Positions 1-64,000 of a DNA stretch of 64,000 nt are shown here, in pieces. Location of the stretch: positions 4,446 through 68,445 of the forward strand of contig DATGQI010000036.1 in NCBI GenBank assembly GCA_035304285.1, read 5' to 3'. The notes below the pieces were generated by a model. The model was not told where the DNA came from. It was given only the letters and a program-made list of their open reading frames with translations, and made no database searches. The position numbers were made by a program, and so were the translations under genes. Positions within the stretch are counted from its first letter, which is position 1, and each line of letters begins with the position of its first letter. This DNA comes from Woeseiaceae bacterium (GTDB lineage: Bacteria > Pseudomonadota > Gammaproteobacteria > Steroidobacterales > Woeseiaceae).

Positions 1-165
1 CTGGACGTGCAGACGGTTGCCGACGGCACGCCGATCAGCAACTATGCATTCGACGTAACTCCCGCGCGGCTTGTAACCGGGCTGATTACGGAGCGCGGTA
101 TTTGCGACGCAAGCGAAAAGGGTCTCAGGCGGCTCTTTCCAGAGCAGGCGAAGCAGGCCTCATGA
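1..165 (+). CDS. mtnA: methylthioribose-1-phosphate isomerase, C-terminal fragment (5' end outside window)
   Basis: Frame 1 is open from base 1 to TGA at 163-165. The translation ...NYAFDVTPARLVTGLITERGICDASEKGL... matches the conserved MtnA/eIF-2B-related C-terminus. An aldolase-II (MtnB-like) gene starts 7 nt downstream. Confidence 0.8.
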   Translation: MDVQTVADGTPISNYAFDVTPARLVTGLITERGICDASEKGLRRLFPEQAKQAS

Positions 166-171
166 TCTTCC

Positions 172-813
172 ATGATCAACTCTGAGATAGATGAGGGTTA
201 CACGAAGTTCGCGGTCGACTGGACCGATCGATCTCCCCTCCCTGGCTCCTCCATCGCTGAACTCGAGCGCTGGCGGCGGCCGCTTTACGAAGCAGGCCTC
301 GTCGGGTACTACCCGGAGCTCAACATCGGTTACGGGAACTTGAGCGTGCGCGCGACAGGTGGCGGGCTCTTCATCATAAGCGGCACCCAGACGGGGCACC
401 TGCCGCATACCGACCAGAGGCATTACGCGCTGGTAACGAAGGCCGACATAGCTGAAAATTCGGTCAGTTGCACCGGGGCCACGCAGGCGTCGTCGGAGTC
501 CCTCACCCACGCCGCCATCTACGAGCTGGACGCATCCATCAATGCAGTCGTCCACGTGCACAGCGAGAGCCTTTGGGAGCAACTGAAGTACTCGGTGCCG
601 ACAACGGCCGCCGATGTTGCCTACGGGACGCCGGAGATGGCCAACGCATTCAAACTACTGTACCGGCAGACACCCTTTCGGGAATTCGGCGTGGCTGTCA
701 TGGCCGGGCATGACGCAGGCCTCATCAGCATCGGCGGCAGCGTGGAGGCGGCGGCGCGGCGCATCCTGGCGTTTCATGCCGAGCGTTCTTCTCGCGGAGG
801 TTCGGCGAGCTAG
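172..813 (+). CDS. mtnB: class II aldolase/adducin-family protein, probable methylthioribulose-1-phosphate dehydratase
   Basis: 213-aa ORF with aldolase-II hallmarks (GNLSVR, SGTQTG, His cluster AVVHVHSE). Adjacency to mtnA supports a methionine-salvage role. Confidence 0.65.
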   Translation: MINSEIDEGYTKFAVDWTDRSPLPGSSIAELERWRRPLYEAGLVGYYPELNIGYGNLSVRATGGGLFIISGTQTGHLPHTDQRHYALVTKADIAENSVSCTGATQASSESLTHAAIYELDASINAVVHVHSESLWEQLKYSVPTTAADVAYGTPEMANAFKLLYRQTPFREFGVAVMAGHDAGLISIGGSVEAAARRILAFHAERSSRGGSAS

Positions 814-852
814 GGAACCAAGAAAGACACCATCGATCGGGGAGGTAGAAAA

Positions 853-1860
853 ATGAAAATTCTGAATCTCTTCTTGAGCGCCATCACCGCGCTGGTTGTT
901 GCAACCAACGCCGGCTACGCCCAGTCGATGCCGACGAACGACAGGCTGGATATACGGGAATGGCTGGTGCCCTGGGAGGACTCCCGTCCCAGGGATCCCT
1001 ACGTTGCCGACAACGGACGGGTCTGGTTCGTAGGGCAGAAGGGCCACTATGTCGCCAACCTCGTTCCTGAGTCGAACCAGTTCAACCGTTACGACCTGGC
1101 ACCGGGAACGGGGCCGCACAACCTGATTGTCGATGATAACAACGACATCTGGTACGCCGGCAACCTGGCGCGGCACATCGGCCTGCTGGACCCGGATACC
1201 GGGAGCATTACCAGGATCGAGATGCCGCACCGGGCAGCACGCGATCCCCACACGCTGACCTTCGACTCCCGCGGCGACATCTGGTTTACGGTCCAGCAGG
1301 GAAACTTCGTCGGCAAGCTGAATGCCTCGGACAGGCGAGTGCAACTCATCGAGGTGCCGACGGGGCGGGCAAGGCCCTACGGCATCGTGGTCGATTCCAG
1401 GGACGTGCCCTGGGCGGTGGCGTTCGGGACCAACAGGCTGCTCAAGGTCGACCCGCAGAACATGACGCTCGAGGAGATCGTACTGCCGAGCGAGGGCAGC
1501 AGGCCGCGGCGCCTCGTCATCACCTCCGATGACCGTGTCTGGTTTGTCGATTACGCCCGCGGCTATCTCGGGCGATACAGCCCGGCCACCGAAGAGTTCA
1601 AGGAGTGGCCGATGCCCGGAGGCTCGGACAGCCGCCCTTACGGCATGGCAGTGGACAGGAACGACAAGATCTGGATGGTCGAAACAGGGATGACTCCCAA
1701 CAGGTTCGTAGGCTTTGATGCCGCAACAGAGGAGTTCCTGAGCGTCACCGAAATTCCGAGCGGCGGTGGGACGGTGCGGCACATGGACTACTTCGCGCCA
1801 GCCGGCGAAATCTGGTTCGGCACGGACACCAACTACATCGGCCGCGCCAAGGTCCACTGA
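853..1860 (+). CDS. secreted beta-propeller protein, virginiamycin B lyase (Vgb)-like
   Basis: 335 aa with an N-terminal signal peptide (MKILNLFLSAITALVVATNAGYA). Repeated blades of the type D..G.IWF....N.IGR typical of Vgb/SMP-30-like propellers. GGAGG lies 8 nt before the ATG. Confidence 0.6.
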   Translation: MKILNLFLSAITALVVATNAGYAQSMPTNDRLDIREWLVPWEDSRPRDPYVADNGRVWFVGQKGHYVANLVPESNQFNRYDLAPGTGPHNLIVDDNNDIWYAGNLARHIGLLDPDTGSITRIEMPHRAARDPHTLTFDSRGDIWFTVQQGNFVGKLNASDRRVQLIEVPTGRARPYGIVVDSRDVPWAVAFGTNRLLKVDPQNMTLEEIVLPSEGSRPRRLVITSDDRVWFVDYARGYLGRYSPATEEFKEWPMPGGSDSRPYGMAVDRNDKIWMVETGMTPNRFVGFDAATEEFLSVTEIPSGGGTVRHMDYFAPAGEIWFGTDTNYIGRAKVH

Positions 1861-1880
1861 CCCCGGAAAGGACGACACAG

Positions 1881-2447
1881 GTGCTGCCACCAGCGCTTCT
1901 CCCGCTTGTTGTCCTGTTGCTGCTGGGCACCGCCAGCCTTACCGCGCATTGCTACGAAGACGGCGCGCCGGCGGCACACACTGGCGGCTTCGGTGAGCCC
2001 GACTGCTCGCTGTGCCACTCCGACAGCCGCAGGAATGTCGGTGGAGGCGAGCTTAAAGTTTCCGGACTGCCGCTCAGCGTCGTCGCCGATGCGGAGTACG
2101 AGATCTCCGTCCAATTGAAACACAGCAAGCTGCGAAGCGGCGGCTTTCAGCTGGCGCTCCGCCAGCAGGACGGCACGCCGGCAGGAAAACTGATTTCGCT
2201 TTCCCCGGAGACGCAGGTAATTGAGGCCGCCGGCCAGGAGTACCTGCAGCACACGAAAGACGGTATCAACGCAAACGGCGACCGTGTGATCCGGTGGGTC
2301 TTTCGCTGGATCGCCGCAGGAGTGAACGCCCCGGTCCACCTGCACGTAGCGGCGAATGCCGCCAACGACGACGCATCGGCACTCGGAGATTTCATCTTTA
2401 CGCTGGAACGCGTGCTGCCGGCGGAAGGACTACAGCCGTCTCGTTGA
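1881..2447 (+). CDS. secreted protein with a single CxxCH heme-binding motif
   Basis: GTG start 20 nt after the preceding stop. Has a signal peptide (LLPLVVLLLLGTASLTA), then HTGGFGEPDCSLCH. The rest of the protein is not a recognisable cytochrome c fold. Confidence 0.5.
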   Translation: MLPPALLPLVVLLLLGTASLTAHCYEDGAPAAHTGGFGEPDCSLCHSDSRRNVGGGELKVSGLPLSVVADAEYEISVQLKHSKLRSGGFQLALRQQDGTPAGKLISLSPETQVIEAAGQEYLQHTKDGINANGDRVIRWVFRWIAAGVNAPVHLHVAANAANDDASALGDFIFTLERVLPAEGLQPSR

Positions 2448-2835
2448 CCCGGTCGAGGCGAAAGCGGTAGGTCCTGCAGGTCTTCACAAGAGCCGGCTTC
2501 TCACCGTCGGCCAAAGGCGTGAAGCTCGAGCGACGGATCGCCCTCATTGCAGGCTTTTCGAATATCTTGTGCGAACTGCTGCGAATAGACGGGCGGACAA
2601 CCTTTCCCCGCGCGTCGATGTGGAAGCAGACCACGGCTTCTCCTTCGATACGATCACGTCGCGCGATGGAGGGATATTTCGGGAACGCGGTGATCGCCGG
2701 CACCCGCTCACCCGGCGAATCGGTGAAGTTACGGGTGTCTGCCTCATCGCCGGCGAAGGCGAACAGCGGCAGCAAAAGCAGGGCGGTGAAAAGCTGTGCG
2801 CGGCCCGGCTTTTCAGCGCTCCTGGTCATCCCCAT
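2398..2835 (-). CDS. TonB C-terminal-domain protein (periplasmic)
   Basis: Internal Met start gives the signal-like segment MGMTRSAEKPGRAQLFTALLLLPLFAFA. The C-terminal part, FPKYPSIARRDRIEGEAVVCFHIDARGKV...FEKPAMRAIRRSSF, is TonB_C-like. The upstream part of the track ORF overlaps the TPR gene. Confidence 0.6.
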   Translation of the reverse strand: MGMTRSAEKPGRAQLFTALLLLPLFAFAGDEADTRNFTDSPGERVPAITAFPKYPSIARRDRIEGEAVVCFHIDARGKVVRPSIRSSSHKIFEKPAMRAIRRSSFTPLADGEKPALVKTCRTYRFRLDRVNETAVVLPPAARVPA

Positions 2836-3346
2836 CCGGGTTGCCCTGGCGGTCGTCAATCTCGACTTCAGGCGCCACCGGGTCGACCGCGTCGAGGTAC
2901 ATCGCGCGGGCGACCCTTAAGGTCCTGGCGCCGGGATTCAGCTCCTCGCCCTTTACCAGGTCCCGGTGTGCCTTCTCGTACTCAGCCGTATTGATATAGA
3001 TCACTGCACGATTGTTGTAGGCACGCCAGCTCTGGTCGTCCCGCTCGATCAGCAGTTCGCAATACTTCAAAGCTTCCTGGTAGTTTTCGAGCATGATGTA
3101 GCCTGCGCAAAGATTCGACAGCGCTGCTTCTTCCTCTCGTGCGCCCTGCGCAACCTTCAAGCCCCGAAGCGTAAGCTCGACACCCTCCTTCGCCCGGCCG
3201 GCCAGCAGCTGTTTCGCGCCATCCTGGAGGTCGGGATTACGCGGGCCGATGACCGTGGTTGGCCCGTCCTGCATTCGGTCAGCATTCTGAGCGAAACCCT
3301 GAGGCCCCACCAAGCTTAAGATGACCATCAAGAATAATCTGCCCAT
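2813..3346 (-). CDS. TPR-repeat secreted protein
   Basis: Start moved to the internal Met (MGRLFLMVILSLVGPQGFAQ signal peptide). TPR-like helices are present (ALSNLCAGYIMLENYQEALKYCE, AYNNRAVIYINTAEYEKAHRDL). Confidence 0.6.
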   Translation of the reverse strand: MGRLFLMVILSLVGPQGFAQNADRMQDGPTTVIGPRNPDLQDGAKQLLAGRAKEGVELTLRGLKVAQGAREEEAALSNLCAGYIMLENYQEALKYCELLIERDDQSWRAYNNRAVIYINTAEYEKAHRDLVKGEELNPGARTLRVARAMYLDAVDPVAPEVEIDDRQGNPDGDDQER

Positions 3347-3410
3347 GATTCGCACCCTCTGTTCCGCCGGCCACAGCTGCCGAAACCCAGAAAGCGTTGG
3401 CCGACCCAGA

Positions 3411-4292
3411 TCAGACAAGGTTCTTCCTGAAAAATTCAAGGGTCCTCCGCCAGGCCAGTTCCGCCGCGGCTTCATCGAAGCGTGGCGTAGTATCGTTGTG
3501 GAAGCCGTGACTGGTGTCTTCGTAGGTATGTTCCGTGAAGGTCTTCCCGTGTTTCTCGAGGGCGGCCTTGTAGGCTGGCCATCCGGCGTTCACGCGCTCA
3601 TCCTGCGAAGCGTGATGAATGAGCAGCGGGGCGCGAATATGGACGACCTCCTCCGGCGAAGGCTGGGTACCGTAGAACGGTACGGCCGCCGCGAGGTCCG
3701 GTACGCGCACTGCGATCATGTTCGACACCCAGCCGCCAAAGCAAAAGCCGACGCAGCCGGCTTTTCCACTACACCACTCGTGCGCCTGCAGGTAGCGCAG
3801 TCCTGCGATGAAGTCCTCGAGCATCTCGTCCCGGTCGCGCCGGGCCTGGAGTTCGCGCCCTTCGTCGTCCGTCCCCGGGTAGCCGCCAAGAGGCGTCAGG
3901 GCATCCGGTGCAAAACCCACGAAGCCTCCAACGGCCACGCGACGCACGACATCTTCGATGTATGGGTTGAGCCCCCGGTTCTCATGGATCACGAGAACGC
4001 CAGGCAACCCGGTGTTCCGCAATGACGGCGCGGCGAGGTACCCGCGCATTTCCCCGGCACCGTCAGGGGATGCGTAATCCTCGTAACGTACTTCGATAGA
4101 GTCGTCGCCGGGGTCGACCTGCTGCGCCAGTGCGTAGTTCGGGCTCAGGCTGCCTAGAAGCGCCGACGCGGAAACTCCGGAGGCGGTATATGCAGCCGCG
4201 CGTTCAAGAAAGTCACGGCGCGTTATCATGCCGTGGGCGTAACGATCGTACAGGTCGAGAACGCGTCGATCGTAAGTCTTCTCGTCAGTCAT
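3411..4292 (-). CDS. dienelactone hydrolase family protein with Tat-type signal
   Basis: 293 aa. Twin-arginine motif TRRDFLERAAAY. DLH-type core VLVIHENRGLNPYIEDV...GCVGFCFGG...HGF. Confidence 0.8.
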   Translation of the reverse strand: MTDEKTYDRRVLDLYDRYAHGMITRRDFLERAAAYTASGVSASALLGSLSPNYALAQQVDPGDDSIEVRYEDYASPDGAGEMRGYLAAPSLRNTGLPGVLVIHENRGLNPYIEDVVRRVAVGGFVGFAPDALTPLGGYPGTDDEGRELQARRDRDEMLEDFIAGLRYLQAHEWCSGKAGCVGFCFGGWVSNMIAVRVPDLAAAVPFYGTQPSPEEVVHIRAPLLIHHASQDERVNAGWPAYKAALEKHGKTFTEHTYEDTSHGFHNDTTPRFDEAAAELAWRRTLEFFRKNLV

Positions 4293-4321
4293 CCCCTCTC
4301 GCCTCGTCTACGGGCCTGTTT

Positions 4322-4750
4322 TCACCCGCTGATGTAGTGTTCGAGTTGTTCGATGGCCTGCTGCTGGTCCGAGATGATTGCCTTGACCAGGTCCCCGATG
4401 GAAATGATGCCGATGAGTCTTCCTTCATCGACAACGGGCAAGTGGCGAATCCTCTTTTCAGTTACGGTGTTCATGCACTTGTCAACCGACTCGCTGCTGG
4501 TGGTCGTGATGACGTCGGTCGTCATGATTTCACGCACTTCCGTAGCATCGGAGGCACGTCCTTTGAGGATGACTTTTCGTGCGTAATCTCTTTCGGTGAG
4601 TATCCCGGCGAGGCTATCGCCGTCCATGACCACGAGTGCGCCGATGCCCCGGTCGGACATGAGGCGTATTGCATCGAGCACTGAAGCATCGGGCGCTATG
4701 GAGACTATATCGCGGCCCTTGCTATCGAGAAGGTGACAGACCAGTTTCAT
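4322..4750 (-). CDS. CBS-pair domain protein
   Basis: Start at the internal Met (MKLVCHLLDSKGRDIVSI). Two CBS motifs (GIGALVVMDGDSLAGILTERD; HLPVVDEGRLIGIISIGDL). Confidence 0.8.
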   Translation of the reverse strand: MKLVCHLLDSKGRDIVSIAPDASVLDAIRLMSDRGIGALVVMDGDSLAGILTERDYARKVILKGRASDATEVREIMTTDVITTTSSESVDKCMNTVTEKRIRHLPVVDEGRLIGIISIGDLVKAIISDQQQAIEQLEHYISG

Positions 4751-4877
4751 GTTGCCTCCCGGAAACCTGGATTCAAGCATCCGCGAAGGTCCCGACGCTC
4801 GCGGTTGCGGATCGTCGTTTCATTGTAGCCCTAAAGCCCGCGCGTGTGCGCTACGGCCGGAACAGCCCGCGATAAGC

Positions 4878-5007
4878 GCCCGTCTCACGGGCGACGAAGG
4901 TAGCGCCGCTCCAGGCGAATGTCGCCCGCGGGGCCGGCTACTACAGCCTTCTGTTCCAGCCACGTCGCCTGGAATCGGGCGCTCCAGGGGCCCGTCTCAC
5001 GGGCGAC
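4878..5007. repeat. cluster of REP-like extragenic palindromes (family A hairpin GCCCGTCTCACGGGCGAC x2, plus a degenerate family B copy)
   Basis: An identical 18-mer, gcccgtctcacgggcgac, occurs at 4878-4895 and 4990-5007 (stem GCCCG/CGGGC). Between them, gtcgcccgcggggccggctactacag resembles the tcgcccgc...gcgggctcctacag elements seen elsewhere. The region is intergenic. Confidence 0.6.
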
Positions 5008-5021
5008 AACCGGACCGGGTG

Positions 5022-5738
5022 TCAGTCGTCGGCGACGACGCGCCCTGCAACCTCCGAGTAGTCGAACGAGCCGCTACCCGCATCCGGGACGAGCAGGTCA
5101 CCCACAATATCGCGGACATCGATACTGCCTGAACCGTCTTCAATAGTGACGCTGCCGTCGACCTCGGCCACGGTGATACTGCCGGAACCGTCAACAATCC
5201 TGACGTCGCCGCCGGAACGCTCGATTTCGATGGACCCGGACCCATCCCTGATGGTCAGCAACCCGCCATTGTCGGTTATCCGGATCGATCCGGAACCATC
5301 GTCCAGTTCGATCGGGCCCATGACGTCGCGGACTTCGACCGATCCGGAGCGGTCCTCGATGTTGAGTGACAGTCTCTCCGGGACCCTCACGTCCAGGTGC
5401 ACGCGCGGGCTTTCGTCGAACGACCATCGCGACTTCCTGAACCACCCGTCGAGATCGGCGCGACTGCCATTTTTTCCGAGGCTGAGGACAAGGTCCTCTT
5501 CGATGACCTGCCGGGCCTCGTCTGCATCCGCATCCGGAACCTCGATGGTTGCGATGACGAGAATGCGGTTGGTGCCGGCGATGCCGCTAACGTTCAGGCT
5601 GCCTGCCCCTGCCTCGATGTCCAGTGTTTCCACGCCATCAGCATCGATAGACAGCTCGCGCTTTTCCTCCTGGCCGTTAAACGCGGCATGCACGAGGTTG
5701 GCGGCGAACAAGATCATCATCAGTAGGGTCTGCAGCAT
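5022..5738 (-). CDS. secreted beta-helix-like repeat protein (DUF4097/putative adhesin-like)
   Basis: Start at the internal Met (MLQTLLMMILFAANLVHA signal). Six tandem ~18-aa repeats built on D(G/R/A)SGS(I/V/F). Confidence 0.6.
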   Translation of the reverse strand: MLQTLLMMILFAANLVHAAFNGQEEKRELSIDADGVETLDIEAGAGSLNVSGIAGTNRILVIATIEVPDADADEARQVIEEDLVLSLGKNGSRADLDGWFRKSRWSFDESPRVHLDVRVPERLSLNIEDRSGSVEVRDVMGPIELDDGSGSIRITDNGGLLTIRDGSGSIEIERSGGDVRIVDGSGSITVAEVDGSVTIEDGSGSIDVRDIVGDLLVPDAGSGSFDYSEVAGRVVADD

Positions 5739-5892
5739 CGTTTTCTCCAGCGTGAGCGGCTCGGCTGTGGTTTGCTGATTTAGATGCCGCTCGCGCGCAA
5801 ACGGTTGCGTCATCGCCAGGGATCACCGTGCGCCTTGCCAATCACCACCGTTAGCTGACCCGGGCCTTGAAGTTCGCGCAATGACCAGCGCA

Positions 5893-6216
5893 TCAGGCCT
5901 GCTCGATGGTAAGCCTGATCGGTGCGTTGCTGCCATTCGCGACGCAGTGCGTCTCGTAGCGCTTTTCGGAGTCGGGGAAAATTACCGCGGACTCGATCGT
6001 TACGGCATATCCGATCCCGGTCCTCTTGACCCTCGACACCAGGTGACGCACGCGTTGCGCATTCTCGAGGTCGAGTTCGGTGTTAACAGCTGCGAGGCAG
6101 CTGTCGACCTCCCGGGAGAAGAGCATCTTCCCGGCAGCTTCGGCGGGTATGGCATGGGCGCCGGCGTAACCGAGCACGAGCAGGAGACTGGCAGGTATCA
6201 GGTTTTGGAATTTCAT
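5893..6216 (-). CDS. small secreted hypothetical protein
   Basis: Internal Met gives the signal peptide MKFQNLIPASLLLVLGYAGAHA. 107 aa with no recognisable domain. Two TetR-type palindromes precede it. Confidence 0.45.
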   Translation of the reverse strand: MKFQNLIPASLLLVLGYAGAHAIPAEAAGKMLFSREVDSCLAAVNTELDLENAQRVRHLVSRVKRTGIGYAVTIESAVIFPDSEKRYETHCVANGSNAPIRLTIEQA

Positions 6217-6264
6217 CTCTTGAGCTTCCTTCGAGGTTGTGCGGCGACGCCGCGGGTCCAGTTT

Positions 6265-6280
6265 CAGAACCAGCGTTCTG
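6265..6280. promoter_or_regulatory. candidate TetR operator, palindrome CAGAAC-N4-GTTCTG
   Basis: The sequence cagaaccagcgttctg is a perfect 6+6 inverted repeat, 49 nt upstream of the 5893-6216 gene start. Confidence 0.45.
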
Positions 6281-6326
6281 GATAAAAGAAAAAAAGGTCG
6301 GGTCGCTTCGGACTCGAGCCGCACTC

Positions 6327-6342
6327 CAGAACATCTATTCTG
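6327..6342. promoter_or_regulatory. candidate TetR operator, palindrome CAGAAC-N4-ATTCTG
   Basis: The sequence cagaacatctattctg has the same architecture as 6265-6280, with one arm mismatch. It lies between the tetR stop and the downstream gene. Confidence 0.4.
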
Positions 6343-6358
6343 TTATGCACAAAAAAAC

Positions 6359-6940
6359 TCAGCGGAGCGAGGACATGGTGTTGTCCACGAAACTGTTCAG
6401 CGTTTCCCTGGGGAGGCCCGAGCTTGCGAGCACCGCCAACCCGAAGAGTGCGCCGGTGAGAAAATCGCCCGCGCTTCGCACGTCCAGAGATGCCCGGACC
6501 TCCCCCTTTTCTTTCGCGGCCGCAAGTCCGATGGCGAAGGTCTTGGCGATGCGGCTTATGAAGCGCTGCAGCACATGCTTGATCTCGCTGTCGTGCGGAG
6601 CCAGCTCCATGGCCGTATGGGACAACATGCAGCCCCTGGTTCTGTCGGCGCTGGCGAGCATCTCGATGCGCTCCTCGAAGATCCTGCGAATGTCGGCAAG
6701 CGAAGCGTCGGGCTCGAGAAGCCGCAGGAACCGCTCGCGACCCATGCGATCGGCGTAGCGCTCCAGCGCCTGCTCGAACAACTCGCGCTTGTTGCCGAAC
6801 GTCCCGTAGAGTCCGTAGCGGCTGACGCCGGTTGCCTTGACGAGGTCATCCATGGAGGTGTCGGTGTAGCCCCGCGTGGAGAACACCTCCACGGCCTTGT
6901 TCAACGCTTCAGCAGGATTGAAAGCACGGGTTCTGACCAT
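6359..6940 (-). CDS. TetR/AcrR family transcriptional regulator
   Basis: 193 aa with an N-terminal TetR HTH (FSTRGYTDTSMDDLVKATGVSRYGLYGTFGNKRELF). Confidence 0.85.
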   Translation of the reverse strand: MVRTRAFNPAEALNKAVEVFSTRGYTDTSMDDLVKATGVSRYGLYGTFGNKRELFEQALERYADRMGRERFLRLLEPDASLADIRRIFEERIEMLASADRTRGCMLSHTAMELAPHDSEIKHVLQRFISRIAKTFAIGLAAAKEKGEVRASLDVRSAGDFLTGALFGLAVLASSGLPRETLNSFVDNTMSSLR

Positions 6941-6946
6941 GCTTTC

Positions 6947-6962
6947 CAGACTAGTCGTTCTG
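6947..6962. promoter_or_regulatory. candidate autoregulatory TetR operator, CAGACT-N4-GTTCTG
   Basis: The sequence cagactagtcgttctg sits 7 nt upstream of the tetR start codon. It is the third copy of the same 16-bp palindrome type. Confidence 0.4.
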
Positions 6963-6999
6963 TTTTACGCCGTCAAGCGAGATCGGGAGAAGGCTTCGT

Positions 7000-7854
7000 T
7001 TACAGGCTCTGTGCGGCGAAGGTGTCGCAGCGTTCCGGGTCGCCGTGCTCCAGGCCGGTGCGGAACCATCGTACGCGCTGCTCCGACGTGCCGTGGGTGA
7101 AAGAGTCGGGGGATACGCCGCGTCCGCTACCCTGCTGAAGGCGATCGTCGCCGATGGCGCTCGCGGCATTCAAAGCTTCCTCGACATCGCCTTCCTCGAG
7201 GAAATTGTGCCGGCGGTGGGTGCGGTTCGCCCATACCCCCGCCAGGCAGTCCGCCTGCAACTCCAGCCGCACGGACATCCGGTTTGCCTCGGCCTCCGAC
7301 AGCCGCTGGCGACTTCGGTGAACCTCGTCCGTAATTCCGAGAAGGTGCTGCACGTGGTGCCCGATCTCGTGGGCGATGACATAGGCCTGCGCGAAATCGC
7401 CGGGAGCATCAAAGCGATTCTTCAGTTCCGTGTAGAAGTCGAGATCGATGTAGGCCTTGCTGTCTGCGGGACAATAGAAGGGTCCCATGAAGGCTTGCCC
7501 GACGCCACAGGCGGTCCGTGTAGCGCCGCGAAACATCACCAGCACCGGTTCCTGGTAGCGCTGGTTGCTCGCGGCGAACACTTCGTTCCACACGTCCTCG
7601 GTGTCGGCCACGACCACCGCGACCATGTCCGCGAGCGGGTCTTCGGAGAAATCCTGTTCGCCAGGAGTCGTGGCGGTATCGGAAGGAACGTTGACCGACT
7701 GCACCCCCTCCAGAAGGAAGCTCGGATCGATACCGAAGTACATGGCCGCAAGGACAATGACGATCGTACCGATGCCGCCGCCCACCAGCGTCGTTCCCCT
7801 GGCGCTGCGCCGGTCCTCGATGTTGCTGCTCCGCCTTCTGTCCCGCCAGCGCAT
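7000..7854 (-). CDS. ypfJ: YpfJ-family neutral zinc metallopeptidase
   Basis: 284 aa. N-terminus MRWRDRRRSSNIEDRR followed by a TM segment. HExxH motif (AHEIGHHVQH). Overall layout matches YpfJ. Confidence 0.8.
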   Translation of the reverse strand: MRWRDRRRSSNIEDRRSARGTTLVGGGIGTIVIVLAAMYFGIDPSFLLEGVQSVNVPSDTATTPGEQDFSEDPLADMVAVVVADTEDVWNEVFAASNQRYQEPVLVMFRGATRTACGVGQAFMGPFYCPADSKAYIDLDFYTELKNRFDAPGDFAQAYVIAHEIGHHVQHLLGITDEVHRSRQRLSEAEANRMSVRLELQADCLAGVWANRTHRRHNFLEEGDVEEALNAASAIGDDRLQQGSGRGVSPDSFTHGTSEQRVRWFRTGLEHGDPERCDTFAAQSL

Positions 7855-7902
7855 GGTGTGTCAGCTCCTGATTGGAACGGTAGTTGCCTTTAAGAGGACC
7901 TC

Positions 7903-8724
7903 TCAGATACCAAGGTCCTTTTGCTTGTAACCCTGCGGTGGGTTGAAGAGCGCCTGATCGATGTCCGCGCTTCTCGCGGACTTAAGCCGGCTCTCGCTTT
8001 CAAGGCTGCCATCGTCGTCGAACTCGCGGCTCAGTACAGGGTAACCCTCCAACTCTTTCATGTGCCGGAACAAGTCCCGCTGCTCACCCATCACGTCCAT
8101 ACCCGAAGCGCCCGAGAATTGCTCCGCCATCCTCTCGAAGAAGGTGGCCATCGCGATCATTGAATCAGCGGCCTCACGACCGCCATCGATGTCGTCCCAG
8201 CCTGTGATGCAGAGCTCCCGTACTTTTGTGCCATTTTGCTGCACTTCGTAGTACTCGCAATCAAAGCCGTTGATCGTGTCGCTGGCGCCGGTCCGGTTCA
8301 CTTTCAAAGGTGCCGGTTTCTCCGCCTGCGTCGGGAGGTGCTGCTTCATCATCTGTTCCGCCATCGCACGCTGCTCAGGCGGCATTTCCTCGAGTGCCTG
8401 CTGCATTTGCTGCATGGCGCTGCTCATTTGCGAGCCGATCCGTTCCATCGCAGCTTCATCGATCACGTAATACTCCTTCTCCTCATGATCGATAGCGATA
8501 AATTCACGGCCCTGCTCGCGAAAGATCATGCCTCCCGACTCGTCGCTGCTGACAGACGTCACCTCCATCCGCGAAACACCGTCCTGCGTCGAGATCTCGA
8601 CCGTGCCGATGGCGGGCGGCTCCTCCCCGTAGTCCGTGGTGACCAGTTCCATGACGGAACCAGCGAAAACCGGCGAGGATGCGCCGATGGCGGCACAGGT
8701 GAAGACGAGTTTCAGACGGGTCAT
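7903..8724 (-). CDS. secreted hypothetical protein (DUF4412-like)
   Basis: Internal Met gives the signal MTRLKLVFTCAAIGASSPVFA. Contains a Met/Gln-rich central linker. The family assignment is from memory only. Confidence 0.5.
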   Translation of the reverse strand: MTRLKLVFTCAAIGASSPVFAGSVMELVTTDYGEEPPAIGTVEISTQDGVSRMEVTSVSSDESGGMIFREQGREFIAIDHEEKEYYVIDEAAMERIGSQMSSAMQQMQQALEEMPPEQRAMAEQMMKQHLPTQAEKPAPLKVNRTGASDTINGFDCEYYEVQQNGTKVRELCITGWDDIDGGREAADSMIAMATFFERMAEQFSGASGMDVMGEQRDLFRHMKELEGYPVLSREFDDDGSLESESRLKSARSADIDQALFNPPQGYKQKDLGI

Positions 8725-8844
8725 GACAGCATCCTTATTTGATACAGGGCGGCGGGCGGTGACATCGTTCCAGCCAAGCAAAATACCCGTGTCGCTGGCG
8801 TTTTGCCAGACGAGAACTTAGGGCGCCTGGACGACCCCGCTGTC

Positions 8845-11800
8845 TCAGCGCTCGAGCGTGTAGCTGAGGTCAACGCCCTCCGCGTTCTTCCCGGACGTCG
8901 CCTTGATGCCGAAACCCTTGGCGATGTCGTAGCGTACGCTGATGACATTGCCGCGCTCGAAAAGCCCGATGCCATAGCTGATGTAGAGATCCTGGGCGAT
9001 ATAGGTACCGACATCCACCGCGCCGACCCCCTGTTCATAATTGAAGTCGCTGCCGGTCACAAGGAGAGTCAACGCCCGGTCCCTCGTCGTGGCCGGATTT
9101 GTATAAACCTCGACCTGGGGCTCCTGCGGCGTGCCCGTGACAAGTACCCCCGCATTGCGGATCTGCGGATTGCCGAATATTTCCCGCTCGGCGCGAATGC
9201 GCAGGCTGGGGCTCGATGCCGGGACGCCGGGAAACTGGATCCTTCCCTCGGTGATATCCAGCAATTGCCCGTACGCTTCGAACCTGCCCTGGATGTTGTA
9301 CTGGCCGTTCGCAACCGGCATGTGCGGGCCGTCCCAGTGAAAGGCAGCGGTACCGGCGACGCGAGCCTCGGCGACGTCGAGATCGACAACCACGTCGTCT
9401 CCTAACACCAGCGCCACGGTTCCGTGAATCTCGAACGGAGTCTCGGTTGCGTCTGTTTCCTCCGTCTCTCCGTTACCGTTCGCGACGATCACGACGTCCG
9501 CGCTTTCGCTTATCTTGTCACCCGAGGTCAGATCAACGGGCGTGAGTCTCGCCCGCGGGACAACCACGTTGCCATTGATCGCCAGGCTACCCGCCCGCAC
9601 GCCCAGCACGAGGTCGGTATTCGCCACCACGGTGACGTCCGGCAGGTCGATCAGCGTCAGGTTCTCGCCCGTGAGAGACAAGTCCAGTCCCTCGCGAAAC
9701 CCGCCGAACGAATTGACACTGCTTCGGAGTTCACCGGTGCCGTCGCCGGCGCTGAACGTCGTCTGCAGATCGATCCTGTTGTCTTCGCGAATCATGCTTT
9801 GCATCTGGATGTCACTGAGCACGAGCCCGAGCGGCTCATACCTGAATGAACCATTCTTCAACGAGGCTTCCCCGGTGAACATGGGCTTGCCGAGGGTGCC
9901 TGCTACTCCCAGGTCCACATCCAGTTGACCGCTGGCGTCGTCGATCATAGGCGCAAGGCTGGCAGCAACAGCGATGTCGTTGAGATTTATCGCGAGCCTG
10001 CCTTCAACTTCGCTGTCGGCGCCCATGCTCACGTCCGCTGCCTCGAAACTTGCGTCGATCTCGGCCGAATCCGAAAAAGGCAGCGTCAATCGTCCGGCGA
10101 GCAACTGGCCGTCCACCAGGTTGAAGTGGACCTCGCCCGCACCCGTCTGGGTTGTCATTCTCTCGTCTACGGTGTTCCGGATGTCTCCCGGCGATATGAG
10201 GACGTCTCCTTCTCCCGAGAGCCCACCCTCCCCGCTGCCAATCGAGATCCCGCCGCTCAGCGTCTGCGTGAATTCAAGGTTGGTCTCGAACAGCAGACGA
10301 ATGAGGTTTACCGGGAGCGCTTCCATCTCCGCCGCCAGTGTGAGGTTCGTGCTGCCAGCCCACTCCGTCCCCAGGCAAACCCTCGCTTCCTGGGCCGGCG
10401 CCTGGACTTCCGGACTCCCCTCGCTGCCCACGAGACAGGTGCGCTCAAGCGACACCGATTTTGTCGAAAGCTGCAGGGCAGCAGGCTCCTCGAGCGCGAA
10501 CTCGAGATCTGAAGGCGTCGCGAACCGCAGAGCCTCCAGTTGGCCGCGCCAGGTGGACTGGAGTGGCTGGCGCCAGTTCTCCAAAGCCCCGTCGAACTCA
10601 AGATTCAGCTCCTTTTCCTCTCCCGCCAGGTCGACCAGCAACCGCTGGCGATCCGCCCCGGCGGAAAGCTGCACAACGACACTCTGGAGTTCACGTGCGC
10701 CAGCGGTCAGTCCCGTTCCCTCGGCTGCCAATGCCAGTGGCGTAGCGGGCGGCGCATCGATACTTCTAACCTTGAGCTCTTGCAGCGCGTAGTCGCCCCA
10801 GAACAGCTCCGACGCCTCGAGATCGAGCTGAAGGGAAGGAAACTCATCTGCCATCGAGAAGTTTCCCTGCGCCTGCAGAAAGCCCGCGACATCCGGGTGG
10901 AACGTTTGCAGGGCAGGGACGTCGAGTGAGAAATCCAGTCCCGACCGGCTACTTGCACTTCCGTCCGCCTGCAGTTCGGACTCACCGGATCTCAAGACGA
11001 GCTGCCGGGCAACCAGGTTGCCTCCCGTGTACTGGATTCCGCCCCCGCCTTGCAGTGGTTGCCCGCGAACCGAGCCATCCAGTTGGCGGATGGCAACATC
11101 CACCTGGACAGGATCGAGCTGGCCCTCTGCCGTGAAGTTGCTGCTGATGCGGCCGGGGAATTGCGGCGCTAGCGGGCTGATGTCCAGGTTTCCGGTGGCG
11201 AGATCGGCCGACCAGCGGCTCTGTGCCCAGTTATAGTGGCCGGTGCCGGCCGCCGTGCCGCCCAAGACTTCACTTTCGTGAAGAACCGCTTCGACCTGTT
11301 CGCGATTACCCTGCCCCGTCAGGACGAAAACGCCCTGCGGGAGCGTATCGGTGCGAAAAGCTATCCTCCCGTCGAAGGACCATTCCTCCAGCCTTCCCGC
11401 AACCGTTACAACCCCCGACTCACTGATGAAGCGCGTTGCTGCGTCGACCTCGTTCGACATCGGCCACTGCAAGTCGCTCCAGTCGAGGTGGAGGTCAACC
11501 ACGTTGCCGTCGAGATCGATCTCTCCCGTTGCATCCACCCTTGCCGGCGAATCCTGCACACGCAGACTCACCTCGTTCAGTCTCACGTTGCCGGCCTGCC
11601 ACGCCGCGTCCACGGTTCCGGATACCGGCTGTCCGGCGGGCCAGTTTTGCGTAAGCGCGGCCGGATCGAAGCGTTCGACCTCTGCATCCACCGCGACCGC
11701 AAACCCACCGGACCAGCGAAGCTCGCCGACGGAGGCGGCTGCGAGCATGTCGCCGCGCAAGCTAAGGCTCGACACGGAAAGCCCCTCACTGTTCCCCTCC

Positions 11801-12741
11801 GTGACGATGTCGAAAAGAAGTTCTTCCGTGCCGGCTACCGCGACGGTGCCGACGCCGCTTATTGTGTAAGCCGAAAGGTCGCCCCGCGTTTCGAGATCCG
11901 CCTCGCGCAGGTACACCTGTGGAGGTTGGTCCGGGCCAGTGCGAAGCGGCCATTGGAAATAAGGCGTCTGCACGCGCACGTCCCAGCCCGGTGTCTCGTA
12001 CAACCGGAAAAGCCGGCCTGCAACCTGCACGTCGGGGGCCGCACCCACGACATTGACCTGCAGGTCGGCAAGGCTTCCGGCAGCGATAGCTTTGAAATCG
12101 ACCGGGTGGACCTGGTCGTCGCCCAGCGGAATTGGGTAGCTCCCGGTCAACTCCGCTTCCGCCGGATAGGGCTCGGCCAGTCCGATGTCGATGGAGCCGC
12201 GCAAGGCAACCGCGGACGAATCCAGTTCGAGCCGCGCCAGTGATATCTCATCGTGCCAGTGCCCGGCGAAAGCTGCCTCGTGCAGCCGGAAAATGGGCTC
12301 GTCGGCCGGATTGATGACTTGTAGTTCAGTCACATGCACGTCCTGCATGTTGACGACGAACGGCAGCGCAAGCTTGTCGAGAAAGGGTTCACCGGGATCA
12401 TCGGGCTCGCCCGTTTCCTTCAGCCAAATGTTTACGCGATCTGCGCGAAGTTCAGGAATATCGATCGCAAGAGGGAACAGCACGAGCTGCACCGAGAGCC
12501 TGGCTCTCGCGACCTCGACCTGCACCGCTTCGCTGACGTAGGACACGTCGGTCAGGCTCAGGCCGTCCGCAATCGAGCCCTCGATCGTGGCGGCGCGCAG
12601 CTCCCCAGGGATCATAGGCACCGCACGATCCCAAAGCCAGCGGGAGCCCGACGAGGTCTGCGTCAGCCACGCCACCGCCAGCACTACGATGAGCACGACC
12701 GAAGCGATGGCCAGGAGCGCGTACTTGAGGATGTTGCTCAT
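8845..12741 (-). CDS. tamB: translocation and assembly module subunit TamB
   Basis: About 1298 aa from the internal Met (MSNILKYALLAIASVVLIVVLAVAWL signal-anchor). C-terminal DUF490-type end ...GTYIAQDLYISYGIGLF...DLSYTLER. Its ATG overlaps the tamA stop (ATGA at 12739-12743). Confidence 0.8.
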   Translation of the reverse strand: MSNILKYALLAIASVVLIVVLAVAWLTQTSSGSRWLWDRAVPMIPGELRAATIEGSIADGLSLTDVSYVSEAVQVEVARARLSVQLVLFPLAIDIPELRADRVNIWLKETGEPDDPGEPFLDKLALPFVVNMQDVHVTELQVINPADEPIFRLHEAAFAGHWHDEISLARLELDSSAVALRGSIDIGLAEPYPAEAELTGSYPIPLGDDQVHPVDFKAIAAGSLADLQVNVVGAAPDVQVAGRLFRLYETPGWDVRVQTPYFQWPLRTGPDQPPQVYLREADLETRGDLSAYTISGVGTVAVAGTEELLFDIVTEGNSEGLSVSSLSLRGDMLAAASVGELRWSGGFAVAVDAEVERFDPAALTQNWPAGQPVSGTVDAAWQAGNVRLNEVSLRVQDSPARVDATGEIDLDGNVVDLHLDWSDLQWPMSNEVDAATRFISESGVVTVAGRLEEWSFDGRIAFRTDTLPQGVFVLTGQGNREQVEAVLHESEVLGGTAAGTGHYNWAQSRWSADLATGNLDISPLAPQFPGRISSNFTAEGQLDPVQVDVAIRQLDGSVRGQPLQGGGGIQYTGGNLVARQLVLRSGESELQADGSASSRSGLDFSLDVPALQTFHPDVAGFLQAQGNFSMADEFPSLQLDLEASELFWGDYALQELKVRSIDAPPATPLALAAEGTGLTAGARELQSVVVQLSAGADRQRLLVDLAGEEKELNLEFDGALENWRQPLQSTWRGQLEALRFATPSDLEFALEEPAALQLSTKSVSLERTCLVGSEGSPEVQAPAQEARVCLGTEWAGSTNLTLAAEMEALPVNLIRLLFETNLEFTQTLSGGISIGSGEGGLSGEGDVLISPGDIRNTVDERMTTQTGAGEVHFNLVDGQLLAGRLTLPFSDSAEIDASFEAADVSMGADSEVEGRLAINLNDIAVAASLAPMIDDASGQLDVDLGVAGTLGKPMFTGEASLKNGSFRYEPLGLVLSDIQMQSMIREDNRIDLQTTFSAGDGTGELRSSVNSFGGFREGLDLSLTGENLTLIDLPDVTVVANTDLVLGVRAGSLAINGNVVVPRARLTPVDLTSGDKISESADVVIVANGNGETEETDATETPFEIHGTVALVLGDDVVVDLDVAEARVAGTAAFHWDGPHMPVANGQYNIQGRFEAYGQLLDITEGRIQFPGVPASSPSLRIRAEREIFGNPQIRNAGVLVTGTPQEPQVEVYTNPATTRDRALTLLVTGSDFNYEQGVGAVDVGTYIAQDLYISYGIGLFERGNVISVRYDIAKGFGIKATSGKNAEGVDLSYTLER

Positions 12742-14651
12742 CAGAGAAGCGGCGTGCCTATCGTGAAGTGCACACGCAGCGGTCGACCCTCGATGTCGAG
12801 CGCCTGCGCAACATCGAGGCGCAAAGGCCCGGCGATCGTGTACCAACGGATTCCGATTCCCGCGCCCTTTCGAAGCTGGAAATCGTTCCAGTCGTTGAAC
12901 GCGTTGCCGATGTCGACGAATGCGGCCGCCGACCAATTCTCCAGGACGCGCATTTCGATTTCGGCGCTTGCCGAGATAATGTGGTTCGAGCCGACGTCGT
13001 TGTCGCTCAGATCCTCGAACCTATAGCCACGCACGCTGTTGCTGCCGCCGGCTTTGAAGCGGTACTGGTTCGGCAATCGCGTCAGCGACAATGCGAGTGG
13101 CTCGCCCTCGACGTCGAGCGTGAGGCGGTCAACTTTGGCATCGGTATAACCCACTTCTGCACGCAGCAATAACTTCCAGCGGTCCCGGATGAAGTTCCGG
13201 CGCGACGAGATGTAGAGCTGGGTAAAATCGCGGTCGGAGCCCCAAAGGTCGCTCGACGTGAAGATCCAGGCCCGCTCGTGATGCCCGGTGATGTCGAAAC
13301 CGCTCCCCGTGACGGCCGGCCAGTCCCACTCGACGCCGAGCGCGATCGTCTTCACCGTATCGCTGAAAATGCCGCCGAACTCGGGATGCCGCAACAGGTC
13401 GAGAACTGCAGGGTCCGCATCGACTCCGGGGTCGTAGGAAAAGGATTCCCGCAGGTACTGGGCGAACATCGTCTCGAAGTAGCGCACCTTGCCTTCGTTT
13501 ATATCGCGGACGTACAGCCTGCCGGCGCGGAAGAAGACATCGTCGACATTGCCTGTCGCCAGCTTGATGAAATCCTCATCATCCTCGTGGCGTTTCACTT
13601 CGAGGTCCTGTTTGTCCCTCCTGAGCAGCAAGTTCGCAATCCAGAACTGTCTCTTCTCCACCTGCCTCGGAATGCGGTAGTCGGCCCGTAACGTAAACTG
13701 GTCATCCATCTCCTGGTAACCAATGCCGAGGTCAATGCGATCGCCGCGCGAGGACAGCGGTCGACGGCTCCACAACGCCTGTGTCCTGAACCCGGTATCA
13801 CTGCCAAAGCCCAATGCACCCTGGTAAGTGTTCTTCCACTCAGTTTCCATGCTGGCGACGATGTTTACGGTCGGGGGTGTTTGATCGAGCTGGCGTTGTT
13901 CCTCGACTTCGATATCCGTGAAATACCCGGTCGTCCACAGGTCCAGTCGCAGGCTTTCCACGAGGTCCGGGCGAAATGGAGTTCCGGGGGCGAAACGCGG
14001 CACGTTCGCCAGGGCGTATGGTTCAACCACGTCCTGGACGAAATCGATGGTTCCGAAGACCGCCCGCGTGCCGGTATCGAGTACCAGGGTCAGATGTGCT
14101 TCATTCGCGGCCAGGTCCAGTTCGATCGTGCGGGTGATGAAGTTCGCATTGAGGTAACCCTCGCGATGTGCCAGTGACATGGCCGCCTGTTTCTGCTCCT
14201 CCCAGATCGCCTGGTTGAGTATGCTGCCCTCTCCCAGCGGCCAGGCTCGCCGCCACTCGCGAAGATCCTCCTGTCTTTCCCCGTCCCCACGCAATTCGAT
14301 GTTCGCCTGCTTCACCCGAACCGGCGGCCCGGGCTCGATGCGCAGGTTGATCCGATACCTCTCCCGGCCGGCAGGTGCGACGCTGGTGGAAATGACAGGA
14401 TGGTAAAACCCGAGCGGCTTAAGTGCCTCCCGGGCACGCAGCCGCGCATTTTCGGTGATCTGGTCGAACTGGCCCGCCGATACGCGGGCTATTGTGCCGA
14501 AGCCCACGTCCTCCACATGGCTGCGAACATTCGCCAGCAGCGGCTCCGGTACGCCCGTAATTACCCAGGTAATTTCTTCCGCCGCCGATGTCGCGGCCAG
14601 CAGGAGCACGGCCATCGTGACGGACCCGAGCGCGCCGACACAACGTGTCAC
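12741..14651 (-). CDS. tamA: Omp85-family outer-membrane protein TamA
   Basis: 636 aa with a signal peptide, POTRA-like N-terminal region and C-terminal beta-barrel ending ...GIGIRWYTIAGPLRLDVAQAL...HFTIGTPLL. Translationally coupled to tamB. Confidence 0.8.
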   Translation of the reverse strand: MTRCVGALGSVTMAVLLLAATSAAEEITWVITGVPEPLLANVRSHVEDVGFGTIARVSAGQFDQITENARLRAREALKPLGFYHPVISTSVAPAGRERYRINLRIEPGPPVRVKQANIELRGDGERQEDLREWRRAWPLGEGSILNQAIWEEQKQAAMSLAHREGYLNANFITRTIELDLAANEAHLTLVLDTGTRAVFGTIDFVQDVVEPYALANVPRFAPGTPFRPDLVESLRLDLWTTGYFTDIEVEEQRQLDQTPPTVNIVASMETEWKNTYQGALGFGSDTGFRTQALWSRRPLSSRGDRIDLGIGYQEMDDQFTLRADYRIPRQVEKRQFWIANLLLRRDKQDLEVKRHEDDEDFIKLATGNVDDVFFRAGRLYVRDINEGKVRYFETMFAQYLRESFSYDPGVDADPAVLDLLRHPEFGGIFSDTVKTIALGVEWDWPAVTGSGFDITGHHERAWIFTSSDLWGSDRDFTQLYISSRRNFIRDRWKLLLRAEVGYTDAKVDRLTLDVEGEPLALSLTRLPNQYRFKAGGSNSVRGYRFEDLSDNDVGSNHIISASAEIEMRVLENWSAAAFVDIGNAFNDWNDFQLRKGAGIGIRWYTIAGPLRLDVAQALDIEGRPLRVHFTIGTPLL

Positions 14652-14819
14652 GCCTGAAACTCAACGTCTGCTGATGTCGACATTACTGCATGTGAACCGG
14701 TAACAATTACAAACTCGACGCGCCGCAACTGCCGACGCCTGCGGTGCCGGCAATGATGCTTGCAAAAAACCTGCCACGCTAACTCGCACCAATCCTGGCG
14801 CAGTGTAGGGGAGCGCCCT

Positions 14820-15548
14820 TCAGCGGATCGCGAACGTCGCGTGAATCTGCACGCTGAAACTCTGTTGGCCTGGCGAGATGCTCGGTGCAGCCGCCTCCGC
14901 CATATCGTAACTGCGCGACATCATCGGCCGCGGGGGACCGCCACCGTAGGACGTGGAGAGCGACAGGACTTCACCGAGCTGAACTCCCGCGAGACGGGCG
15001 AGAGACTCCGCGCGTGCCCGTGCGTCAGCCATCGCGGTCTCACGAGCCTCTTGTTCCAGGCCTTTCGTATCCTTGACGCCAAACTGGATGCCGTGGATCG
15101 AGTTTGCGCCTGCGTTGATTACCGCCGCCAGCACATCGCCGATCTTGTCGATGTCGTCGATCTTCACGTTTACGACATTCGACACGCGGTAACCGGTGAT
15201 GCGATTCTGTCCCGGCTCCTGGTAATTCTGCTCTGCCCATATGCTGTAGTTGGATGTCTGGATCCTCTCCGGGTCGATGCCCTGTTCATCCAGCGCTGCC
15301 ATGATCTTCTCGATGATCGACTCGTTCTCGCGCGTTGCCTCTACGACAGTCTCGGCCAGGATCTGGACACCCGCGCTCACGGAAGCCTGGTCGGGCGCCC
15401 CCGAGGCCTCACCCTCGCCCGTCACCGTGATGCTGCGCACTTCTGTGAAAGTGTTGTGTTGATCCGTACATGCGGCCACGGACATTGCCGCCAACAAAAT
15501 CGTTGCGTTTAGCGTTGCCGGCCACTTGATCGGTCGTGATGTTTTCAC
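14820..15548 (-). CDS. SIMPL-domain (DUF541) periplasmic lipoprotein
   Basis: GTG start at 15548 is preceded by AAGGAG. Lipobox LLAAMSVAAC. SIMPL-like body (ITVTGEGEASGAPDQASVSAGV ... GQQSFSVQIHATFAI). Confidence 0.75.
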   Translation of the reverse strand: MKTSRPIKWPATLNATILLAAMSVAACTDQHNTFTEVRSITVTGEGEASGAPDQASVSAGVQILAETVVEATRENESIIEKIMAALDEQGIDPERIQTSNYSIWAEQNYQEPGQNRITGYRVSNVVNVKIDDIDKIGDVLAAVINAGANSIHGIQFGVKDTKGLEQEARETAMADARARAESLARLAGVQLGEVLSLSTSYGGGPPRPMMSRSYDMAEAAAPSISPGQQSFSVQIHATFAIR

Positions 15549-15727
15549 GTTACAGCTCCTTTTTGTTGACGCACCACCGGGCGCCCGCATTTCGAACGCT
15601 CCGGAAGGAGCGCGCATTCTAGTCGATGTTCGTAGCGCATCCCCGATCGCGCGATTTGACAATTTCCCGTGCAATCAGGTTCCTGGCAATTGACACTGGC
15701 GAATGCCCTGTGCAACGATCCTTCCTC

Positions 15728-15812
15728 GTTTGATAAAGGCACACCTTTCGAAAGGAAGGGCCGCAAAGCCACCGGTCTAAGGGAATATCCTATGACAGCG
15801 GGGTTGCCGACA
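15728..15812 (+). promoter_or_regulatory. c-di-GMP-I (GEMM-I) riboswitch aptamer, copy 1
   Basis: AAAGGCACACCUUUCGAAAGGAAGGGCCGCAAAGCCACCGGUCUAAGG...GACAGCGGGGUUGCC matches the GEMM-I core as in Vc2: GGCAAACC..UCGAAAG..GGACGCAAAGCC.CCGG.CUAA...UAGCGGGGUUACC. Includes a GAAA tetraloop hairpin (CCUUUC/GGAAGG). Confidence 0.85.
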
Positions 15813-15979
15813 CGACAGCTACTACGCGACGAGCATTCCGAAGCCCGTTCGCAGGCAACCCGCCCTCATAGATGCAGCGGACCAGACTGAGAGTCTGCCG
15901 CCAATTCCCGCCCGGAAACCGCGCGGTGTCCTTATTCGGACACGGCATTCGACCGTGTCGGTGCGGACGGGAGAGCAGC

Positions 15980-17347
15980 ATGTCAGTCAAAGCCATAAGA
16001 CTTCGCGATACCGGGAAAATCGGCCGGCGAACCCAGCCCAGGCCATGCACCATCCGCCCGACCAGCTTAAAGCAACTGAGACAGTGTCTCGAGCGAGGCT
16101 CAGCATACCTGGCGCCGTTTCGTCCGATGGGTGCCAATAGCTCGTCCACGGATTGCACGTCCGCGACGGCGGGCACGGTCATCGATATGACCGGATTTGA
16201 CGAAATCATCAACATAGATGCCTACAACGATACCGCTGTCGTCCAGGCAGGCGTTCGCCTGGGGAGGCTGGCGAGCGCCCTTGCAGAGCACGGCCTCGAG
16301 CTTGCGGGAAGCCATGACCTCATGAGCCGAACCGTCGGCGGGGCGGTGGCCGGCGGCTGCATCGGCCCCTCGATCTCCAGCGACGGCGCCTACTTCGCCT
16401 CGCAAGTGCTGAGCATGAAGCTCGTTACCCCTTCCGGGCGCCTGCTGGCGCTCTCCCGCGAGAAGCAGAACCTGCTGAATGCGTTCCGACTCAGTTACGG
16501 AATGCTCGGGGTAATCTACGAGGTGACGCTGAAAGTGCGGCCGATCAGCCCGTTTGCAGTGTCGCACCGGCGCTGTTCGATTGCCCAATTCGCCGCCGCG
16601 GCGGAAAAACTGTCCCGGACCGACATCGGCATCAAGTTCTACCTCCTGCCGTTTCGCGATTGCGCGTACCTCGACCTGCGGCGGTACAGCCGCGAAGCCA
16701 CCTCCACGCATAAGATCCCGTGGAAGCTGAAGGACTGGGGGGAAAGTACAGTGCTGCCGCAGGTCTTCAAATCGTTGAACCGCATCGTCCCGGTAGCGGG
16801 CGTGCGTTACCGCATCATTGACGAGATCAGCAAGGTCACGCAGAACATCGTCAACAACAGGCTCGTGACGTCCGGCAGCAACTCCACTGCGCTCGCGAGC
16901 GGAGATCACGCGAAGCACCATGGTGAACGGCTCAGGTATTCCACCTGGATGTTCCCCGCGGCTGATTTTTCGATCGTCGTCCAGGCGTACAAGGATTTTT
17001 GCCTGCGCATCAGGAACGAAACCGGATTCCGCTGCGATATGCCGACTGTCGGGTTCAGGTTGTGCCGCGACCAGTCGGCCTTGCTTTCACCATCCTTCGA
17101 TGAACCGATGTTCGTATTGCGCGCCGTGTCTACGCAGGCGCGTGGTTGGGAAGACTTTGCCATCGATTTCGGTGAGTTCGCCCAGCACTGGGGAGGGATG
17201 CCGTTCTTCAACCAGACACGCGGGCTGTCGCCTGGGTACGCAGGACAGGTGTTCGGCAGCAGGCTCGACTTCTTCAAGCGGATGCGACGGCGCATCGATC
17301 CCGAAGACAGGATGATGAACCCGTTCTTGCTGCAGTATTTTCTCTGA
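15980..17347 (+). CDS. FAD-binding (PCMH-type) oxidoreductase, ALO/DprE1-like
   Basis: Start at the internal Met, preceded by GGGAGAG. Has an FAD_binding_4-like segment (...VVQAGVRLGRLASALAEHGLELAGSHDLMSRTVGGAVAGG...) and a C-terminal oxidase-type domain ending ...RIDPEDRMMNPFLLQYFL. It is the only gene downstream of riboswitch 1. Confidence 0.75.
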   Translation: MSVKAIRLRDTGKIGRRTQPRPCTIRPTSLKQLRQCLERGSAYLAPFRPMGANSSSTDCTSATAGTVIDMTGFDEIINIDAYNDTAVVQAGVRLGRLASALAEHGLELAGSHDLMSRTVGGAVAGGCIGPSISSDGAYFASQVLSMKLVTPSGRLLALSREKQNLLNAFRLSYGMLGVIYEVTLKVRPISPFAVSHRRCSIAQFAAAAEKLSRTDIGIKFYLLPFRDCAYLDLRRYSREATSTHKIPWKLKDWGESTVLPQVFKSLNRIVPVAGVRYRIIDEISKVTQNIVNNRLVTSGSNSTALASGDHAKHHGERLRYSTWMFPAADFSIVVQAYKDFCLRIRNETGFRCDMPTVGFRLCRDQSALLSPSFDEPMFVLRAVSTQARGWEDFAIDFGEFAQHWGGMPFFNQTRGLSPGYAGQVFGSRLDFFKRMRRRIDPEDRMMNPFLLQYFL

Positions 17348-17372
17348 CGGACGCCGGCATCAAGCCTCGAAC

Positions 17373-18647
17373 TCATGAGGAATGAGCAATGGCCGCCGGC
17401 TTTCGGGGAACTTCCTTCTCACGCGATGCAGCTAAGGCCGCGCGTACGTCCTGCCCGCTCGGGTACTGGTACACGTGCAGGCCGAACTCTCCGACGATCG
17501 ACAAGATGTGGTCGAAGATATCGCTCTGTATACCTTCGTACTCCACCCACGCCGTCGTGTTGGTGAACGTGTAGATCTCGATCGGCAGCCCCTGGCTGTC
17601 CGGGGCGAGCTGGCGCACGATCATGGTCATCTGCTGGTTGATCTTCGGATGGTTTTTGATGTAATTCAGGATGTACGCGCGGTAAGTGCCGATGTTCGTG
17701 AGGCGCCGCAGGTTCACGCCCTCCCTGTCTTCGTCACTCAGGCTCGCCGCATAATCCCGGAGCTGCTCTTCTTTCCGGTCGATGTACTCCCGGAGCAGCG
17801 CGAAGCGCCGGAAGCGCTGCACTTCCTCCTCGGTCAGGACCCGAATGGATTCGATGTCGATGCGTATGGAGCGCTTGATCCGGCGCCCGCCTGATTCGGA
17901 CATGCCGCGCCAGTTGCGGAACGAATCGGAAATCAGCGCGTGCGTGGGAATGGTCGTGATGGTCTTGTCCCAGTTCTGCACCTTGATGGTGTGCAGCGCC
18001 ACGTCTATCACGTCACCGTCGGCGTCGTACTTCGGCATCTCTATCCAGTCGCCGACGCGCACCATGTCCTGCGCCGTGAGTTGCACGCTCGCAACGAGCC
18101 CGAGGATCGTGTCCTTGAATACGAGCATCAGCACGGCGGTCATTGCGCCGAAGCCACCAAGCAGGAGCGTCGGCGACTTTTCTATGAGCGTGGCGACAAT
18201 GAGGATCCCGCCGACGATATAGATAACCAGCTGCGCCAGCTGGACGAAGCCCTTGATCGGCTTGTGGCGGGCAGCCGGCTTCAGCGAGTAGATGTTGTTG
18301 ATCGCGCTAAGTGCAGCCGCGAGGCTGCGCACGACCATCAGGATGACGGTCGCCATGGCGACGTTGCGGATCAGGCTGACCCACACATCCGGCAGGTCCG
18401 GGATCAGCCGAACGCCGCTGTAGATGATCAGGGCAGGCACGACCAGCGCGAACCGGCCGAATACCTTTTCTCCGGAGAGCGCGCCATGCCAGTCCTCGCG
18501 CGTATGCCGTGTGACGACGTTGGAGGCACGGGTCAGGACAAGCCTGGTGATGAAGTGCGCAGTGACGGCGGCAAACAGCAACAGTAGCAGTGCAGTCGCC
18601 GACATCAGTGCCGGGTGTATTTCGTTTAGTTGTTCAATCATCGGCAT
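17373..18647 (-). CDS. ybdG: MscS-family miniconductance mechanosensitive channel (YbdG/MscM-like)
   Basis: 424 aa. Long collinear similarity to E. coli YbdG as I recall it (GDWIEMPKYDADGDVIDVALHTIKVQNWDKTITTIPT...SGGRRIKRSIRIDIESIR...MIVRQLAPDSQGLPIEIYTFTN). Confidence 0.8.
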   Translation of the reverse strand: MPMIEQLNEIHPALMSATALLLLLFAAVTAHFITRLVLTRASNVVTRHTREDWHGALSGEKVFGRFALVVPALIIYSGVRLIPDLPDVWVSLIRNVAMATVILMVVRSLAAALSAINNIYSLKPAARHKPIKGFVQLAQLVIYIVGGILIVATLIEKSPTLLLGGFGAMTAVLMLVFKDTILGLVASVQLTAQDMVRVGDWIEMPKYDADGDVIDVALHTIKVQNWDKTITTIPTHALISDSFRNWRGMSESGGRRIKRSIRIDIESIRVLTEEEVQRFRRFALLREYIDRKEEQLRDYAASLSDEDREGVNLRRLTNIGTYRAYILNYIKNHPKINQQMTMIVRQLAPDSQGLPIEIYTFTNTTAWVEYEGIQSDIFDHILSIVGEFGLHVYQYPSGQDVRAALAASREKEVPRKPAAIAHSS

Positions 18648-18793
18648 TCTTGCTTCCGCCGCGACCTTAACGGCTGTCGCCGCATTTATCCAGCCACGAG
18701 TGGCGCGTTATCAATCCAAATCCCGGCATCGCGCATCTAAGTGTATTGACGGCGCGAATCACGGCACAGGCCATTCTTCGGGACGCGCCGGAC

Positions 18794-18821
18794 TTGTGTT
18801 ATGGTTCTCTAGTGTTATACT
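18794..18821 (+). promoter_or_regulatory. candidate sigma-70 promoter of the RND operon (TTGTGT-16 nt-TGtTATACT)
   Basis: -35-like ttgtgt at 18794-18799, and an extended -10 (tgt tatact) at 18813-18821. Lies 84 nt upstream of the first adaptor gene. Confidence 0.4.
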
Positions 18822-18835
18822 CAACTATAACACTA
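18810..18835. promoter_or_regulatory. candidate repressor operator, 10-bp inverted repeat TAGTGTTATA-N6-TATAACACTA
   Basis: A perfect 10+10 palindrome overlaps the putative -10. An additional half-site-like tgtgttat lies at 18796-18803. Confidence 0.5.
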
Positions 18836-18904
18836 CCACTAGCAATCCGGTTTACTCGGTCTGAACGCGGCGGGATGAGCAGGTCCTGCCGCCCTGGTGA
18901 GATA

Positions 18905-19978
18905 ATGACTAAAAAATCAATCATTTACTACCTCTGTGTTCTTTCCGCCGCCGGCGTCGCAGGTTGTGGTGCCGGCGAAGCCAGCGTCGGGGAGGTCCCG
19001 GAGACGGAAGTTCTGATGCCGGTCGAGGTTGTGCTTCCCGAGTCCATGGACATGTTCGAGACTTTCGAGACGGCGGCGACCATCGAGTCCGACGCCGAAG
19101 CAGCCGTCCTTACGCGTGCCGCCGGCGAAGTTGTCGAGATCCTGGTGGAGGAAGGTGAGCGCGTCGAGGAAGGACAGGTACTGGCACGCCTTGACGGAGA
19201 GCGGCTCCGCCTGCAGATGCAAAAGGCCAAAGCCAGCCTGGACATGACCTCGAGGGAATATGAGCGCTTCGTGAGTTTGCGGCACCGCGGCCTCGTGAGC
19301 GCGTCGGCGGTCGAAGGTCTGAAGTTCGACGTGGATGCTCTTCGCGCAACCTACGAATTGATGCGCCTGAACTACCACTACACGAAGGTCCGGGCGCCGA
19401 TCTCGGGTGTGATCTCGAGCCGGGACGTAAAGGTCGGTACCCACGTCGACGCCGGCGCGCCCGTTTTCAGCATCACCGAGACCTCAAAACTGGTGGCGTA
19501 CCTGCACATACCGCAAGTAGAACTCTCGAGGATCAACACGGGTGACGAGGTCCTTGTACAGGCGGACGCGATCCCCGGACACGAGTTCAGGGCGAAGCTC
19601 TCGCGCATCAGCCCGACGATCGACGCCCGGAACGGTACCTTCCGCGCCACCGTCTACATCGACAACAGGGAACAACTCCTGGCCCCGGGCATGTTCAGCC
19701 GCTTCGGCATAAATTTTCAAGAGCACGCGGACGCGCTGGTGGTCCCGACACGCGCACTCGTAGAGGAGGACGGCGTTCACGTGGTGTACGTGGTGAACGA
19801 CGGTTCGGCCAAACGTCGTGTGGTGCAGGTCGGAATTGCTTCGCGAGGCGTGACGGAAATCCTGGCAGGTCTCGACTCGAGCGACAGAGTGGTGGTTACG
19901 GGCCAGGCAAGCCTCCGCGACGGCAGCAAGGTCTTAGCGAGCCTTGCCGGTGACGCAAGCGACCGCGGCACGGGCTAG
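18905..19978 (+). CDS. efflux RND periplasmic adaptor (MFP) subunit 1, lipoprotein
   Basis: Start at the internal Met (MTKKSIIYYLCVLSAAGVAGC lipobox). HlyD/MFP pattern (coiled-coil hairpin, ...YTKVRAPISGVIS..., beta-barrel and MP domains). Confidence 0.85.
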   Translation: MTKKSIIYYLCVLSAAGVAGCGAGEASVGEVPETEVLMPVEVVLPESMDMFETFETAATIESDAEAAVLTRAAGEVVEILVEEGERVEEGQVLARLDGERLRLQMQKAKASLDMTSREYERFVSLRHRGLVSASAVEGLKFDVDALRATYELMRLNYHYTKVRAPISGVISSRDVKVGTHVDAGAPVFSITETSKLVAYLHIPQVELSRINTGDEVLVQADAIPGHEFRAKLSRISPTIDARNGTFRATVYIDNREQLLAPGMFSRFGINFQEHADALVVPTRALVEEDGVHVVYVVNDGSAKRRVVQVGIASRGVTEILAGLDSSDRVVVTGQASLRDGSKVLASLAGDASDRGTG

Positions 19979-20025
19979 CTAAGCGTCGTGAATAATGAGG
20001 AATTGCGGGGAGCGCTGTTTCAGAG

Positions 20026-21132
20026 ATGGAGATGACTATGGTTCCGTGGCGTCGGCGGGCAGCGTTGCTGATGCTGTCGGTGATGATCGTTGCGTGCGGA
20101 CAAGGCGCGGGCGAAGAAGACATCGACACGAAGGAAGAAGCCCCCGCGATTCCCGTCGAAATAACCACACCATCGCGAGGGGACATCTACGCCGTTTACT
20201 CCGGGACCGCACCAATAGAGGCATTCGCTGACGCGCAGGTGATTGCGAAAGTAGGTGGTGAGGTTCGCGAGATTTATGTGGAGGAAGGCGACGACGTGGT
20301 TGCGGGACAGGTCCTGTTGCGCCTCGACGGAGACCGCCTGCGTTTCGAAGCGCAACAGGCTGAAGCGAATCTTCTCAAGCTGCAGCGCGATTTCCAGCGC
20401 AACCTGGACTTGAAAGACCGCAGTCTCATAAGCGCCGGCGACTTCGAGAAAATTCAGTACGAGATGGAGGCGCTACAGGCAACTGCGAGCCTTGCGAAAC
20501 TGGAACTCAGCTATACGGAAATCCGCGCGCCTATCGCGGGCATCGTTTCCCATCGCTATGTAAAGGTCGGGAACACGATCGAGGTCAATGCGCCCACTTT
20601 CCAGATCACAAGCCTGGAACCCCTCGTTTCCTACCTGCATGTGCCGGAGCGCGAGTACCGTCGCATCGAGCGTGGGCAAACCGCGACAATCGCGGTAGAC
20701 GCTTTGCAGGGGATTCGCTTCGAAGGCACGATTGCGCGAGTCAGCCCTGTCGTCGACCCGCTGACCGGCACCTTCAAGATCACGATTGAAGTATCCGATT
20801 CGAGCCGAAGCCTGAAACCCGGGATGTTCGGTCGAATCAGCATCGTATACGACAAGCACGAAAACGCCCTGCAGATCCCGCGTAACGCCATCCTCCAGGA
20901 GGCGGGGGAGCCCGCGGTGTTCGTCGTGAATGGCGATACGGCTCACCGCCGCCCGGTCAGCACCGGGTACGTCCAGGGCACCCGGATAGAGATACTCGAC
21001 GGCCTGGCCGACGGCGACCGCCTGGTTCTCGTAGGGCAGACGGGCCTGAAGGACGGATCGAAGGTGTCGGTGATAAATGCCGACGAAGCGGATATCAGCG
21101 CTGCCAGCACCAACCTGCCGGCGTCCGAATAG
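20026..21132 (+). CDS. efflux RND periplasmic adaptor (MFP) subunit 2, lipoprotein
   Basis: 368 aa. Lipobox LSVMIVAC. Paralogous MFP pattern (...YTEIRAPIAGIVSHRYVKVGN...). Confidence 0.85.
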   Translation: MEMTMVPWRRRAALLMLSVMIVACGQGAGEEDIDTKEEAPAIPVEITTPSRGDIYAVYSGTAPIEAFADAQVIAKVGGEVREIYVEEGDDVVAGQVLLRLDGDRLRFEAQQAEANLLKLQRDFQRNLDLKDRSLISAGDFEKIQYEMEALQATASLAKLELSYTEIRAPIAGIVSHRYVKVGNTIEVNAPTFQITSLEPLVSYLHVPEREYRRIERGQTATIAVDALQGIRFEGTIARVSPVVDPLTGTFKITIEVSDSSRSLKPGMFGRISIVYDKHENALQIPRNAILQEAGEPAVFVVNGDTAHRRPVSTGYVQGTRIEILDGLADGDRLVLVGQTGLKDGSKVSVINADEADISAASTNLPASE

Positions 21133-21152
21133 ACCAGGGGCGAACCGCAAAC

Positions 21153-24100
21153 ATGCGTCGACTGATAGAAATTGCCACGGAACGTCGCGTCACGATCGTG
21201 ATGTTTACCATCGCAATAGCACTGTTCGGAATGGTGTCCCTGTCGCGGCTTAACCTGACGCTGTTGCCGGATATCTCCTACCCCACGATCACCATTCGCA
21301 CGGAACTCACCGGTGCGGCACCGATCGAGGTGGAGAGCCTGTTGACCAAGCCGATCGAGGAAGCGGTCGGCGTCATCAGGAACGTGCGCCTGGTTCGTTC
21401 CGTGTCGCGTGCCGGCCAGTCGGACGTCACGCTGGAATTCGCCTGGGGTACGGATATGGATATCGCGGGCGTCGACGTTCGCGAGAAGGTCGACATCATT
21501 GAGCTGCCGCTGGAAGCGGACCGCCCGCTCCTCTTGAGGTTCGATCCCTCGTCCGAGCCGATCGTCCGGCTGGGACTGCTACAAAAAGGCGCTGGCGCCG
21601 GGACCGGCAGCACCAGCGAGGGCCAGCTCAAGGAACTGCGCAGGCTGGCGGAGGACAGGATCAAGAACGACCTGGAAGCGGAGGAAGGTACGGCCGCGGT
21701 CAAGGTCAGTGGCGGCCTCGAAGATGAAATCCAGATCCAGGTTGACCAGCAGAAGCTGTCGCAGCTCGGCATAAGTATCGAACTCATCGCCGAGCGGATT
21801 CGCGCCGAAAACGTCAACCTGTCGGGAGGGCGGCTGGAAGAAGGCGCGCAACGATTCCTGGTGCGCACGCTCAACGAGTTCCAGACGGTCGAAGAGTTCT
21901 CGAACGCAATCGTCGCGAACGTGGCGGATCGTCCTGTCTACCTGAGAGACATAGCAACAGTCAGCCGCGGCTACAAGGAGCGCGAGGCGATCACCCGCGT
22001 GAACGGCGAGGAATCGGTTGAACTCGCTGTCTACAAGGAGGGAGATGCGAATACCGTACAGGTTGCAAGGCGGATCGACCGGCGGCTGGAGCAGGTCCGG
22101 GAAACGCTCCCGGACGATCTGGAGCTGGTAAAGATTTACGACCAGTCGAAATTCATCTCGGCGGCAATCGGCCAGGTAACCTCTGCCGCGATCTCGGGCG
22201 GCGTTCTCGCCATCCTGGTCCTGTACGGCTTCCTCCGTGATGCCAAGGCAACTTCCATCATCGCGCTCGCTATCCCGGTGTCGGTGATTGGTACCTTTCT
22301 CCTGATGTACACGAACGATGTGTCGCTCAACATCATGTCGCTCGGCGGTATAGCGCTGGCCGTCGGCATGCTCGTCGACAACTCGATCGTCGTTCTGGAG
22401 AACATCGTCCGGAAGAAGGAAGAGGGTCAGGGCGATCTCGAAGCAGCAAGAAACGGGACAAGTGAGGTGTCTGGCGCCGTGATGGCTTCTACCCTGACCA
22501 CGATCGCCGTGTTCTTCCCGATGGTGTTTATCAGCGGTATCGCAGGTCAGCTGTTCCGCGACCAGGCGCTGACCGTCACTTTTGCCCTGATACTCTCACT
22601 GGTGGTGGCGTTGACCCTGATACCGATGCTCGCGGCCCTCGGCGGCCGTAGCCGATATGTCGAGGCCGGCGAGGAAACCGCTCCCAATCGCTTCACCCGT
22701 GGTGTTGCATTCATCGTGCGGCTGTTCGCGTACCTGTTCGCTGCCGTGCGCCAGGTATTCTGGGCGCTGCTCTGGATACCTTCCTGGTCCTTCCAGAAGC
22801 TCAACAACGCGGCAGCGAATCGTTATGCACCTCTCCTGGAATGGTCGCTCGGGCATCGCGCGGCTGTGGTTGCAGGCGCGCTCGCGATCTTCGTCGGGTC
22901 GATGCTGCTCATCCCGAGGCTCGGGACAGAGTTGATCCCGCAGCTGTCTCAGGGAGAATTCAATGTCGACCTGCGGCTGGCACCTGGCGCACCCCTCTCC
23001 GAAACGGACCGGGCAATCCAGGCTGCAGAACAGGCAACCGGCGACATCGACACCATCGCCCTCAACTATTCTGTGGCAGGCACAGGCAACAGGCTCGATG
23101 CCAGCCCGGTAGACGCCGGTGAAAACACGGGCACCCTCAGCGTCACGCTCGAGGCCGGCGCGGGCCGCGAGGCCGAGCAGGCGGCGATGCGCGCAATGCG
23201 AGACGCGCTCTCGCACCTGCCCGGCGTCCAGTACGAGTTCAGCCGTCCTTCGCTGATGAGCTTTTCCAACCCCTTGCAGATCGAGATCTCGGGCTACGAC
23301 CTCCTCACACTCGAAGCCGTCAACCGGGACATCGTCGATGCAATGGGGCAGTCGGATCGGTTTACGGACATCCGGACGACGATTGAGATGGGTAACCCGG
23401 AAATCCAGATCGTGTTCGACCAGGAGCGCGCAGCCGCACTGGGCCTGTCGGTCCGGGACATCGCAGACCGGGTCGTGGCCAACGTGCGCGGCGAACTTGC
23501 CACTCGCTATACGTGGCGCGACAAGAAAATTGACGTGCTTGTGCGAAGTGTCGACCGCGAGAACGCAAGTATCGGGGATGTCCGGAGCCTGATCGTCAAT
23601 CCGGCATCTGAGCGACCGGTTACGCTCGAAGCCGTAGCTGCAGTCGGCGTCGCGCGAGGGCCATCCGAAATTCGTCGCGTTGCCCAGGAACGGGTTGCGA
23701 TCATTACTGCCAACCTCGCTTTCGGCGACCTTGGCGCCGCCGCGGCGGAAGCCCGGGACATCATCAATCGCACTCCTATGCCTGCCGGAGTGGCTGCGAT
23801 GGTCTCCGGCCAGAACGAAGAAATGCAGGAGTCGTTCCGCTCGATGCAGTTCGCGTTGATACTGGCGGTGTTCCTCGTATACCTCGTGATGGCGTCGCAG
23901 TTCGAGTCACTGATCCACCCGTTCGTTATCCTGTTCACCATCCCGCTGGCCCTCGTCGGCGCGGTGCTGGGGCTTTACGTAACAGGGACGACCGTAAACG
24001 TGGTCGCATTCATCGGCGTGATCATGCTCGCCGGAATCGTCGTGAACAACGCAATCGTACTGGTAGACCTGATCAACCAGCTGCGTGCCGAGGGAATGGA

Positions 24101-24377
24101 AAAGACTGCGGCGATCATGACCGCAGGCCGCGCCCGCCTTCGCCCGATCCTGATGACTACTCTGACGACGGTTCTCGGCCTGCTGCCGATGGCGATCGGC
24201 TTCGGCGAGGGCGCGGAAGTCCGGACACCGATGGCCATTACCGTCATCGGCGGCCTGCTGACGTCGACGATACTGACGCTGGTGGTGATCCCGGTGGTGT
24301 ACTCGCTCCTCGATCGCAAAAAGTACGCCAGGCTAGAGATGGCGGCAGGCAACCTTCCTGCGCCGGCCCGCACCTGA
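21153..24377 (+). CDS. RND efflux permease (AcrB/HAE-type) 1
   Basis: 1074 aa with 12-TM RND architecture and conserved segments (LGGIALAVGMLVDNSIVVLENI; AGRARLRPILMTTLTTVLGLLPMA). Confidence 0.9.
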   Translation: MRRLIEIATERRVTIVMFTIAIALFGMVSLSRLNLTLLPDISYPTITIRTELTGAAPIEVESLLTKPIEEAVGVIRNVRLVRSVSRAGQSDVTLEFAWGTDMDIAGVDVREKVDIIELPLEADRPLLLRFDPSSEPIVRLGLLQKGAGAGTGSTSEGQLKELRRLAEDRIKNDLEAEEGTAAVKVSGGLEDEIQIQVDQQKLSQLGISIELIAERIRAENVNLSGGRLEEGAQRFLVRTLNEFQTVEEFSNAIVANVADRPVYLRDIATVSRGYKEREAITRVNGEESVELAVYKEGDANTVQVARRIDRRLEQVRETLPDDLELVKIYDQSKFISAAIGQVTSAAISGGVLAILVLYGFLRDAKATSIIALAIPVSVIGTFLLMYTNDVSLNIMSLGGIALAVGMLVDNSIVVLENIVRKKEEGQGDLEAARNGTSEVSGAVMASTLTTIAVFFPMVFISGIAGQLFRDQALTVTFALILSLVVALTLIPMLAALGGRSRYVEAGEETAPNRFTRGVAFIVRLFAYLFAAVRQVFWALLWIPSWSFQKLNNAAANRYAPLLEWSLGHRAAVVAGALAIFVGSMLLIPRLGTELIPQLSQGEFNVDLRLAPGAPLSETDRAIQAAEQATGDIDTIALNYSVAGTGNRLDASPVDAGENTGTLSVTLEAGAGREAEQAAMRAMRDALSHLPGVQYEFSRPSLMSFSNPLQIEISGYDLLTLEAVNRDIVDAMGQSDRFTDIRTTIEMGNPEIQIVFDQERAAALGLSVRDIADRVVANVRGELATRYTWRDKKIDVLVRSVDRENASIGDVRSLIVNPASERPVTLEAVAAVGVARGPSEIRRVAQERVAIITANLAFGDLGAAAAEARDIINRTPMPAGVAAMVSGQNEEMQESFRSMQFALILAVFLVYLVMASQFESLIHPFVILFTIPLALVGAVLGLYVTGTTVNVVAFIGVIMLAGIVVNNAIVLVDLINQLRAEGMEKTAAIMTAGRARLRPILMTTLTTVLGLLPMAIGFGEGAEVRTPMAITVIGGLLTSTILTLVVIPVVYSLLDRKKYARLEMAAGNLPAPART

Positions 24378-24381
24378 CGCG

Positions 24382-27300
24382 ATGAAACACACCGAAATTG
24401 CGGTGAGGCGACCCGTCACGACGTTCGTGATATTCGTCGCGCTTGCCCTTGTTGGCCTGATCTCCTCACGCCTTCTTCCGCTCGAAAAGTTTCCCGATAT
24501 CGAGTTCCCGGGAATATTCATCCAGGTTCCGTATGAGGGCTCAACACCGGAAGAAGTCGAACGGCTGATCACCCGTCCCATCGAGGAAGCGCTTGCCACC
24601 TTGAGCGGCGTCGAGAGAATGGTCTCCACCTCGAGCGAAAGCCAGGCGGAAGTGTTCCTCGAATTCGGGTGGGACCAGAGCATGGGCGCGAAAGGCATAG
24701 AAGCGCGCGCCAAGGTAGACGGGATCCGCCATGAACTTCCGGAGGATGTCCGGCGGGTTTTCATCTTTACCGGCTCGCTCGGCGACCAACCGGTCTTGCA
24801 ACTGCGCATCTCCAGCCAGCGCGATCTCTCCGACAGTTACGGGTTACTGGACCGGCTGCTGAAACGCCGCATCGAGCGCGTGGAGGGAGTGTCGCGAGTC
24901 GACCTCCAGGGAGTCGACCCGAAGGAGATTCGGATACTGATAGACGCCGACAGGATGTCGGCCCATGGCGTGGATATCGATCAGCTCAAACAGCTTCTCG
25001 AGCAAAGCAACTTCGCCGTCAGCGCGGGTCGTATCACCGACAGCGGGCAGCGTTTCAGTGTGCGTCCACGGGGAGAATTTGCGTCCCTCGAGGAGATCCG
25101 CAACCTGGTCATCGACAGCAGTAACCTGCGCCTCAAGGACGTTGCCGCCGTCGAGATGCGCAGTCCGGACCGTGACTACGGACGTCACCTGAACCGCAGC
25201 TATGCGATCGGCCTCGCCGTCAGCAAGGCGACCGGGGCTAACATGGTCGAAGTGTCCGACCGCGTCATGAAGGAGATTGAGGAGATAAGCCAGCTGCCCC
25301 AGATGCGCGGCATAGAGATATTCGACCTCGACAACCAGGCTGACAGCGTACGGAAGTCTTTGGGCGATCTCCTGCAAGCCGGTCTGATCGGAGCGCTTCT
25401 CGCAGTGGTGGTGCTGTACCTGTTCCTGCGTCACATCACGACGACACTTATCGTCATCGCCGCTGTGCCTTTCGCCCTCACTATTACCCTCGGCGTCATG
25501 TACTTCGCGGACCTGAGCCTCAACATCCTCAGCATGATGGGACTGATGCTTGCTGTCGGCATGCTCGTGGATAACGCCGTCGTCGTCACGGAAAGCATCT
25601 TCCGCCGGCGCGCCATTAATCCGGAGCAACCATTCCAGGCCACCCTCGCCGGCGTCAACGAGGTTGGGCTTGCTGTCATCGCAGGAACGGCAACGACCAT
25701 CATCGTCTTCGTACCGCTAATGTTCGGCACGAAGACCGACATCTCCATTTTCATGACGCATGTCTCCGTTACCATCATGGTGGCACTGGTTGCGTCGCTC
25801 TGCATCGCGCAGACGCTCGTGCCCATGCTTGCCGCCCGGGTTCCCGCGCCACCACCGGCGAAAGAGGGAGCCTGGATGACGAGGCTGACCAGCCGCTACG
25901 CCCGGAGTCTCGGCTGGATACTCGGTCATCCATGGTGGACCGGCGTCGGAGTGGTGCTGATCTGCGCAGTCGGCGTCATGCCGTTGATGCTGAATCTCGT
26001 CAAGTTCGACGCTTTCCCGCAGGATGCGGGCCGACGGCTGTACATGCCCTACCATCTTGAGGGGCAGTATCCGCTGGAAACGGTCAAGAACGCGGTGGAC
26101 AGGGTGGAAGCATACCTTTTCGAGAACCAGGAAGAGTTCAATATCCGCGCTGTGTACAGCTACTACGACAAGGGCGAAGCGCAGTCGACGTTGCTGCTTA
26201 CTGACGAAGAGGACGCGACTCTCTCGACCTCGGAAGTCATCGAGCGAATCAAGGAGAACCTGCCGGTCATCGCGATCGGTAAACCGAATTTCCAGTTCGA
26301 CCAGCAGGGCGGAGGTGAAGGCTTCAGCCTGCAGGTCTCCGGCGACTCCACGTCGCGTCTCAACGAACTGGGAGCAGAAGTAGTGCGCCTGCTCTCGGGC
26401 GTCGAAGGACTGGAAGACATCCGCTCCGACGCGGAGTCGGGTGAGCGCGAGGTGCGGGTCTCGATCGACAGGATCCGTGCGGCACAGGCCGGCCTCACGA
26501 CAAGGCAGATCGCCGACGCAATAGCAGTCGCCATGCGCGGCCAGAACCTTCGCGAGTTCCGTGGCGAGAGTGGAGAAGTGGAAGTGCGGCTGGCGTTTCG
26601 GGAAAGCGACAAGCAAAGTATCGACCAGCTCGGAGGGCTCCCGCTGTACACGGGCGACGGACGCCGGATCAGGCTCGGGAGCGTCGCCGATTTCGAGATG
26701 GGCTTCTCACCGGACTCGATCCGGCGCACCGACCGCCAGACCGGGGTCGTGCTGAGCGCGAACCTTGCAGGCGACGCCACTCTCGATACCGTGCGGCCGA
26801 AAGTCGAGGCGCTGATGGGGCAGTTCGAGTTGCCGCCCGGCTACAGCTGGAAATTCGGCCGCGGCTTCGAGCGACAGGATGAAACACAGCAGATGATGTT
26901 GCAGAACATCGTGCTCGGTATCGCCTGCATCTTCCTCGTTATGGCAGCGCTGTTCGAATCGCTGCTGTTTCCGTTTTCCATCATCCTGGGATCAATCGTG
27001 TTCTCGATCTTCGGCGTGTTTCTCCTGTTCGCCGCGACGGGTACCACCTTCACGTTCATGGCTTCGATCGGCATCATGATCCTGATCGGGGTCGTGGTGA
27101 ACAATGGCATCGTTCTGATCGACCATGTGAACAACCTGCGCCTGCAAGGCCTCCCCCGGAACGCGGCAGTTATCGAGGCCGGACGCGACCGGCTGCGCCC
27201 GATCCTGATGACCGTTGCCACTACCATCGTGGGTCTCGCACCCCTGGCAGTCAGCACCACGCAGATCGGCGGCGATGGCCCCGCTTACTTCCCCATGGCG

Positions 27301-27462
27301 CGCGCCATCATCGGCGGGCTGGCATTTTCCACGATCGTGTCCCTGCTGGTGGTGCCAGCGTTCTACTGTTACTTCGACACCCTGTCCGCATGGGGTCGCA
27401 AGGTGATGCGAACTGCACGCGGCCACGTAGGCCGCGCCGACACCGCCGGCGCTGGCGGCTAA
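24382..27462 (+). CDS. RND efflux permease (AcrB/HAE-type) 2
   Basis: 1026 aa. Starts 4 nt after the previous stop. Same RND signatures (MGLMLAVGMLVDNAVVVTESI; AGRDRLRPILMTVATTIVGLAPLA). Confidence 0.9.
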   Translation: MKHTEIAVRRPVTTFVIFVALALVGLISSRLLPLEKFPDIEFPGIFIQVPYEGSTPEEVERLITRPIEEALATLSGVERMVSTSSESQAEVFLEFGWDQSMGAKGIEARAKVDGIRHELPEDVRRVFIFTGSLGDQPVLQLRISSQRDLSDSYGLLDRLLKRRIERVEGVSRVDLQGVDPKEIRILIDADRMSAHGVDIDQLKQLLEQSNFAVSAGRITDSGQRFSVRPRGEFASLEEIRNLVIDSSNLRLKDVAAVEMRSPDRDYGRHLNRSYAIGLAVSKATGANMVEVSDRVMKEIEEISQLPQMRGIEIFDLDNQADSVRKSLGDLLQAGLIGALLAVVVLYLFLRHITTTLIVIAAVPFALTITLGVMYFADLSLNILSMMGLMLAVGMLVDNAVVVTESIFRRRAINPEQPFQATLAGVNEVGLAVIAGTATTIIVFVPLMFGTKTDISIFMTHVSVTIMVALVASLCIAQTLVPMLAARVPAPPPAKEGAWMTRLTSRYARSLGWILGHPWWTGVGVVLICAVGVMPLMLNLVKFDAFPQDAGRRLYMPYHLEGQYPLETVKNAVDRVEAYLFENQEEFNIRAVYSYYDKGEAQSTLLLTDEEDATLSTSEVIERIKENLPVIAIGKPNFQFDQQGGGEGFSLQVSGDSTSRLNELGAEVVRLLSGVEGLEDIRSDAESGEREVRVSIDRIRAAQAGLTTRQIADAIAVAMRGQNLREFRGESGEVEVRLAFRESDKQSIDQLGGLPLYTGDGRRIRLGSVADFEMGFSPDSIRRTDRQTGVVLSANLAGDATLDTVRPKVEALMGQFELPPGYSWKFGRGFERQDETQQMMLQNIVLGIACIFLVMAALFESLLFPFSIILGSIVFSIFGVFLLFAATGTTFTFMASIGIMILIGVVVNNGIVLIDHVNNLRLQGLPRNAAVIEAGRDRLRPILMTVATTIVGLAPLAVSTTQIGGDGPAYFPMARAIIGGLAFSTIVSLLVVPAFYCYFDTLSAWGRKVMRTARGHVGRADTAGAGG

Positions 27463-27578
27463 CGGCCTGCAGGAGCCGACGTAAAGCGAAAGCACCGGGG
27501 ATACGAAATGCGCGCCTGGTCCCCTCGGGGCGGCGGCGAATCCGGGCGAGCTCGCTGTTCTTTCATCCACCTTCACAC

Positions 27579-27603
27579 TCGCCCGCATGGCGGGCTCTAC
27601 GAG
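27579..27603. repeat. REP-like palindrome, family B (TCGCCCGCatgGCGGGCTCTACGAG)
   Basis: Stem GCCCGC/GCGGGC followed by a ctac(g)ag tail. Near-identical elements occur at 34101-34125 and 59953-59976. Sits at the stop codon of the 27597-28403 gene. Confidence 0.5.
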
Positions 27604-28403
27604 CCAGAACGCCTGCGGCGATGTCTGGCGACGAGCAGCGTTGACCCAAGCAGCACGGCCATTTGCCAGTCGAAGGCGCCACCGCCACTGCGATGGTGAT
27701 GGTGGTGTCGATTTGGGTCGTCGCGGTTGAAGTCCTCGAGCGGCAGGAATCCAAGACCGGAATCGTCTTCCGGCCCGATGTCGGCAACAAAGGCGCCATC
27801 GTAGGTATCGTACAACTCGATCAACAGGTCGTAGCTTCCGGTGGGATAGCCGGTTTCGAGTTCCGTTACCACCACGTACTCATCGTCGCTGGTGGCGCCA
27901 TAAATGCTGAAGGGTTCGGTAACGGCGTATTCATTCCACGGCCCCCCTTCATAGCTCAGGTACAAGACAGCGTAGACATCGGCAACTTCGAAGTACGTGT
28001 CTGCGTCGAACAGAACGTCCAATCCATGGAAGTAGCCATCCTGGTCGTCGTCGTTGAAAAGCTGCACGTCCGCGTAGTAGAACCAGAAGTCGTTCGAGGC
28101 AGATTGGTATCCCTTCGATTCGATCGCCGCGGTGCCGGATGAAGCTTTGCCGCTGGTCGTTGCCGGACCCGGTTTCCGGCGGAGTCCTTCAGTCACCAGG
28201 GGATCGAAGGCATCGCTGGTCCGGGCCTTCAGGGACATTCGCTCGCGCCCGCCCTTGTCAAAGTAGAGGGTCGTGGATTCCCGCTCCTCGGCTTGCTCAG
28301 GCTGCTGGTCGCCAGCCGCAGAAGTCTGTCCGATGCCAAGCCCGAGAAACGCGGCAATGACAGCGCGCCCGATCCATTCTCTCGTGGTTGTAAACGTGAA
28401 CAT
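27597..28403 (-). CDS. secreted acidic protein with GlyGly-CTERM-type sorting signal (choice-of-anchor-like)
   Basis: Start at the internal Met, preceded by AAGAGGA. Signal peptide present. The Asp/Tyr-rich body ends in HHHHHRSGGGAFDWQMAVLLGSTLLVARHRRRR (Gly-Gly-Gly, then a TM helix, then an Arg cluster). Confidence 0.6.
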   Translation of the reverse strand: MFTFTTTREWIGRAVIAAFLGLGIGQTSAAGDQQPEQAEERESTTLYFDKGGRERMSLKARTSDAFDPLVTEGLRRKPGPATTSGKASSGTAAIESKGYQSASNDFWFYYADVQLFNDDDQDGYFHGLDVLFDADTYFEVADVYAVLYLSYEGGPWNEYAVTEPFSIYGATSDDEYVVVTELETGYPTGSYDLLIELYDTYDGAFVADIGPEDDSGLGFLPLEDFNRDDPNRHHHHHRSGGGAFDWQMAVLLGSTLLVARHRRRRSGS

Positions 28404-28536
28404 GACGAAGTCCTCTTTGCCGCACATCCGGTGCTTGTACGCATTAAAGGACAGTAACGATGAATCGAGGCTGAACCCGCGGGCGCGTTTCATGAACGGA
28501 TAATGAACGAGCCCACATGCCGCCTGGCCCTCGGCT

Positions 28537-29487
28537 TTACGAGGCCTCGCGCATGCCCGCGAGGTCTGCTTCCGCGGCGATGAAGCCGAAGGAGTCCCAC
28601 CCATCGGTGCTGGTGATCTCCTGCAGGCGTCTCCGCGCCTCCGCCCGGTCGCCACTGTAAAAAAACCAGTTCGCGATGCCGTAAGCCGCGGCTGCACCGG
28701 TCGGATTGCCTGTGTCGTCGGATGCCAGGGCAGCCAGCGACAGCTCCCCCTTGTAGAAGAGACAAAGACGGTGATAGACGGTGTTCTCGATGACGTTCAT
28801 GTCAGCGGTAATATCGTCAAGCGTCTGCTCAGCTTCCGCGGGCTTGCCCATGCGACGCAGGATCATGTAACGCCAGTGCGTTGTCGACACGCGGTTGTCG
28901 TCATTTCCACCCGTGTCGTAGGCTGCCTGAAACGCCCGGTAAGCGTTAGGCCAATCGTGCTTCAGGTAGTACGCGAGCCCCAGGTGATACCAGATGTTTC
29001 CGTGGAGTGTGCTCACCGGGATATTCAGCGCATTTGGCATACCGTCCGGCTCGATCGTGTTCTCCTCGTTTTGGATCAGGTCCGCCGCAAATTCGAGATC
29101 TTCGATTGCGCGCCGGAACTCTCGCACCGAGATGAGCCGATGACCGCGATGCCGGTACATGCGTGCGTCGCGCGGATGCTTTTCCATGCCCTCCGAAAAG
29201 ATGCGGATTGCGCTGCGGTAATCCCCGGTATACGCCATGCGCCGGCCGTACCAGATGATGCTGTCCGCATCCCCCGGGTGCTGCTCGTAGGCGGCTCTTG
29301 CCGCGTCGAGTTTCTCGAGAGCAGCATTATCCGGCTGTCCCGAAACAAGCGCTTCTCCAAAGAGCGTATAGCCTTGCACCCCCTTCGGCAGCTCCGGCGC
29401 GCCGTCACCGGGAGAAGCCGCAGCGACGGATGCCGTGGAAGCCAGGAAGGTCCAGACCGCAATGGCGATGATCAACCTCGATATCAT
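28537..29487 (-). CDS. secreted TPR-like helical repeat protein
   Basis: 316 aa. Signal peptide MISRLIIAIAVWTFLASTASVAA. Repeated helical hairpins (YRSAIRIFSEGMEKHP; WPNAYRAFQAAYD). ATGA overlap with the upstream peptidase gene. Confidence 0.5.
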   Translation of the reverse strand: MISRLIIAIAVWTFLASTASVAAASPGDGAPELPKGVQGYTLFGEALVSGQPDNAALEKLDAARAAYEQHPGDADSIIWYGRRMAYTGDYRSAIRIFSEGMEKHPRDARMYRHRGHRLISVREFRRAIEDLEFAADLIQNEENTIEPDGMPNALNIPVSTLHGNIWYHLGLAYYLKHDWPNAYRAFQAAYDTGGNDDNRVSTTHWRYMILRRMGKPAEAEQTLDDITADMNVIENTVYHRLCLFYKGELSLAALASDDTGNPTGAAAAYGIANWFFYSGDRAEARRRLQEITSTDGWDSFGFIAAEADLAGMREAS

Positions 29488-31727
29488 TCGAGACCCATCG
29501 CCGCGATCGTCTCGATACGGTCAGCAATGTCATTCAGCACCTCCGCCACCAGCGCAATCTGCGGCCCGACCGCCTCGTAGTCTCGCTGTTCGATCGCCTC
29601 GCGCACCCCCGGGATGGTCTTGACGCCGTAGCCCGTGTAAAAGCCCGGGGCGTAAATGTGGTGCTTGTACCAGGGGCGTCCCATAAGCCCCTCTTCCCGC
29701 GTCAGCAAGCGTTCGCTCGTGTACAGGAGCTCGTTAATTTCGCTGGAGCGAACCGTGCTGCCACTCATCACCTCCTCATACTCCGCGGCCGCCTCCTGCA
29801 GGCGCGTCAGCGCATTCTGCAAAGGCGCGAAGTTGAAGTGGGGCACCGGTTGCTCATGTGCCGGAGGGCCGAGCGTCATCGTCGGATCCAGTGCGGCATC
29901 GTACGCACCGTTCTCCAGCAGCCTGTTGTTCAGTGCCGTCTCCTCCCGCATCGAATCCGCAAGCTCCTCGAGCTGCGTTACATACAATGCGACATTATCG
30001 GCAAAGCCGGTGAACTCGAACGGCAGACGCGGTGCATTCGCCAGCCGCAGCGTCGCCCGCCCGCCAACCTTCGACAGCGCGACGCCATAGACGAGACCGG
30101 GGTCGCGCCACGTCGTGTAGTGTTCGTAGGTGTCGTAGAGCGTGTGGTAGCTGCCGCCCCCGCCCTCACCGCCGAAGCCCAGGTTTGCAGAGGCTACACC
30201 CAGGTGTTGCAGGAACGGTGTGTAGTCGGATCCGGAACCCATGGGGTAGATCCTCAGGTCTTCGCGTTTCTCGGCCTCATCCCTGGCTTTGCCATCGGAC
30301 GCGTTTACAACCAGCTGCTTCCTCCGGCGCTCCTTGAGCGTCAGGCCGGTCTGCGGGTCTATAACGTCGTCCGCAACCTGGTTCAGAAATCGCTCCAGTA
30401 CATGGCTGCCGCCGATACTGACGAAGCCCCGGCTGTTGCTATCGGTGTTGAGGTAAGCCACGGCGTGTTCGCGGAGTTCGTCCGCATGGTGTTCGGCCCA
30501 TTCAGTCGAGCCGATCAGCCCCGGTTCCTCCGCATCCCAGGCTGCGTACACGATGGTTCGTGCGGGCGGAATCCCGTCCTCTGCCAGCGCTGCGACCGCC
30601 TTCGCCTCCGACAGCATCGCGACCAGTCCTGAAACGGGATCGGCGGCGCCGTGATTCCATCCATCATGATGGTTGCCGCGGATGATCCACTCATCCGGCC
30701 ACTTTGCGCCGTCCAGCCGCGCTATCACGTTGTACGCGGTGACGCGGTTCCAGTTGAAAGAGACTTTAAGACGCACCCTCGCCGGTCCCGGACCGAGGTG
30801 ATAAGTGATCGGCAAAGCGCCGCGCCATTCCGCCGGCACAACTGCGCCGTCCAGCGCCGCAAGCAGCGGCAACGCATCGCGCTGCGAAATCGGCAGAACC
30901 GGGATCTTCGTGATGGTCGGCGAGTTCGCAACCGTCAACCGTTTCGCCGACTTCGTCGCGCCGATACCAGGAGTGAGGACATCGCCGGGATAGGTCGGCA
31001 TGTCCATGACCGATCCCCGTTGCACAGCGCTTTCGTGCTTGAAAGGCCCCTTTGGATAGGCATCGCCTTGCGCATAACCATCGTCGGCAGGGTCGGAATA
31101 GATGATGGTGCCGATCGCGCCTTTTTCTCCGGCAAGCTTCGGCTTGATGCCGCGCCATGACCTGCCGTACTTCGCAATCGCGATCTTGCCGCGCACGTCG
31201 ATCCCGTGCCGCTCGAGCAACTCGTAATCGCCGGGGATGCCATAGTTGACGAAGACTAGTTCTCCCTCCACTTCGCCGTCGGTGGAGAACGCGTTGTACG
31301 GCGGCAATAGCTCGTCCCGTACCGAGGTGGACGGATCCTCTGGTAAGGCGTCCTCTTCAAGCAAAGCCGTGTACGTATGCGGCGCGACTAATTCAAGCTC
31401 GCGAGTAGCAGGCGTCGGCAGGAGGATCTCATATTCCTCGATCTCGACGTCATAGCCCCAGGACTCGAACAGGTCGGCAATGTAACGGGCGTTCTCACGG
31501 CCCGCGCGTGAGCCGACATGATGAGGCTTAGCCGACAGGTGCCGCAGCCATTCATCCTGGTCGGCTGCACTTATGTCTTCGTCGAAAGCCTTCTCGAGTT
31601 CGCGCTGCGCTCCTGTCGTCTCCTCGTCGAACCCCGCCAGGTGAGTGCCACTCTCGCCCTCTGCGTTATTCGCAGCGGCAAATGCAAAAGCGGCCGGCAT
31701 GAGAAGCGCGCCAAGTAATACCTTCAT
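29484..31727 (-). CDS. M28-family peptidase, glutamate carboxypeptidase II-like (PA domain plus TfR-like dimerisation domain)
   Basis: 747 aa with a signal peptide. Motifs RGNHHDGW, WDAEEPGLIGSTEWAEHH and YHTLYDT are typical of the GCPII/NAALADase-type M28 subfamily. Confidence 0.8.
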   Translation of the reverse strand: MKVLLGALLMPAAFAFAAANNAEGESGTHLAGFDEETTGAQRELEKAFDEDISAADQDEWLRHLSAKPHHVGSRAGRENARYIADLFESWGYDVEIEEYEILLPTPATRELELVAPHTYTALLEEDALPEDPSTSVRDELLPPYNAFSTDGEVEGELVFVNYGIPGDYELLERHGIDVRGKIAIAKYGRSWRGIKPKLAGEKGAIGTIIYSDPADDGYAQGDAYPKGPFKHESAVQRGSVMDMPTYPGDVLTPGIGATKSAKRLTVANSPTITKIPVLPISQRDALPLLAALDGAVVPAEWRGALPITYHLGPGPARVRLKVSFNWNRVTAYNVIARLDGAKWPDEWIIRGNHHDGWNHGAADPVSGLVAMLSEAKAVAALAEDGIPPARTIVYAAWDAEEPGLIGSTEWAEHHADELREHAVAYLNTDSNSRGFVSIGGSHVLERFLNQVADDVIDPQTGLTLKERRRKQLVVNASDGKARDEAEKREDLRIYPMGSGSDYTPFLQHLGVASANLGFGGEGGGGSYHTLYDTYEHYTTWRDPGLVYGVALSKVGGRATLRLANAPRLPFEFTGFADNVALYVTQLEELADSMREETALNNRLLENGAYDAALDPTMTLGPPAHEQPVPHFNFAPLQNALTRLQEAAAEYEEVMSGSTVRSSEINELLYTSERLLTREEGLMGRPWYKHHIYAPGFYTGYGVKTIPGVREAIEQRDYEAVGPQIALVAEVLNDIADRIETIAAMGLE

Positions 31728-31745
31728 GAAACTCCTTGGATCCTA

Positions 31746-32558
31746 TTATTCGGCTACGATGCGAGCACGGAACTCCCGCAGTCTTTCCTTTACCGTCGCA
31801 CGGTGTTCGTCGCCCATGCGAAGCAGGAGTTTTTGTCCGGGTGAGAGCTCTTCCAGCTCCGGGTCCGCAAACTCGTAGAGTACGTGCGGCCGCGTAAGGA
31901 TCAACTCCCCTCCCGGCTCCGGAGTTGCCAGCAGGTGGTCGATAACTTCGATCACCCGGTCGTTGAAGTAACCATCCGGATAACCCAGACCGATGTAGGC
32001 CTTCTGGAACAGCGGGAAGAACCGACGGTAAAGTTCTTCCACTTCCGCAACATCGGCGTTCTCGACCATGCCGACAATCGCGTCGTATCGCTCGTAATTT
32101 TCCGGAGCGATGACGTACTCCCCTTCTTCTTCAGTTTCGTTCACTGCCAGCTGGCCGCCGATACCGCTCATGGGCTTTATTCGTTCCGCGATTTGCTCCC
32201 GCGGCAGGTTGTCGATGGTGGCGACGACACGTTCAACCAGGTTTTGCTCGATCAGCCGCTCCGAGAGCGCCGGGCCGAACAACTCCGAAAGTTCGAGGCT
32301 GAAGTACTCGTCGCTTTCTTCCAGGGGAGGCAGTGGCCGCAGCTCCGGCTGCCCGGCCGCTTCCTCTCCTGTCGTCTCGAGTGGGTGATCGGGCGCAACG
32401 GGCGGCGCCTCTTCCACCGTCTCCGGAGGATCTGTCCGGACGTCTGGCTCTATGTCGCTCGCAGTACGGTCGCTTTGCCACCAGTAAAATGCCAGCGCCG
32501 CCGCCAGCGCAATGGCCAGCAGAACGGGAATAAGCCACTGAAGTACGTCTTTGCGCAT
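31746..32558 (-). CDS. membrane-anchored hypothetical protein (DUF3014-like)
   Basis: 270 aa with an N-terminal TM helix (WLIPVLLAIALAAALAFYWW). The family name is recalled from the overall layout and is not verified. Confidence 0.5.
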   Translation of the reverse strand: MRKDVLQWLIPVLLAIALAAALAFYWWQSDRTASDIEPDVRTDPPETVEEAPPVAPDHPLETTGEEAAGQPELRPLPPLEESDEYFSLELSELFGPALSERLIEQNLVERVVATIDNLPREQIAERIKPMSGIGGQLAVNETEEEGEYVIAPENYERYDAIVGMVENADVAEVEELYRRFFPLFQKAYIGLGYPDGYFNDRVIEVIDHLLATPEPGGELILTRPHVLYEFADPELEELSPGQKLLLRMGDEHRATVKERLREFRARIVAE

Positions 32559-32703
32559 CGCGAAGTACTCTTGAAGTCACCGCCTCCGGGCAGCGCCGAA
32601 TGCCGCACCCCTAATCGTCATAGCGTTCGATTGGGCAGCAAACATCCTAACAGGTTTATCATTTGGAAAAGAACGAGCTTCGACTGCTATCCTGTCTGAC
32701 CTC

Positions 32704-34068
32704 ATGCACCGGAGTTCCAAAATGGGCGTTCGCATGCTCGGCAAGGCCACCTGTATTGCGGCCGCGCTGGCAGTAGCTGGTTGCGGGGAAGAGCAGCGTA
32801 TGGAGTCCGCTCCTGATCTCGATGACCTGGCGCGGAAGTATGTTGTTCTCGAACTGACGATGGGTCTCCATGACGACAATCACGTCGATGCCTACTTCGG
32901 CCCGGAAGAGTTGAGGCAGATCGCGCAGGAGTCACCTCTCACGTTGACCGAGATCGCCGATGAGGCCGGAGCACTCGCGGAACAGGTTGCGAAGTGGCCC
33001 GGCAACCGCAGCGACAGGATGCAACTCGGGCGGATTGATGGACTGCAACGACGGCTGCGCGCGCTCTCAGCGAGAGTTGCGATCAACCAGGGCCAAACCT
33101 TCTCTTTCGATGAAGAATCCCGGCTGCTCTTCGGCGTGACGGCGCCGGATTATGACGCGGCGCACTTCGAGGACATACTGCAGCGCATCGACGAACTTCT
33201 GCCCGGCGCCGGAAGCCTTTCAGCGAGAGTCAACGATTTCCAGAACCGGTTCGTTATTCCGCCGGACAAGCTCGCTGCCGTCTTCGATGCCGCTATCGCA
33301 GAGTGCCGGCGCCGAACGCTCGAAAAAATAGATCTCCCCGAGGAAGAGTCCTTCAGCCTCGAGTATGTCACCGAAAAACCATGGTCAGGCTACAACTGGT
33401 ACCAGGGCCGGTCGCAGAGCCTCATCCAGATAAATACCGACCTGCCGATTTTCATCAGTCGGGCGGTCGATCTCGGTTGCCACGAAGGGTATCCGGGCCA
33501 CCATACGTTCAACGTACTGCTGGAGAAAAACCTGGTCCAGCGGGAAGGATGGGTTGAATTCACGCTGTACCCGCTGTTCAGCCCGCAGTCGCTGATCGCC
33601 GAGGGCAGCGCCAACTACGGCGTGGAACTGGCTTTCCCGGGAAACGAGCGCGTGGAGTTCGAAAAACTGGAGCTGTTCCCGCTGGCGGGACTCGACCCCG
33701 CCGAGGCCGACCGGTATTACGCCTTGCAGGAATTGCTGGACCGGCTGAGTTATGCGGGGAACGAAGCGGCGAGAGACTATCTTGACGGCGACATCGACCG
33801 GGAACAGGCGGCCAGGTGGCTCGAGGAATATGCACTAGCGTCACCGGAGCGAGCGCGCCAAAGGGTGGATTTCTTCGACACCTACCGCAGTTACGTAATC
33901 AACTACAACCTGGGCCAGGACCTCGTGCGTGGGTACGTGGAGCGCGGGATCGGGCCGGAGGGCGAGCAACAGGGGGCGCTGGAGGAGCGGCGCTGGAAGC
34001 GGTTCACGGAAATGCTGTCGACCCCGACATTGCCCTCAGACCTGGCGGAGACAACGGACGCCCGTTGA
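32704..34068 (+). CDS. lipoprotein, DUF885-like putative metallopeptidase
   Basis: Lipobox AAALAVAGC. Motif HEGYPGHH is typical of DUF885. The start could instead be Met 32722 or Met 32734. Confidence 0.6.
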   Translation: MHRSSKMGVRMLGKATCIAAALAVAGCGEEQRMESAPDLDDLARKYVVLELTMGLHDDNHVDAYFGPEELRQIAQESPLTLTEIADEAGALAEQVAKWPGNRSDRMQLGRIDGLQRRLRALSARVAINQGQTFSFDEESRLLFGVTAPDYDAAHFEDILQRIDELLPGAGSLSARVNDFQNRFVIPPDKLAAVFDAAIAECRRRTLEKIDLPEEESFSLEYVTEKPWSGYNWYQGRSQSLIQINTDLPIFISRAVDLGCHEGYPGHHTFNVLLEKNLVQREGWVEFTLYPLFSPQSLIAEGSANYGVELAFPGNERVEFEKLELFPLAGLDPAEADRYYALQELLDRLSYAGNEAARDYLDGDIDREQAARWLEEYALASPERARQRVDFFDTYRSYVINYNLGQDLVRGYVERGIGPEGEQQGALEERRWKRFTEMLSTPTLPSDLAETTDAR

Positions 34069-34100
34069 GGAATCTATGCATCGACGCAGGTAGAAAGATG

Positions 34101-34125
34101 TCGCCCGCAGTGCGGGCTCCTACAG
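34101..34125. repeat. REP-like palindrome, family B (TCGCCCGCagtGCGGGCTCCTACAG)
   Basis: Located between convergent genes. Matches the 27579 and 59953 copies. Confidence 0.5.
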
Positions 34126-34174
34126 CGGTCGATTCCAAAGCCGCTGTCAATCGTTCGGACAGGAGGCTGTAGTG

Positions 34175-34191
34175 GCCCGTCTTCGGGCGAC
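34175..34191. repeat. REP-like palindrome, family A variant (GCCCGTCTTCGGGCGAC)
   Basis: Differs from the two copies at 4878 and 4990 only in the loop. Confidence 0.5.
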
Positions 34192-34208
34192 CCGCAATCC
34201 TGGCAACA

Positions 34209-35429
34209 TCAGGGCGCGGAAGTTACCTCCTCCGCAACCGCTTCACCGGTCGCGCAAGCGAGGGTGAAGCCCAGCATTCCATGTCCTGTATTGAGGAACA
34301 GGCCGCCGATCGCCGTCCGGCCGACCCGCGGCCGCCCGTCCGGCGTCATCGGGCGCACGCCGCCCCATCGCTGCATGTCGCCTGCATCGTAATCGGCAGC
34401 AAGCGGCGCAACCCGTCGCGCAATCTCCACCAGGCTATCCAGCCTGGCATCGTCGTGCCGCGTCTCATGGCCTACAAAGTCGGCAAAGCCGGCGATGCGT
34501 ATAACCGGACCGAGCTTGCTCAACACAATGCGGTGCTTCAGGTCGGAAATGCTCGCCGATGGCGCATGCGGTCCCGGAGGCAACGTAATACTGTAGCCGC
34601 GCACCGGGCAGATAGCGGGATCGATCCTGTGTGGCTCAAGCAGCTTGGTGCTGCCGGTACCGAGGCAAACGACAACTGAGTCCGCGGTGTAATCGCCCCG
34701 GTCGGTGACGACCCCCCGAACGCGGTTGTCTTCCACAACCAGTCTTGCCACTGTTTCGCGCAGGCGAAACTGAACCGGTATTTCGCGCTGCAGCCAGTCG
34801 GCAAGCCCTTCAGTAAATTTCCTCGCGTCGGCAACATGGTCGTCGCGAGAGTACGTCGCAGCGATGAAATCACCGCGCATCTCGGCAAGCGCAGGCTCAA
34901 GCTCCAGCGCTTCGCTTCGCGTGACCACCTCTGTGACGCAGCCGTACTCCCGCTTCAGCAAGACGGATTTCCGCGCGCGAGCCACCTCGTCGGGAAGAGA
35001 CAACAGGACCAGTTTACCGGCACGCGCGAAGTCGAACTCGAGCGGCACGGCCTGCATCAAGCGCTCCATCAAGGCAGCAGAACGCATGGCGACCTCGAGC
35101 ACCGCAAACGTATTGTCGCGCGCCCGCACCTTCGTGCACTGGCGCAGAAACTGCCTCCCCCACCGCAGGAAGGCCGCGTCCGGCTTTAGCCGGACGAGAC
35201 TACCGGCATCCTTTCCTGCCAGCAGGGCCGGCATCTTGCGCAGGAATTCCGGGCGCGCAACGGCGTCAGTAAAGCTGTAGGACAACTGGCCGGCATTCGC
35301 GCGGCTCGTGCCGGATGCGACGCTATCGCTGGCTTCCACCACGGTGACGTCATGGCCCTTCTGCGTCAGGTACCACGCTGTCACAACGCCGGTCACCCCG
35401 GCGCCGAGCACGAGTACACGCTTTTTCAC
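34209..35429 (-). CDS. FAD-dependent oxidoreductase, D-amino-acid dehydrogenase (DadA)-like
   Basis: Rossmann start VKKRVLVLGAGVTGVVTAWYL, giving a GTG start at 35429. No strong SD, and an alternative GTG exists at 35477. DAO-family body to the C-terminus. Confidence 0.7.
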   Translation of the reverse strand: MKKRVLVLGAGVTGVVTAWYLTQKGHDVTVVEASDSVASGTSRANAGQLSYSFTDAVARPEFLRKMPALLAGKDAGSLVRLKPDAAFLRWGRQFLRQCTKVRARDNTFAVLEVAMRSAALMERLMQAVPLEFDFARAGKLVLLSLPDEVARARKSVLLKREYGCVTEVVTRSEALELEPALAEMRGDFIAATYSRDDHVADARKFTEGLADWLQREIPVQFRLRETVARLVVEDNRVRGVVTDRGDYTADSVVVCLGTGSTKLLEPHRIDPAICPVRGYSITLPPGPHAPSASISDLKHRIVLSKLGPVIRIAGFADFVGHETRHDDARLDSLVEIARRVAPLAADYDAGDMQRWGGVRPMTPDGRPRVGRTAIGGLFLNTGHGMLGFTLACATGEAVAEEVTSAP

Positions 35430-35792
35430 GTTGCGGCCGAAATGTGCGGGTACAGCGAATGAATGAGGGATCGGCACGGAAACATCGGCTACTCCGGCTG
35501 ACGCGCGCCAGCGCTTCTTGCAATGTGGTGAAACAGTTTTACTGCCATGGGGCCTCAGGTATTCTTCCGCCCTGCACTTTCGAGATCGAATAATGACAAG
35601 TTCGCCGTTCACTGTCGAAGAACAGGTCAAAGCGCTTGTCCGATAACGACATGACTCGAAAGAGGGGGCCAAAAAGATGTGCTGTCCTGGTCATATCGTG
35701 AAACGCACCCCGCGCCGGAGTCGGCGTTGGGCGCGAAACAATCCCTCGCATTCGCGCTCAGCCGGACAAAAACGAAATCCATCGGAGATGAC

Positions 35793-37817
35793 ATGAAGCA
35801 CCGAACGAAGTATGGACTTTCAGCGCCGGAAAGGTTTCGGCACGCTCGCCTGGCGGCATTGTCGGCCGGACTGGTCGCTGCTGCGGGACTGCAGGCGGCC
35901 GTTGCGGCTCCCGGAACCGAGAACGGCCAATGGCACTATCTCGGCGGCGATTCGGCTCACACACGTTATTCACCGGCCGACCAGATCGACAAGGGGAGCT
36001 TCGGTGAGCTGGAGGAAGCCTGGATCTGGGACGGCGCGAGCTTCAATGCGCAGAGCGGCCGCTCCACCCCGAGCTATATCAATGGCAGGTTGTATACGGT
36101 GGCGGGACCCCGCCGCCATGTCGTCGCCATCGATCCGGAAACAGGTGAGACGCTTTGGTCGTATCGCGAGCCCAACACCGCGCGCTGGGAATACTCCATG
36201 CGCCAGGACTATGGCAAAGGCGTGGCCTACGCGGAAGTCGACGGGCGCGACGTCATCTACATTATCTCGCCGGCATTCTTTCTTACCGCGCTGGACGCGG
36301 AGACCGGGCGTCCGCTCGCGGGCTTTGGCAAGCGCGTGCCGATCGAAGGCTTTCCGGAGACAGGCGTAGTCGACCTGCTGGCCGACCTCGGGCATGACTA
36401 CGACCCTTACGAGGGCATTTCGCTGGAGAAGGGCTACATAACGTCGTCGTCGCCGCCGATCGTCGTGAACGGTGTGGTCGTCGTCGGCAACTCGGCGGAA
36501 CAGGGCTACAACCAGTCGAGAATCGAAAACATCCCGGGAGACATCCTGGGCTACGACGCCAAGACCGGCGAATTCCTGTGGAAGTTCAACGTCCTCCCGA
36601 AGCCTGGCGAGTTTGGCCACGAAACCTGGGAAAACGACGCGTGGAAATGGACCGGTGACATTTCTTCGTGGGCGCCGCTGTCGGCAGACCAGGAGCGCGG
36701 CATCGTCTATATCCCGACGAACGGCGCGACCCTGGATTTCTACGGCGGTTTCCGTCCCGGCGACAACCTGTTCAGCACCAGCCTCATCGCGCTGGACGTG
36801 AAGACCGGCAAGCGCGTGTGGCATTTCCAGCTTGTGCATCATGACATCTGGAACTACGACACGCCGACGGCACCGGTTCTCCTGGACGTCAACATGGATG
36901 GCAAGGAAGTCCCGATTGTCGTGCAGGTCACCAAACAGTCATTCGCCTACACGTTCAACCGCGTGACCGGCGAACCGATCTGGCCGATCGAGGAACGGCC
37001 GGTGCCGGCATCGAAGATGCCAGGCGAGAAGCTGTCGAAGACACAGCCCTTCCCGACAAAACCGGCGCCTTACGATATCCAGGGCCTGACCCACGACGAC
37101 CTGATCGATTTCACGCCGGAACTGCGCCAGGCGGCGATAGACATCATCTCCGATTACGCCATAGGTCCGCTGTTCAACCCCCCGCTTCATCGTGACAACG
37201 ATGAAGGATTGAAAGGCGCGCTATGGTGCCCGGGCGACATAGGCGGCGTGAACATCGACGGCCCGCCGGTTGCGGACCCCGAAAGCGGCATTCTCTACGT
37301 CACGTCCCGCAAGCACTGCTCGACGCGCGTGATGGCGCCCGGTGCAGAGCGCGACGCGCGCATAGAAAAACCGACCGGCACGACCATCGCCGACTACGCG
37401 GTGCTGACCGGCTTCGGCGTCAGGGGACCGGACGACCTCAACCTGTTCAAGCCTCCCTACAGCCGGATTACCGCGATCGACATGAACACGGGCGAGCATC
37501 TCTGGTACATCCCTGTCGGCGAAACTCCCGAAACAGTGCTCAACCATCCGAAGCTCGAGGGGATGGACATTCCCAATACGGGCACCGGAAGGGCAGCGCC
37601 CATGGTCGTGACGAAGTCCCTGCTGATTTACGCAGCCGACGCCAGTGACGGCACGCCGCACCTGTTTGCAGTCGACAAGGCGAGCGGCCGGCAGGTAGGG
37701 AAAATCGAGGTCCCCGACCGAAGCTCGTACGGCATGATGACTTACGTTCACGACGGGAAGCAGTACATCGTACTGCAGACGGGAAGCAAGCTGACCACCC
37801 TCGCGCTGGCGGAGTGA
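35793..37817 (+). CDS. PQQ-dependent dehydrogenase (soluble quinoprotein, 8-bladed propeller)
   Basis: ATG at 35793 is preceded by GGAGA. Signal peptide present. Quinoprotein repeats (W..YGGD...RYSP; ALD..TG...W). Confidence 0.8.
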   Translation: MKHRTKYGLSAPERFRHARLAALSAGLVAAAGLQAAVAAPGTENGQWHYLGGDSAHTRYSPADQIDKGSFGELEEAWIWDGASFNAQSGRSTPSYINGRLYTVAGPRRHVVAIDPETGETLWSYREPNTARWEYSMRQDYGKGVAYAEVDGRDVIYIISPAFFLTALDAETGRPLAGFGKRVPIEGFPETGVVDLLADLGHDYDPYEGISLEKGYITSSSPPIVVNGVVVVGNSAEQGYNQSRIENIPGDILGYDAKTGEFLWKFNVLPKPGEFGHETWENDAWKWTGDISSWAPLSADQERGIVYIPTNGATLDFYGGFRPGDNLFSTSLIALDVKTGKRVWHFQLVHHDIWNYDTPTAPVLLDVNMDGKEVPIVVQVTKQSFAYTFNRVTGEPIWPIEERPVPASKMPGEKLSKTQPFPTKPAPYDIQGLTHDDLIDFTPELRQAAIDIISDYAIGPLFNPPLHRDNDEGLKGALWCPGDIGGVNIDGPPVADPESGILYVTSRKHCSTRVMAPGAERDARIEKPTGTTIADYAVLTGFGVRGPDDLNLFKPPYSRITAIDMNTGEHLWYIPVGETPETVLNHPKLEGMDIPNTGTGRAAPMVVTKSLLIYAADASDGTPHLFAVDKASGRQVGKIEVPDRSSYGMMTYVHDGKQYIVLQTGSKLTTLALAE

Positions 37818-38236
37818 GCAGGGATGCTGTTGCGATGACCCGCCCGCTACTCCGCTCCACAGGTGCCGTCCTGGCGGTACTCGGGACGTTCGCGGTCACC
37901 CTCTCCCATGCCGATCCACCAACGATCAACGACGGGATCTATACGGAAGAACAGGCACAAGCCGGCGAAGAGCTTTACGCCGAACACTGCCTGACCTGTC
38001 ACGACAAGAAATACTTCCGACCCGTCCTGAAGGCGTGGGAGGGGCAGCCTCTCGGCGTCCTTTACACCGTGATGAGCGCGTCCATGCCGGAATCCAATCC
38101 TGGCGCGCTCCCCAGGGCGGATTATGTCGATATACTCGCCTACATACTCTCGCTCAGCCGCTATCCGGCCGGCGATGCGGAGCTTGACTACAGGGACGGC
38201 GTCCTGGACGAGATCGTGATATCCGGCCGCGAGTAA
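37814..38236 (+). CDS. mono-heme cytochrome c, probable electron acceptor of the PQQ dehydrogenase
   Basis: GTGA overlap with the dehydrogenase stop (alternative ATG at 37835). Signal peptide present. CLTCH heme motif and a distal Met (SASMPES). Confidence 0.75.
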   Translation: MSRDAVAMTRPLLRSTGAVLAVLGTFAVTLSHADPPTINDGIYTEEQAQAGEELYAEHCLTCHDKKYFRPVLKAWEGQPLGVLYTVMSASMPESNPGALPRADYVDILAYILSLSRYPAGDAELDYRDGVLDEIVISGRE

Positions 38237-38250
38237 GCTCAAGCGCCGTA

Positions 38251-38517
38251 TCAGACCAGCGTGAGCCTGCCTTCCTCATCGATGTCGAGCGTCTTGTCCT
38301 CGCAGAACTCTGCGTAAGTTTCGGGAACGGCGAGAACCGTGCGGCCTTCGTACTCGTAGGTCGTATCATTGGGCGCCGGAGACTGCAAAGCCAGCGAAAG
38401 ACCGCCGGCATTCTCACTGCGGACAATACGCAGGCACCGATCCTCGGTGTCGGCCTCAGATGCATTGGAAATCGCCTTGTCGAACTGTTCAAGAACTGTG
38501 TCGGTTACGGTTAGCAT
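38251..38517 (-). CDS. small hypothetical protein (88 aa)
   Basis: Internal ATG is preceded by a strong AAGGAGGAAAC. No recognisable motif. Last gene on the ectoine-cluster strand. Confidence 0.5.
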   Translation of the reverse strand: MLTVTDTVLEQFDKAISNASEADTEDRCLRIVRSENAGGLSLALQSPAPNDTTYEYEGRTVLAVPETYAEFCEDKTLDIDEEGRLTLV

Positions 38518-38536
38518 GTTTCCTCCTTCTACCTTA

Positions 38537-38565
38537 CAAAATTGCCGCCTGTCATTAACAGGCAA
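38537..38565 (-). terminator. candidate intrinsic terminator after the SSS transporter gene
   Basis: The minus strand reads ttgcctgttaatgacaggcggcaa followed by ttttg. The stem is imperfect and the U-tract is short. Confidence 0.4.
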
Positions 38566-38577
38566 CACCGAAACTTC

Positions 38578-40011
38578 TTACGCTCCGTTCGCGTAACTGC
38601 TGACGGGCGACGATCGCGGCTCCGACGCACGCGACAACGCAAACGCCAGTACCAACCCCGAAACTATCCCCGGCAATCCCTCGTACACCATCGTGTGCAA
38701 CTCCGCCGCCCGCCACAGCAAAGCGGCGGCAACGCCTCCCACCATCGCCACGATAGCGCCAGCCTCGCTGATGCGTCGCCCGACCGCGTAAAGCGTCAGC
38801 AACGGGGCAAATGCCGACGCCAGCGTTGACCACGACAAAATGACAAGCTGGAAGACGCTTCGGGTTTCGCTCATCGCTATTCCCAAAGCAAGCAAAGTCA
38901 CCACTGCCGTCGCAGTCTTGGCCTGCCACGTGCTGTCCAGCCGTTCCGGGAATAAATCATGTGTAATCGCGGCCGAACAACTGAGCACCAGTGAGTCTGC
39001 CGTAGACATCGTCGCCGCAAAAATTCCTGCAAGAATCACGCCGACCAGTACCGGTGGAAGAAGCTCGAGCGCTATCGTGGGTAAGGCGAGTTCCGGATCC
39101 ATCCCGCTCAATTCCGGCAGGTAAAGGCGTGACAGCAGGCCGACCCCGGTCGCAAGCGCATAGAACACGGTGAAGAAACTGTAGTACCAAGCACGGGCGC
39201 GCATCATGTTGCCCGCTTCGTCCAGCGCCATGAACCTGACCATCACGTGCGGCTGGCCGACGACCGAGAACCCGGCAAACATCCAACCGAGTACGAACAA
39301 TCCCATGCCCAGTGCCCCGGGGAACAACAGGTCGGCGGGGAACAGGTCCAGGTAACCCGGGATATCAGAAAGTTTCTGCACGGTTCCCGAAAACCCGCCC
39401 TGGCCCTGCAGGGCGACCGTGAACAAAAGCGTCATCGCCGCCAGCATCACGATCGACTGCGCCGCATCCGTCCAGATCGACGCCCGGATACCGCCGGCGA
39501 CGCTGTAGGCCAGGATCATCGCTGCGACGACGACGGCACCCACGGCCGGTTCCCATCCGAGAACGCCCTGCAGCGCCTTGCCGCCGGCGCTGATTTGCGC
39601 GGCTGCGTAGGCGCCCAGGAAAGCCACCATGACGATGGCGGCGATTCTTCGCCAGGCACGGAACTCCTCCCCGTGCCAGCGTGCGACGACGGCCGCGAAT
39701 GAGGCTTCATCGGTCCTCTCCGTCGATTTCCTCAGTTTCTTGTGGATGAAGAGCGACCCGACAAAGTCGCCCAGGATCCAGCCCACCATCAGCCAGGCTG
39801 CAGACAGGCCGGTCGCGTACGTAAAGCCGATCACGCCGATGAACATGTAGCCGGAATTGTTGGTCGCGACTGCTGACAGGCCGCAGAGCCACGGCGAGAC
39901 GGCGCGGCTTGCCAAGTAATAGTCGTTCCTGGATTTCCTGGCTCGCGCCGCCGATGCAAGCCCGATCACCACGAACGCCAGCAGGATCGCCAGGAAAGAT
40001 GCTTCGATCAT
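38578..40011 (-). CDS. sodium:solute symporter (SSS family, PutP-like)
   Basis: 477 aa with about 12-13 TM segments and SSS signatures (YYLASR, GGIRASIWTDAAQ). Immediately downstream of ask in the ect operon direction. Confidence 0.8.
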   Translation of the reverse strand: MIEASFLAILLAFVVIGLASAARARKSRNDYYLASRAVSPWLCGLSAVATNNSGYMFIGVIGFTYATGLSAAWLMVGWILGDFVGSLFIHKKLRKSTERTDEASFAAVVARWHGEEFRAWRRIAAIVMVAFLGAYAAAQISAGGKALQGVLGWEPAVGAVVVAAMILAYSVAGGIRASIWTDAAQSIVMLAAMTLLFTVALQGQGGFSGTVQKLSDIPGYLDLFPADLLFPGALGMGLFVLGWMFAGFSVVGQPHVMVRFMALDEAGNMMRARAWYYSFFTVFYALATGVGLLSRLYLPELSGMDPELALPTIALELLPPVLVGVILAGIFAATMSTADSLVLSCSAAITHDLFPERLDSTWQAKTATAVVTLLALGIAMSETRSVFQLVILSWSTLASAFAPLLTLYAVGRRISEAGAIVAMVGGVAAALLWRAAELHTMVYEGLPGIVSGLVLAFALSRASEPRSSPVSSYANGA

Positions 40012-40048
40012 CCGCTTGTAATCCGGTGCCCGGCGCGCAGGTTACACG

Positions 40049-41551
40049 TCATGCAGCGCGCTGCGGCCTGCTTCCGCGCGTTCCGTCCACCTGCCTCGAC
40101 TGCCTTCCACCCTGTTCAATCAGCGCCCCGTGCAGGGCGATGATCGATTTGTCGTAGTCTTCTTCCGCCAGGATGAAAAGTATGTCGACGTTGCGAATCA
40201 ACTGGTGCAGGCCGAGCACTTCCACGCCTGCCTTTGCGAGCGCCCCCACGGCGAGGGCCGTAAGGCCTGTTACGTCCAGGTCGCTGCCGATCGCGGATAC
40301 GATAGCTACTTTGCGCGTCGTCACACGCGCAGAGCCGAAGTTTTCGCGCAGGTCGCTCACCACGCGATGTACGGCCTTGAGGGAGCCGGCGAGGTAGTGG
40401 ACGATCGTGTTGGCGTTCGAGGTTTTCGTGACTACCCGCACGCTATGCCGCTTCAGCGTCTCGAGGATCGCCGCGTCATAACCTTTGACTCCCACCATGT
40501 CCTGCTCGAAAAATTCCAGCGCAATGACGCTGCGCATGCCGGTAATGATTTCAGCCTGGGGAACACCCGAGACGTAGTCGCTCGTTATCTGTGAGCCGTT
40601 GTCGTCCGGATCGAAGGTATTGCGAATGCGGAGGGGAATGTTCGCCTGGCGCAGTCCCTTGGCGGCGCGAGGGTGAATCGCCTCCATCCCCATGTTGGAA
40701 AGCTGGTCCGCGACGTCGTAGTTGGTCCGCTCGATCTTGCGCACGCGTTCCCGCCCGATCAGCTTCGGGTCGCCACTCGAGAGGTGGAATTCCTTGTGGA
40801 TGACCGCTTCGCAGGCGCGGGTGAGTACCGCGACCCGCGACAGCGTGACTTCGCTGTAGCCGCGGCCGTAGCTCTGGATCGTGCCGGCCCGACTATGGGC
40901 ATAGCCGGTGAGGACTGGCAGCGTGGTTGAAAGGTCGATATCGCTCAGGGCTTTGCCAATGCGGTTGTCCAGGCTAAGGTTCGCCTCTTCCCGCCAGCCG
41001 GTAAGGTCGACAAAAACCGCGTTCACGTTGTGCTCTTTCAGCAGCAGCGTCGAGTTATGCGCGCTGTGTGCTTCCCCGACCGCTGCAAGCATTTCCCGAA
41101 CCGTATCGAGATGCTCGCTCAGGCTGAAATGACCGTACGAGCAGAGGCGATGCAGGTCGATGAGGCAACTCCTGACGCCCTCGATGCGTTCCCGCACGAA
41201 TCGGTCGGCGATTTGCCGGTCGGGGTGATCCCCGAACATACGGGCGTTGATGGCGCGCATGTCGCTGCTCACTTCGCTGATGGCATCGCCCCAGGCCCAT
41301 TCCGATTCCGACCCTGCGAACAATGCATGCACGCCGGGCTCGCCCGTCTTCTTGTCCTCCAGCAGCTTATCGGTGATGCCACTGTAGGCGGACACGACGA
41401 AGATCCGGTTATAGAGCTCGGCGCCGGTGCGCCGGCCCAGGAATATGTTGCCGAGCACGGAATCGGCATCCGACATCGAGGTGCCACCGATCTTCTCGAC
41501 CGTGTGCCTCGCGCTCTGCTGCACGTTTTCCTGTTTGCCTTCCCGGGTCAC
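40049..41551 (-). CDS. ask: ectoine-associated aspartate kinase (Ask_Ect)
   Basis: GTGA overlap with the ectD stop. N-terminus HTVEKIGGTSMSD is typical of Ask_Ect. C-terminal ACT domains present. Confidence 0.85.
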   Translation of the reverse strand: MTREGKQENVQQSARHTVEKIGGTSMSDADSVLGNIFLGRRTGAELYNRIFVVSAYSGITDKLLEDKKTGEPGVHALFAGSESEWAWGDAISEVSSDMRAINARMFGDHPDRQIADRFVRERIEGVRSCLIDLHRLCSYGHFSLSEHLDTVREMLAAVGEAHSAHNSTLLLKEHNVNAVFVDLTGWREEANLSLDNRIGKALSDIDLSTTLPVLTGYAHSRAGTIQSYGRGYSEVTLSRVAVLTRACEAVIHKEFHLSSGDPKLIGRERVRKIERTNYDVADQLSNMGMEAIHPRAAKGLRQANIPLRIRNTFDPDDNGSQITSDYVSGVPQAEIITGMRSVIALEFFEQDMVGVKGYDAAILETLKRHSVRVVTKTSNANTIVHYLAGSLKAVHRVVSDLRENFGSARVTTRKVAIVSAIGSDLDVTGLTALAVGALAKAGVEVLGLHQLIRNVDILFILAEEDYDKSIIALHGALIEQGGRQSRQVDGTRGSRPQRAA

Positions 41552-42507
41552 GCTGCGCTCCGCATCAGCGGGCCCGTTACCGGCTGCACTGGCGCCACGT
41601 GCATTCGGGATGCAATGAACTCGGGGCGAGGGGTTGCGGGCCCGAAAGGCGCCTCGAGGCGGTTTGATACAGCGTTGTAGACGATGAACGCATTGCTCCG
41701 GGGAAGCGGCGTGATGTTGCTGGCCGAACCGTGCATGGTATTGCAGTCGAAAATGATGACGGTACCTGCGGGGCCGGTGGGCGCAGCGATGCCGCCCTCG
41801 GCTGCCAGCCAGGCCAGCGACTCGTCGTCCGGTACGCCATACTCCTGTTGCTTGAGAGAACTCCTGTAGTGGTTATCCGGAGTCTCGCCAATGCAGGTGA
41901 CATAGTGCCGGTGTGAGCCCGGTAAGAGCATGAGGGGCCCGTTGTGCGGTGTGTTCTCGGTCAGCAACACGGTCATCGACAACGCCCGCATCCGCGGCAT
42001 GCCGTCCTCGACGTGCCATGTCTCGAAGTCGGAGTGCCAGTAGAATTCCTTCCCGCGGAACCCCGGCTTGTAGTTCATGCGTGACTGGTGAATATAGATG
42101 TCGTCGTTCAGCAGGAACCGCGCAACTTCCGCGAGTCGGGCGTCGGCGGCAAGCCGCGCGAACGTCCGGTCCTGTTCGTGTATGCGAAAAACCGAGCGCA
42201 CATGGCCGGAGCCCGGCTCACTGATCAGCGTTTCCGGTTCCAGCGCGCTCTGTCCTGCGCCACGCAATCTCGCAGCCGCGCTGCAAAGGGTCTCGACTTC
42301 ACCGGCGTCAAAAATATCCCGCAGTACCAGGAAACCGTCTTGCTCGAATGACTGCGTATCCTCCTTGGAAAGCGGCGCGTCAGGAGTCCAGCTTCCATGC
42401 ACCACGTCGTCGAGGCGCGGAAGTACCTGCGCCTCCGTCGCTTGCCGGGACGGATATGCGTCTTCCCGCGGTTTCCCTGCAATCCTGTTCGCTGCGACCT
42501 GGCTCAT
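41548..42507 (-). CDS. ectD: ectoine hydroxylase
   Basis: Contains the EctD signature [21 protein letters not shown] overlap with ectC. Confidence 0.9.
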
Positions 42508-42896
42508 ACCGCCTCCGCCTGTAGCGGGTAAGCGCCGCTTTCGTCGTGGACTTCCAGCCCGTTGAGTGGCGGGTTGAAGACGCAGGCCATCGTCATTTCC
42601 GAAGTAGCGCGAAGTATGTGCGGGTCGTGCTTGTCGAGCGCGTACATGACGCCGGGACGTATCGGAAACGTCTCGCCGGTTTCCTGGTTCTCGATCGAAC
42701 CCTCGCCTGCGACACAGTAAACGGACTCCAGGTGATTCCGGTAGTGCATCGGCAGCTCGGCGCCTTCGTAAATGGTTGTGATGTGGAAAGAGAAGCCCAT
42801 CGCGTCTTCCTTCAACAACAGGCGCACGCTGTTCCAGCCCGGTGTCTCGACCAGTCGTCTGCTCTTCTTCGCATCATCAAGATTTCGAACAATCAT
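42504..42896 (-). CDS. ectC: L-ectoine synthase
   Basis: 130 aa cupin. MIVRNLDD...[23 protein letters not shown]... is typical of EctC. Confidence 0.9.
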
Positions 42897-42909
42897 GTGT
42901 ATACCCCTC

Positions 42910-44214
42910 TTACGCCGCTGCCCTGTCGGCCTTGTCGAGCACGGCTCTTACCGAACGCGCCATGATGTCGAGACCGCGTACTAGCTCCTCGTCGGAAATT
43001 GTCAGCGCCGCGAGGCACTTGACGATTTCGTCATCACTGCCGCTCGTTTCGATAACCAGTCCGTCAGCGAATGCTTTCCTGACCACGTGGCCTGCGAGTT
43101 CGCCGGAAGGCATCTCAAGACCGCGCATCATCCCACGACCCTTCACGGCGGTCCGGGCAAGGCCGTTCGCGCGCGCGATATCATCAAGCTTCGTCTTCAG
43201 TAGCTGACCTTTGTCGTATATCGACTGCTCGAAAGCGCTGTCGCGCCAGAAGTGCTCGAGTGCGGCACGCGCCGTAACGAATGCATGGCAATTGCCGCGG
43301 AAGGTGCCGTTGTGTTCGCCCGGTAGCCATTCGTCGAACTGCCTGTCTATCAATACGAGCGCCAGCGGCAGACCGTATCCGGAAATGGATTTGGCCATGG
43401 TGACGATGTCGGGCTTTACCTTCGCCGGTTCAAAGCTGAAGAACGTCCCGGTCCGACCCGTACCGGCCTGGATATCGTCGACGATGAATAGCGCTCCGTG
43501 TTTGCGCGCAATCGCCGCAATCTTCCTGAGCCAATCGTAGTCGGCGACGTTCAGGCCGCCCTCGCCCTGGACTGTTTCCACGAGCACTGCGGCGGGAGCG
43601 TCGACACCACTGGATCCGTCTTCGAGCATCTTGTCCAGGTACGCTGCAGTATCGACCGATGGTCCGAAGTAGCCGTCGAAAGGCATTCGCGTGACGCCGC
43701 TCAAAGCCACGCCCGCACCGTTACGATGGAAGCCGTTGGCAGTAGTCGCTAGCGCCCCGAGGGTGACGCCGTGAAAACCGTTGGTGAATGCAATGACGTT
43801 CTGGCGCCCGGTCACCTTGCGCGCAAGTTTCAGTGCTGCCTCGACGGCGTTCGCGCCGGTCGGACCGGGAAACTGCACGACGTAGTCCAGCTTGCGAGGC
43901 TTAAGGATCGTTTCATGGAGCTCGGCAAGAAATCTTTCCTTGCTCTCGCTGTACATATCGAGGCTGTGTGTAATGCCGTCACTGCTGATGTACTCGATCA
44001 GTGCTTTCTTGAGTTCCGGATGGTTATGCCCGTAGTTGAGCGTCGAGCAACCCATCAGGAAGTCGAGGTATGCGGTGCCATCGCGGGTATAAAGCCACGA
44101 GCCCCTGGCGCGGTGGAAAATCCGGGGAAAGTTTCGTGCGTAGCTTCGAACCTGCGATTCGAGCAGCTCGAAAGTCTCGACGGCGGGTTCGCTGTCCCTT
44201 TTCTGTTCAGACAT
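42910..44214 (-). CDS. ectB: diaminobutyrate--2-oxoglutarate transaminase
   Basis: Start at the internal Met (MSEQKRD...). [12 protein letters not shown] and a class-III aminotransferase body with Lys in [11 protein letters not shown]. Confidence 0.9.
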
Positions 44215-44239
44215 GGTGTTCCTCTGTGGTGAGATGTGA

Positions 44240-44806
44240 TTACGTGGCGCTGCGCGCACTTCGCTTGGAATTCAGCGGGCTAATGGTGATAAGCCGCTCG
44301 CTCGCGTGCCGGCCCTCGAAGTGCCGCTCCTCGTCGAAGCAGGCAGTCTCCTCAAGGGCAGCATTCGCCCGCTCGGCAACCGAGCGGAACAAGGCATGCG
44401 ACGCGTGATTGTCAGGCGTTATCGTCGTCTGCATGCGAACGACGTCACCTAGTTCCTGGCGTTCGAGTAAATCGAACAACATTCTTCGCGCCAATCCCAG
44501 GCCGCGAGCCCGTTCGTGTACCGCTACCTGCCAGATAAAGAGCGTCGACGGGTCGGCGGGACGGCGGTAGCCCGAAACCCAACCGACAGCCTCGCCATCC
44601 ATTTCCGCGAGCACTGACGTTTCGGCGAAATCCCGGCACTGCAGGAGGTTGCAGTACATCGAGTTCTGGTCCAGTGGCGGGCAGGCGGCAACGAGTCGCC
44701 AGATGCGCGAGCCGTCCGTGGAAGCAGGCCTCCTGAGCGATACCTGTCGCGAAGCCGCTTTCTCGCCGATCCGCGGCGCTTTGCTGTCTTCTTTGGGTAC
44801 TTGCAT
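44240..44806 (-). CDS. ectA: L-2,4-diaminobutyrate acetyltransferase
   Basis: 188 aa GNAT. NSMYCNLLQCRDFAETSVLAE and WQVAVHERARGLGLA are typical of EctA. First gene of the ectABCD-ask order. Confidence 0.85.
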   Translation of the reverse strand: MQVPKEDSKAPRIGEKAASRQVSLRRPASTDGSRIWRLVAACPPLDQNSMYCNLLQCRDFAETSVLAEMDGEAVGWVSGYRRPADPSTLFIWQVAVHERARGLGLARRMLFDLLERQELGDVVRMQTTITPDNHASHALFRSVAERANAALEETACFDEERHFEGRHASERLITISPLNSKRSARSAT

Positions 44807-44831
44807 AATTAGTTTGATAGTCTAACTAATT
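44807..44831. promoter_or_regulatory. inverted repeat AATTAGTT-N9-AACTAATT abutting the ectA start codon (candidate EctR/MarR operator)
   Basis: A perfect 8+8 AT-rich palindrome in otherwise GC-rich DNA, directly 5' of the ectA ATG. A divergent MarR gene is adjacent. Confidence 0.35.
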
Positions 44832-45015
44832 CAGGCCCGGATTTAAACCGCGTGGCGGCCTGTCATTCAAAAATCTCCGGGAAGTTGCTTAGTATACCGA
44901 AGTAAATTGAAGCCCGTGCGCGCTCACTGCTGGCGAGCGGCGACGGAATCTGCGACAAAGAGGAGTTTGCGCGGTGGTGTTCTTCTCCCGGGCTGCAGCA
45001 TCGAAGGATTCGCCG

Positions 45016-45501
45016 ATGGAAAATCGTTCCGATAGCGCGCTGATCGCGCTGCGCCGCATCTTGCGAGCGACAGAGTTGAACTCGCGGCTCCTCGCCAGCC
45101 AGACGGGGCTGACGACGTCGCAGTTCATCATCCTGCAGATCGTCGCTCGCGAGAGCAAGGTGCTGCCGAGCGCCGTCGCAAAGTCCGCGGGACTGACGCA
45201 GGCGACGGTCACGTCGCTGGTAGACAAGCTGGAGCGCCACGGTCTCGTGAAGCGCAGGCGTGATACCGAGGACCGGCGGCGCATATGGGTTGAAGCGACC
45301 GCGGCCGGGCGTAAGGCGCTTGCCGATTCACCGGATCTGCTGCAGGACCGTTTCCAGGTCGCATTCCTCAAGCTTGCCGAATGGGAGCAAGCGATGATCA
45401 TCGCGGCGCTGGAGCGGGTATCAGCGATGCTGGACGCCGCTACACTGGATGCTTCGCCCGTCCTCGACATCGGCGAGCTGGATCGCTTGCTGAATAGCTG
45501 A
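45016..45501 (+). CDS. ectR: MarR-family regulator, EctR-like
   Basis: Start at the internal Met (MENRSD...). Winged-helix MarR core (LTTSQFIILQIV...ATVTSLVDKLERHGLVKRRRDTEDRRR). Divergent from ectA, as for EctR of methylotrophs. Confidence 0.7.
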   Translation: MENRSDSALIALRRILRATELNSRLLASQTGLTTSQFIILQIVARESKVLPSAVAKSAGLTQATVTSLVDKLERHGLVKRRRDTEDRRRIWVEATAAGRKALADSPDLLQDRFQVAFLKLAEWEQAMIIAALERVSAMLDAATLDASPVLDIGELDRLLNS

Positions 45502-45553
45502 ACCTGACTGCCGCGGGCGGCTTCCGGAATGCCTTGGATGAGCCCACCACGTC

Positions 45554-46495
45554 TTAGTGGAGAGGTTGACCTTCCTCCGCCGCCCGCGGCCCGCCACTCT
45601 TCAAGACCAGAACATCCGCCCTGACGCGTTGAACGACACGCTCTGCAGCGCTGCCGGAGAACATCCGGCTCAATCGTCCGCCCCGCCGGGCGCCGAGAAC
45701 GATCAGGTCGGCATTCATCGGCTCCGACATTTCCTCCAGCGTTTCGACCAGCTTGCCTTCGTGAATGTGGATGCGCTCCCGCGGCAATCCGTGCGCTGCC
45801 GCCATATCGAAAACGCGGCCCATGCGGCGATCGTAACGACTGGTGCCCATGTCGTCCTCGGGATCGGGCGCCGCGGGTTCGACTGCCTGGGGCAGACCTG
45901 CCTCGCCGAACGTATGCAAGGCGTGCGGCTCCTTGCCGAGCTTTCGTGCGAGCTTCGCGGCATGGTCGAGAATTCGCGCGTCCAGCGAATCGACGGCGCC
46001 ACCGTCAGCACTTGGCCGCTCGATAGCTCCAACGATCTTGTCGCCGCTCTTGTGTTGCGGGTTGACAACCCAGACCGGAGCGGGACACGAGCGGATCATC
46101 GAAAAGTCATGACCGGTCAGGGTCATTTCCTCGAACCGGGAGTGGTTGTTGCGGCGAATCAGTACCAGCGATGGCGATATCCTCTGCACTACTTCGAGTG
46201 CATCTTCCTCCACCGATGACGATGCCCTCACCTCGCCGCTTGCAGACACGCCGGCGGCAGCAAGGTCCTTCAGCAGCTTGTCGAGCGACCTTCGGCAACG
46301 TTCGATGAGCTTCTGCCGCACCCTGCGGACCCGCTCCCGCCGTCCTGGCAGCGCCGGCGGCAGCTCTGCCTCATCGAACATGCAGCAGATGTAGAGTTCC
46401 TCCTGCAATGCCCCGGCCACTTCCCGCGCCCGCCGTACCAGGTTGGGATGCGGAATGGAGCCAAAATCCATGACCAATAATTGACCGCTTTTCAT
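45554..46495 (-). CDS. tandem universal stress protein (UspE-like)
   Basis: Start at the internal Met (MKSGQLLVMDFG...). Two Usp domains; the second ends ...ADLIVLGARRGGRLSRMFSGSAAERVVQRVRADVLVLK. Confidence 0.7.
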   Translation of the reverse strand: MKSGQLLVMDFGSIPHPNLVRRAREVAGALQEELYICCMFDEAELPPALPGRRERVRRVRQKLIERCRRSLDKLLKDLAAAGVSASGEVRASSSVEEDALEVVQRISPSLVLIRRNNHSRFEEMTLTGHDFSMIRSCPAPVWVVNPQHKSGDKIVGAIERPSADGGAVDSLDARILDHAAKLARKLGKEPHALHTFGEAGLPQAVEPAAPDPEDDMGTSRYDRRMGRVFDMAAAHGLPRERIHIHEGKLVETLEEMSEPMNADLIVLGARRGGRLSRMFSGSAAERVVQRVRADVLVLKSGGPRAAEEGQPLH

Positions 46496-46549
46496 AAGCC
46501 TCGCCAGAACTGAACACCGTGGTCGTATAACTACCGGTGCAAGCACGAG

Positions 46550-46565
46550 TGCAAGAAGCGGGCCA
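46550..46565 (-). promoter_or_regulatory. sigma-54 promoter, near-consensus (TGGCCC-N5-TTGCA)
   Basis: The minus strand reads tggcccgcttcttgca. One mismatch, with the GG and GC dinucleotides intact. About 55 nt upstream of the USP start at 46495. Confidence 0.55.
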
Positions 46566-46652
46566 TCGGCGGGGCACGGCAGCGTCAGCTGCGTCATGGC
46601 ATCCGTCGGTGCCGCATCCGGCTGCAGCGACGCACCCGGGACGCTTTTTCCG

Positions 46653-46668
46653 TGGCACAGAATTTGCA
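46653..46668 (+). promoter_or_regulatory. sigma-54 promoter, perfect TGGCAC-N5-TTGCA
   Basis: tggcacagaatttgca, 82 nt upstream of the ATG at 46750. Confidence 0.8.
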
Positions 46669-46749
46669 ACCGCCTCATCCATAAGGAATAAATTGACCTT
46701 CCATCCGGCGAGAACTGATGCCAAAGACGCTTCGCACCCGCTTTTCCCA

Positions 46750-49191
46750 ATGAGTAGCCAACGCGAGGTAGTGATCATTACCGGCATTGCCGGGGGGATC
46801 GGGTCCAGGGTCGCGTCAGCGCTGGAAGACGAATTCTGCGTAGTCGGAATGGACCTCGACTGCGAAGAGGACGAACGGAATTTCCCGGTGGACCTGAGTT
46901 CCGACGAGTCCGTCGACTCTGCCCTCCGGAAGATCCGTGAGCGTTTCGGCAAGCACCTTGCCTCTGTTGTTCATCTTGCCGCCTACTTCGATTTCTCGGG
47001 TGAGGACAACCCCCTGTACCAGGAGGTCAACGTTGATGGCACGCGCCGCCTGCTCGACGGGCTGCAGGGTTTCGAGGTCGAACAGTTGCTCTACTCGAGC
47101 ACGATGCTGGTCCACGAACCGACTGAGCCCGGTATTCCTGTCACCGAAGATTCGCCTCTCGGGCCGGCGTGGAAATACCCGCAGTCGAAACTAGAGACTG
47201 AAAGGATTATTGAGCGTCACCACGGCGGCATCCCGTACACGATGCTTCGCATCGCGGGCGTCTACGACGAGAACTGCAAGGTGCCGACGCTTGCGCACCA
47301 GATGCAACGGATCTACGAGCGGCGCTTGCAGGGCCACCTGTTTGCGGGCGACGTCACGACCGGACAGTCGTTCGTACACCGGGACGACGTGGTGGACGCC
47401 ATTTGCCTTGCCGTCCGCCGTCGTTCTCGCCTTGAGGAGACTCCCGCTCTCCTGATCGGTGAGCAAGGCGTGCTTAGCTACCAGGAATTGCAGAGCGAAC
47501 TTGCGCGGCTCATCCATGGCGAGAACTGGCTGACGAAATCGATTCCGAAACCGGTCGCCCGGGTGGGCGCATGGCTCCAGGAAAAGGGCGAGAAAGTTAT
47601 CCCGGATGCCATAGACCAGGGCAACGAGCCGTTCATCAAGCCCTTTATGATCTCCATGGCGGACGACCACTACGAACTCGATACCAGCCTTGCCCGCGAC
47701 AATCTCGGCTGGGCGCCGCGTCACTCCCTGCGCGACGAACTCCCGCTGATGGTCGACATGCTGAAGCGCGACCCGGAGGAATGGTATCGACGCAACAAGC
47801 TGGCACTCCCCGTATGGCTCATGAGCGATGAGATCGACGACGCCGAAATCGAGAACCTCCGCCAACAACACACGCAACTTAAACGCCGCGAGCACCGCGA
47901 CAATCTCTGGGCACACTTCCTGACGATTGCGCTCGGCGGATGGCTCATCACGGCCCCCCCAACGCTCGGCTACCAGTCGGCCGCTCTCGCCGCCAGCGAC
48001 ATCGCCTGCGGCGTCATGGTGATGCTGTTCGGCGCCTTATCCCTGTCGTGGCGGATGGCGTGGGCGCGGCTGGTAAACGGCGCTATCGGCGTCTATCTCC
48101 TGTTCGCTCCCTTGTTGTTCTGGGCACCCACGGCGGCCGCCTACCTGAATGCCACGCTGGTCGGGGCGCTCATCATTGCGTTCGCCATGGTGACGAGGCC
48201 ACCGATCGGCGTCAGCATGATTGCCCGACTCACAGGACCGGACGTGCCGCCGGGCTGGGAGTACTCCCCATCATCCTGGACGCAGCGCCTGCCGATCATC
48301 GCGCTGGCGTTCGTCGGGCTCTACTTCTCGCGATACCTGACGGCCTACCAGCTCGGGCACATCGGTGAGGCCTGGGACCCGTTCTTCGGCGACGGCACGG
48401 AGCGCATCATCACCTCGGATCTGTCGCGGGCATGGCCGGTGCCGGATGCCGGAGTCGGGGCCGTGACTTATATGCTGGAGATCCTCACCGGGCTTATCGG
48501 AAGCCGGCGTCGCTGGCGGACGATGCCATGGATGGTGCTGCTATTCGGGTTCATGATCGTACCGCTCGGTGTCGTCAGTATCTTTTTCATAATCATCCAG
48601 CCCATCGCCATCGGAACCTGGTGCACGCTCTGCCTTCTCGGCGCAGCGGCCATGGTGGTGCAGATTCCGTACTCGCTGGATGAACTCGTCGCTACCTGCC
48701 AGTTCCTCGGCCAGCGGCGCAGGCAAGGACAACCGCTGTGGCCGGTGCTTTTGCACGGGGACACCGCGGCTGGCGGCAAGGAAGAGCCTCAGGACAGTTT
48801 CGAGCAGTCCCCGCGGGAGATCAACCGCGAGATGTGGGGAGGAGGCGTGAATCTTCCCTGGACTCTGGCAGCCAGCATTGCCATCGGGATATGGCTCATG
48901 GGCACCCGGTTGGTCTTTGGCACCGAGGGCGCTATGGCCAACAGCGACCACCTCATCGGCGCACTGGTAGTAACGGTGTCCGTGGCGGCACTGGCCGAAA
49001 TTGGACGCGCCGCACGCTATCTCAACGTGTTGTTCGGCGCTGCGTTGATAGTCGTTCCGTGGATACTCGATGGCGGCAGTTTGCTGGCCGATATCGCGAG
49101 CGTAATAGCCGGCTTGTTGTTGATCCTTTTTGCCCTGCCGCGTGGCAGTGTACGCCACAGCTACGGAAGCTGGGATCGCTTCATATTCTGA
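46750..49191 (+). CDS. fusion protein: NAD(P)-dependent epimerase/SDR domain plus large polytopic membrane domain with VKOR-like CxxC
   Basis: Start at the internal Met (MSSQREVVIITGIAGGIGSRV, Rossmann TGxxGxxG). YPQSK catalytic motif. After about 400 aa there are many TM helices, including a ...GTWCTLCLLGA motif resembling the VKOR active-site helix. Confidence 0.65.
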   Translation: MSSQREVVIITGIAGGIGSRVASALEDEFCVVGMDLDCEEDERNFPVDLSSDESVDSALRKIRERFGKHLASVVHLAAYFDFSGEDNPLYQEVNVDGTRRLLDGLQGFEVEQLLYSSTMLVHEPTEPGIPVTEDSPLGPAWKYPQSKLETERIIERHHGGIPYTMLRIAGVYDENCKVPTLAHQMQRIYERRLQGHLFAGDVTTGQSFVHRDDVVDAICLAVRRRSRLEETPALLIGEQGVLSYQELQSELARLIHGENWLTKSIPKPVARVGAWLQEKGEKVIPDAIDQGNEPFIKPFMISMADDHYELDTSLARDNLGWAPRHSLRDELPLMVDMLKRDPEEWYRRNKLALPVWLMSDEIDDAEIENLRQQHTQLKRREHRDNLWAHFLTIALGGWLITAPPTLGYQSAALAASDIACGVMVMLFGALSLSWRMAWARLVNGAIGVYLLFAPLLFWAPTAAAYLNATLVGALIIAFAMVTRPPIGVSMIARLTGPDVPPGWEYSPSSWTQRLPIIALAFVGLYFSRYLTAYQLGHIGEAWDPFFGDGTERIITSDLSRAWPVPDAGVGAVTYMLEILTGLIGSRRRWRTMPWMVLLFGFMIVPLGVVSIFFIIIQPIAIGTWCTLCLLGAAAMVVQIPYSLDELVATCQFLGQRRRQGQPLWPVLLHGDTAAGGKEEPQDSFEQSPREINREMWGGGVNLPWTLAASIAIGIWLMGTRLVFGTEGAMANSDHLIGALVVTVSVAALAEIGRAARYLNVLFGAALIVVPWILDGGSLLADIASVIAGLLLILFALPRGSVRHSYGSWDRFIF

Positions 49192-49215
49192 CCAGATTAC
49201 GTGCGACGCGGTGCG

Positions 49216-49635
49216 CTAGTCCTCTTCGGCTCGCAGCATTTCATCGGCAATCTGCTCGGTGATCGGGTGGAACATGCCTAGCCCGCAGGAAGCTCCGGGA
49301 GCGAAACCGAAACCCCAGTCCTGGAGCACCGTTACCATATCGACGCTGCACAGGCTGCCCACCGACGAGCGGTACATCAAGGTATCGTTCCTTCGCAGTC
49401 CGGGACATCGGTGAGGAAGGTCGTTCCGGTAGACGGTATTGCCGCGCATGCGAAAGATGAGGGTATCGGCATCAACGATAACGATGTCATCTATATCGTT
49501 GATGCGGACGCAGTGCCTTGCTTCGAGATCGCGCTCCTCCGTCTCAGCCGCGTCCTCCTGCGCGAGGCTCCCGGTACCGCTGGCTGCGCCTGCCAGGATC
49601 AGGATGCCGAACAGTTTTACATAGTTCACTGACAA
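49216..49635 (-). CDS. small secreted Cys-containing hypothetical protein
   Basis: 139 aa. Signal peptide MSVNYVKLFGILILAGAASG. Four Cys in the mature part. No confident family. Confidence 0.5.
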   Translation of the reverse strand: MSVNYVKLFGILILAGAASGTGSLAQEDAAETEERDLEARHCVRINDIDDIVIVDADTLIFRMRGNTVYRNDLPHRCPGLRRNDTLMYRSSVGSLCSVDMVTVLQDWGFGFAPGASCGLGMFHPITEQIADEMLRAEED

Positions 49636-49779
49636 ATTCTCCTGTGCTTGCCGACTTGCGGTTCTCGCGGTGTAACAGCAGTTTTTTCAACGTTTATGTA
49701 ATTGTTACCAGGTACCGCTTTCCGACTGACAAGGGCTCGCGGAATTCCGGTTCGCCAGAACCTCAAGCAACGAAGAAGG

Positions 49780-50073
49780 TCATTCGAGATCGGCGTCCGG
49801 CACGCCTCCCTCCAGCTTGTCGCGGTCAATGCTTTCATCCACCGGCACCTGCACCCAGTTGCCCTGGTCATTCTTTTCGAACCTGCGCTGCACCTCCAGC
49901 ATTGCCGCTTCGTGAGCGGTTTCGTCCAACTCGGAGTCCGCTCTCTCGCCGCTCATCGCAGTGGTCTCCCATACCCTGCGATATACCGCAAGGTACATGC
50001 GCTGCGCGTTCTCCGGCAGCTTTCTCCGCAGGGACTGCGGAAGGTCGTCAAGTTCCTGATAAGGCTCGTGCAT
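49780..50073 (-). CDS. chaB: ChaB-family protein
   Basis: 97 aa. DLPQSLRRKLPENAQRMYLAVYRRVWE...ETAHEAAMLEV aligns with E. coli ChaB as I recall it (DLPESVKHVLPSHAQDIYKEAFNSAW...ETAHKVAWAAV). Confidence 0.8.
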   Translation of the reverse strand: MHEPYQELDDLPQSLRRKLPENAQRMYLAVYRRVWETTAMSGERADSELDETAHEAAMLEVQRRFEKNDQGNWVQVPVDESIDRDKLEGGVPDADLE

Positions 50074-50098
50074 GGCAATCCTTCAATTGCCATGAAGT

Positions 50099-50114
50099 TG
50101 CAAGTTGTGTGCCA
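50099..50114 (-). promoter_or_regulatory. sigma-54 promoter, perfect TGGCAC-N5-TTGCA
   Basis: The minus strand reads tggcacacaacttgca. 25 nt separate it from the chaB ATG at 50073, and AAGGA lies between them. Confidence 0.8.
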
Positions 50115-50152
50115 CGGCCTTCTCCAGGTGTTCCCGCCGATTCAACGAGCAC

Positions 50153-50168
50153 TGGCACGACGCTTGCA
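50153..50168 (+). promoter_or_regulatory. sigma-54 promoter, perfect TGGCAC-N5-TTGCA
   Basis: tggcacgacgcttgca, 68 nt upstream of the ATG at 50237. Confidence 0.8.
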
Positions 50169-50236
50169 GCGGAGATTGCGGCACTGAACGCACTATCAGG
50201 GTCCACAGCACTCCTCTATCCACTCCATACACCGGG

Positions 50237-50755
50237 ATGAAAAATCTCATGAATGAAGAAGACCTGAAGCACTTTACAGATATCCTGAAGACCTTCGATA
50301 CCGCGATGCTCGTGACGCAGCGTGGGCGAGAGCTGCGATCCCGACCAATGGAAATCGTGGACCGCACCGATGACGGTCGCATCTGGTTCCTGACAAGCAT
50401 TGACAGCGCAAAACTCGAGGAGCTTACGGAGAATCCGGATGTAAACGTCGCGATGCAGGACGACCCCAGGTTCCTTTCCGTCTCCGGCGCTGTCCGCGCG
50501 ACGCGTGACCGGGAGAAAGTGGACGAAGTATGGAAGGAGTCGTTCGATGCCTGGTTTCCTGAAGGACGTGACGATCCGACGGTCGTGCTCCTCGAGGTGG
50601 TCCCAACCTATGTCGAGTACTGGGACCGGTCCGGCGCCGGCGGATTGATGTCAATGTTCACTTCCGCGGGGGAGGCCGCTGAGGACAGTGACGCGCATGG
50701 CAAGGTGGACTTCCCCAAGTCCGAGAGCGAGCTGCCGCGCTCGGCACGTCACTAG
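50237..50755 (+). CDS. pyridoxamine 5'-phosphate oxidase-family protein (general stress protein 26-like)
   Basis: Start at the internal Met (MKNLMNEEDLKHF...). FDTAMLVT...RSRPM...DGRIWFLT...V.V...D...ylsvsG pattern is typical of the GSP26/PNPOx split-barrel. Confidence 0.7.
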   Translation: MKNLMNEEDLKHFTDILKTFDTAMLVTQRGRELRSRPMEIVDRTDDGRIWFLTSIDSAKLEELTENPDVNVAMQDDPRFLSVSGAVRATRDREKVDEVWKESFDAWFPEGRDDPTVVLLEVVPTYVEYWDRSGAGGLMSMFTSAGEAAEDSDAHGKVDFPKSESELPRSARH

Positions 50756-50784
50756 CAGCGCGAGAAACTGTCCGACGCTGGCGC

Positions 50785-51756
50785 CTATCGCTCTTCTGCC
50801 GGGAAGTGATCCGGCTTGACCACTACGACGTCGCAATGGACATCATCCAGGATTGCTTCAGCCGTACTGCCGATCAGTAGTCTTTCGACACGTCCACGCG
50901 ATACCGCGCCCGCGACAACAACATCGATTTCCAGCTGCATCACGAGTTCTTCCAGCGCCTCGCTGGTATTGCCCGACACCAGGTGCACATGGTCGCTGGA
51001 TATGCCCGCCGATTCGGCAAGTCTCCGCAGTTCGGTCCTGCGATGCTTTTCGAGTTCTCCGGCGAGTTCACTGCTGAGACGCATGACAGGCACCGCACCC
51101 TGATTAGTTGCGGAGGCAACAGGGGCAACCATGGCTCCTGGCCGGTACGCATGGAAAAGGTGTAGCGATCCGCCGAACAGGTTTACCAGGTCGCCAGCCA
51201 CCTCGACCAGCTTCCGGTCGAGCCCCGCCTTTTTCTCCTCGGGATGGGAAGGATCGACGGCCGCAATGATGCGAAGGCCGCTGCTCAGCGGATCCAGTAC
51301 TTTTTTACAAAGCCACAGGAGCTGCGGAGCCCGCCGGATCAACTCCCAGTCCGTTGCGCCGAAAAACAGCCGGTCAATCCTCCCGTGCCTTCTTGCCGAG
51401 CGGACGATGAGGTCGGCGCCGACCTCCCTCGCCTTCTCGAGAATCGCCTCATAGCGCGGAGAATGCCACTCGACATGGCAGGTCACCTGTCCACCCTCCT
51501 CGCGAAGCGGGGCTGCCTGCGACTCCAGCCAGTTCTGCAACTCCTGCATGTATTCAATGCGCGCTCTGGCAACGCTCTCGTTGTCGAAGAGCACGCCATC
51601 GGCCAACGATCCGGCGGAATCGCACACGAACAGGTCGACCGAAGCTCCGCTTGCTATAGCAAGCTGCCTGGCCCGGTCTATAGCGAGCAGGCCCGCGCCT
51701 CTCTCGATCCGGCGGTCGGGATTCACATCTGCGAGAATGCTCTTGATTTCAGCCAT
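50785..51756 (-). CDS. tandem universal stress protein (UspE-like)
   Basis: 323 aa with two Usp domains (ADLIVRSARRHGRIDRLFFGATDWELIR; IDVVVAGAVSRGRVERLLIGSTAEAILDDVHCDVVVVK). Starts 27 nt downstream of the activator gene. Confidence 0.75.
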   Translation of the reverse strand: MAEIKSILADVNPDRRIERGAGLLAIDRARQLAIASGASVDLFVCDSAGSLADGVLFDNESVARARIEYMQELQNWLESQAAPLREEGGQVTCHVEWHSPRYEAILEKAREVGADLIVRSARRHGRIDRLFFGATDWELIRRAPQLLWLCKKVLDPLSSGLRIIAAVDPSHPEEKKAGLDRKLVEVAGDLVNLFGGSLHLFHAYRPGAMVAPVASATNQGAVPVMRLSSELAGELEKHRRTELRRLAESAGISSDHVHLVSGNTSEALEELVMQLEIDVVVAGAVSRGRVERLLIGSTAEAILDDVHCDVVVVKPDHFPAEER

Positions 51757-51783
51757 GCGCAGCTCCTGGTAAAGACCGCCGCG

Positions 51784-53115
51784 TCATGCACTCTTGTACT
51801 GTTTCAGCCTGTTATAAAGAGTCTTCAAGCTAACGCCCAGAACCTCGGCTGTTTTCTTCTTGTCGCCGTCGTAATGTTCCAGCGTCGACAGAATCGTCCG
51901 TCGCTCGATCTCCGCGAGCGGCGTACCCACGTAAAGGCGGATAAAGTCGCCGTCGCCGGGGTTCGAGAAGGAAACCCTTCCTGGAAGGTCTTCCATCTTG
52001 ATCTCGCTGCCCGCCAGGAGATGGCTGTGCAGCACGGCGGTCTTGAGTTCCAGCACGTTGCCCGGCCAGTCATAGGCCTGCAGCGCCTTTCGCGCGCGGC
52101 TGCTGAAGGTCTTGTTCTGGCCTGTTGTGGCATTCTGTTCTTTCAGGAAATGATCTGCCAGCAGCAGAACGTCATCGTCGCGTTCGCGCAGTGCGGGTAC
52201 GCGTATAGGAAACTGCGCGAGACGATAGTAAAGGTCTTCACGCAGGCGGCCGCGCCCCACGGCCTCTTCCGGATCGATATTAGTCGCGGTGATGATGCGC
52301 GCGTCGACTGCGATGTCCTGCTCGCCTCCGACAGGCCTGATCTCGTTGGACTCCAACACCCTGAGCAGCTTCGCCTGCAGCCCGGCGTTCATTTCGGTGA
52401 TCTCATCGAGGAACAGCGTGCCCCCCGAGGCGCGCTGGAAGTAACCGCGGTGATCGCGCGTCGCTCCCGTGAAACTGCCCTTCTTGTGCCCGAACAATTC
52501 GCTTTCGAGAAGTCCCGGAGACAGGGCGCTGCAGTTCAGGGAAACGAAGTCATTGCCCGCACGGTCGCTCAGTTGGTGAATAGTGCGCGCCACCAGTTCT
52601 TTCCCGGAGCCACTTTCACCTGCGAGAAAGATGCTGGCGTCGCCCGGCGCGCATTTACGCAGCAACCGGTACAAGCGCTGCATGGCCTTGGATTCGCCAA
52701 CCAGCACATCGCCACGCGGCGAGGGTGTGCTGGCCGCCGGTGCGGTGGAAGACAGCTCCGTCGAAAGATCCCGCAGATTGCGCGCAAGCCGGTCCTTGTT
52801 GACCGGCTTGCGAAAGAAATCGGAAGCACCGATGCGTATCGCACGTGGCGTTATCCTTGGATTTGGCTGGTCGCTCATCAGGTAGATTTCCGTTACCGGC
52901 GTAAGGTTTATCGATTCGAGCAAACCCAGGGTGTCATCACCGGCAAGCTGCTCATTCAGGATCGCGATCTCGGGCGTATGGCGGAGCAGAGCCTCCCTTG
53001 CCTGCGGCAGGCTCTCGGCGGTCTCAGGCAAATACCCGCACTCCCGGAACACTTGCGACAGCGTTTGTGAATTTTCGACATCGTTGTCGACTATGAGTGC
53101 ATGCGGCACGAACAT
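51784..53115 (-). CDS. sigma-54-dependent transcriptional activator (NtrC family) with atypical receiver domain
   Basis: 443 aa. Receiver-like N-terminus. AAA+ sigma-54 interaction domain (GESGSGKE Walker A, GSFTGA loop, DWPGNVLEL). C-terminal Fis-type HTH (TAEVLGVSLKTLYNRLK). Confidence 0.9.
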   Translation of the reverse strand: MFVPHALIVDNDVENSQTLSQVFRECGYLPETAESLPQAREALLRHTPEIAILNEQLAGDDTLGLLESINLTPVTEIYLMSDQPNPRITPRAIRIGASDFFRKPVNKDRLARNLRDLSTELSSTAPAASTPSPRGDVLVGESKAMQRLYRLLRKCAPGDASIFLAGESGSGKELVARTIHQLSDRAGNDFVSLNCSALSPGLLESELFGHKKGSFTGATRDHRGYFQRASGGTLFLDEITEMNAGLQAKLLRVLESNEIRPVGGEQDIAVDARIITATNIDPEEAVGRGRLREDLYYRLAQFPIRVPALRERDDDVLLLADHFLKEQNATTGQNKTFSSRARKALQAYDWPGNVLELKTAVLHSHLLAGSEIKMEDLPGRVSFSNPGDGDFIRLYVGTPLAEIERRTILSTLEHYDGDKKKTAEVLGVSLKTLYNRLKQYKSA

Positions 53116-53191
53116 CGCTCCTTCAGTTACTCATGCTCTGCATCGGGCCGCCCCTTGTAGCGACGCGGCGCAACATTCTCAGAGCCTGCTG

Positions 53192-53815
53192 TCATTGCCT
53201 GAACTCGAGCCTGAACAGTTCGCGCAGCCTGGCGAGTTCCCCTATGGGATCTTCATGGGCATCCACGCGGAGGTCGACGTTTACGCTAACGATGTCGCCT
53301 TTCGCAGGTACTACGCTCAAGGCTGCAGCCTTGCGGCCACGCCGGTCTCCTCCCTTGAGGTCTCCGGCCTTCAAAGCTTCGAGGAGACGATCGTGAAGCA
53401 GCTCTTCGGTAGACTGTTCGAAGACTTCGACCATACTTTCCACAACTTCCTCGGTGGCCAGGTAATTGCCGGCGGCCACGCAACCGGACCCAAAAATATG
53501 ACGACTCGTCTCAGCGCAGTCCTTGCCTGTCCATCCGCTTTTTCTCCCTTTGGCGTCGATGGCTATCAGCTGCCGGGAATCTGCATCCGGATCCTTTTCC
53601 AGCGCCTGGGTCAGCGCCTCGTGCGGAGGGCTTCCTGCGTCCATCTTGTCCAGCACCCGCTGGCCCAGCGTCAGGTGGGCGTAGTGTTGAGTGTTGATTA
53701 CGCCGACCCCGATGCGGGAGTAGCTGACGGTTCCGCCGACGGCCAGCGAGTAGCTGGCTACCGCCGATCCGCAGGCACCGCTTGCGCTATCGAAAGCAAC
53801 GATGGAGAACGTCAT
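53192..53815 (-). CDS. DUF1028-family (Ntn-hydrolase fold) protein
   Basis: Start at the internal Met, giving MTFSIVAFDSASGACG..., the characteristic DUF1028 N-terminus with Thr2 as the putative nucleophile. Confidence 0.75.
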   Translation of the reverse strand: MTFSIVAFDSASGACGSAVASYSLAVGGTVSYSRIGVGVINTQHYAHLTLGQRVLDKMDAGSPPHEALTQALEKDPDADSRQLIAIDAKGRKSGWTGKDCAETSRHIFGSGCVAAGNYLATEEVVESMVEVFEQSTEELLHDRLLEALKAGDLKGGDRRGRKAAALSVVPAKGDIVSVNVDLRVDAHEDPIGELARLRELFRLEFRQ

Positions 53816-53957
53816 CGCGCGTTCGCCACCCAAAGCGGCTTGTGACCTTGCTACTTCTGCCACGGGCGAAAGTGCTCAACCCGTCCTCTCCACCCTCATG
53901 TGTTGTTCCTCGATGCCTTTCACGCACTATGAGCGCGTAAACCTGCTGTGCATCGCG

Positions 53958-53973
53958 ATGCAACAAGTGTGCC
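53958..53973 (-). promoter_or_regulatory. sigma-54 promoter, perfect TGGCAC-N5-TTGCA
   Basis: The minus strand reads tggcacacttgttgca, about 140 nt upstream of the DUF1028 start. Confidence 0.8.
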
Positions 53974-54234
53974 AGAGGGTTCCATACGGATACTGCGGCG
54001 CTTCTTCCCACAAGCGTTGCCTTGAATAAAGTGACTGCCGGAGCCAGCGCTCCATTCCACGCAGCTCCGGCATCGCCGGAATGAACGGTTGCAGCAGCCG
54101 GTCCCGCGGGCCATCGTTCACTTGAGCCCTCCGCAGCTGTCACCACGGTTGCAACAAGGAAAAAATTACAAAAAGCCGCAGGATTAGCGGGGAGAAACGA
54201 GTCAGCGGATGAGCGTCAACGGTGAGCCGGTTCG

Positions 54235-56457
54235 TCAGGAGGTATTGCGTTTCCGCTGGCTTTTCCGCTTCTGCTTCTGGTGCGACTCGATCGGCACAGG
54301 CATCGTCTTGCGGATCGGCGTAGCAGTCGGCCGTCCGATGTGGAAGCCCTGCGCAAAATCGATACCCAGACGCCCGAGCAGTGTGAAGGCCGCGCCTGGC
54401 TGTACGTATTCGGCGATGGTTTTCATGCCGGCGGCCCTGCCGATTTCACCGATCATCTTCACCATTTTCTGGTCCACCGGGTTGCGTACCAGGTCCCTGA
54501 TGAAGCTGCCGTCTATCTTGATGTAGTCCACCGGCAGTTTTTGCAGGTAACTGAAGGAACTGTATCCGGTACCGAAGTCGTCTAGGGAGACCTGGCAGCC
54601 GATCTCACGCAACCCTGCTATCTGCTTCTCAACGTGGTTCAGGTGCCGCATCGCGAGACTCTCGGTAATCTCGAAGGTCACACAGTCCGCAGGAACGCCC
54701 TGTCGCGCCAGCTGCGACATGACGAATGCGGTGAGGTTCTCCGCTTCGAACGCGTTGGCGGAAAGATTCAGCGCGAAGCGAAGGTCCGGCGCGTCCTGCC
54801 GGTATCTTGCAAGCTCGGCTATCGCCGTTTCGATGAGCCATGTGTCTATTTCCGCCATCAGCCCGAAACGGACCGCAGCCGGGAGGAATGCGTCAGGCGA
54901 AACCAGGTCACCGTTGTCGGCCTTCATCCGTAACAGTACCTCGTGGTGCGTTGTTTCACCCGTGGCTATGCATACGATGGGCTGGTAGCGCAGCATGAGG
55001 AGGTTATTGTCGATGGCCTCTCTCAGCTTGCTGATCCAGTTGACGTCAGCCGCCATCTGCTCAACGTCCCGTTCGGACATGCTGTGGAAGGCAAGCCGGT
55101 TCCGTCCCGAGGCTTTCGCCTCCCGACAGGCAATATCCGCCTGTGATATCAGATCGTCATGATCGAAGCGGTCGGAATCGATCATCGTGATACCGATGCT
55201 GCAATGCACATGGAAGATGTTGTCGTCCTCGACGTGCGCAACCTTGCGCAGGTCTTCCAGGATCGACTCCGCTAGCGCCTGTGCCGCCGGTTTCGAAACG
55301 CCGGTAGCAAGCACCGTAAACTCATCTCCCCCGAACCTGCCGACCGTTCCGATGTCGCCGACGCAGCTCTGTAGCTGGTCCGCGACCTTCCTGATCAGCC
55401 GGTCGCCCGCGGGATGACCACAGGTGTCATTGACGTACTTGAACTGGTCGAGGTCGATGAACAGCAGCGCGGCCCTGGTGCTCTCGCGCGCGACATTCCG
55501 TACTTCCCTGCGCAACTCTTCAACGAACCGGCGCCGGTTGAAGAGACCCGTCAGAACGTCATGGTTCGCCAGCCGGGAAAGCTTTTCGTTGCGTTCGCCA
55601 AGCGCCGAGGCTGTCGATGCAAGGGCCTCCACAATATCGGATATTTCCCGGTGCTTGGCGGGCTTGAACTCTACCGACAGGTTGCCTTTCGCCAGTTCGG
55701 CGATTGGCCTTTGCAGATCGGCAATGGGCGTCAGCGCGCTCAGCAGGCGCCGACGTCCGATCAGGCCGGACACGATCAACAGCAGCAGCAGCACACTGGT
55801 TGCGACCTTGATATTTGTCAAAAGCCTTGCGTGGAAGAAACCAAAGTCCAACTCGAGGCGGACGAAGCCGGCGAGACTCCTGGTACTCGGCACGTCACCC
55901 GCGGTCGGATCGAATCCGAAAAGGCCTTCGCCGCCGATAGATTCAGTCCAGATCGGGGCGAGAATCTCGAACGTGTGGGCGCTGAAGACGTTGCTGTTCA
56001 CGAGGTAAGGTTCGTTCGCACCGACCAGGTCGGATAAGCGAGCGAGCAAGGCATAAGAGACCGGCTCAGCCGGTACGCTGTGGTAAAGGCCGCTATCGAT
56101 GGAGTAGAACGGGCTGCCGTCTTCGTAGTAATAGGTGACCCTGTCAATCTCCGGATAACGTCCCACGAAGCTCTCCAGGCGCGGAATCACCTCGGCGTCG
56201 CGCTGCAGGTAAAGGGGCGCCCCGAGTTCGTTCAACTCGCCGGTCCACTGCAGCGCCCAGCGGCCGTAGTTATCCTGCAGCACCCACTGCCCGCCCCAGT
56301 AGAGGCCGCCGATTGCGAGGGCGCCGACTACCGCTGTGATCATGAGCTGAAGGGACAGGATCTCGTTGATCAGCAGGCGCTTGCCGCGGCGGTTTGACTT
56401 CCGTCGCGCCGCCAGCCTTGCGCGGTTTTGCTCCGGAAGTGGGGCGGTCGCAGTCAT
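54235..56457 (-). CDS. membrane-bound GGDEF-EAL protein (diguanylate cyclase/phosphodiesterase) with periplasmic and HAMP-like regions
   Basis: 740 aa with two TM helices. GGDEF motif RFGGDEFTVLA. EAL domain (EVLLRM, DDFGTGYSSFSYL). ATGA overlap with the upstream lipoprotein gene. Confidence 0.9.
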   Translation of the reverse strand: MTATAPLPEQNRARLAARRKSNRRGKRLLINEILSLQLMITAVVGALAIGGLYWGGQWVLQDNYGRWALQWTGELNELGAPLYLQRDAEVIPRLESFVGRYPEIDRVTYYYEDGSPFYSIDSGLYHSVPAEPVSYALLARLSDLVGANEPYLVNSNVFSAHTFEILAPIWTESIGGEGLFGFDPTAGDVPSTRSLAGFVRLELDFGFFHARLLTNIKVATSVLLLLLIVSGLIGRRRLLSALTPIADLQRPIAELAKGNLSVEFKPAKHREISDIVEALASTASALGERNEKLSRLANHDVLTGLFNRRRFVEELRREVRNVARESTRAALLFIDLDQFKYVNDTCGHPAGDRLIRKVADQLQSCVGDIGTVGRFGGDEFTVLATGVSKPAAQALAESILEDLRKVAHVEDDNIFHVHCSIGITMIDSDRFDHDDLISQADIACREAKASGRNRLAFHSMSERDVEQMAADVNWISKLREAIDNNLLMLRYQPIVCIATGETTHHEVLLRMKADNGDLVSPDAFLPAAVRFGLMAEIDTWLIETAIAELARYRQDAPDLRFALNLSANAFEAENLTAFVMSQLARQGVPADCVTFEITESLAMRHLNHVEKQIAGLREIGCQVSLDDFGTGYSSFSYLQKLPVDYIKIDGSFIRDLVRNPVDQKMVKMIGEIGRAAGMKTIAEYVQPGAAFTLLGRLGIDFAQGFHIGRPTATPIRKTMPVPIESHQKQKRKSQRKRNTS

Positions 56458-57554
56458 AAGCGGCCGTTCGGGGCACGGGTATGGCTGCCGATGGCGAGGG
56501 TTCTCGCGGCATTACTCGACCGATCGGATTCGCGGACGTTCAGGTTGCGCAGCGGAGTCAGGTCCGGCACAGAATCACCGTTGCCCTCCACTACCTGCTG
56601 CGCCACCGACACCGCCATTTCGGCGATATCGGATTCGTCGGCGGCGGTGCTCAGCGCAACCCCGAGTTCCAGCAAGGCTTCGTTGAACACTGCGATACGT
56701 ACGCCGTGGCGGTCGGCGACGTCGACCATCATCCTCAGGACAGGAATGCTCAGGATTCTATTGTCGGGAAACAGCCAGAACCCATCGATATCGGGCGCCA
56801 TCCGCTTGAAAAGGTAAAGCGTCTCGCGATCGGAGGCCGCGACCTGGTACTGAAATGCGAGTTCGTTCATGGCCGTCGCGGCTTCCGCTTCCGCTATCAG
56901 TGACTCGTGACCGTCTCCGAGAATCGCGCCGATACGGCGTAGTTCGGGATCGGCCTTGAGCCATTCCTGGACCTGGAGCGACAACGGCGGGATTGCCGCG
57001 ACACCTTTGACAGGCACCCTGACACCTTTCCCCGGCTTGAAGTTGAAGACCTGGCAATAGACCACCGGCAGGGTGGACCACGTCATGGCCGCCTGGGCCG
57101 CAGAGTGACCGATGGCGATCACGATCGCTGCCCCCGATTCCGCGACGCCGGCGAACGCCTCCTCGGGCGACTGGCTCTTGTCGGACAGGTCGTAGACCAG
57201 CGGCCGGTCGAGGATCTGGCCGAGTTCCTGCGCCACCCGGTCGAACGACAGCGAACGTCCGCTCAGCACGATTGCAGCCTTCGCATCGAATTGCTTCGAT
57301 GCCTCCTTCGGCGGCGGTTCCGGTTCCTGCGCGGGCGGCGGTTCAGGCTGCTCCGGAACAGTGGTCTCCGGTTGCGGGGCGGGTTCGGCCTCCGGAATCG
57401 ACACATCGGGAGGTTCCTCGACGGAAGGTATCCCCGCGCAACCGGCCATCGCAGTTACGAGGCACAGAAGAAGGAAGCGCACGGGCGACTGTCGCAGGCG
57501 CCCGTTTCGTCGTTTGCACGATGAGGCGCTCGACAGTCCGGTTTCCTGTGGCAT
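56454..57554 (-). CDS. lipoprotein with ABC-type substrate-binding-like fold (putative sensor partner of the GGDEF-EAL protein)
   Basis: Lipobox LVTAMAGC. Pro/Glu-rich linker (EPAPQPETTVPEQPEPPPAQEPEPPPKE). Alternating beta-alpha body resembling ABC_sub_bind/BMP-type proteins. The family call is tentative. Confidence 0.55.
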   Translation of the reverse strand: MPQETGLSSASSCKRRNGRLRQSPVRFLLLCLVTAMAGCAGIPSVEEPPDVSIPEAEPAPQPETTVPEQPEPPPAQEPEPPPKEASKQFDAKAAIVLSGRSLSFDRVAQELGQILDRPLVYDLSDKSQSPEEAFAGVAESGAAIVIAIGHSAAQAAMTWSTLPVVYCQVFNFKPGKGVRVPVKGVAAIPPLSLQVQEWLKADPELRRIGAILGDGHESLIAEAEAATAMNELAFQYQVAASDRETLYLFKRMAPDIDGFWLFPDNRILSIPVLRMMVDVADRHGVRIAVFNEALLELGVALSTAADESDIAEMAVSVAQQVVEGNGDSVPDLTPLRNLNVRESDRSSNAARTLAIGSHTRAPNGRL

Positions 57555-57767
57555 CGCGACAAGCAGCTGCGCCCTTCGGCCGATTGAAGAACTTACCCAA
57601 GTGCTTGCTTCAGGGTCCGGGTATGTGTCTCAGATTAACCCTCGCGAGACGGATTGAGCGGATCACGCCGATATTATGTACAACCAGGAGCCGTTCGACG
57701 TGCTGCCGCAGATGGGCGACACCTTTTGTTGTTGACAGGTTGAATTGCGCTATGAAACGCTAGCAGG

Positions 57768-57852
57768 CGCTTGATAAAGGCACACCTTCCGAAAGGAAGC
57801 GTCGCAAAGCCACCGGTCTACGGTTTTTAACTACGACAGCGGGGTTACCAGC
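57768..57852 (+). promoter_or_regulatory. c-di-GMP-I (GEMM-I) riboswitch aptamer, copy 2
   Basis: AAAGGCACACCUUCCGAAAGGAAGCGUCGCAAAGCCACCGGUCUACGG...GACAGCGGGGUUACC. 47 of the first 50 core nt are identical to copy 1. The 3' strand ends 3 nt before the ATG at 57853. Confidence 0.85.
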
Positions 57853-59280
57853 ATGACCTTTTTATTGAACATCACCCCATGGCCTTTACTGTCGGCACTT
57901 CTGTGGATAGTGCTCGTCGTGACATCGCTATATTTCGCGCGGCCGACTGCGCACAAGGCGATTCGTGCGGCGGCCCTGGCGCTGCATCGCACGTTGAGGC
58001 TCGCCTCTATGGGCGTAAGGAAGGCGGAAGCGGGACTCGCACAACGCAATCGAGAGGTCTTGCTTGCTGCCGGGCGCGAAGCGAAGGAAAGAATCGTCGA
58101 GCGTGAGTTTGATCGTGTAAACGAAACCGTACGCAAGGATCTTGCAAACTACTCCACGCTGCATCGCGCGTTGAGCGAGTCGATCAATCGCATCGAGACG
58201 GATCACCAGGCGGCAGTCGACGTGCCGCCGGACCCACCGGGGTGGGTGAAAGCCGTCGAAGCTGTTGCGAAAATTGATTCCCGTGAAGGCAGGGTCGGCA
58301 TTGGAAACGTGCTGACTGACATACACCGCTCGCTGGTCAAGGCGCACCAGGAGGCAATGGTTGCGTATCGCGAGGCCAGTGCGGACCGTCATGCCTACCT
58401 CAGGAAGATGCGTCCCGAATGGCGCCAGATCCAGCAGACGCTGGGGCAGGTCGGCAAGAACGTCGACAGCCTGCTGAGCCGCTCCGTCACCATCGATCGC
58501 CACATGAAGGATTACGAGGACATCATCAGCGGCCACGACCGCTCTGTGTCCGTGCTGTCGTCCTCATCGCTGGTGTACTTCTTCGTGTCGGCACTCGTCC
58601 TCATGGTTGCCGCGGGCGGTGCGACGATCAACTTCTCCCTGATTGCCCGGCCCATGGCTGAAATGGTGGGAGGCACCAGCCTGATCGGAGGCTTCCGCAC
58701 CGCCGACATTGCGGCACTCGTGATCATCATGGTCGAGATTTCGATGGGACTGTTCCTGATGGAATCGCTTCGGATCACGCGGCTGTTTCCGGTCATCGGC
58801 GCGCTGCCAGACAAGGTCCGGGTGCGTATGATCTGGATCACTTTCACGATCCTGCTGATGCTGGCAACAGTCGAAGCGGGGCTGGCCTATATGCGCGAGG
58901 TGCTGCTGCACGACGAACTCGCGACCAGTGCGCTATTGCGCGGCGACGTGAGCGACGGCCTTACCGGCCAGTACCTCTGGATTACGACGGCCGCGCAGAT
59001 GGGCATGGGATTCATCCTGCCTTTCGCGCTGACGTTCGTCGCGATTCCCCTTGAGACCTTCGTCCATTCGCTGCGAACCGTGCTTGGCCTCGCCGGCATA
59101 GGCTTACTTCGGCTCACGGCGCTGCTGCTGCGTGTACTGGGGAACGCCTGCCGTTATCTCGGCTCGCTGGTCGAGCAACTGTATGACCTGCCGCTGTTCG
59201 TGCCACTGTGGCTCGAGTCGCGCTACGGCGATCTCGGATCGAAATCCAGGAGCGGCTCATTGCGGGAGGCGCGGACGTGA
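57853..59280 (+). CDS. uncharacterised polytopic membrane protein (riboswitch-controlled)
   Basis: 475 aa. N-terminal TM helix (PLLSALLWIVLVVTSLYF). About 200 aa of charged helical region. At least 5 C-terminal hydrophobic helices. I recognise no family. Confidence 0.7.
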   Translation: MTFLLNITPWPLLSALLWIVLVVTSLYFARPTAHKAIRAAALALHRTLRLASMGVRKAEAGLAQRNREVLLAAGREAKERIVEREFDRVNETVRKDLANYSTLHRALSESINRIETDHQAAVDVPPDPPGWVKAVEAVAKIDSREGRVGIGNVLTDIHRSLVKAHQEAMVAYREASADRHAYLRKMRPEWRQIQQTLGQVGKNVDSLLSRSVTIDRHMKDYEDIISGHDRSVSVLSSSSLVYFFVSALVLMVAAGGATINFSLIARPMAEMVGGTSLIGGFRTADIAALVIIMVEISMGLFLMESLRITRLFPVIGALPDKVRVRMIWITFTILLMLATVEAGLAYMREVLLHDELATSALLRGDVSDGLTGQYLWITTAAQMGMGFILPFALTFVAIPLETFVHSLRTVLGLAGIGLLRLTALLLRVLGNACRYLGSLVEQLYDLPLFVPLWLESRYGDLGSKSRSGSLREART

Positions 59281-59915
59281 GAAAACTTCTTGGCGCGCTG
59301 GCAGCCGTCGTGCTGCTCGGCTGCACCCAACCGACCCCGGGCAACACCGGCGTATACATGCTGCTCGACACATCCGGTACATATCGGGAAGAGCTGCAAA
59401 AGGCGGAACAAATCATCCGCTACACGCTGTCCAGGCTGGACGCGGCGGACACATTCGCCGTGGCTCGCATAGACACCGGCAGCTTCAGCGAGAAGGACAT
59501 CGTGGCCAAGACCTCCTTCGACGACCGCCCCAGCACGATCAACCGGCAAAAGCGCCTGTTCGCGGAGCAGATCAGTACATTCGTCAGCGATACCGAATCC
59601 TCGCCCTACACCGATATCACAGGCGGATTGTTGCAAGCGGTCGAGTTCCTGAATGAGAAAGGCTCGGGCAGGAAAGCGATCCTGATCTTCTCGGATCTGA
59701 AGGAAGACCTGCAGGACGGATACGTTCGTAACGATATTCCCTTCGACCTCGACGGCTTCGAAGTGATCGCATTGAACGTGACGAAGCTGCGCTCCGATAA
59801 CGTAGATCCGCGCGAGTACCTCTCGAGGCTCAGCACGTGGCAGGCGCGGGTGGAAAACTCGGGTGGCCGGTGGAGGGTGATCAATGATCTGGACGGCCTG
59901 GAGGGCCTGCTGTAG
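59277..59915 (+). CDS. lipoprotein with VWA-like domain (MIDAS-type DxSGT motif)
   Basis: GTG start overlaps the upstream stop (GTGA) and is preceded by GGGAGG. Lipobox AVVLLGC. VYMLLDTSGTY...YTDITGG...ILIFSDLKED follows the VWA beta-alpha pattern. Confidence 0.65.
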   Translation: MRKLLGALAAVVLLGCTQPTPGNTGVYMLLDTSGTYREELQKAEQIIRYTLSRLDAADTFAVARIDTGSFSEKDIVAKTSFDDRPSTINRQKRLFAEQISTFVSDTESSPYTDITGGLLQAVEFLNEKGSGRKAILIFSDLKEDLQDGYVRNDIPFDLDGFEVIALNVTKLRSDNVDPREYLSRLSTWQARVENSGGRWRVINDLDGLEGLL

Positions 59916-59952
59916 GAGTTTTGCGAGCAAGTGCGAATCCGCTTGAGCGAAT

Positions 59953-59976
59953 TCGCCCGCAGTGGCGGGTTCTTAC
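59953..59976. repeat. REP-like palindrome, family B (TCGCCCGCagtgGCGGGTTCTTAC)
   Basis: Located between convergent genes. Related to the 27579 and 34101 copies. Confidence 0.45.
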
Positions 59977-60030
59977 CCTCACTCGTATCCGCCTTGCGCA
60001 GGCATGCGCCGGTGTCTCCACCGAAAATAA

Positions 60031-61104
60031 TCAGGCTCCCGGTTTCGTACCCGCAACGGTAACGCGGTCGCGCCCCTCGCGCTTGCTCTGGTAGAGAGCG
60101 GCATCGGCAAGTGCGACCAACTGCTCCGGCGATACGGAGTCGCCGCGATTGCGCATCGCAACGCCGATGCTGATGCTAGCCGGCACGGAACCACCTCGTG
60201 TACGTATGGGCAGCGAGCGCATACCCTCGCAGATGCGCTCGCCGAGGGCCCTGCAGCCTTTTTCGTCAATGTCTTGGACGATGACGAGGAATTCCTCTCC
60301 ACCCCAGCGGCAAACGATATCCTGCGGGCGCACCGAGGCGACGATTGAGCCGGCCACGCGGCGCAGCACCTGGTCGCCCACCTGGTGCCCGAACTGGTCG
60401 TTGACCTGCTTGAAGTTGTCGATGTCGGCGAGGCAGATGCCGAGGGAGTGGTTGTGCTTCTGTGCTTCCATCAGCGCCGAGCTCAGGAGATCGGTGGCGC
60501 CGCGTCGGTTCCAAAGCCGGGTCAGGGGATCAAACATAGCCTGCCGACGTGCTTCGCCGAGCTTGGTGACCATCGCCGACTGCGCGTTGCTCAACTCGAC
60601 AGAAAACAGCTCCCTTTGCGCCATGTCACCCAAATCGGTGAGCGTGGCGGCGAAATCGGGATCGGGTTTTCGCGGTTTCAGGTCCATGACGCAGAACGTG
60701 CCGATCGTTTTGCCTTCGGAATCCCGAATCGGGAAACCGGCGTAGAACCTGATTTTCGGAGCCTTGCAGACCACGGGACTGCTCATCATGTAGAGATCTT
60801 CAAGCGTGTCCGGAACCACCATTTGCCTGCCCTCGCGGATCACCTCCGCACAAAGGCTCTTACTCATCGGTAGCTCCGTGACCTGCCAGCCTGAAACGGA
60901 CTTGAACCACTGCCGGTCCCCGTGTACGACCGTGATTGCCGCGATGGGTACGTTCAGTGCGCGCCTCGCGAGCCGTGTGATGCGCTCAAAGCGTTCTTCC
61001 AGGGGAGTATAGAACGGATCCAGCGAATGCAGATTTGCGAGTTTCAGCGTTGCCGTACTCGCCACGGTACGGCTTAAAGCTGTCTCATCATCGAACCTGG
61101 ACAT
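60031..61104 (-). CDS. GAF-GGDEF diguanylate cyclase with I-site
   Basis: 357 aa. GAF-like N-terminus. RPQD (RxxD I-site) lies five residues before GGEEF. Confidence 0.9.
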   Translation of the reverse strand: MSRFDDETALSRTVASTATLKLANLHSLDPFYTPLEERFERITRLARRALNVPIAAITVVHGDRQWFKSVSGWQVTELPMSKSLCAEVIREGRQMVVPDTLEDLYMMSSPVVCKAPKIRFYAGFPIRDSEGKTIGTFCVMDLKPRKPDPDFAATLTDLGDMAQRELFSVELSNAQSAMVTKLGEARRQAMFDPLTRLWNRRGATDLLSSALMEAQKHNHSLGICLADIDNFKQVNDQFGHQVGDQVLRRVAGSIVASVRPQDIVCRWGGEEFLVIVQDIDEKGCRALGERICEGMRSLPIRTRGGSVPASISIGVAMRNRGDSVSPEQLVALADAALYQSKREGRDRVTVAGTKPGA

Positions 61105-61259
61105 TCCGCGAACTCTCGTGATGGAACCAGTACTCTGACAGGCTCGCCTCGTACTACGAATCCTGTATCTTTTAGAACAAGTACTTCCTATGGCGCCAGC
61201 TACTGGTTCACGTTAGCGAAGCGTGAACTGGTCCGCGATGGCGGCGCGGAGCATGTTAA

Positions 61260-62039
61260 TTGGAAACGAACGTCATCTGGCTGGGCTTCGTTGGGAGCCT
61301 TCTGGCCGGCCTCTGCACCGGCGTCGGCGCATCCGCGATTTTCCTGGTGCGGCGGCTCTCGGACCGGACCGAGGACGTGCTTCTCAGTTCCGCGGCGGGA
61401 GTCATGCTTGCCGCAACCTTCTTCTCGCTGCTACTGCCCGCCATCGGTTACGGCGAACTCCTGTATGCCAGCAAGGCAACTGCCGTGGCCGTGGTCGTAG
61501 GGGGCTTCCTCCTCGGTGCAGTTGCGCTTCATCTCATCCACAGATTCGTTCCGCATGAACACTTCCTGGCTGGCCGTGAAGGACCGGACACCGCCACCTT
61601 GAGTCGCATCTGGCTGTTCGTGATTGCCATCACCCTGCATAACTTCCCCGAAGGCATGGCAGTCGGCGTGGGCTTCGCGGGCGGGGACCTCGGCAACGGC
61701 ATCGCGCTGGCAACGGGGATCGGCATGCAGAACATACCGGAGGGGCTGGCTGTCGCCGCGTCCTTGCTGGCCATTCGCTACACCAGGATGCAAGCCTTCC
61801 TCGTGGCCTGCCTGACCGGCCTGGTCGAACCGATAGGGGGCCTCGTCGGAAGCGTCGCTGTCGCAGTTGCCGAGCCCCTGATGCCGTGGACGCTCGGTTT
61901 CGCGGCCGGCGCGATGCTGTTCATTATCAGTGACGAGATAATCCCGGAGACCCATCGCGGCGGTTACCAGACACTGGCGACATTTTCAATGCTTGGCGGC
62001 TTCTCCGTAATGATGTTTCTTGACGCAACGCTGGGATGA
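61260..62039 (+). CDS. zupT: ZIP-family divalent metal transporter (ZupT-like)
   Basis: TTG start as given by the ORF track. 259 aa, about 8 TM helices. HNFPEG and QNIPEG motifs are typical of ZIP/ZupT. Confidence 0.75.
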   Translation: METNVIWLGFVGSLLAGLCTGVGASAIFLVRRLSDRTEDVLLSSAAGVMLAATFFSLLLPAIGYGELLYASKATAVAVVVGGFLLGAVALHLIHRFVPHEHFLAGREGPDTATLSRIWLFVIAITLHNFPEGMAVGVGFAGGDLGNGIALATGIGMQNIPEGLAVAASLLAIRYTRMQAFLVACLTGLVEPIGGLVGSVAVAVAEPLMPWTLGFAAGAMLFIISDEIIPETHRGGYQTLATFSMLGGFSVMMFLDATLG

Positions 62040-62072
62040 CGAGTTTCTGCGGCGATACGGTAAGCTAGCGAG

Positions 62073-64000
62073 ATGACAGATCCCCTCGAGCAAAGCTCCC
62101 TCCGTTATCACAGCCTGCCGACGCCGGGCAAACTCGAAATTGCATCGACCAAGCCGCTGTCTAACCAGCTCGACCTCGCGCAGGCGTATTCGCCCGGAGT
62201 TGCGTACCCGTGCCTGCGTATCAAATCCCGGCCTGACGAAGCCGCGCTGTACACGACGCGCGGCAACCTGGTGGCGGTGATCACCAACGGTACCGCCGTG
62301 CTGGGGCTGGGTAATATCGGCCCGCTGGCTGCCAAGCCCGTGATGGAAGGCAAAGCCGTCATCTTCAAACGCTTCGCCGGCATCGACGTCTTCGACCTGG
62401 AGGTAGATGAGACCGATCCGGATATGCTCGTCGAAGTGATCGCGCGGCTCGAGCCTACTTTCGGCGGAATCAACCTGGAGGACATCAAGGCGCCCGAATG
62501 CTTCGAGGTGGAACGGAAGCTGCGCGCACGCATGAACATCCCTGTGTTCCATGATGACCAGCACGGTACCGCTATCGTGTCCGCGGCCGCGATCCGGAAC
62601 GGCCTGCGCCTGGTGAACAAGACCATCGAGGACGTGAAACTGGTATCGACCGGCGGCGGCGCGGCGAGCCTCGCCTGCCTCGACCTGCTGGTGCGCATCG
62701 GCCTGCCGCCGGCCAATATCACGCTGGTGGACCTGCAGGGGGTCGTTTACGAAGGGCGCACGGAGGATATGAATCCTTACAAGGCCCGGTACGCCCGCGC
62801 GACGGAGTTGCGCACCCTGGGCGAGGCGATCGAGGGGGCGGACATCTTTCTCGGCCTTTCGGCACCGGACGTGCTCAGCGCGGACATGGTGCGAACCATG
62901 GCGGACCGGCCGCTCATTCTGGCTTTGGCAAATCCGACGCCTGAGATACTGCCGGAAGTTGCCCGCGAAGCTCGCCCGGACGCGATCATGGCCACGGGCA
63001 GGTCGGATTACCCGAACCAGGTGAACAACGTACTCTGTTTCCCGTTCCTGTTCCGTGGCGCGCTGGACGTCGGCGCCACCGCGGTAAACGACGAAATGGA
63101 GATAGCCTGCGTCCATGCCATCGCCGACCTGGCGCTCCTGGAATCGAGCTACGAAGTCGCGAGCGTGTACCAGGGCGAGGCGCTGCGATTCGGCCCTGAC
63201 TACCTGATCCCGAAGCCCTTCGACCAGCGGCTGATGGCGCACGTATCTTTCGCCGTGGCGAAAGCTGCCATGGACAGCGGAGTTGCGGCCCGGCCGATCT
63301 CCGACCTGGAGGCTTACCGGCAGAAGCTCAAGAGCTTCAGCCATCGCACCGCCCTGTTCATGCAGCCGGTAATTGATGTCGCCAAGCGGGGTCGGGAACG
63401 GCTTGCGTACGCAGAAGGGGAAAGCGACAGCATTCTTCGCACGGTCCAGACAGCGGTGGACGAGGGTATCGCCGATCCTATTGTCATTGGACGCGCGGCG
63501 GTCGTTGCCAACAAAATCCAGGCGCTCGGCTTGCGGCTGCGCGAAGGCATTGATTTCGAACTTGTGGACCCGCAGCAAGACCCGCGCTACCGGGAATATT
63601 GGCAGTTCTACCACTCACGCGTGGCGCGCAAAGGCGTCTCGGTCGAAGCGGCCAAGGAAGCCATGCGCACGGACAACACCGTCATAGCGGCGTGCCTCGT
63701 GGCGCTGGAGGACGCCGACGCGATGATTTGCGGCACGGTAGGCCGCTTCGACCGGCATTTGCGCCACATCATAGACATCATCGGGGTGGAGTCTTCCGAG
63801 CGGAGGATCTCCTCGATGAGCGTGCTGATCCTGCCGCAAGGTCCATTGTTCATAGCAGATACGCATATCGGGATTGACCCGACGGCGGAACAGATCGTCG
63901 ATACCACGCTTGCCTGCACTGACCGGATCAGCGACTTCGGCATCAAGCCGCGGGTAGCGCTGCTGTCGCATTCCAATTTCGGCTCATCGCGCGCCCCTGC
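62073..64000 (+). CDS. maeB: NADP-dependent malic enzyme with C-terminal phosphotransacetylase-like domain, 3' end outside window
   Basis: Open frame from the ATG at 62073 to the window end. It is absent from the track because no stop lies in the window. LRYHSLPTPGKLEI...AYSPGVA...TNGTAVLGLGNIG...FHDDQHGTAIV match MaeB. The 542-aa antisense ORF is spurious. Confidence 0.85.
   Translation, partial: MTDPLEQSSLRYHSLPTPGKLEIASTKPLSNQLDLAQAYSPGVAYPCLRIKSRPDEAALYTTRGNLVAVITNGTAVLGLGNIGPLAAKPVMEGKAVIFKRFAGIDVFDLEVDETDPDMLVEVIARLEPTFGGINLEDIKAPECFEVERKLRARMNIPVFHDDQHGTAIVSAAAIRNGLRLVNKTIEDVKLVSTGGGAASLACLDLLVRIGLPPANITLVDLQGVVYEGRTEDMNPYKARYARATELRTLGEAIEGADIFLGLSAPDVLSADMVRTMADRPLILALANPTPEILPEVAREARPDAIMATGRSDYPNQVNNVLCFPFLFRGALDVGATAVNDEMEIACVHAIADLALLESSYEVASVYQGEALRFGPDYLIPKPFDQRLMAHVSFAVAKAAMDSGVAARPISDLEAYRQKLKSFSHRTALFMQPVIDVAKRGRERLAYAEGESDSILRTVQTAVDEGIADPIVIGRAAVVANKIQALGLRLREGIDFELVDPQQDPRYREYWQFYHSRVARKGVSVEAAKEAMRTDNTVIAACLVALEDADAMICGTVGRFDRHLRHIIDIIGVESSERRISSMSVLILPQGPLFIADTHIGIDPTAEQIVDTTLACTDRISDFGIKPRVALLSHSNFGSSRAP

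Follow-up and report, generated by a model that had tools for sequence, protein, structure and literature searches.

A canonical class-I c-di-GMP riboswitch aptamer in Woeseiaceae precedes an orphan flavoenzyme gene, a new and deeply conserved candidate target

Introduction

Class-I c-di-GMP riboswitches, such as Vc2 of Vibrio cholerae, are known upstream of genes for motility, pili, adhesins, chitin-binding proteins, and GGDEF/EAL proteins. Their ligand is contacted by G20, which forms a Hoogsteen interaction with G-alpha, by the intercalating A47, and by C92, which forms a Watson-Crick pair with G-beta (PMC5888326). The closest described relatives of the enzyme treated here are L-galactono-1,4-lactone dehydrogenase (GalLDH), L-gulonolactone oxidase, and alditol oxidase, together with the mycobacterial decaprenylphosphoryl-ribose 2'-oxidase DprE1. 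Aldonolactone oxidoreductases are recognized by a flavinylation histidine (in the oxidases) and a C-terminal HWxK motif. Woeseiaceae rank with the most abundant bacteria of marine sediments, and soils commonly harbour Steroidobacteraceae; to our knowledge, almost nothing is known about the roles of c-di-GMP in either family.

Here, we describe a c-di-GMP-I aptamer and its flavoenzyme gene in a 64,000-nucleotide stretch of a Woeseiaceae contig (hereafter, the window). Unlike the known class-I switches, this aptamer precedes an orphan flavoenzyme gene, and its hosts belong to the Woeseiales, Steroidobacterales, and related metagenome-assembled genomes (MAGs).

Locus organization

The features of the locus are as follows.

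14820-15548, SIMPL/DUF541 gene, upstream of the aptamer and divergent
15690-15719, + strand, probable sigma-70 promoter, judged from the read sequence and its conservation
15726-15819, + strand, c-di-GMP-I (GEMM-I) aptamer including P1, with the Rfam RF01051 match at 15728-15811
15826-15852, + strand, leader hairpin H1 (GCGACG ... CGUUCGC)
15854-15863, + strand, switching segment GGCAACCCGC (anti-aptamer), which complements GCGGGGUUGCC of the aptamer 3' strand (15798-15808)
15969-15975, + strand, Shine-Dalgarno (SD) sequence GGGAGAG, whose GGAG core precedes the ATG at 15980 by 6 nt
15980-17347, + strand, flavoenzyme gene encoding a 455-aa cytoplasmic FAD-dependent oxidoreductase with a VAO/PCMH fold and an ALO-type cap, of a histidine-less clade
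17373-18647, opposite strand, MscS gene, convergent with the flavoenzyme gene

The original prediction of a lone FAD oxidoreductase gene at 15980-17347 was borne out, with the SIMPL/DUF541 gene diverging upstream and the MscS gene converging downstream. Because this next gene is convergent, the flavoenzyme gene is monocistronic in the window, and an operon with downstream genes is ruled out there. Among the orthologous loci, a SAM-methyltransferase gene lies 13-80 nt downstream of the flavoenzyme gene in 12 loci and a PadR-HlyD-AcrB operon lies 40-400 nt away in most, neither of them being constant. The start codon at 15980 coincides with the gene-caller start in six close relatives. A longer reading of 491 aa from a start at 15872 was discarded, since the extension is not conserved and the gene callers of the relatives choose the 455-aa start.

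The probable promoter consists of a -35 element TTGACA (15690-15695), an 18-nt spacer that closes with an extended -10 TG (15711-15712), and a -10 element AACGAT (15714-15719). Both ATTGACA and TGCAACGAT are unchanged in eight close relatives, whereas the neighbouring bases vary. A strict consensus scan returned no promoter, because the -10 element agrees with the consensus at only three of six positions. Transcription would begin at about 15726, where P1 starts.

The aptamer

A search with cmscan under gathering thresholds matched RF01051 at 15728-15811 (+) over the full model (positions 1-87) with 82.5 bits against a threshold of 35 (E 9.8e-15), so the GEMM-I aptamer lies where it had been predicted, at about 15728-15812. 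In the covariance-model (CM) alignment, G20 corresponds to the G at 15738, as had been read by eye, A47 to the A at 15765, and C92 to the C at 15807, and the three columns are invariant across 54 aligned aptamers. Covariation among these 54 related aptamers gave 90% paired structure cells, with 15 of 28 pairs changed on both sides; none of 500 shuffles equalled the observed values, and slid controls were 35-53% paired. The pairing of P1 was weaker (72%). In type-1 GEMM RNAs, the GNRA loop of P2 docks into a P3 receptor; the window aptamer carries a GAAA tetraloop on P2 (15750-15753) and CUAAG ... UAUG bases in P3, both nearly invariant, and in the distant clade of L062/L063 the loops are GCGA/GAGA and P3 is shorter.

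As a canonical aptamer of the class-I c-di-GMP riboswitches, the window RNA shares with Vc2 and other class-I RNAs the full-length CM match, the P1/P2/P3 architecture, the GAAA tetraloop with its receptor-like CUAAG/UAUG bases in P3, the three ligand contacts, and a sense-strand location in a 5' UTR. At the P2 junction, the class-I consensus has GGCAAACC and the window aptamer GGCACACC, and the expression platform of the window differs from theirs in being long and without a terminator. By homology, the aptamer would be expected to bind c-di-GMP and to exert regulation.

Conservation of the riboswitch-enzyme pairing

Of 56 Woeseiaceae-type loci, 55 have the aptamer ahead of the flavoenzyme gene, on its strand and at a distance of 15-180 nt (54 of the 55 genome loci that were scanned, plus L056), and the enzymes of these loci are 45-96% identical to that of the window. 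The sole Woeseiaceae-type orthologue without it, L043, has lost the riboswitch. With this orientation and spacing, the pairing also occurs in a 'Chromatiales' MAG clade (L062/L063, enzyme 34% identical) and in Steroidobacteraceae MAGs (L078-L081, 33% identical). No riboswitch was found upstream of the homologue in the P0130 lineage (L082) or with more distant homologues from Acidobacteria and Stigmatella, which retain the flavin-linking histidine. Locus L064 was left out of these counts: its contig diverges about 150 nt upstream (chimera or rearrangement), hence the aptamer is absent. A single-protein metagenome scan returned six loci.

The upstream neighbours vary by locus (SIMPL, DUF4412, Zn-peptidase, PLD, PALP, or CDGSH+Mla), so that no gene other than that of the flavoenzyme accompanies the aptamer constantly. 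In the Steroidobacteraceae, the neighbours on both sides lie on the opposite strand in L078/L079, and an upstream Na+/H+ exchanger gene lies on the same strand as the flavoenzyme gene in L080/L081. Because the pairing is kept at 33-34% enzyme identity with unrelated flanks, the link is not incidental; that it is meaningful had been proposed from the window, and its recurrence in three deep clades makes the case much more strongly. On comparative sequence grounds, the pairing marks the enzyme family as a putative conserved and previously undescribed output of c-di-GMP signalling. A literature search returned no paper on c-di-GMP in Woeseiaceae, and none in which a c-di-GMP riboswitch has an FAD oxidoreductase as its target.

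We regard the system as a canonical riboswitch whose target is new and deeply conserved. The riboswitch directly names a member of the regulon, one orphan flavoenzyme, down to 33% identity and amid unrelated flanking genes, and the pairing provides a testable entry into an uncharacterized enzyme family. The pairing recurs in three deeply separated gammaproteobacterial lineages from sediment and soil, and it would add a redox enzyme to a c-di-GMP regulon usually cast in terms of proteins for motility, adhesion, and signalling.

The flavoenzyme

The 455-aa protein matched PF01565 (FAD_binding_4) with 83.6 bits (gathering threshold 26.4, E 1.3e-23). Its match to PF04030 (ALO) reached 20.2 bits, below the threshold of 23.1, yet spanned positions 1-255 of the 258 in the model. 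The enzyme has more than 1200 homologues, and at E <= 1e-30 the family falls into 74 clusters of 50% identity. An AlphaFold model from a diverse alignment (pLDDT 85, pTM 0.85) replaced an earlier, uninformative model from a shallow alignment (pLDDT 60, Foldseek TM ~0.33). With the newer model, Foldseek gave TM scores of 0.73-0.76 to GalLDH (8qnr/8qnb), 0.70-0.81 to alditol oxidase (8ot8/2vfs), and ~0.66-0.72 to DprE1. The modelled structure has both domains expected of the ALO/AldO/DprE1 branch of the VAO/PCMH superfamily, in which the enzyme can be placed on this basis.

With GalLDH, L-gulonolactone oxidase, and alditol oxidase, the window enzyme shares the two-domain fold (TM 0.70-0.81), an alignable FAD_binding_4 domain (E 1e-18 to 1e-34), and a C-terminal DPxxR motif; it differs from them in its low identity (16-20%), in a family motif of its own, GGxP(L/F)FNQT in the alignments (HWGGMPFFNQTR in the window enzyme), and in a helical insertion at about 240-316. 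With DprE1 it shares the fold branch and a predicted non-covalent FAD. The description 'ALO/DprE1-like' given at the outset therefore holds for the branch, by Pfam and by fold, and fails if taken as orthology to ALO/GULO or DprE1, by the family cut-offs and signature residues detailed below. In a PADLOC search, neither the flavoenzyme nor the target of a second riboswitch matched a defence system.

Leader and mode of control

The leader is 168 nt long in the window, and no terminator-like site was found between the aptamer and the start codon. Hairpin H1 persists in seven close relatives, and one pair of its stem has changed in a compensatory way (GCGAC/GUCGC to GCGGC/GCCGC). Its 3' arm CCCGUUCGC (15845-15853) also complements GCGGACGGG, which lies just 5' of the SD and overlaps it, and this alternative pairing appears in the leader-only and bound-state minimum free energy (MFE) structures. 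The helix between the anti-aptamer segment and the aptamer 3' strand is the RNAalifold consensus of seven relatives, is kept in all seven with only G-C to G-U type changes, and is also contained in the window MFE structure; related elements of the form GGCAAYCC occur in most long-leader orthologues. In L073-L075, the anti-aptamer segment, extended by GCUCUC, pairs with GGGAGAGCG/AUG once the aptamer strand is withheld, and thereby occludes the SD and the start codon. The window has a mismatch (GCCCUC) in this GCUCUC anti-SD of L073-L076, and L072, the closest relative, has a degraded form of it (GCCUUA). The GGAG core is invariant in eight relatives, and the window SD is mostly paired in the predicted ensembles (unpaired probability 0.31-0.34). 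Many orthologues have leaders of 15-85 nt, and these carry a strong SD-containing hairpin immediately 5' of the AUG.

Control is probably exerted at the level of translation, which we propose because a terminator is absent, an anti-aptamer segment is present, and the SD is occluded. Binding of c-di-GMP would lock GCGGGGUUGCC and the 3' strand of P1, which together form the 3' strand of the aptamer. In the ligand-free RNA, this strand could instead pair with GGCAACCCGC, about 45 nt downstream, and the two mutually exclusive folds of the leader would alter access to the SD and the start codon. Control would thus act on translation initiation with no intrinsic terminator, and secondary effects through Rho or mRNA decay could follow. 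We hold with good confidence the joint reading of a canonical class-I switch on a monocistronic flavoenzyme mRNA, with ligand-dependent control that is most likely translational.

As for direction, the comparative folds lean weakly toward an OFF switch, in which c-di-GMP would lower expression. Predicted SD accessibility in the free state was equal to or above that in the bound state in all eight close relatives (free/bound 0.53/0.18 in L073 and 0.31/0.06 in L075), and in the wider orthologue set 16 loci pointed to OFF and 5 to the opposite. For the window itself, almost no change is predicted (0.34 vs 0.31), with the SD largely paired in both states. Across 53 orthologues, the mean SD accessibility of 0.26 in aptamer-constrained and 0.23 in unconstrained ensembles is not decisive. 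The predicted direction is inconsistent in the distant clades, partly owing to the doubtful start codon used for L062/L063. In the GUGUCUUUGGCA...UGCCGGAGACA subclade, the tail seems by eye to mimic the SD strand strikingly; this candidate was rejected, as the tail formed no more stable duplexes with the anti-SD strand than shuffled tails did (median z ~0).

Alternative explanations

An ON switch, in which c-di-GMP would free the ribosome-binding site, so that a high level of it, as in sessile or biofilm life, would induce the flavoenzyme, is a serious though less favoured possibility. Even in unconstrained predictions the SD is largely paired, so that a default-off leader opened by the ligand is conceivable; the bound state is predicted to be the more accessible in 5 of 53 orthologues and in L062; and in the 15-nt leader of L033 only the P1 5' strand (AUUCC), as judged by eye, can pair with the start-codon GGAAU, which would give ON logic. 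The OFF switch agrees better with the lean of the close relatives and the broad set, and with the presence of a separate downstream segment that complements the aptamer 3' strand and, in several relatives, the SD, which is a three-element OFF layout. We think it unlikely that the aptamer acts through Rho-dependent termination or mRNA decay in the leader rather than through translation initiation. The leader is long, its C-rich stretches CCCGCCCUC and UUCCCGCCCGG could be Rho loading sites, and the window SD is almost equally accessible in both predicted states; however, Rho dependence could itself result from blocked translation, and the SD hairpins directly before the AUG in the many short-leader orthologues fit translational control, as does the lack of an intrinsic terminator in the window.

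The identities of the ligand and of the enzyme can be questioned in turn. That the aptamer belongs to the 'GGC' class RF03167, or that its ligand is a cyclic dinucleotide other than c-di-GMP, such as 3',3'-cGAMP, is extremely improbable. Rfam clan competition does label about 40% of the orthologous aptamers, and all matches of the two distant clades, as RF03167, possibly of different specificity, and many orthologous aptamers exceed its gathering threshold (60-73 bits vs 59). These hits are near-ties, and RF03167 scores high because it models P1, not by the variant base: its consensus CGCGAA has a G at 47 (ACGCGAAgC), whereas all 54 aligned aptamers read CGCAAA in invariant columns, as do the printed sequences of L034, L040, L056, L062, L063, L078, and L080; the window reads CCGCAAAGC, and L027 aligned to RF03167 mismatches exactly at the variant G. 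Membership in RF03167 was rejected on this ground, and automated annotation could be misled where clan competition puts many canonical aptamers in the 'GGC variant' family. GEMM-Ib RNAs selective for cGAMP have A20, as reported in 2015 by Kellenberger and by Nelson (cited in PMC7266159); position 20 is G in the window and in every aligned orthologue. G20, together with A47 and C92, favours c-di-GMP over 3',3'-cGAMP, as had been supposed from G20 read by eye. With c-di-GMP as the likely ligand, the enzyme might still be an ordinary aldonolactone oxidase/dehydrogenase of an ascorbate-type pathway, or a DprE1 orthologue, linked to the riboswitch by chance. This is very unlikely, even though GalLDH, alditol oxidase, and DprE1 are the best sequence and fold matches and JGI annotators named close homologues 'L-gulonolactone oxidase', since conservation amid unrelated flanks cannot be incidental. 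All curated cut-offs remained unreached (TIGR01679, 120 bits vs 292; TIGR01678, 65 vs 397; TIGR01676, 59 vs 458; DprE1 NF053785, 63 vs 500). The flavinylation histidine of the GSxHS motif is Asn in the window enzyme (PMGANSSST), and the window clade has HWGG for HWxK; the segment HWGGMPFFNQTR stands at the HWxK lysine and, in an alignment made by eye, at the region of the DprE1 catalytic Lys418, which seems not to be conserved (FFNQTR). No DprE2/SDR or UbiA partner was found near the flavoenzyme gene in 61 loci, and, unlike DprE1, it has no arabinosyltransferase genes nearby. Membership in the aldonolactone oxidoreductases and in DprE1 was rejected accordingly.

Possible role

Taking the fold neighbours (16-20% identity) alone as a guide, the substrate is probably a sugar-like or lipid-linked molecule of which the enzyme oxidizes an alcohol group. 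Modification of a sugar or exopolysaccharide precursor, as first suggested, found no backing in the gene neighbourhoods, as no exopolysaccharide or glycosyltransferase genes flank the enzyme in any lineage. The one point in line with that idea is that the closest folds all oxidize sugar-type alcohols.

More speculatively, and with considerable doubt, the histidine-less clade might be a dedicated c-di-GMP output of the Woeseiales, Steroidobacterales, and relatives, oxidizing a sugar-like or lipid-linked alcohol in a DprE1-like manner for a change of the envelope or of a signal metabolite. If so, riboswitch-gated oxidation would accompany the switch between motile and sessile life, altering a component of the envelope or producing or removing a small signalling metabolite, in a pathway without a characterized counterpart. 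Absent from the riboswitch-linked clades, fusions to an SDR domain occur only in distant family members (26-31% identical), where they recall the oxidase-reductase pair DprE1/DprE2.

Identification of the aptamer

A scan of the whole window against Rfam at gathering thresholds returned two matches, both to the c-di-GMP-I (GEMM-I) riboswitch family RF01051.

15728-15811, + strand, GEMM-I aptamer 1 (82.5 bits against a threshold of 35, E 9.8e-15, all 87 model positions)
57769-57852, + strand, GEMM-I aptamer 2 (72.1 bits)

The first match lies within one base of the coordinates originally given for the aptamer. In the model alignment, 15738 is an unpaired G immediately 5' of the first P2 pair, 15765 is an A directly after the CGC of P2, and 15807 is the first C 3' of the P3 3' strand. 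By this alignment, these bases are the equivalents of the ligand contacts G20, A47, and C92 in the Vc2 structure (PMC5888326). The by-eye reading of a G at position 20 was thus correct, since the covariance model also places 15738 there.

We aligned 54 aptamers, two from the window and 52 from upstream of orthologous genes. In this alignment, 90% of the cells of the P1/P2/P3 structure were paired and 15 of 28 pairs had changed on both sides, values reached by none of 500 column shuffles; when partners were slid by 1-3 columns as a control, pairing fell to 35-53%. Covariation was strong in the P2 hairpin (e.g., U-A to G-C at one pair in 21 sequences). By these measures, the window aptamer is real and canonical.

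Approximately 40% of the orthologous aptamers were labelled RF03167 ("c-di-GMP-I-GGC") by Rfam clan competition. The canonical (A47) aptamers so labelled are those of loci L002, L009, L014, L016, L018, L020, L021, L023, L026-L028, L032, L035, L037, L039, L042, L046-L049, L062, L063, and L078-L081. The RF03167 consensus reads ACGCGAAgC, with G at position 47, and the L027 aptamer aligned to it mismatches exactly at that G. CGCAAA occurred in 54/54 aligned aptamers and in the other sequences inspected; with A at position 47 throughout, the RF03167 labels do not point to a variant ligand. They are near-ties that arise because the RF03167 model includes P1, giving slightly better E-values. Automated annotation would falsely mark these A47 aptamers as variant-specificity riboswitches. 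The cGAMP-type GEMM switch carries A20. G20 was invariant across the aligned aptamers, which argues against that type and agrees with the original preference for c-di-GMP over 3',3'-cGAMP.

The RNA itself belongs to a very well known class and is canonical for it. GEMM takes its name from, and is known for, the many and varied genes found downstream of it (PMC7266159), so a new target is unsurprising by itself. Judged by the searchable literature, the novelty lies in the target, an orphan flavoenzyme family coupled to the riboswitch.

The flavoenzyme

15969-15975, + strand, Shine-Dalgarno (SD) sequence GGGAGAG
15980-17347, + strand, flavoenzyme ORF, 455 aa (FAD_binding_4, E 1.3e-23)

The start codon at 15980 is supported by the SD sequence, by an identical 455-aa start call in six close relatives, and because the in-frame extension upstream is not conserved. 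The ALO cap domain gave a full-length, sub-threshold match. In sequence searches against solved structures, only the FAD domain aligned, best with L-galactono-1,4-lactone dehydrogenase (GalLDH; 2e-18 for the single sequence, 5e-34 for a family profile), followed by xylitol/alditol oxidase and DprE1. The first structure model, built from a shallow alignment, reached only pLDDT 60 and was discarded as unreliable; the final model, with family members of ~30% identity added to the alignment, reached pLDDT 85.4 and pTM 0.85. Foldseek on this predicted model gave TM-scores of 0.73-0.76 for GalLDH, 0.70-0.81 for alditol oxidase, and ~0.66-0.72 for DprE1, all at 16-20% identity, so the original description as an ALO/DprE1-like PCMH enzyme holds at the fold level. 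The enzyme does not qualify as an orthologue of any of the three, every NCBIfam score being far below cut-off.

Compared by eye with motifs of the ALO and DprE1 families, the enzyme has Asn (MGANSSST) in place of the conserved His of GSxHS, and HWGGMPFFNQTR where aldonolactone oxidases carry HWxK. GGxP(L/F)FNQT is the hallmark of the whole family, which is of modest size, comprises 74 clusters at 50% identity (E <= 1e-30) and whose named relatives all come from MAGs. The translation shows no N-terminal signal peptide or hydrophobic stretch, so the enzyme is probably cytoplasmic.

Linkage of riboswitch and gene across lineages

Searching one genome per species yielded 61 loci encoding enzyme relatives, nearly all from Woeseiaceae MAGs (45-87% enzyme identity). 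A GEMM-I match was found in 54 of the 55 scanned loci with upstream DNA, on the same strand and 15-180 nt before the start codon, and a custom covariance model also detected one in L056, which lay outside the Rfam batches. L043 was the sole Woeseiaceae-type orthologue lacking a riboswitch with either the Rfam or the custom model at E <= 1; its intergenic gap to a divergent PLD-like gene (3865-3989) is only ~85-125 nt.

In the two intact metagenome loci of the more distant homologue P0137 ("Chromatiales" MAGs, 34% identical), GEMM-I lies ~180 nt upstream, with different GNRA loops, a shortened P3, and canonical contact bases. When L064 (1100-1446) is compared with L063 (1505-1807), the P0137 N-terminus encoded on L064 is 100% identical, but ~150 nt upstream of the start L064 departs from L063 into coding-like sequence and thereby misses the aptamer, probably through an assembly chimera or a rearrangement. 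A third clade, annotated as Steroidobacteraceae, which NCBI taxonomy places in a different order from Woeseiaceae, is 33% identical; two distinct loci in it carry GEMM-I ~100 nt upstream. No GEMM-I was found in three loci of Terriglobia, Bryobacteraceae, and Stigmatella homologues (~30% identity), which keep the His of GSxHS, or in the P0130 lineage. All relatives found were MAGs or metagenomes, with no cultured carrier among the matches.

The neighbourhood of the pair in the window is as follows.

8845-15548, - strand, TamB-TamA-SIMPL/DUF541 envelope-biogenesis cluster, on one side of the pair
17373-18647, - strand, MscS channel gene, convergent, 25 nt from the flavoenzyme stop
18746-21132, + strand, two tandem HlyD-type membrane-fusion genes of an RND efflux system, on the other side

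With MscS convergent and SIMPL divergent, the flavoenzyme gene stands alone here, as the original prediction of a monocistronic gene had it. MscS is inserted in the window and in L072 (96% identical) and is absent from relatives at 83-89%. TamB-TamA-SIMPL flanks the pair in the window and close relatives; elsewhere in Woeseiaceae the flanks encode DUF4412, a Zn-peptidase, a PLD-type phospholipid synthase, or a PLP enzyme, and in Steroidobacteraceae CDGSH and an Mla-type ABC system upstream and ferritin downstream. From lineage to lineage the flanking genes are unrelated, and the aptamer's one constant partner is the flavoenzyme. No exopolysaccharide or glycosyltransferase genes occur nearby in any lineage.

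The coupling is thus kept down to 33% enzyme identity in a completely reshuffled neighbourhood, and this conservation gives good evidence of a functional tie between c-di-GMP and the chemistry of the enzyme.

In one Woeseiaceae subclade (12 loci by clustering), a class-I SAM-dependent methyltransferase gene follows 13-80 nt downstream on the same strand and is probably co-transcribed, which would put it under the riboswitch as well; even the best of its NCBIfam matches scored far below cut-off. These loci include L011-L017 and L019 (e.g., L012 5384-6160). A PadR-HlyD-AcrB efflux operon lies 40-400 nt downstream in most loci. Neither is universal.

Proposed promoter, leader, and probable switching mechanism

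15690-15695, + strand, proposed -35 element TTGACA
15711-15719, + strand, proposed extended -10 element TGc-AACGAT
15826-15852, + strand, leader hairpin
15854-15863, + strand, anti-aptamer segment GGCAACCCGC

The promoter elements were assigned because ATTGACA and TGCAACGAT are invariant in eight close relatives amid variable flanks, and they would place the transcript start at ~15726, the first base of P1. A second TTGACA block (ATTTGACAATTTCC) at 15654-15667, kept in several close relatives, precedes the proposed -35 by ~35 nt; it could serve as another promoter, or as an operator that the divergent SIMPL gene shares.

The leader is 168 nt long. There is no terminator-like hairpin with a U-run between aptamer and start codon, and inspection found no terminator in the orthologous leaders. 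Relatives retain the leader hairpin, with a single compensatory change. Directly 3' of it, GGCAACCCGC complements the 3' strand of the aptamer, GCGGGGUUGCC (15798-15808). RNAalifold gives the resulting anti-aptamer helix as the consensus of seven relatives; it is present in 7/7 and appears in the window's MFE structure. When the aptamer strand was withheld to mimic the ligand-bound state, the corresponding segment of L073-L075 (GGCAAUCCGCUCUC) was predicted to pair with GGGAGAGCG and the start codon, which in the model is OFF-switch logic. The leader would thus adopt two mutually exclusive folds and thereby control translation, a route that we consider fairly probable.

The direction of switching is a closer call. 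Predicted SD accessibility was at least as high in the free as in the bound state in 8/8 close relatives (0.53/0.18 in L073, 0.31/0.06 in L075), with a trivial change in the window (0.34/0.31). Sixteen of 53 orthologues leaned OFF and five ON, and predictions for the distant clades were inconsistent. These predictions lean slightly towards repression of flavoenzyme expression by c-di-GMP. A by-eye model for the short-leader subclade, in which the tail mimics the SD strand, failed a shuffle test and was rejected.

Distant family members

At 26-32% identity, distant members occur as fusions with short-chain dehydrogenase (SDR; P0148, P0151, and P0162), GMC oxidoreductase (P0187), or rubber-oxygenase-like MpaB/Lcp (P0163) domains, and others adjoin a giant cholesterol-oxidase-like GMC protein or a YhhN protein. 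The SDR fusions recall the DprE1/DprE2 oxidase-reductase epimerisation pair. These fusions and neighbours hint at lipid-like or lipid-linked alcohols as substrates as much as at free sugars, but they belong to the riboswitch-less clade. In L070 (1511-7371, a Terriglobia MAG), genes for a 1473-aa cholesterol-oxidase-like GMC protein, the flavoenzyme, and a GAF-GGDEF-HD-GYP protein follow one another.

The second riboswitch in the window

57769-59280, + strand, aptamer 2 (RF01051, 72.1 bits) and membrane-protein gene
59208-59915, + strand, weak VWA-like ORF, overlapping the 3' end of the membrane-protein gene
60031-61104, - strand, GAF-GGDEF diguanylate cyclase gene

Aptamer 2, also canonical, runs right up to an ATG (57853), the start of a multi-pass membrane protein of 475 aa without a Pfam, NCBIfam, or PADLOC match. 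Only GCGGGG, 8 nt before the AUG, resembles an SD sequence, and it sits within the P3 3' strand; this arrangement suggests a compact OFF switch. On the other strand, the diguanylate cyclase gene lies ~750 nt further downstream.

Follow-up and report, generated by a model that had tools for sequence, protein, structure and literature searches.

A conserved cluster of stress-type genes with predicted sigma-54 promoters around an NtrC-family activator in Woeseiaceae

Introduction

The joint action of a bEBP and a -24/-12 promoter is a textbook mechanism, and sigma-54 regulons are usually tied to nitrogen, flagella, transport or envelope stress. The activator of the gene cluster described here, from the MAG of a marine-sediment Woeseiaceae bacterium, resembles the NtrC, NtrC1, DctD and ZraR types in its REC-AAA+-HTH domain order, GAFTGA-type loop and Fis-type HTH, and the promoter architecture, in which candidate activator dyads (often in tandem) lie upstream of a -24/-12 promoter, is like that of NtrC/DctD/ZraR-type regulons. 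Unlike these bEBPs, it has neither a phospho-acceptor Asp nor an adjacent cognate kinase, and its putative targets are of the stress type rather than serving the nitrogen, C4-dicarboxylate or zinc functions of the NtrC, DctD and ZraR types. The PspF/psp system is similar in being a sigma-54 stress response with compact divergent promoters by the activator gene and an activator that is not controlled by phosphorylation. However, PspF lacks an N-terminal regulatory domain and is restrained by PspA, and none of PspA, PspB and PspC was matched among the cluster proteins in Pfam or NCBIfam. FleQ of Pseudomonas is likewise a bEBP with a receiver-like N-terminus that works without phosphorylation and a non-phosphoryl input (c-di-GMP, FleN), but the cluster has no flagellar targets and no FleN, and the similarity is confined to the AAA+ core. 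By eye, the c-di-GMP-binding motif of FleQ, which we take to be LFRS, was not recognisable in the activator.

The content of the cluster and its relatives is reminiscent of the RpoS, PhyR-NepR-EcfG, SigB/GSP26 (Bacillus) and DosR regulons, as USPs, GSP26/PNPOx-like proteins, Fe-SOD, PRC-barrel proteins, entericidin and ferritin/Dps-like proteins are typical members of the RpoS (Gammaproteobacteria), EcfG (Alphaproteobacteria), SigB and DosR (Mycobacterium) regulons. These regulons are controlled by a sigma-70-family stress sigma factor or a DosR-type response regulator, whereas the cluster would depend on sigma-54 and an ATPase activator. Compared with a DosR-type dormancy regulon in particular, the regulator is an AAA+ bEBP and the likeness lies in USP content only. 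Woeseiaceae form a globally abundant clade and are counted among the most numerous bacteria in marine sediments.

In a comparative paper, USPs (COG0589) were enriched in the predicted sigma-54 regulons of Planctomycetia (PMC12316311). We found no published description of the present system in the literature on sigma-54/RpoN with USP, bEBP, Woeseia or Woeseiaceae, in agreement with a previous sequence-only reading of this DNA, which had not recognised it as a described system. We estimate a probability of about 65% that the cluster is a chromosomal sigma-54 regulon module with five promoters, stress-type genes and a self-activating bEBP. The cluster is viewed as a real, uncharacterised instance of a well-known type of control, the sigma-54/bEBP regulon.

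Results

Sigma-54 promoter motifs in the cluster

We scanned a 64-kb stretch of DNA (the window), in which the cluster occupies 8.4 kb, for the sequence TGGCAC-N5-TTGCA. Four exact matches were found at 46653-46668 (+), 50099-50114 (-), 50153-50168 (+) and 53959-53974 (-), compared with 0.04 expected from 100 dinucleotide shuffles, none of which contained more than one match, let alone four. When up to one mismatch was allowed, there were 7 sites versus 0.78 expected. As a background, 2 Mb of bEBP loci unrelated to the cluster contain 0.22 sites per 10 kb that match at least 10 of the 11 positions. The sequence-only reading had reported the same four exact sites as non-random, with the last placed one base off at 53958-53973, and its one-mismatch copy at 46550-46565 (-) was recovered in our scan. 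In the four perfect sites and this one-mismatch site, the GG and GC dinucleotides are 10 bp apart as required for the sigma-54 (-24/-12) class. All five are intergenic and face a start codon 25-143 nt downstream, consistent with the earlier claim that every copy points into a gene. A sigma-70 consensus scan of 45400-54400 yielded no promoter-like sites versus 2.2 expected. We infer from the sequence that sigma-54 uses the five sites.

Gene content of the cluster

Pfam searches agreed with all the identities previously proposed for the driven genes. USP1 (45554..46495, -) is a tandem universal stress protein of 313 aa with two Usp stretches (E=4e-27) and is UspE-like with a score below the NCBIfam cut-off. 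The motif of its predicted promoter, TGGCCCGCTTCTTGCA (46550..46565, -; one mismatch), ends 54 nt before the start codon. USP1 orthologs in L081, L082, L169 and L170 have their own sigma-54 promoter, TGGC[C/G]C[G/A]NTTCTTGCA, and the TTC end of the spacer is kept too.

The predicted promoter TGGCACAGAATTTGCA (46653..46668, +; exact match) lies 81 nt upstream of a gene (46750..49191, +) for an 813 aa membrane fusion of an NAD-dependent epimerase/SDR, an SPW repeat, VKOR and another SPW repeat (Pfam Epimerase, SPW and VKOR). This architecture is also found in L082 and L170, and the promoter is kept in L170 (9691-9706), L088 (7613-7628) and, at 10/11 positions, L082 (16496-16511).

The next two promoters are arranged back-to-back with 38 bp between their -24 elements, and the corresponding pairs in L170, L081, L082 and L084 are 5-46 bp apart. 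On the minus strand, TGGCACACAACTTGCA (50099..50114; exact match, kept in L170, L081 and L082) ends 25 nt before the 97 aa ChaB-family protein (49780..50073; Pfam ChaB, E=1.7e-13), whose predicted leader of ~15 nt contains an AAGGA ribosome-binding site. Downstream, a small secreted protein (49216..49635, -) gave a weak Pfam DUF6491 match of 26.1 bits, slightly below the cut-off. No -24/-12 site was detected ahead of it in 49636-49779, and it is probably co-transcribed with chaB. A DUF6491-like gene comes after ChaB in L081, L082 and L170. L084 lacks ChaB, and its DUF6491-like gene is preceded by a sigma-54 promoter of its own. On the plus strand, TGGCACGACGCTTGCA (50153..50168; exact match, kept in L170, L081, L082 and L084) ends 68 nt before a 172 aa flavin-binding protein (50237..50755) of the Pyrid_ox_like / general stress protein 26-like kind (PF16242, E=1e-36), hereafter PNPOx-like, whose relatives in the PDB carry the annotation general stress protein or GSP26.

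The fifth promoter, TGGCACACTTGTTGCA (53959..53974, -; exact match), precedes a predicted DUF1028-activator-USP2 operon and would be autoregulatory. DUF1028 (53192..53815, -; Pfam, E=4e-64) is Ntn-hydrolase-like, and its sole PDB relative is the hypothetical protein 2IMH. We placed its start at ATG 53815, 143 nt from the motif, because the Thr of MTFSIVA then becomes N-terminal as expected for an Ntn-hydrolase-like fold. The activator gene (51784..53115, -) is followed after a gap of 27 nt by USP2 (50785..51756, -), a tandem universal stress protein of 323 aa with two Pfam Usp stretches; the USP2 position is likewise occupied in L170, L082 and L088.

No RNA element was found within the cluster using Rfam. 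The cluster adjoins a GGDEF-EAL gene and c-di-GMP riboswitches, and also ectoine genes; a sigma-54 site was searched for ahead of ectA and not found. An acquired genomic island was rejected, as the region has a uniform GC content equal to that of its surroundings; it is a variable chromosomal locus flanked by conserved DNA.

Conservation in related loci

Orthologs were gathered by a protein search with the activator followed by contig look-ups, resulting in 11 related loci whose activators are 56-93% identical. Scans of genome and metagenome contigs with the activator returned nearly exclusively paralogs of 33-47% identity because the peptide patterns matched the conserved AAA+ core. By tblastn, none of the 80 genome loci from the contig scan carried the other cluster genes, and L088 alone was usable.

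We tallied ~34 motif matches (at least 10/11 positions) in the 11 loci, ~32 of which are correctly oriented; the exceptions are L085 5264-5279 and L088 1318-1333, and the remaining matches are followed by a gene start at a distance of 16-180 nt. A comparison with related genomes had been suggested by the sequence-only reading, and it showed that the promoters have retained their gene junctions and directions while the rest of the intergenic DNA has diverged. In three alignments (A2-A4) with a mean column identity of ~38%, conservation is concentrated in the -24/-12 blocks, which contain nearly all invariant columns. These loci support the earlier proposal of genuine, correctly oriented sigma-54 promoters around one NtrC-family activator.

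The fifth promoter, that of the activator operon, is nearly invariant. In A2, TGGCAC[G/A]CTTGTTGCA including the spacer is identical between the window and L170, L081, L088, L169, L168 and L082. In L083, L084, L085 and L087, a sigma-54 motif whose spacer differs is found ahead of the activator operon as well, and the first gene of this operon is variously DUF1028, SOD, a small ORF or the activator itself. This conservation implies positive autoregulation.

The stress genes and their promoters accompany the activator in loci of 71-93% identity (L170, L088, L081, L169, L082 and L084). The exception is L168 (85%), where the activator adjoins ectR without any of the stress genes. The distant loci (56-62%) have a different gene set with USPs alone in common, and their predicted sigma-54-driven genes encode Fe-SOD, PRC-barrel, long USP and ferritin-like proteins; an entericidin gene comes from a close locus (85%). 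The sequence-only reading had likened the gene content to a dormancy or general-stress regulon. These genes of the relatives favor the general-stress part, and dormancy stands as an analogy only.

The activator and its receiver domain

The activator ORF comprises 443 aa, for which databases call a 441-aa start. It contains a Response_reg domain, a complete Sigma54_activat AAA+ domain (PF00158, E=5e-65) with the Walker sequence GESGSGKE and the loop GSFTGA, and the Fis-type HTH_8. The PDB proteins that match it best are ZraR, NtrC4 and NtrC1. It scored below the cut-off of every NCBIfam equivalog compared, NtrC, ZraR, AtoC, GlrR, PrsR, PspF, NorR, RtcR, FlbD and LuxO. The best was PrsR with 325 bits against 502.6, and the scores were 307 against 558.6 for NtrC, 287 against 760 for ZraR and 254 against 443 for PspF. 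Assignments to NtrC, ZraR, AtoC, PrsR or PspF were rejected on the basis of these curated cut-offs.

A feature that had escaped the sequence-only reading is the lack of a phospho-acceptor Asp in the receiver. In PDB alignments, Asn54 of the activator aligns with the phospho-acceptor Asp of NtrC1 and NtrC4. Across 120 relatives, the residue at position 54 is most often N (73), followed by D (18), S (17) and A (9), and the conserved receiver Lys varies as well. Judging from these residues, the domain is a pseudo-receiver that has lost the phospho-acceptor Asp, and the activator appears to represent an additional subfamily of bEBPs with a receiver no longer subject to phosphorylation. No HisKA/HATPase gene was found in the Pfam-scanned ORFs of the window (the cluster, both flanks and ~20 others, covering all but about a dozen long ORFs), nor any kinase gene beside the activator in the orthologous loci. 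At a distance of 8-10 kb, L085 has a His_kinase/HATPase_c kinase with a LytTR regulator, and L168 has a HisKA fragment beside a second bEBP gene. Given Asn54 and the lack of a nearby kinase, the input is probably not phosphorylation. The L1 loop reads GSFRGA in 23 of the 120 relatives, where Arg replaces the Thr of GAFTGA that is normally essential; therefore, the behaviour of the family may be non-canonical.

A candidate activator-binding dyad

Upstream of the sigma-54 promoters we found enrichment of a 15-bp dyad, TTGYAA-N3-TTKCAA, which often occurs in tandem copies 20-21 bp apart and is our candidate for the site of the activator. With a held-out PWM, which was derived after the fact, 17 of 24 matches in 276 kb had a sigma-54 motif at most 260 bp downstream. 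The dyad is found upstream of the activator operon in the window and in L170, L081, L088, L168, L169, L082, L083, L084 and L087, upstream of USP promoters in L081 and L169, and in the SDR-VKOR/USP1 divergent region of L082. The only strong copy in the window, TTGTAATTTTTTCCT (54157..54171, -), is a conserved block in A2 located ~185 bp upstream of the autoregulatory promoter. It shares bases with the T-rich tail of a sequence that may terminate the GGDEF-EAL gene upstream. The other four of the five window promoters have no strong copy. The USP1/SDR-VKOR region has a degenerate copy only, and no activator site was found for the chaB/PNPOx pair either in the PWM scan for the dyad or in a search for 12-mers shared among three window promoter regions. 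The stretch that separates chaB from the DUF6491-like gene also contains a weak tandem dyad pair (49676-49710).

The shared 12-mers comprised only the promoters and an IHF-like sequence, GAATAAA[G/T]TGAC. One copy, GAATAAAGTGAC (54024..54035), lies between the dyad and the autoregulatory promoter, and a similar one, GAATAAATTGAC, is at 46686-46697. The former is tentatively regarded as an IHF-like element by consensus resemblance and falls in a ~50-bp stretch specific to the window (A2 columns 269-322), where L170 is gapped.

Discussion

In the proposed mechanism, sigma-54 RNA polymerase holoenzyme would bind the five -24/-12 promoters and drive USP1, SDR-SPW-VKOR, chaB (probably with the DUF6491-like gene), the GSP26/PNPOx-like gene and the DUF1028-activator-USP2 operon. 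The NtrC-family AAA+ activator would bind the TTGYAA-N3-TTKCAA dyads 50-190 bp upstream and open closed complexes through ATP hydrolysis. Because its own operon has both a sigma-54 promoter and the dyad, the activator may boost its own synthesis in a positive feedback. Possible inputs other than phosphorylation include a ligand, a partner protein and global control of sigma-54 promoters, e.g. by ppGpp/DksA. The annotation names of the products suggest a role in general, oxidative or osmotic stress.

Such a conserved, self-activating sigma-54 module, with targets that look like a general/oxidative/osmotic stress set, would offer in its regulon, promoter set and candidate operator a concrete basis to study how Woeseiaceae cope with fluctuating conditions. 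A bolder and, in our judgment, doubtful extension is that the Woeseiaceae pseudo-receiver bEBP is a positive-feedback master switch for a general-stress/persistence state through sigma-54, assuming part of the role of RpoS/EcfG. It would sense a non-phosphoryl signal (e.g. a redox/flavin cue, a partner protein or c-di-GMP from the conserved GGDEF-EAL module next to the cluster) and control modular genes each with its own -24/-12 promoter.

We infer that the local activator serves all five promoters, and in the window the strong dyad appears to link it only to its own. The promoters might instead be real but served by more than one bEBP, the local activator controlling only its own operon and bEBPs encoded elsewhere driving USP1, SDR-VKOR, chaB and the PNPOx-like gene. 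The single strong dyad of the window at the autoregulatory promoter fits this alternative, as do the second bEBP gene within 10 kb in L168 and the ability of bEBPs to cross-activate sigma-54 promoters from solution. We nevertheless consider it unlikely, since the dyads of relatives also precede USP promoters and lie in the SDR-VKOR/USP1 region, and since the stress genes with their promoters travel with the activator across the 71-93% loci, L168 excepted.

Far less probable is that the 16-mer is an operator of another DNA-binding protein or a repeat element resembling the sigma-54 consensus. The promoter assignment is indeed made from sequence, and rpoN is not present in the 64-kb window. Against this, conservation covers exactly GG-N10-GC with the TGGCAC and TTGCA flanks while the spacers differ between genes, the orientation to the downstream gene is kept at ~32/34 sites in relatives, the sites always have an intact sigma-54 activator gene as a neighbour, and neither flanking repeats nor features of a repeat element were noticed; the repeat element was rejected on the shuffle statistics and alignments A2-A4. 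Coincidental clustering of consensus-like sequences in a GC-rich genome, in whose favor stands only the general caution that a consensus match is not a function, has a negligible probability and is refuted by the same shuffles (4 exact sites against 0.04 expected, 0/100 reaching 4) and alignments, in which the sites are kept at orthologous positions in diverged intergenic DNA.

Two more one-mismatch sites were found in the window. The site at 54138-54153 (+) is unlikely to be a promoter, as it reads TGTCAC with a broken GG and points into the GGDEF-EAL gene at its 3′ end in the antisense direction. The other, 14761-14776 (-), is located upstream of tamA and is kept in a relative.

Predicted sigma-54 promoters cluster around a gene for an enhancer-binding protein

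The window contains four exact matches to TGGCAC-N5-TTGCA, at 46653-46668 (+), 50099-50114 (-), 50153-50168 (+) and 53959-53974 (-), all inside 7.3 kb, whereas 0.04 exact sites were expected from shuffled sequence, in which the maximum was one. This bears out the cluster of perfect sites claimed in the sequence-only reading, of whose coordinates the first three were exact and the last was off by one base. When up to one mismatch was allowed, seven sites were found against 0.78 expected. These include TGGCCCGCTTCTTGCA at 46550-46565 (-) within the island, a site upstream of tamA at 14761-14776 (-) and a TGTCAC-type site at 54138-54153 (+); the last was not counted as a promoter because its GG is broken and it points antisense toward the 3′ end of a GGDEF-EAL gene. 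When the complete window was scored with a weighted consensus, the island sites all ranked in the top six and the tamA site fell among them. All island motifs are intergenic and correctly oriented, as had been proposed, with a start codon 25, 54, 68, 81 or 143 nt ahead. A sigma-70 consensus scan of 45400-54400 returned no promoter-like sites versus 2.2 expected.

According to ORF layout and Pfam/NCBIfam matches, the island encodes the tandem Usp protein USP1 (45554-46495 (-)), an Epimerase/SDR-SPW-VKOR-SPW membrane fusion (46750-49191 (+)), ChaB (49780-50073 (-)), a Pyrid_ox_like (PNPOx-like) protein whose PDB relatives carry the names general stress protein or GSP26 (50237-50755 (+)), a second tandem Usp protein, USP2 (50785-51756 (-)), the activator with Response_reg, Sigma54_activat, AAA_lid and HTH_8 domains (51784-53115 (-)), and a DUF1028 protein whose sole PDB relative, 2IMH, is a hypothetical protein (53192-53815 (-)). 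A secreted DUF6491-like protein (49216-49635 (-)) was assigned by a weak Pfam match. The 813 aa fusion is unusual in joining an NAD-dependent epimerase/SDR domain to SPW repeats and a VKOR domain with a CTLC motif; it is kept in three related loci (L082, L170 and L088), every time with its own sigma-54 promoter.

The promoters are conserved in related loci

A protein search retrieved a Woeseiaceae MAG protein 100% identical to the activator, followed by relatives of gradually falling identity, the lowest at 55%. Scanning genome and metagenome contigs directly gave mostly paralogs, L088 alone being useful, and the ten other related loci were obtained via contig look-ups. The comparison with related genomes suggested in the sequence-only reading recovered the full gene order and all five promoters in L170 and L082 (activator identity 93% and 73%, respectively). 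Subsets of the genes occur in L168 (85%), L088 and L169 (84% each), L081 (83%) and L084 (71%), with an entericidin and a stand-alone receiver added in L168. Different stress genes accompany the activator in L083 and L086 (62% each), L085 (60%) and L087 (Woeseiaceae, 56%), including those for Fe-SOD, PRC-barrel proteins, ~430-aa USPs, a ferritin-like protein and NYN/pirin.

A tally by hand gave ~34 motif hits at ≥10 of 11 positions in the related loci; unrelated bEBP loci, totalling 2 Mb, have a background of 0.22 sites per 10 kb. All but two of the hits are correctly oriented toward a called gene that starts 16-180 nt further on. Of the other two, L085 5264-5279 is followed by no called gene, and L088 1318-1333 precedes the activator ORF by 392 nt. 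Mean column identity in three intergenic alignments was 37-39%, and nearly all invariant columns were within the -24/-12 elements. The promoter ahead of the DUF1028-activator-USP2 operon (53959-53974 (-)) reads TGGCAC[G/A]CTTGTTGCA, spacer included, and none of the six related loci in the alignment with the window departs from this sequence. In L083, L084, L085 and L087, whose activator operons begin with SOD or a small ORF, the operon is also preceded by a sigma-54 motif, with another spacer. We regard the retention of a sigma-54 motif ahead of this operon across loci as the signature of a probably conserved autoregulation. The one-mismatch site of USP1 is also kept at the orthologous position as TGGC[C/G]C..TTCTTGCA, which argues that the mismatch likely leaves it functional. 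The promoters of chaB and the PNPOx-like gene are back-to-back every time, 5-46 bp apart.

The alignment upstream of the activator operon also shows conservation immediately past the autoregulatory promoter, in what would be the first transcribed stretch, where a block reads CATCG-N5-8-ACAGCAGGTTT (about 53925-53958 (-)). It is present in the window, L170, L088 and L168, and could be a leader element or the site of a second regulator. In L168, ~7 kb from the activator, positions 1-3530 carry three further sigma-54 motifs, directed at a small-ORF/PRC-barrel/Fe-SOD operon, the stand-alone receiver protein and entericidin; this locus also holds a second bEBP and a HisKA fragment.

The activator carries a predicted pseudo-receiver

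The activator contains GESGSGKE (Walker A), a GSFTGA L1 loop and a Fis-type HTH, and its nearest solved relatives are ZraR, NtrC4 and NtrC1. Alignment to these three places Asn54 at the position of the phospho-acceptor Asp. Among 120 relatives, this residue is N in 73, D in 18, S in 17, A in nine, E in two and K in one, and the conserved receiver Lys is also variable. The Pfam-scanned ORFs of the window include no histidine kinase, and the related loci have none next to the activator; L085 and L168 carry kinase genes 8-10 kb away. Because the Asp is replaced, the Lys is variable and no kinase adjoins the activator, the N-terminal domain is a predicted pseudo-receiver.

Contact with sigma-54 normally requires the Thr of GAFTGA. 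GSFRGA replaces GSFTGA in 23 of the 120 relatives, and a few have GSFNGA or GSFQGA. Conserved -24/-12 promoters are nevertheless retained at such loci; the GSFRGA carrier P0020 resides in L081, where the promoters are all kept. The activator reached none of the NCBIfam equivalog cut-offs, and its membership in a named bEBP family was rejected for every family tested.

A conserved dyad is a candidate activator-binding site

Upstream of the autoregulatory promoter, the alignment revealed a second conserved block, TTTGTAAT[A/T]TTTTC, which generalises to a 15-bp dyad, TTGYAA-N3-TTKCAA, with both hexamers near the palindrome TTGCAA. The strict form TGYAA-N4-TGCA has eight matches in the window and related loci together (~190 kb), and in seven cases a predicted promoter follows directly. 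Using PWMs built with the tested locus and its close relatives left out, we found 17 of 24 hits scoring ≥13 bits to lie ≤260 bp upstream of a sigma-54 motif. Tandem dyads 20-21 bp apart are common (L081, L169, L084, L087, L083 and L086). The dyad is located at activator-operon promoters, at USP promoters (L081 and L169) and in the divergent SDR-VKOR/USP1 region (L082), and its presence at all of these would tie the units to one regulator.

The sole strong dyad in the window is at 54157-54171 (-), ~185 bp upstream of the autoregulatory promoter, with an IHF-like sequence, GAATAAAGTGAC, between them at 54024-54035. The main gap in the model is the shortage of dyads elsewhere in the window: only a degenerate copy is present in the USP1/SDR-VKOR region and the PWM scan found none at the chaB/PNPOx pair. 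Between chaB and the DUF6491-like gene, AT-rich sequence at 49660-49710 (+) contains a weak dyad-like pair 20 bp apart, CAGCAGTTTTTTCAA (8.8 bits) and ATGTAATTGTTACCA (9.9 bits). The pair may represent a distant site for the activator, a sigma-70 promoter serving the gene downstream, or a chance match.

Chromosomal setting, function and comparison with known systems

The left flank is an ectoine cluster with a MarR/EctR-type regulator, GNAT (ectA), aminotransferase (ectB), PhyH (ectD), aspartokinase and SSF transporter, and the right flank is the co-directional GGDEF-EAL gene. GC content is flat over the whole region; therefore, the locus is chromosomal rather than a compositionally foreign island. 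The ectoine/hydroxyectoine cluster adjoining the island (40049-45501) is complete, also including (ectC) and a dedicated aspartokinase. The search for a sigma-54 site preceding ectA was negative. Adjacency of the activator and ectR is kept down to 62% activator identity (L083, L168, L084, L082 and L170). The annotated gene content of the window and its relatives, together with the conserved ectR-ectABCD adjacency, suggests a function in general, oxidative or osmotic stress.

We propose that sigma-54 holoenzyme would form closed complexes at all five promoters, and that dyad-bound activator would remodel them via ATP hydrolysis, possibly helped by IHF bending. As the activator operon would itself be among the targets, positive feedback would follow. 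The input is probably not Asp phosphorylation and might be a ligand or partner that targets the pseudo-receiver. Alternatively, ppGpp/DksA might stimulate sigma-54 promoters globally, as is known from other Gammaproteobacteria.

The predicted mode of action is like that of group-I bEBP regulons, and independence of phosphorylation would be shared with PspF and FleQ. The gene content resembles that of the RpoS, EcfG, SigB and DosR regulons. Our literature search found no published description of this system, in agreement with the initial impression that it matched none. A 2025 comparative paper reported USP enrichment in predicted sigma-54 regulons in Planctomycetia only (PMC12316311). The system is of moderate value, combining an abundant lineage, a stress-type regulon, a pseudo-receiver and a clean, testable set of promoters and operators.

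Other regulatory elements in the window

Two c-di-GMP-I riboswitches were detected. One (15728-15811 (+), 82.5 bits) precedes the gene of an FAD_binding_4 protein (15872-17347); the other (57769-57852 (+), 72.1 bits) precedes a ~490-aa ORF ending at 59280, without a Pfam match. Close to this ORF is the ABC_sub_bind-like/GGDEF-EAL pair that flanks the island, a neighbourhood shared by L081, L082, L084 and L169. The sigma-54-like site just upstream of tamA (Omp85/POTRA, 12741-14660, followed by tamB) reads TGGCAGGTTTTTTGCA at 14761-14776 (-), with no dyad motif nearby, and has a counterpart, TGGCATATGACTTGCA, at 392-407 (-) of L081. Its conservation in these two loci hints that the TAM outer-membrane assembly genes may be sigma-54-dependent in this lineage.

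Follow-up and report, generated by a model that had tools for sequence, protein, structure and literature searches.

Does an aptamer that stops where a start codon begins control the gene behind it directly? The locus studied here is the second of two GEMM-I aptamers in a 64,000-nt stretch of Woeseiaceae DNA (the window, taken at its full length). A reading of the letters alone (the sequence-only reading) had suggested direct translational gating at this aptamer, because its only Shine-Dalgarno (SD)-like purines lie inside the aptamer itself. Having compared the locus with its relatives, we consider it probable that this second copy (copy 2) is a c-di-GMP-I riboswitch without a separate expression platform, which acts by direct occlusion as a translational OFF switch.

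Identity and anatomy of the second aptamer

Scored by cmscan against Rfam, copy 2 at 57769-57852 matches RF01051 (c-di-GMP-I, GEMM-I) with 72.1 bits (E 3.5e-12) and copy 1 at 15728-15811 matches the same family with 82.5 bits (E 1e-14), the gathering score being 35 bits. These two matches are the only Rfam signal in the 64-kb window, and the alignment of copy 2 spans the full model (positions 1-87). The covariance-model search that had been proposed as a check on the class assignment is thus significant at both loci. The alignment and the comparison described below divide copy 2, which lies on the forward strand, into the following parts:

57769-57773, forward strand: 5' strand of helix P1, in which G57773 is the equivalent of Vc2 G14
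57774-57779, forward strand: junction J1/2, AUAAAG, in which G57779 is ligand contact G20, aligned to the RF01051 consensus AAaG
57780-57805, forward strand: P2 hairpin, placed by the cmscan alignment, with a GAAA tetraloop at 57791-57794 and a C57785.C57800 mismatch
57806-57807, forward strand: junction J2/3, AA, in which A57806 is the intercalating A47, a column that is invariant in 80 leaders
57808-57846, forward strand: P3 hairpin, placed by the cmscan alignment, with a putative variant tetraloop receptor CUACG...UACG
57841-57845, forward strand: SD-like GGGGU, the best anti-SD duplex, forming the 3' strand of lower P3
57847-57849, forward strand: ACC, in which C57848 is ligand contact C92 and C57849 is C93, the top P1 pair
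57850-57852, forward strand: AGC spacer, completing the 3' strand of P1, which starts at C57849 and ends at nucleotide -1

The ligand-contact positions G20, A47 and C92 (Vc2 numbering) are intact in copy 2, as G57779, A57806 and C57848. Their contact roles and the numbering are presumably also those of the 2009 crystal structures. For the roles of Vc2 positions G14, G20, A47 and C92 we follow PMC11705072.

The comparative set was drawn with one genome per GTDB species and comprises the best 80 of 476 relatives, all of them Woeseiaceae. Across these 80 orthologous leaders the aptamer is paired in 92% of cells, compensatory changes occur in 13 pairs, and 0 of 500 shuffles scored as high. The hallmark of the class, a pair of adjacent covarying hairpins with AAA between them and a GNRA tetraloop on the first, is present. 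Two related classes were considered and rejected. Several orthologues score best against RF03167 (the c-di-GMP-I-GGC variant, consensus ACGCGAAG), which is defined by G at position 47, yet position 47 is an invariant A in the 80 leaders; the better scores are attributable to the short P3 and the modelled P1 pairs in RF03167 rather than to an altered specificity. GEMM-Ib, the 3'3'-cGAMP riboswitch with A at position 20, is ruled out by the G at 57779, and position 20 is G in all aligned leaders except one (L009). Judged by its sequence and covariation, copy 2 is a genuine c-di-GMP-I riboswitch aptamer of the known class, and it is predicted to bind c-di-GMP.

All five P2 helix pairs covary in the 80 leaders, pairing of the P3 helix reaches 96%, and ACC is present in 75 of the 80. 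In copy 2 itself, a g-to-c change at 57800 turns the outer pair of the GAAA hairpin into a C.C mismatch; this pair is G-C in the closest relative (L001) and C-G in copy 1 and L008, while L010 has C.C like copy 2. The replacement of a U.G pair in copy 1 by C-G in copy 2, reported earlier for the GAAA hairpin, is real. The tetraloop-receptor positions, which fall within the 14-nt distal segment, also differ between the copies: copy 1 has the canonical CUAAG...UAUG and copy 2 has CUACG...UACG. Of the orthologues, 46/80 share with copy 2 the form CUACG...UA(C/G/A)G in place of the canonical receptor, and this is plausibly a receptor variant with an A-C platform. There are also orthologues with GYRA loops and no tetraloop receptor; absence of the receptor was described for GEMM type 2 in the original GEMM description.

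The closing helix P1 occupies four columns of the alignment: the partners of the G14 equivalent and the 3 nt preceding it are the second C of ACC and the 3-nt spacer. Pairing in these columns reaches 79% over the 80 leaders (67% in shuffles), covariation is 0.234 against 0.101, and 0 of 500 shuffles were as high. One P1 position has the pair types AU, UG, UA, CG and GC, covariation is seen at columns 118-120 (the spacer), and 73 of 77 distinct rows have G-C where column 23 faces column 117. The register G14-C93 agrees with the P1 pairs of RF03167, and also with the NMR study of Vc2 (PMC11705072). The column model fails in about 20% of cells, and P1 of copy 2 itself is weak, with either 4 bp and a bulged U or 3 bp. 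Taken across the leaders, the covariation indicates that the closing helix of the aptamer ends at nucleotide -1.

Promoter, start codon and ribosome-binding site

Upstream of the aptamer lie the elements that would define its transcript, and downstream lie two genes on the same strand:

57732-57737, forward strand: -35 hexamer TTGACA of copy 2, read directly
57753-57761, forward strand: extended -10 element TG-A-AACGCT of copy 2, with TG at 57753-57754 and the hexamer at 57756-57761
57766-57769, forward strand: predicted transcript start of copy 2, placed 5-8 nt past the last -10 base, at the P1 5' strand
57853-59280, forward strand: the regulated gene, an open reading frame for a 475-aa uncharacterised helical membrane protein
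59277-59915, forward strand: second gene, encoding a probable lipoprotein with a weak VWA_2 match (E 0.003), whose GTG start overlaps the upstream TGA (GTGA)

TTGACA stands upstream of both aptamers (15690-15695 and 57732-57737), as had been noticed before. The accompanying remark that neither has a convincing -10 element is contradicted, since both copies have TGnAACGnT exactly 15 nt after TTGACA: the motif is TTGACA-N15-TGAAACGCT at 57732-57761 in copy 2 and TTGACA-N15-TGCAACGAT at 15690-15719 in copy 1. The pattern TTGACA-N{14,16}-TGNAACGNT occurs in the 64 kb only at these two copies, with 0.00 occurrences expected by chance. Among the 48 of 80 leaders that the regex script could score, 33 have a perfect TTGACA with an 18-nt spacer, and the last T of the -10 element lies 88-93 nt before the ATG. 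Orthologues of copy 2 carry TGTGAAAcgCT 15 nt after TTGACA, and orthologues of the copy-1 gene keep TGTGCAACGAT. We read the motif as a sigma-70-type promoter with an extended -10 (TGn) and a NANNNT hexamer at 18-nt spacing. A consensus promoter and terminator scanner made no call at either locus, and the promoter was recovered only by cross-species comparison. From the position of the -10 element, transcription would start at about -84, at the P1 5' strand, so that the 5' UTR of about 85 nt would consist of the aptamer alone.

Direct reading of the locus bears out that the ATG follows GGGGUUACC by 3 nt: GCGGGGUUACC ends at 57849, the next three bases, AGC, fill 57850-57852, and the ATG stands at 57853. 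The same aptamer is found at 79/79 species-level orthologous loci with enough upstream DNA, and it abuts the ATG in all of them. Orthologue leaders end in ...GCGG(G/A)GUUACC, followed by 2-4 nt (mostly 3) and then ATG. For the 74 of 80 leaders matched by the regex pattern, the spacer from RCC to ATG is 3 nt in 64, 4 nt in nine and 2 nt in one. Even the 20 most divergent-looking orthologous loci have a GEMM-I clan match in Rfam in 20/20 cases, ending between -1 and +2 relative to the ATG. The ATG is invariant in the 80 leaders, and in 30 orthologues the N-terminus MxFLLxITPWP aligns together with M1. These alignments mark the ATG at 57853 as the real start of the membrane-protein gene. A few over-called orthologue reading frames run further upstream; their extension translates the aptamer (...RKATGLR..YDSGVTSM), and there too the aptamer abuts the ATG.

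The claim that the SD-like purines lie only within the aptamer was also upheld, GG(G/A)GU being the sole SD-like element within 22 nt of the start. In 80/80 leaders it forms the best anti-SD duplex within -22 to -1 (mean -6.2 kcal/mol), with its 3' end 6-7 nt before the AUG, and it is the 3' strand of lower P3, directly before ligand contact C92. The element reads GGAG in 27/80 leaders, 23 of which make a C.A mismatch in P3; this is suggestive of a change that improves the SD at the cost of the P3 helix. As proof of selection for SD strength we rejected it, the same C.A mismatch being present in GEMM-I aptamers that have no abutting start codon. In four distant homologues, which share 33-58% identity and give no GEMM match, an ordinary AGGAGG, GGAGG or GAGG lies 6-9 nt before the start. 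The gene family thus normally uses an SD, and in the Woeseiaceae lineage the aptamer occupies its place. No terminator was found at the copy 2 leader, and RNAalifold on the 80 leaders returned the aptamer core only, with neither a conserved alternative fold nor a conserved leader-coding pairing. The leader thus has the structural arrangement of direct occlusion: an SD in lower P3 that adjoins C92, an aptamer that ends at nucleotide -1, and no terminator or conserved alternative fold.

The 475-aa protein has no match in Pfam or NCBIfam. Its closest relatives (78-92% identity, 472-475 aa) come from Woeseia and Woeseiaceae metagenome-assembled genomes, and its family comprises 749 representative clusters. 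The AlphaFold2 model (mean pLDDT 89.9) consists entirely of helices, which form a long coiled-coil hairpin and, at the C-terminus, a membrane bundle, and a fold search of the PDB with this model returned nothing better than E 0.057 or TM 0.26. By the GTGA overlap of start and stop, the membrane-protein and lipoprotein genes form one operon; a gene of about 215 aa follows the membrane-protein homologue in distant relatives too. The operon is flanked by a GGDEF-EAL gene and a GAF-GGDEF gene.

Mode of control and competing explanations

We propose the following course of events. The sigma-70-type promoter would start the mRNA at the 5' strand of P1, and the ribosome-binding site would be built into the ligand-dependent part of the RNA, with the SD in lower P3, then C92 and the top P1 pair, then the spacer strand of P1. 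In the absence of c-di-GMP, P1 and lower P3 would be only marginally stable, and a 30S subunit could open both to base-pair with the SD, after which the membrane protein and the coupled lipoprotein gene would be translated. Binding of c-di-GMP at the three-helix junction would lock P1, C92 and lower P3 together, giving a fold that allows neither SD-anti-SD pairing nor the entry of nucleotides -13 to -1 into the 30S subunit. High c-di-GMP would in this way turn translation of both genes OFF. The direction follows because SD-anti-SD pairing and the ligand pocket share nucleotides, provided that initiation needs the region to be single-stranded.

The nearest-neighbour energy of P1 is +0.3 +/- 2.5 kcal/mol; that of lower P3 is -4.3 kcal/mol where the leader reads GGGG and -0.6 kcal/mol where it reads GGAG. 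Values this small suggest that the module holding the ribosome-binding site is weak without ligand. In Vc2, as NMR has shown, ligand must bind before the P1 helix and the pocket are complete (PMC11705072). In plain secondary-structure predictions without ligand the SD nonetheless stays largely base-paired (about 80%, with an average unpaired probability of about 0.2), and translation in the apo state may therefore be weak. For the copy-2 leader with 35 coding nt, the minimum-free-energy structure is an alternative fold that reaches -30 kcal/mol where the aptamer fold has -16.5, and the alternative is not conserved.

The ligand might instead act mainly on the fate of the mRNA, either because closure of P1 buries the 5' end and alters decay or because blocked translation leads to Rho-dependent termination, the output being the mRNA level. 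With the predicted start at the 5' strand of P1, the ligand would indeed base-pair the 5' terminus, and the Vc2 aptamer has been reported to control RNA stability (bioRxiv 10.1101/617340). Soil-clade leaders in which the ATG abuts the aptamer and the real start lies 150-300 nt further on would likewise need polarity or coupling. Such an effect is compatible with occlusion, however, and explains neither the 2-4 nt spacing nor the placement of the SD at the optimal 6-7 nt; no rut-like or RNase site was identified. As the main mode of control we regard it as unlikely.

We give less weight still to an ON switch, in which the apo leader would misfold with the coding region and hide the ribosome-binding site until c-di-GMP restored a fold that permits initiation. 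This idea draws on the copy-2 minimum-free-energy fold, in which GGGGU pairs with ACCCC (codons 8-9) and UAAAGGC with GCCUUUA (codons 11-13). With 45 coding nt included, pairing of the SD with the coding region is predicted in 26/80 leaders, and Vc1 is a precedent for an ON switch. Binding, however, cannot expose the SD or nucleotides -4 to -1, since in the bound fold both belong to the helical strands that make up the pocket. RNAalifold shows no conserved leader-coding pairing, and the complementary codons vary, with Thr encoded by ACA, ACG or ACT in most orthologues and Val in place of Leu after WP. An ON switch is accordingly quite improbable.

Another explanation would be that copy 2 is a relic in decay, given its weak P1 and the C.C mismatch in P2, and that the gene behind it is expressed constitutively. 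Apart from the C57785.C57800 mismatch, the point in its favour is that the column-based P1 costs energy in copy 2, where the fold has -14.1 kcal/mol with it and -16.3 without. A score of 72 bits, about twice the gathering score, is hard to reconcile with decay, and the ligand contacts are all intact. The same mismatch is found in L010 and looks intermediate between the C-G of copy 1 and L008 and the G-C of L001. A non-functional aptamer would, moreover, leave the SD buried in P3. We find this explanation very improbable. That the start codon is mis-assigned, with the abutment a coincidence and a downstream start having its own ribosome-binding site, is scarcely credible. An ATG does also stand at codon 4 in many orthologues, but that codon can encode L, M, I or F, whereas the first ATG never changes; residues are conserved from codon 3 onward, no SD precedes codon 4, and distant homologues start at the equivalent place.

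Known riboswitches and related leaders

Copy 2 resembles Vc2 (Vibrio cholerae tfoY) in belonging to RF01051, in its G20, A47 and C92 contacts and in having a GAAA tetraloop with a putative receptor; Vc2 is reported to act as a translational repressor in its c-di-GMP-bound state. The Vc2 aptamer, however, has its 3' end about 102-110 nt before the start codon, and a separate downstream anti-RBS element masks the ribosome-binding site. Copy 2 lacks such an element; strands of P3 and P1 supply its ribosome-binding site, and the aptamer runs up to nucleotide -1. Terminator-type GEMM-I riboswitches (Cd1, Bc1) have the same aptamer, with the 3' strand of the second hairpin contested by an intrinsic terminator; copy 2 has no terminator, and the contest would be with the ribosome itself.

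Ribosome-binding sites in or beside the ligand pocket, without a strand-exchange platform, are known from the direct-occlusion riboswitches SAM-II/V, SAM-III, SAM-SAH, some preQ1-I and preQ1-II (PMC10907184). Those are small H-type pseudoknots or similar structures, whereas copy 2 is a three-helix-junction aptamer of about 85 nt, and c-di-GMP-I is absent from the direct-occlusion classes in this 2024 review of expression platforms (PMC10907184). The original GEMM description reported terminators overlapping the second hairpin in 78/322 instances and did not mention SD overlap for GEMM. Our full-text literature search, whose reach did not extend to key papers of 2008-2009, turned up no GEMM-I aptamer reported to lie directly against a start codon.

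If direct occlusion is correct, copy 2 would add a minimal architecture in which the aptamer is the entire 5' UTR and the ribosome-binding site helps to form the wall around the ligand. Vc2 binds its ligand very tightly and releases it slowly. Copy 2 could accordingly serve as a natural system for kinetic versus thermodynamic control of translation, with a tight, slow ligand set against the ribosome, and the segment from promoter to ATG could serve as a compact c-di-GMP-responsive part for reporters. Woeseiaceae are an abundant group in marine sediments, and a widespread operon of membrane protein and lipoprotein would become an output of c-di-GMP signalling in them. The architecture is strongly conserved and recurs elsewhere; it is a variation on a well-known riboswitch class and would not astonish a specialist.

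Copy 1, which precedes an FAD-linked oxidase gene, provides the nearest comparison within the window:

15690-15811, forward strand: promoter motif (15690-15719) and c-di-GMP-I aptamer (15728-15811) of copy 1
15854-15871, forward strand: expression platform of copy 1, complementary to the 3' strand of P3 of its aptamer (15790-15808)

The two copies have in common the promoter motif, the aptamer with 84% identity over 82 aligned positions, and a lineage-specific P2-stem sequence. By comparison, identities are 71-77% for 75 other metagenomic GEMM-I aptamers with the same 18-mer. The detailed comparison made from the letters holds: 47 of 50 nt are identical between 15730-15779 and 57771-57820, with three differences (t/c, g/c and c/t), the 14-nt distal segments have equal length and different sequence (agggaatatcctat in copy 1 and cggtttttaactac in copy 2), and the 3' strand that follows, gacagcggggtt, is identical in both. 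Copy 1 differs in its canonical 11-nt receptor, in having GCC where copy 2 has ACC, and in a long leader with a strand-exchange platform. In the centroid fold of this leader 15854-15871 pairs with 15790-15808, and copy 2 has nothing comparable. That the leader is long stands, but the length of 165 nt given for it does not; about 168-171 nt separate 15808/15811 from the ATG at 15980.

The nearest relatives of copy 1 are the orthologue L113 (86% identity for the gene, 90% for the aptamer), followed by soil-clade aptamers that precede the membrane-protein gene (89%). The suggestion that the two copies are paralogues fits a common, lineage-specific promoter-aptamer module, and the comparison supports a duplication of this module that is old rather than recent, because each copy has its own orthologues across species.

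A scan of metagenomes with CGCAAAGCCACCGGTCTA gave 118 aptamers with an identifiable 3' end. In 19 of these the first long reading frame begins 1-4 nt after RCC (at 3 nt in 11 and at 4 nt in six), and 25-nt bins further downstream hold 13-17 aptamers each. The arrangement of RCC, 1-4 nt and a start codon precedes at least five gene families; the abutting cases include orthologues of the membrane protein, members of the FAD-oxidase family (L100, L102 and L107), a lipoprotein (L136) and unrelated reading frames. We tentatively suggest, at somewhat less than even confidence, that Woeseiaceae and related sediment and soil Gammaproteobacteria possess a portable cassette of about 120 nt. It would combine TTGACA-N15-TGnAACGnT with an aptamer in which the 3' strands of P3 and P1 double as ribosome-binding site, and would have been duplicated and fused to the start codons of several unrelated genes, forming a platform-less, direct-occlusion subclass of GEMM-I in which ligand and ribosome compete for the same nucleotides. 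Leaders in the FAD-oxidase family are 3, about 70 or about 170 nt long. Among soil-clade orthologues of the membrane protein, L173 and L127 have the abutting form, and a derived form (L123, L181, L091 and L196) keeps GCCAGCAUGGA with the real start 150-300 nt downstream.

Genes around the copy-2 riboswitch

The operon headed by the copy-2 riboswitch (57769-57852, abutting the ATG at 57853 of a gene for a 475-aa membrane protein) is flanked by the following genes.

54235-56457, minus strand, HAMP-GGDEF-EAL protein
60031-61104, minus strand, GAF-GGDEF diguanylate cyclase

Genes of c-di-GMP turnover thus adjoin a c-di-GMP-sensing mRNA. In distant homologues of the locus (L081-L084), a gene of about 215 aa follows the membrane-protein gene even at 42-58% identity of the latter, as in the window (57853-59915); the sequence of a further homologue, L085, stops about 60 nt past the membrane-protein gene, too early to show this neighbour. 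The shared gene order suggests that the two genes form a conserved module.

Variation of the aptamer and of the gene start

Two forms of the aptamer are present among the orthologous copy-2 leaders of Woeseiaceae (L001-L080, alignment A2, columns 53-58 and 81-106). About 46 species combine a GAAA loop on P2 and a receptor-like CUACG...UAnG, while about 20 have a GYRA loop (GUGA or GCGA) and a short P3 that carries no receptor. Both forms belong to one orthologous riboswitch, so conversion between the two classic GEMM types occurs inside a single bacterial family.

Three individual loci show further features. In L009 (2919-3000, ACAAAAGCAC) an A occupies the position of G20, a ligand contact in Vc2 numbering. 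This is the defining change of the cGAMP-sensing GEMM-Ib, and here it could mean that specificity has switched, or could stem from an error in the assembly. L070 (2908-3000) has an insertion of about 12 nt in the P2 hairpin, in place of the GNRA tetraloop, and despite this the locus scores 44 bits against RF01051. L039 contains a second GEMM-I clan match (411-494, 67.6 bits) about 2.5 kb upstream of its copy-2-type riboswitch, so several such aptamers lie close together in these genomes.

In four soil-metagenome orthologues (L123, L181, L091, and L196) GCCAG(C/G)AUGGA... is retained after the aptamer, and the true start of the membrane protein is located 150-300 nt further downstream. The ATG that abuts the aptamer begins a short ORF that lacks conservation, ending in L181 9 nt upstream of the true start. 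This arrangement may represent a start codon left as a relic, or a uORF with a regulatory role.

Leader formats and alternative folds

GEMM-I aptamers precede the FAD-linked oxidase family, to which the gene downstream of copy 1 belongs, in several lineages. The leaders of 3, ~70, and ~170 nt amount to three platform formats within one gene family.

Leader lengths before oxidase-family genes (window and metagenomic loci)
3 nt, abutting form: L100, L102, L107
~70 nt: L090, L115, L144
~170 nt: window 15728-15980 and L113, an orthologue of the copy-1 locus

Within the copy-1 leader, the segment at 15854-15871 (GGCAACCCGCCCUCAUAG) is a nearly perfect complement of the P3 3' strand of the aptamer at 15790-15808 (CUAUGACAGCGGGGUUGCC), and the two are paired in the centroid fold. 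Through the anti-aptamer helix that this complementarity predicts, the copy-1 leader is, as modelled, a strand-exchange platform.

For copy 2 in this genome, UAAAGGC (J1/2-P2, 57775-57781) and GCCUUUA (codons 11-13, 57884-57890) are exact complements, as are GGGGU (57841-57845) and ACCCC (codons 8-9, 57875-57879). On the window sequence the alternative fold that results between leader and coding region is predicted to lie 13 kcal/mol below the aptamer fold in free energy; conservation of the pairing is absent in most orthologues.

Many unrelated metagenomic GEMM-I aptamers (L086, L149, L191, and many others) carry a -10-like CATATT, CATAGT, or TAGTC approximately 10-12 nt upstream of P1. Given the recurrence of these elements, a transcript start at the 5' edge of the aptamer may be general.
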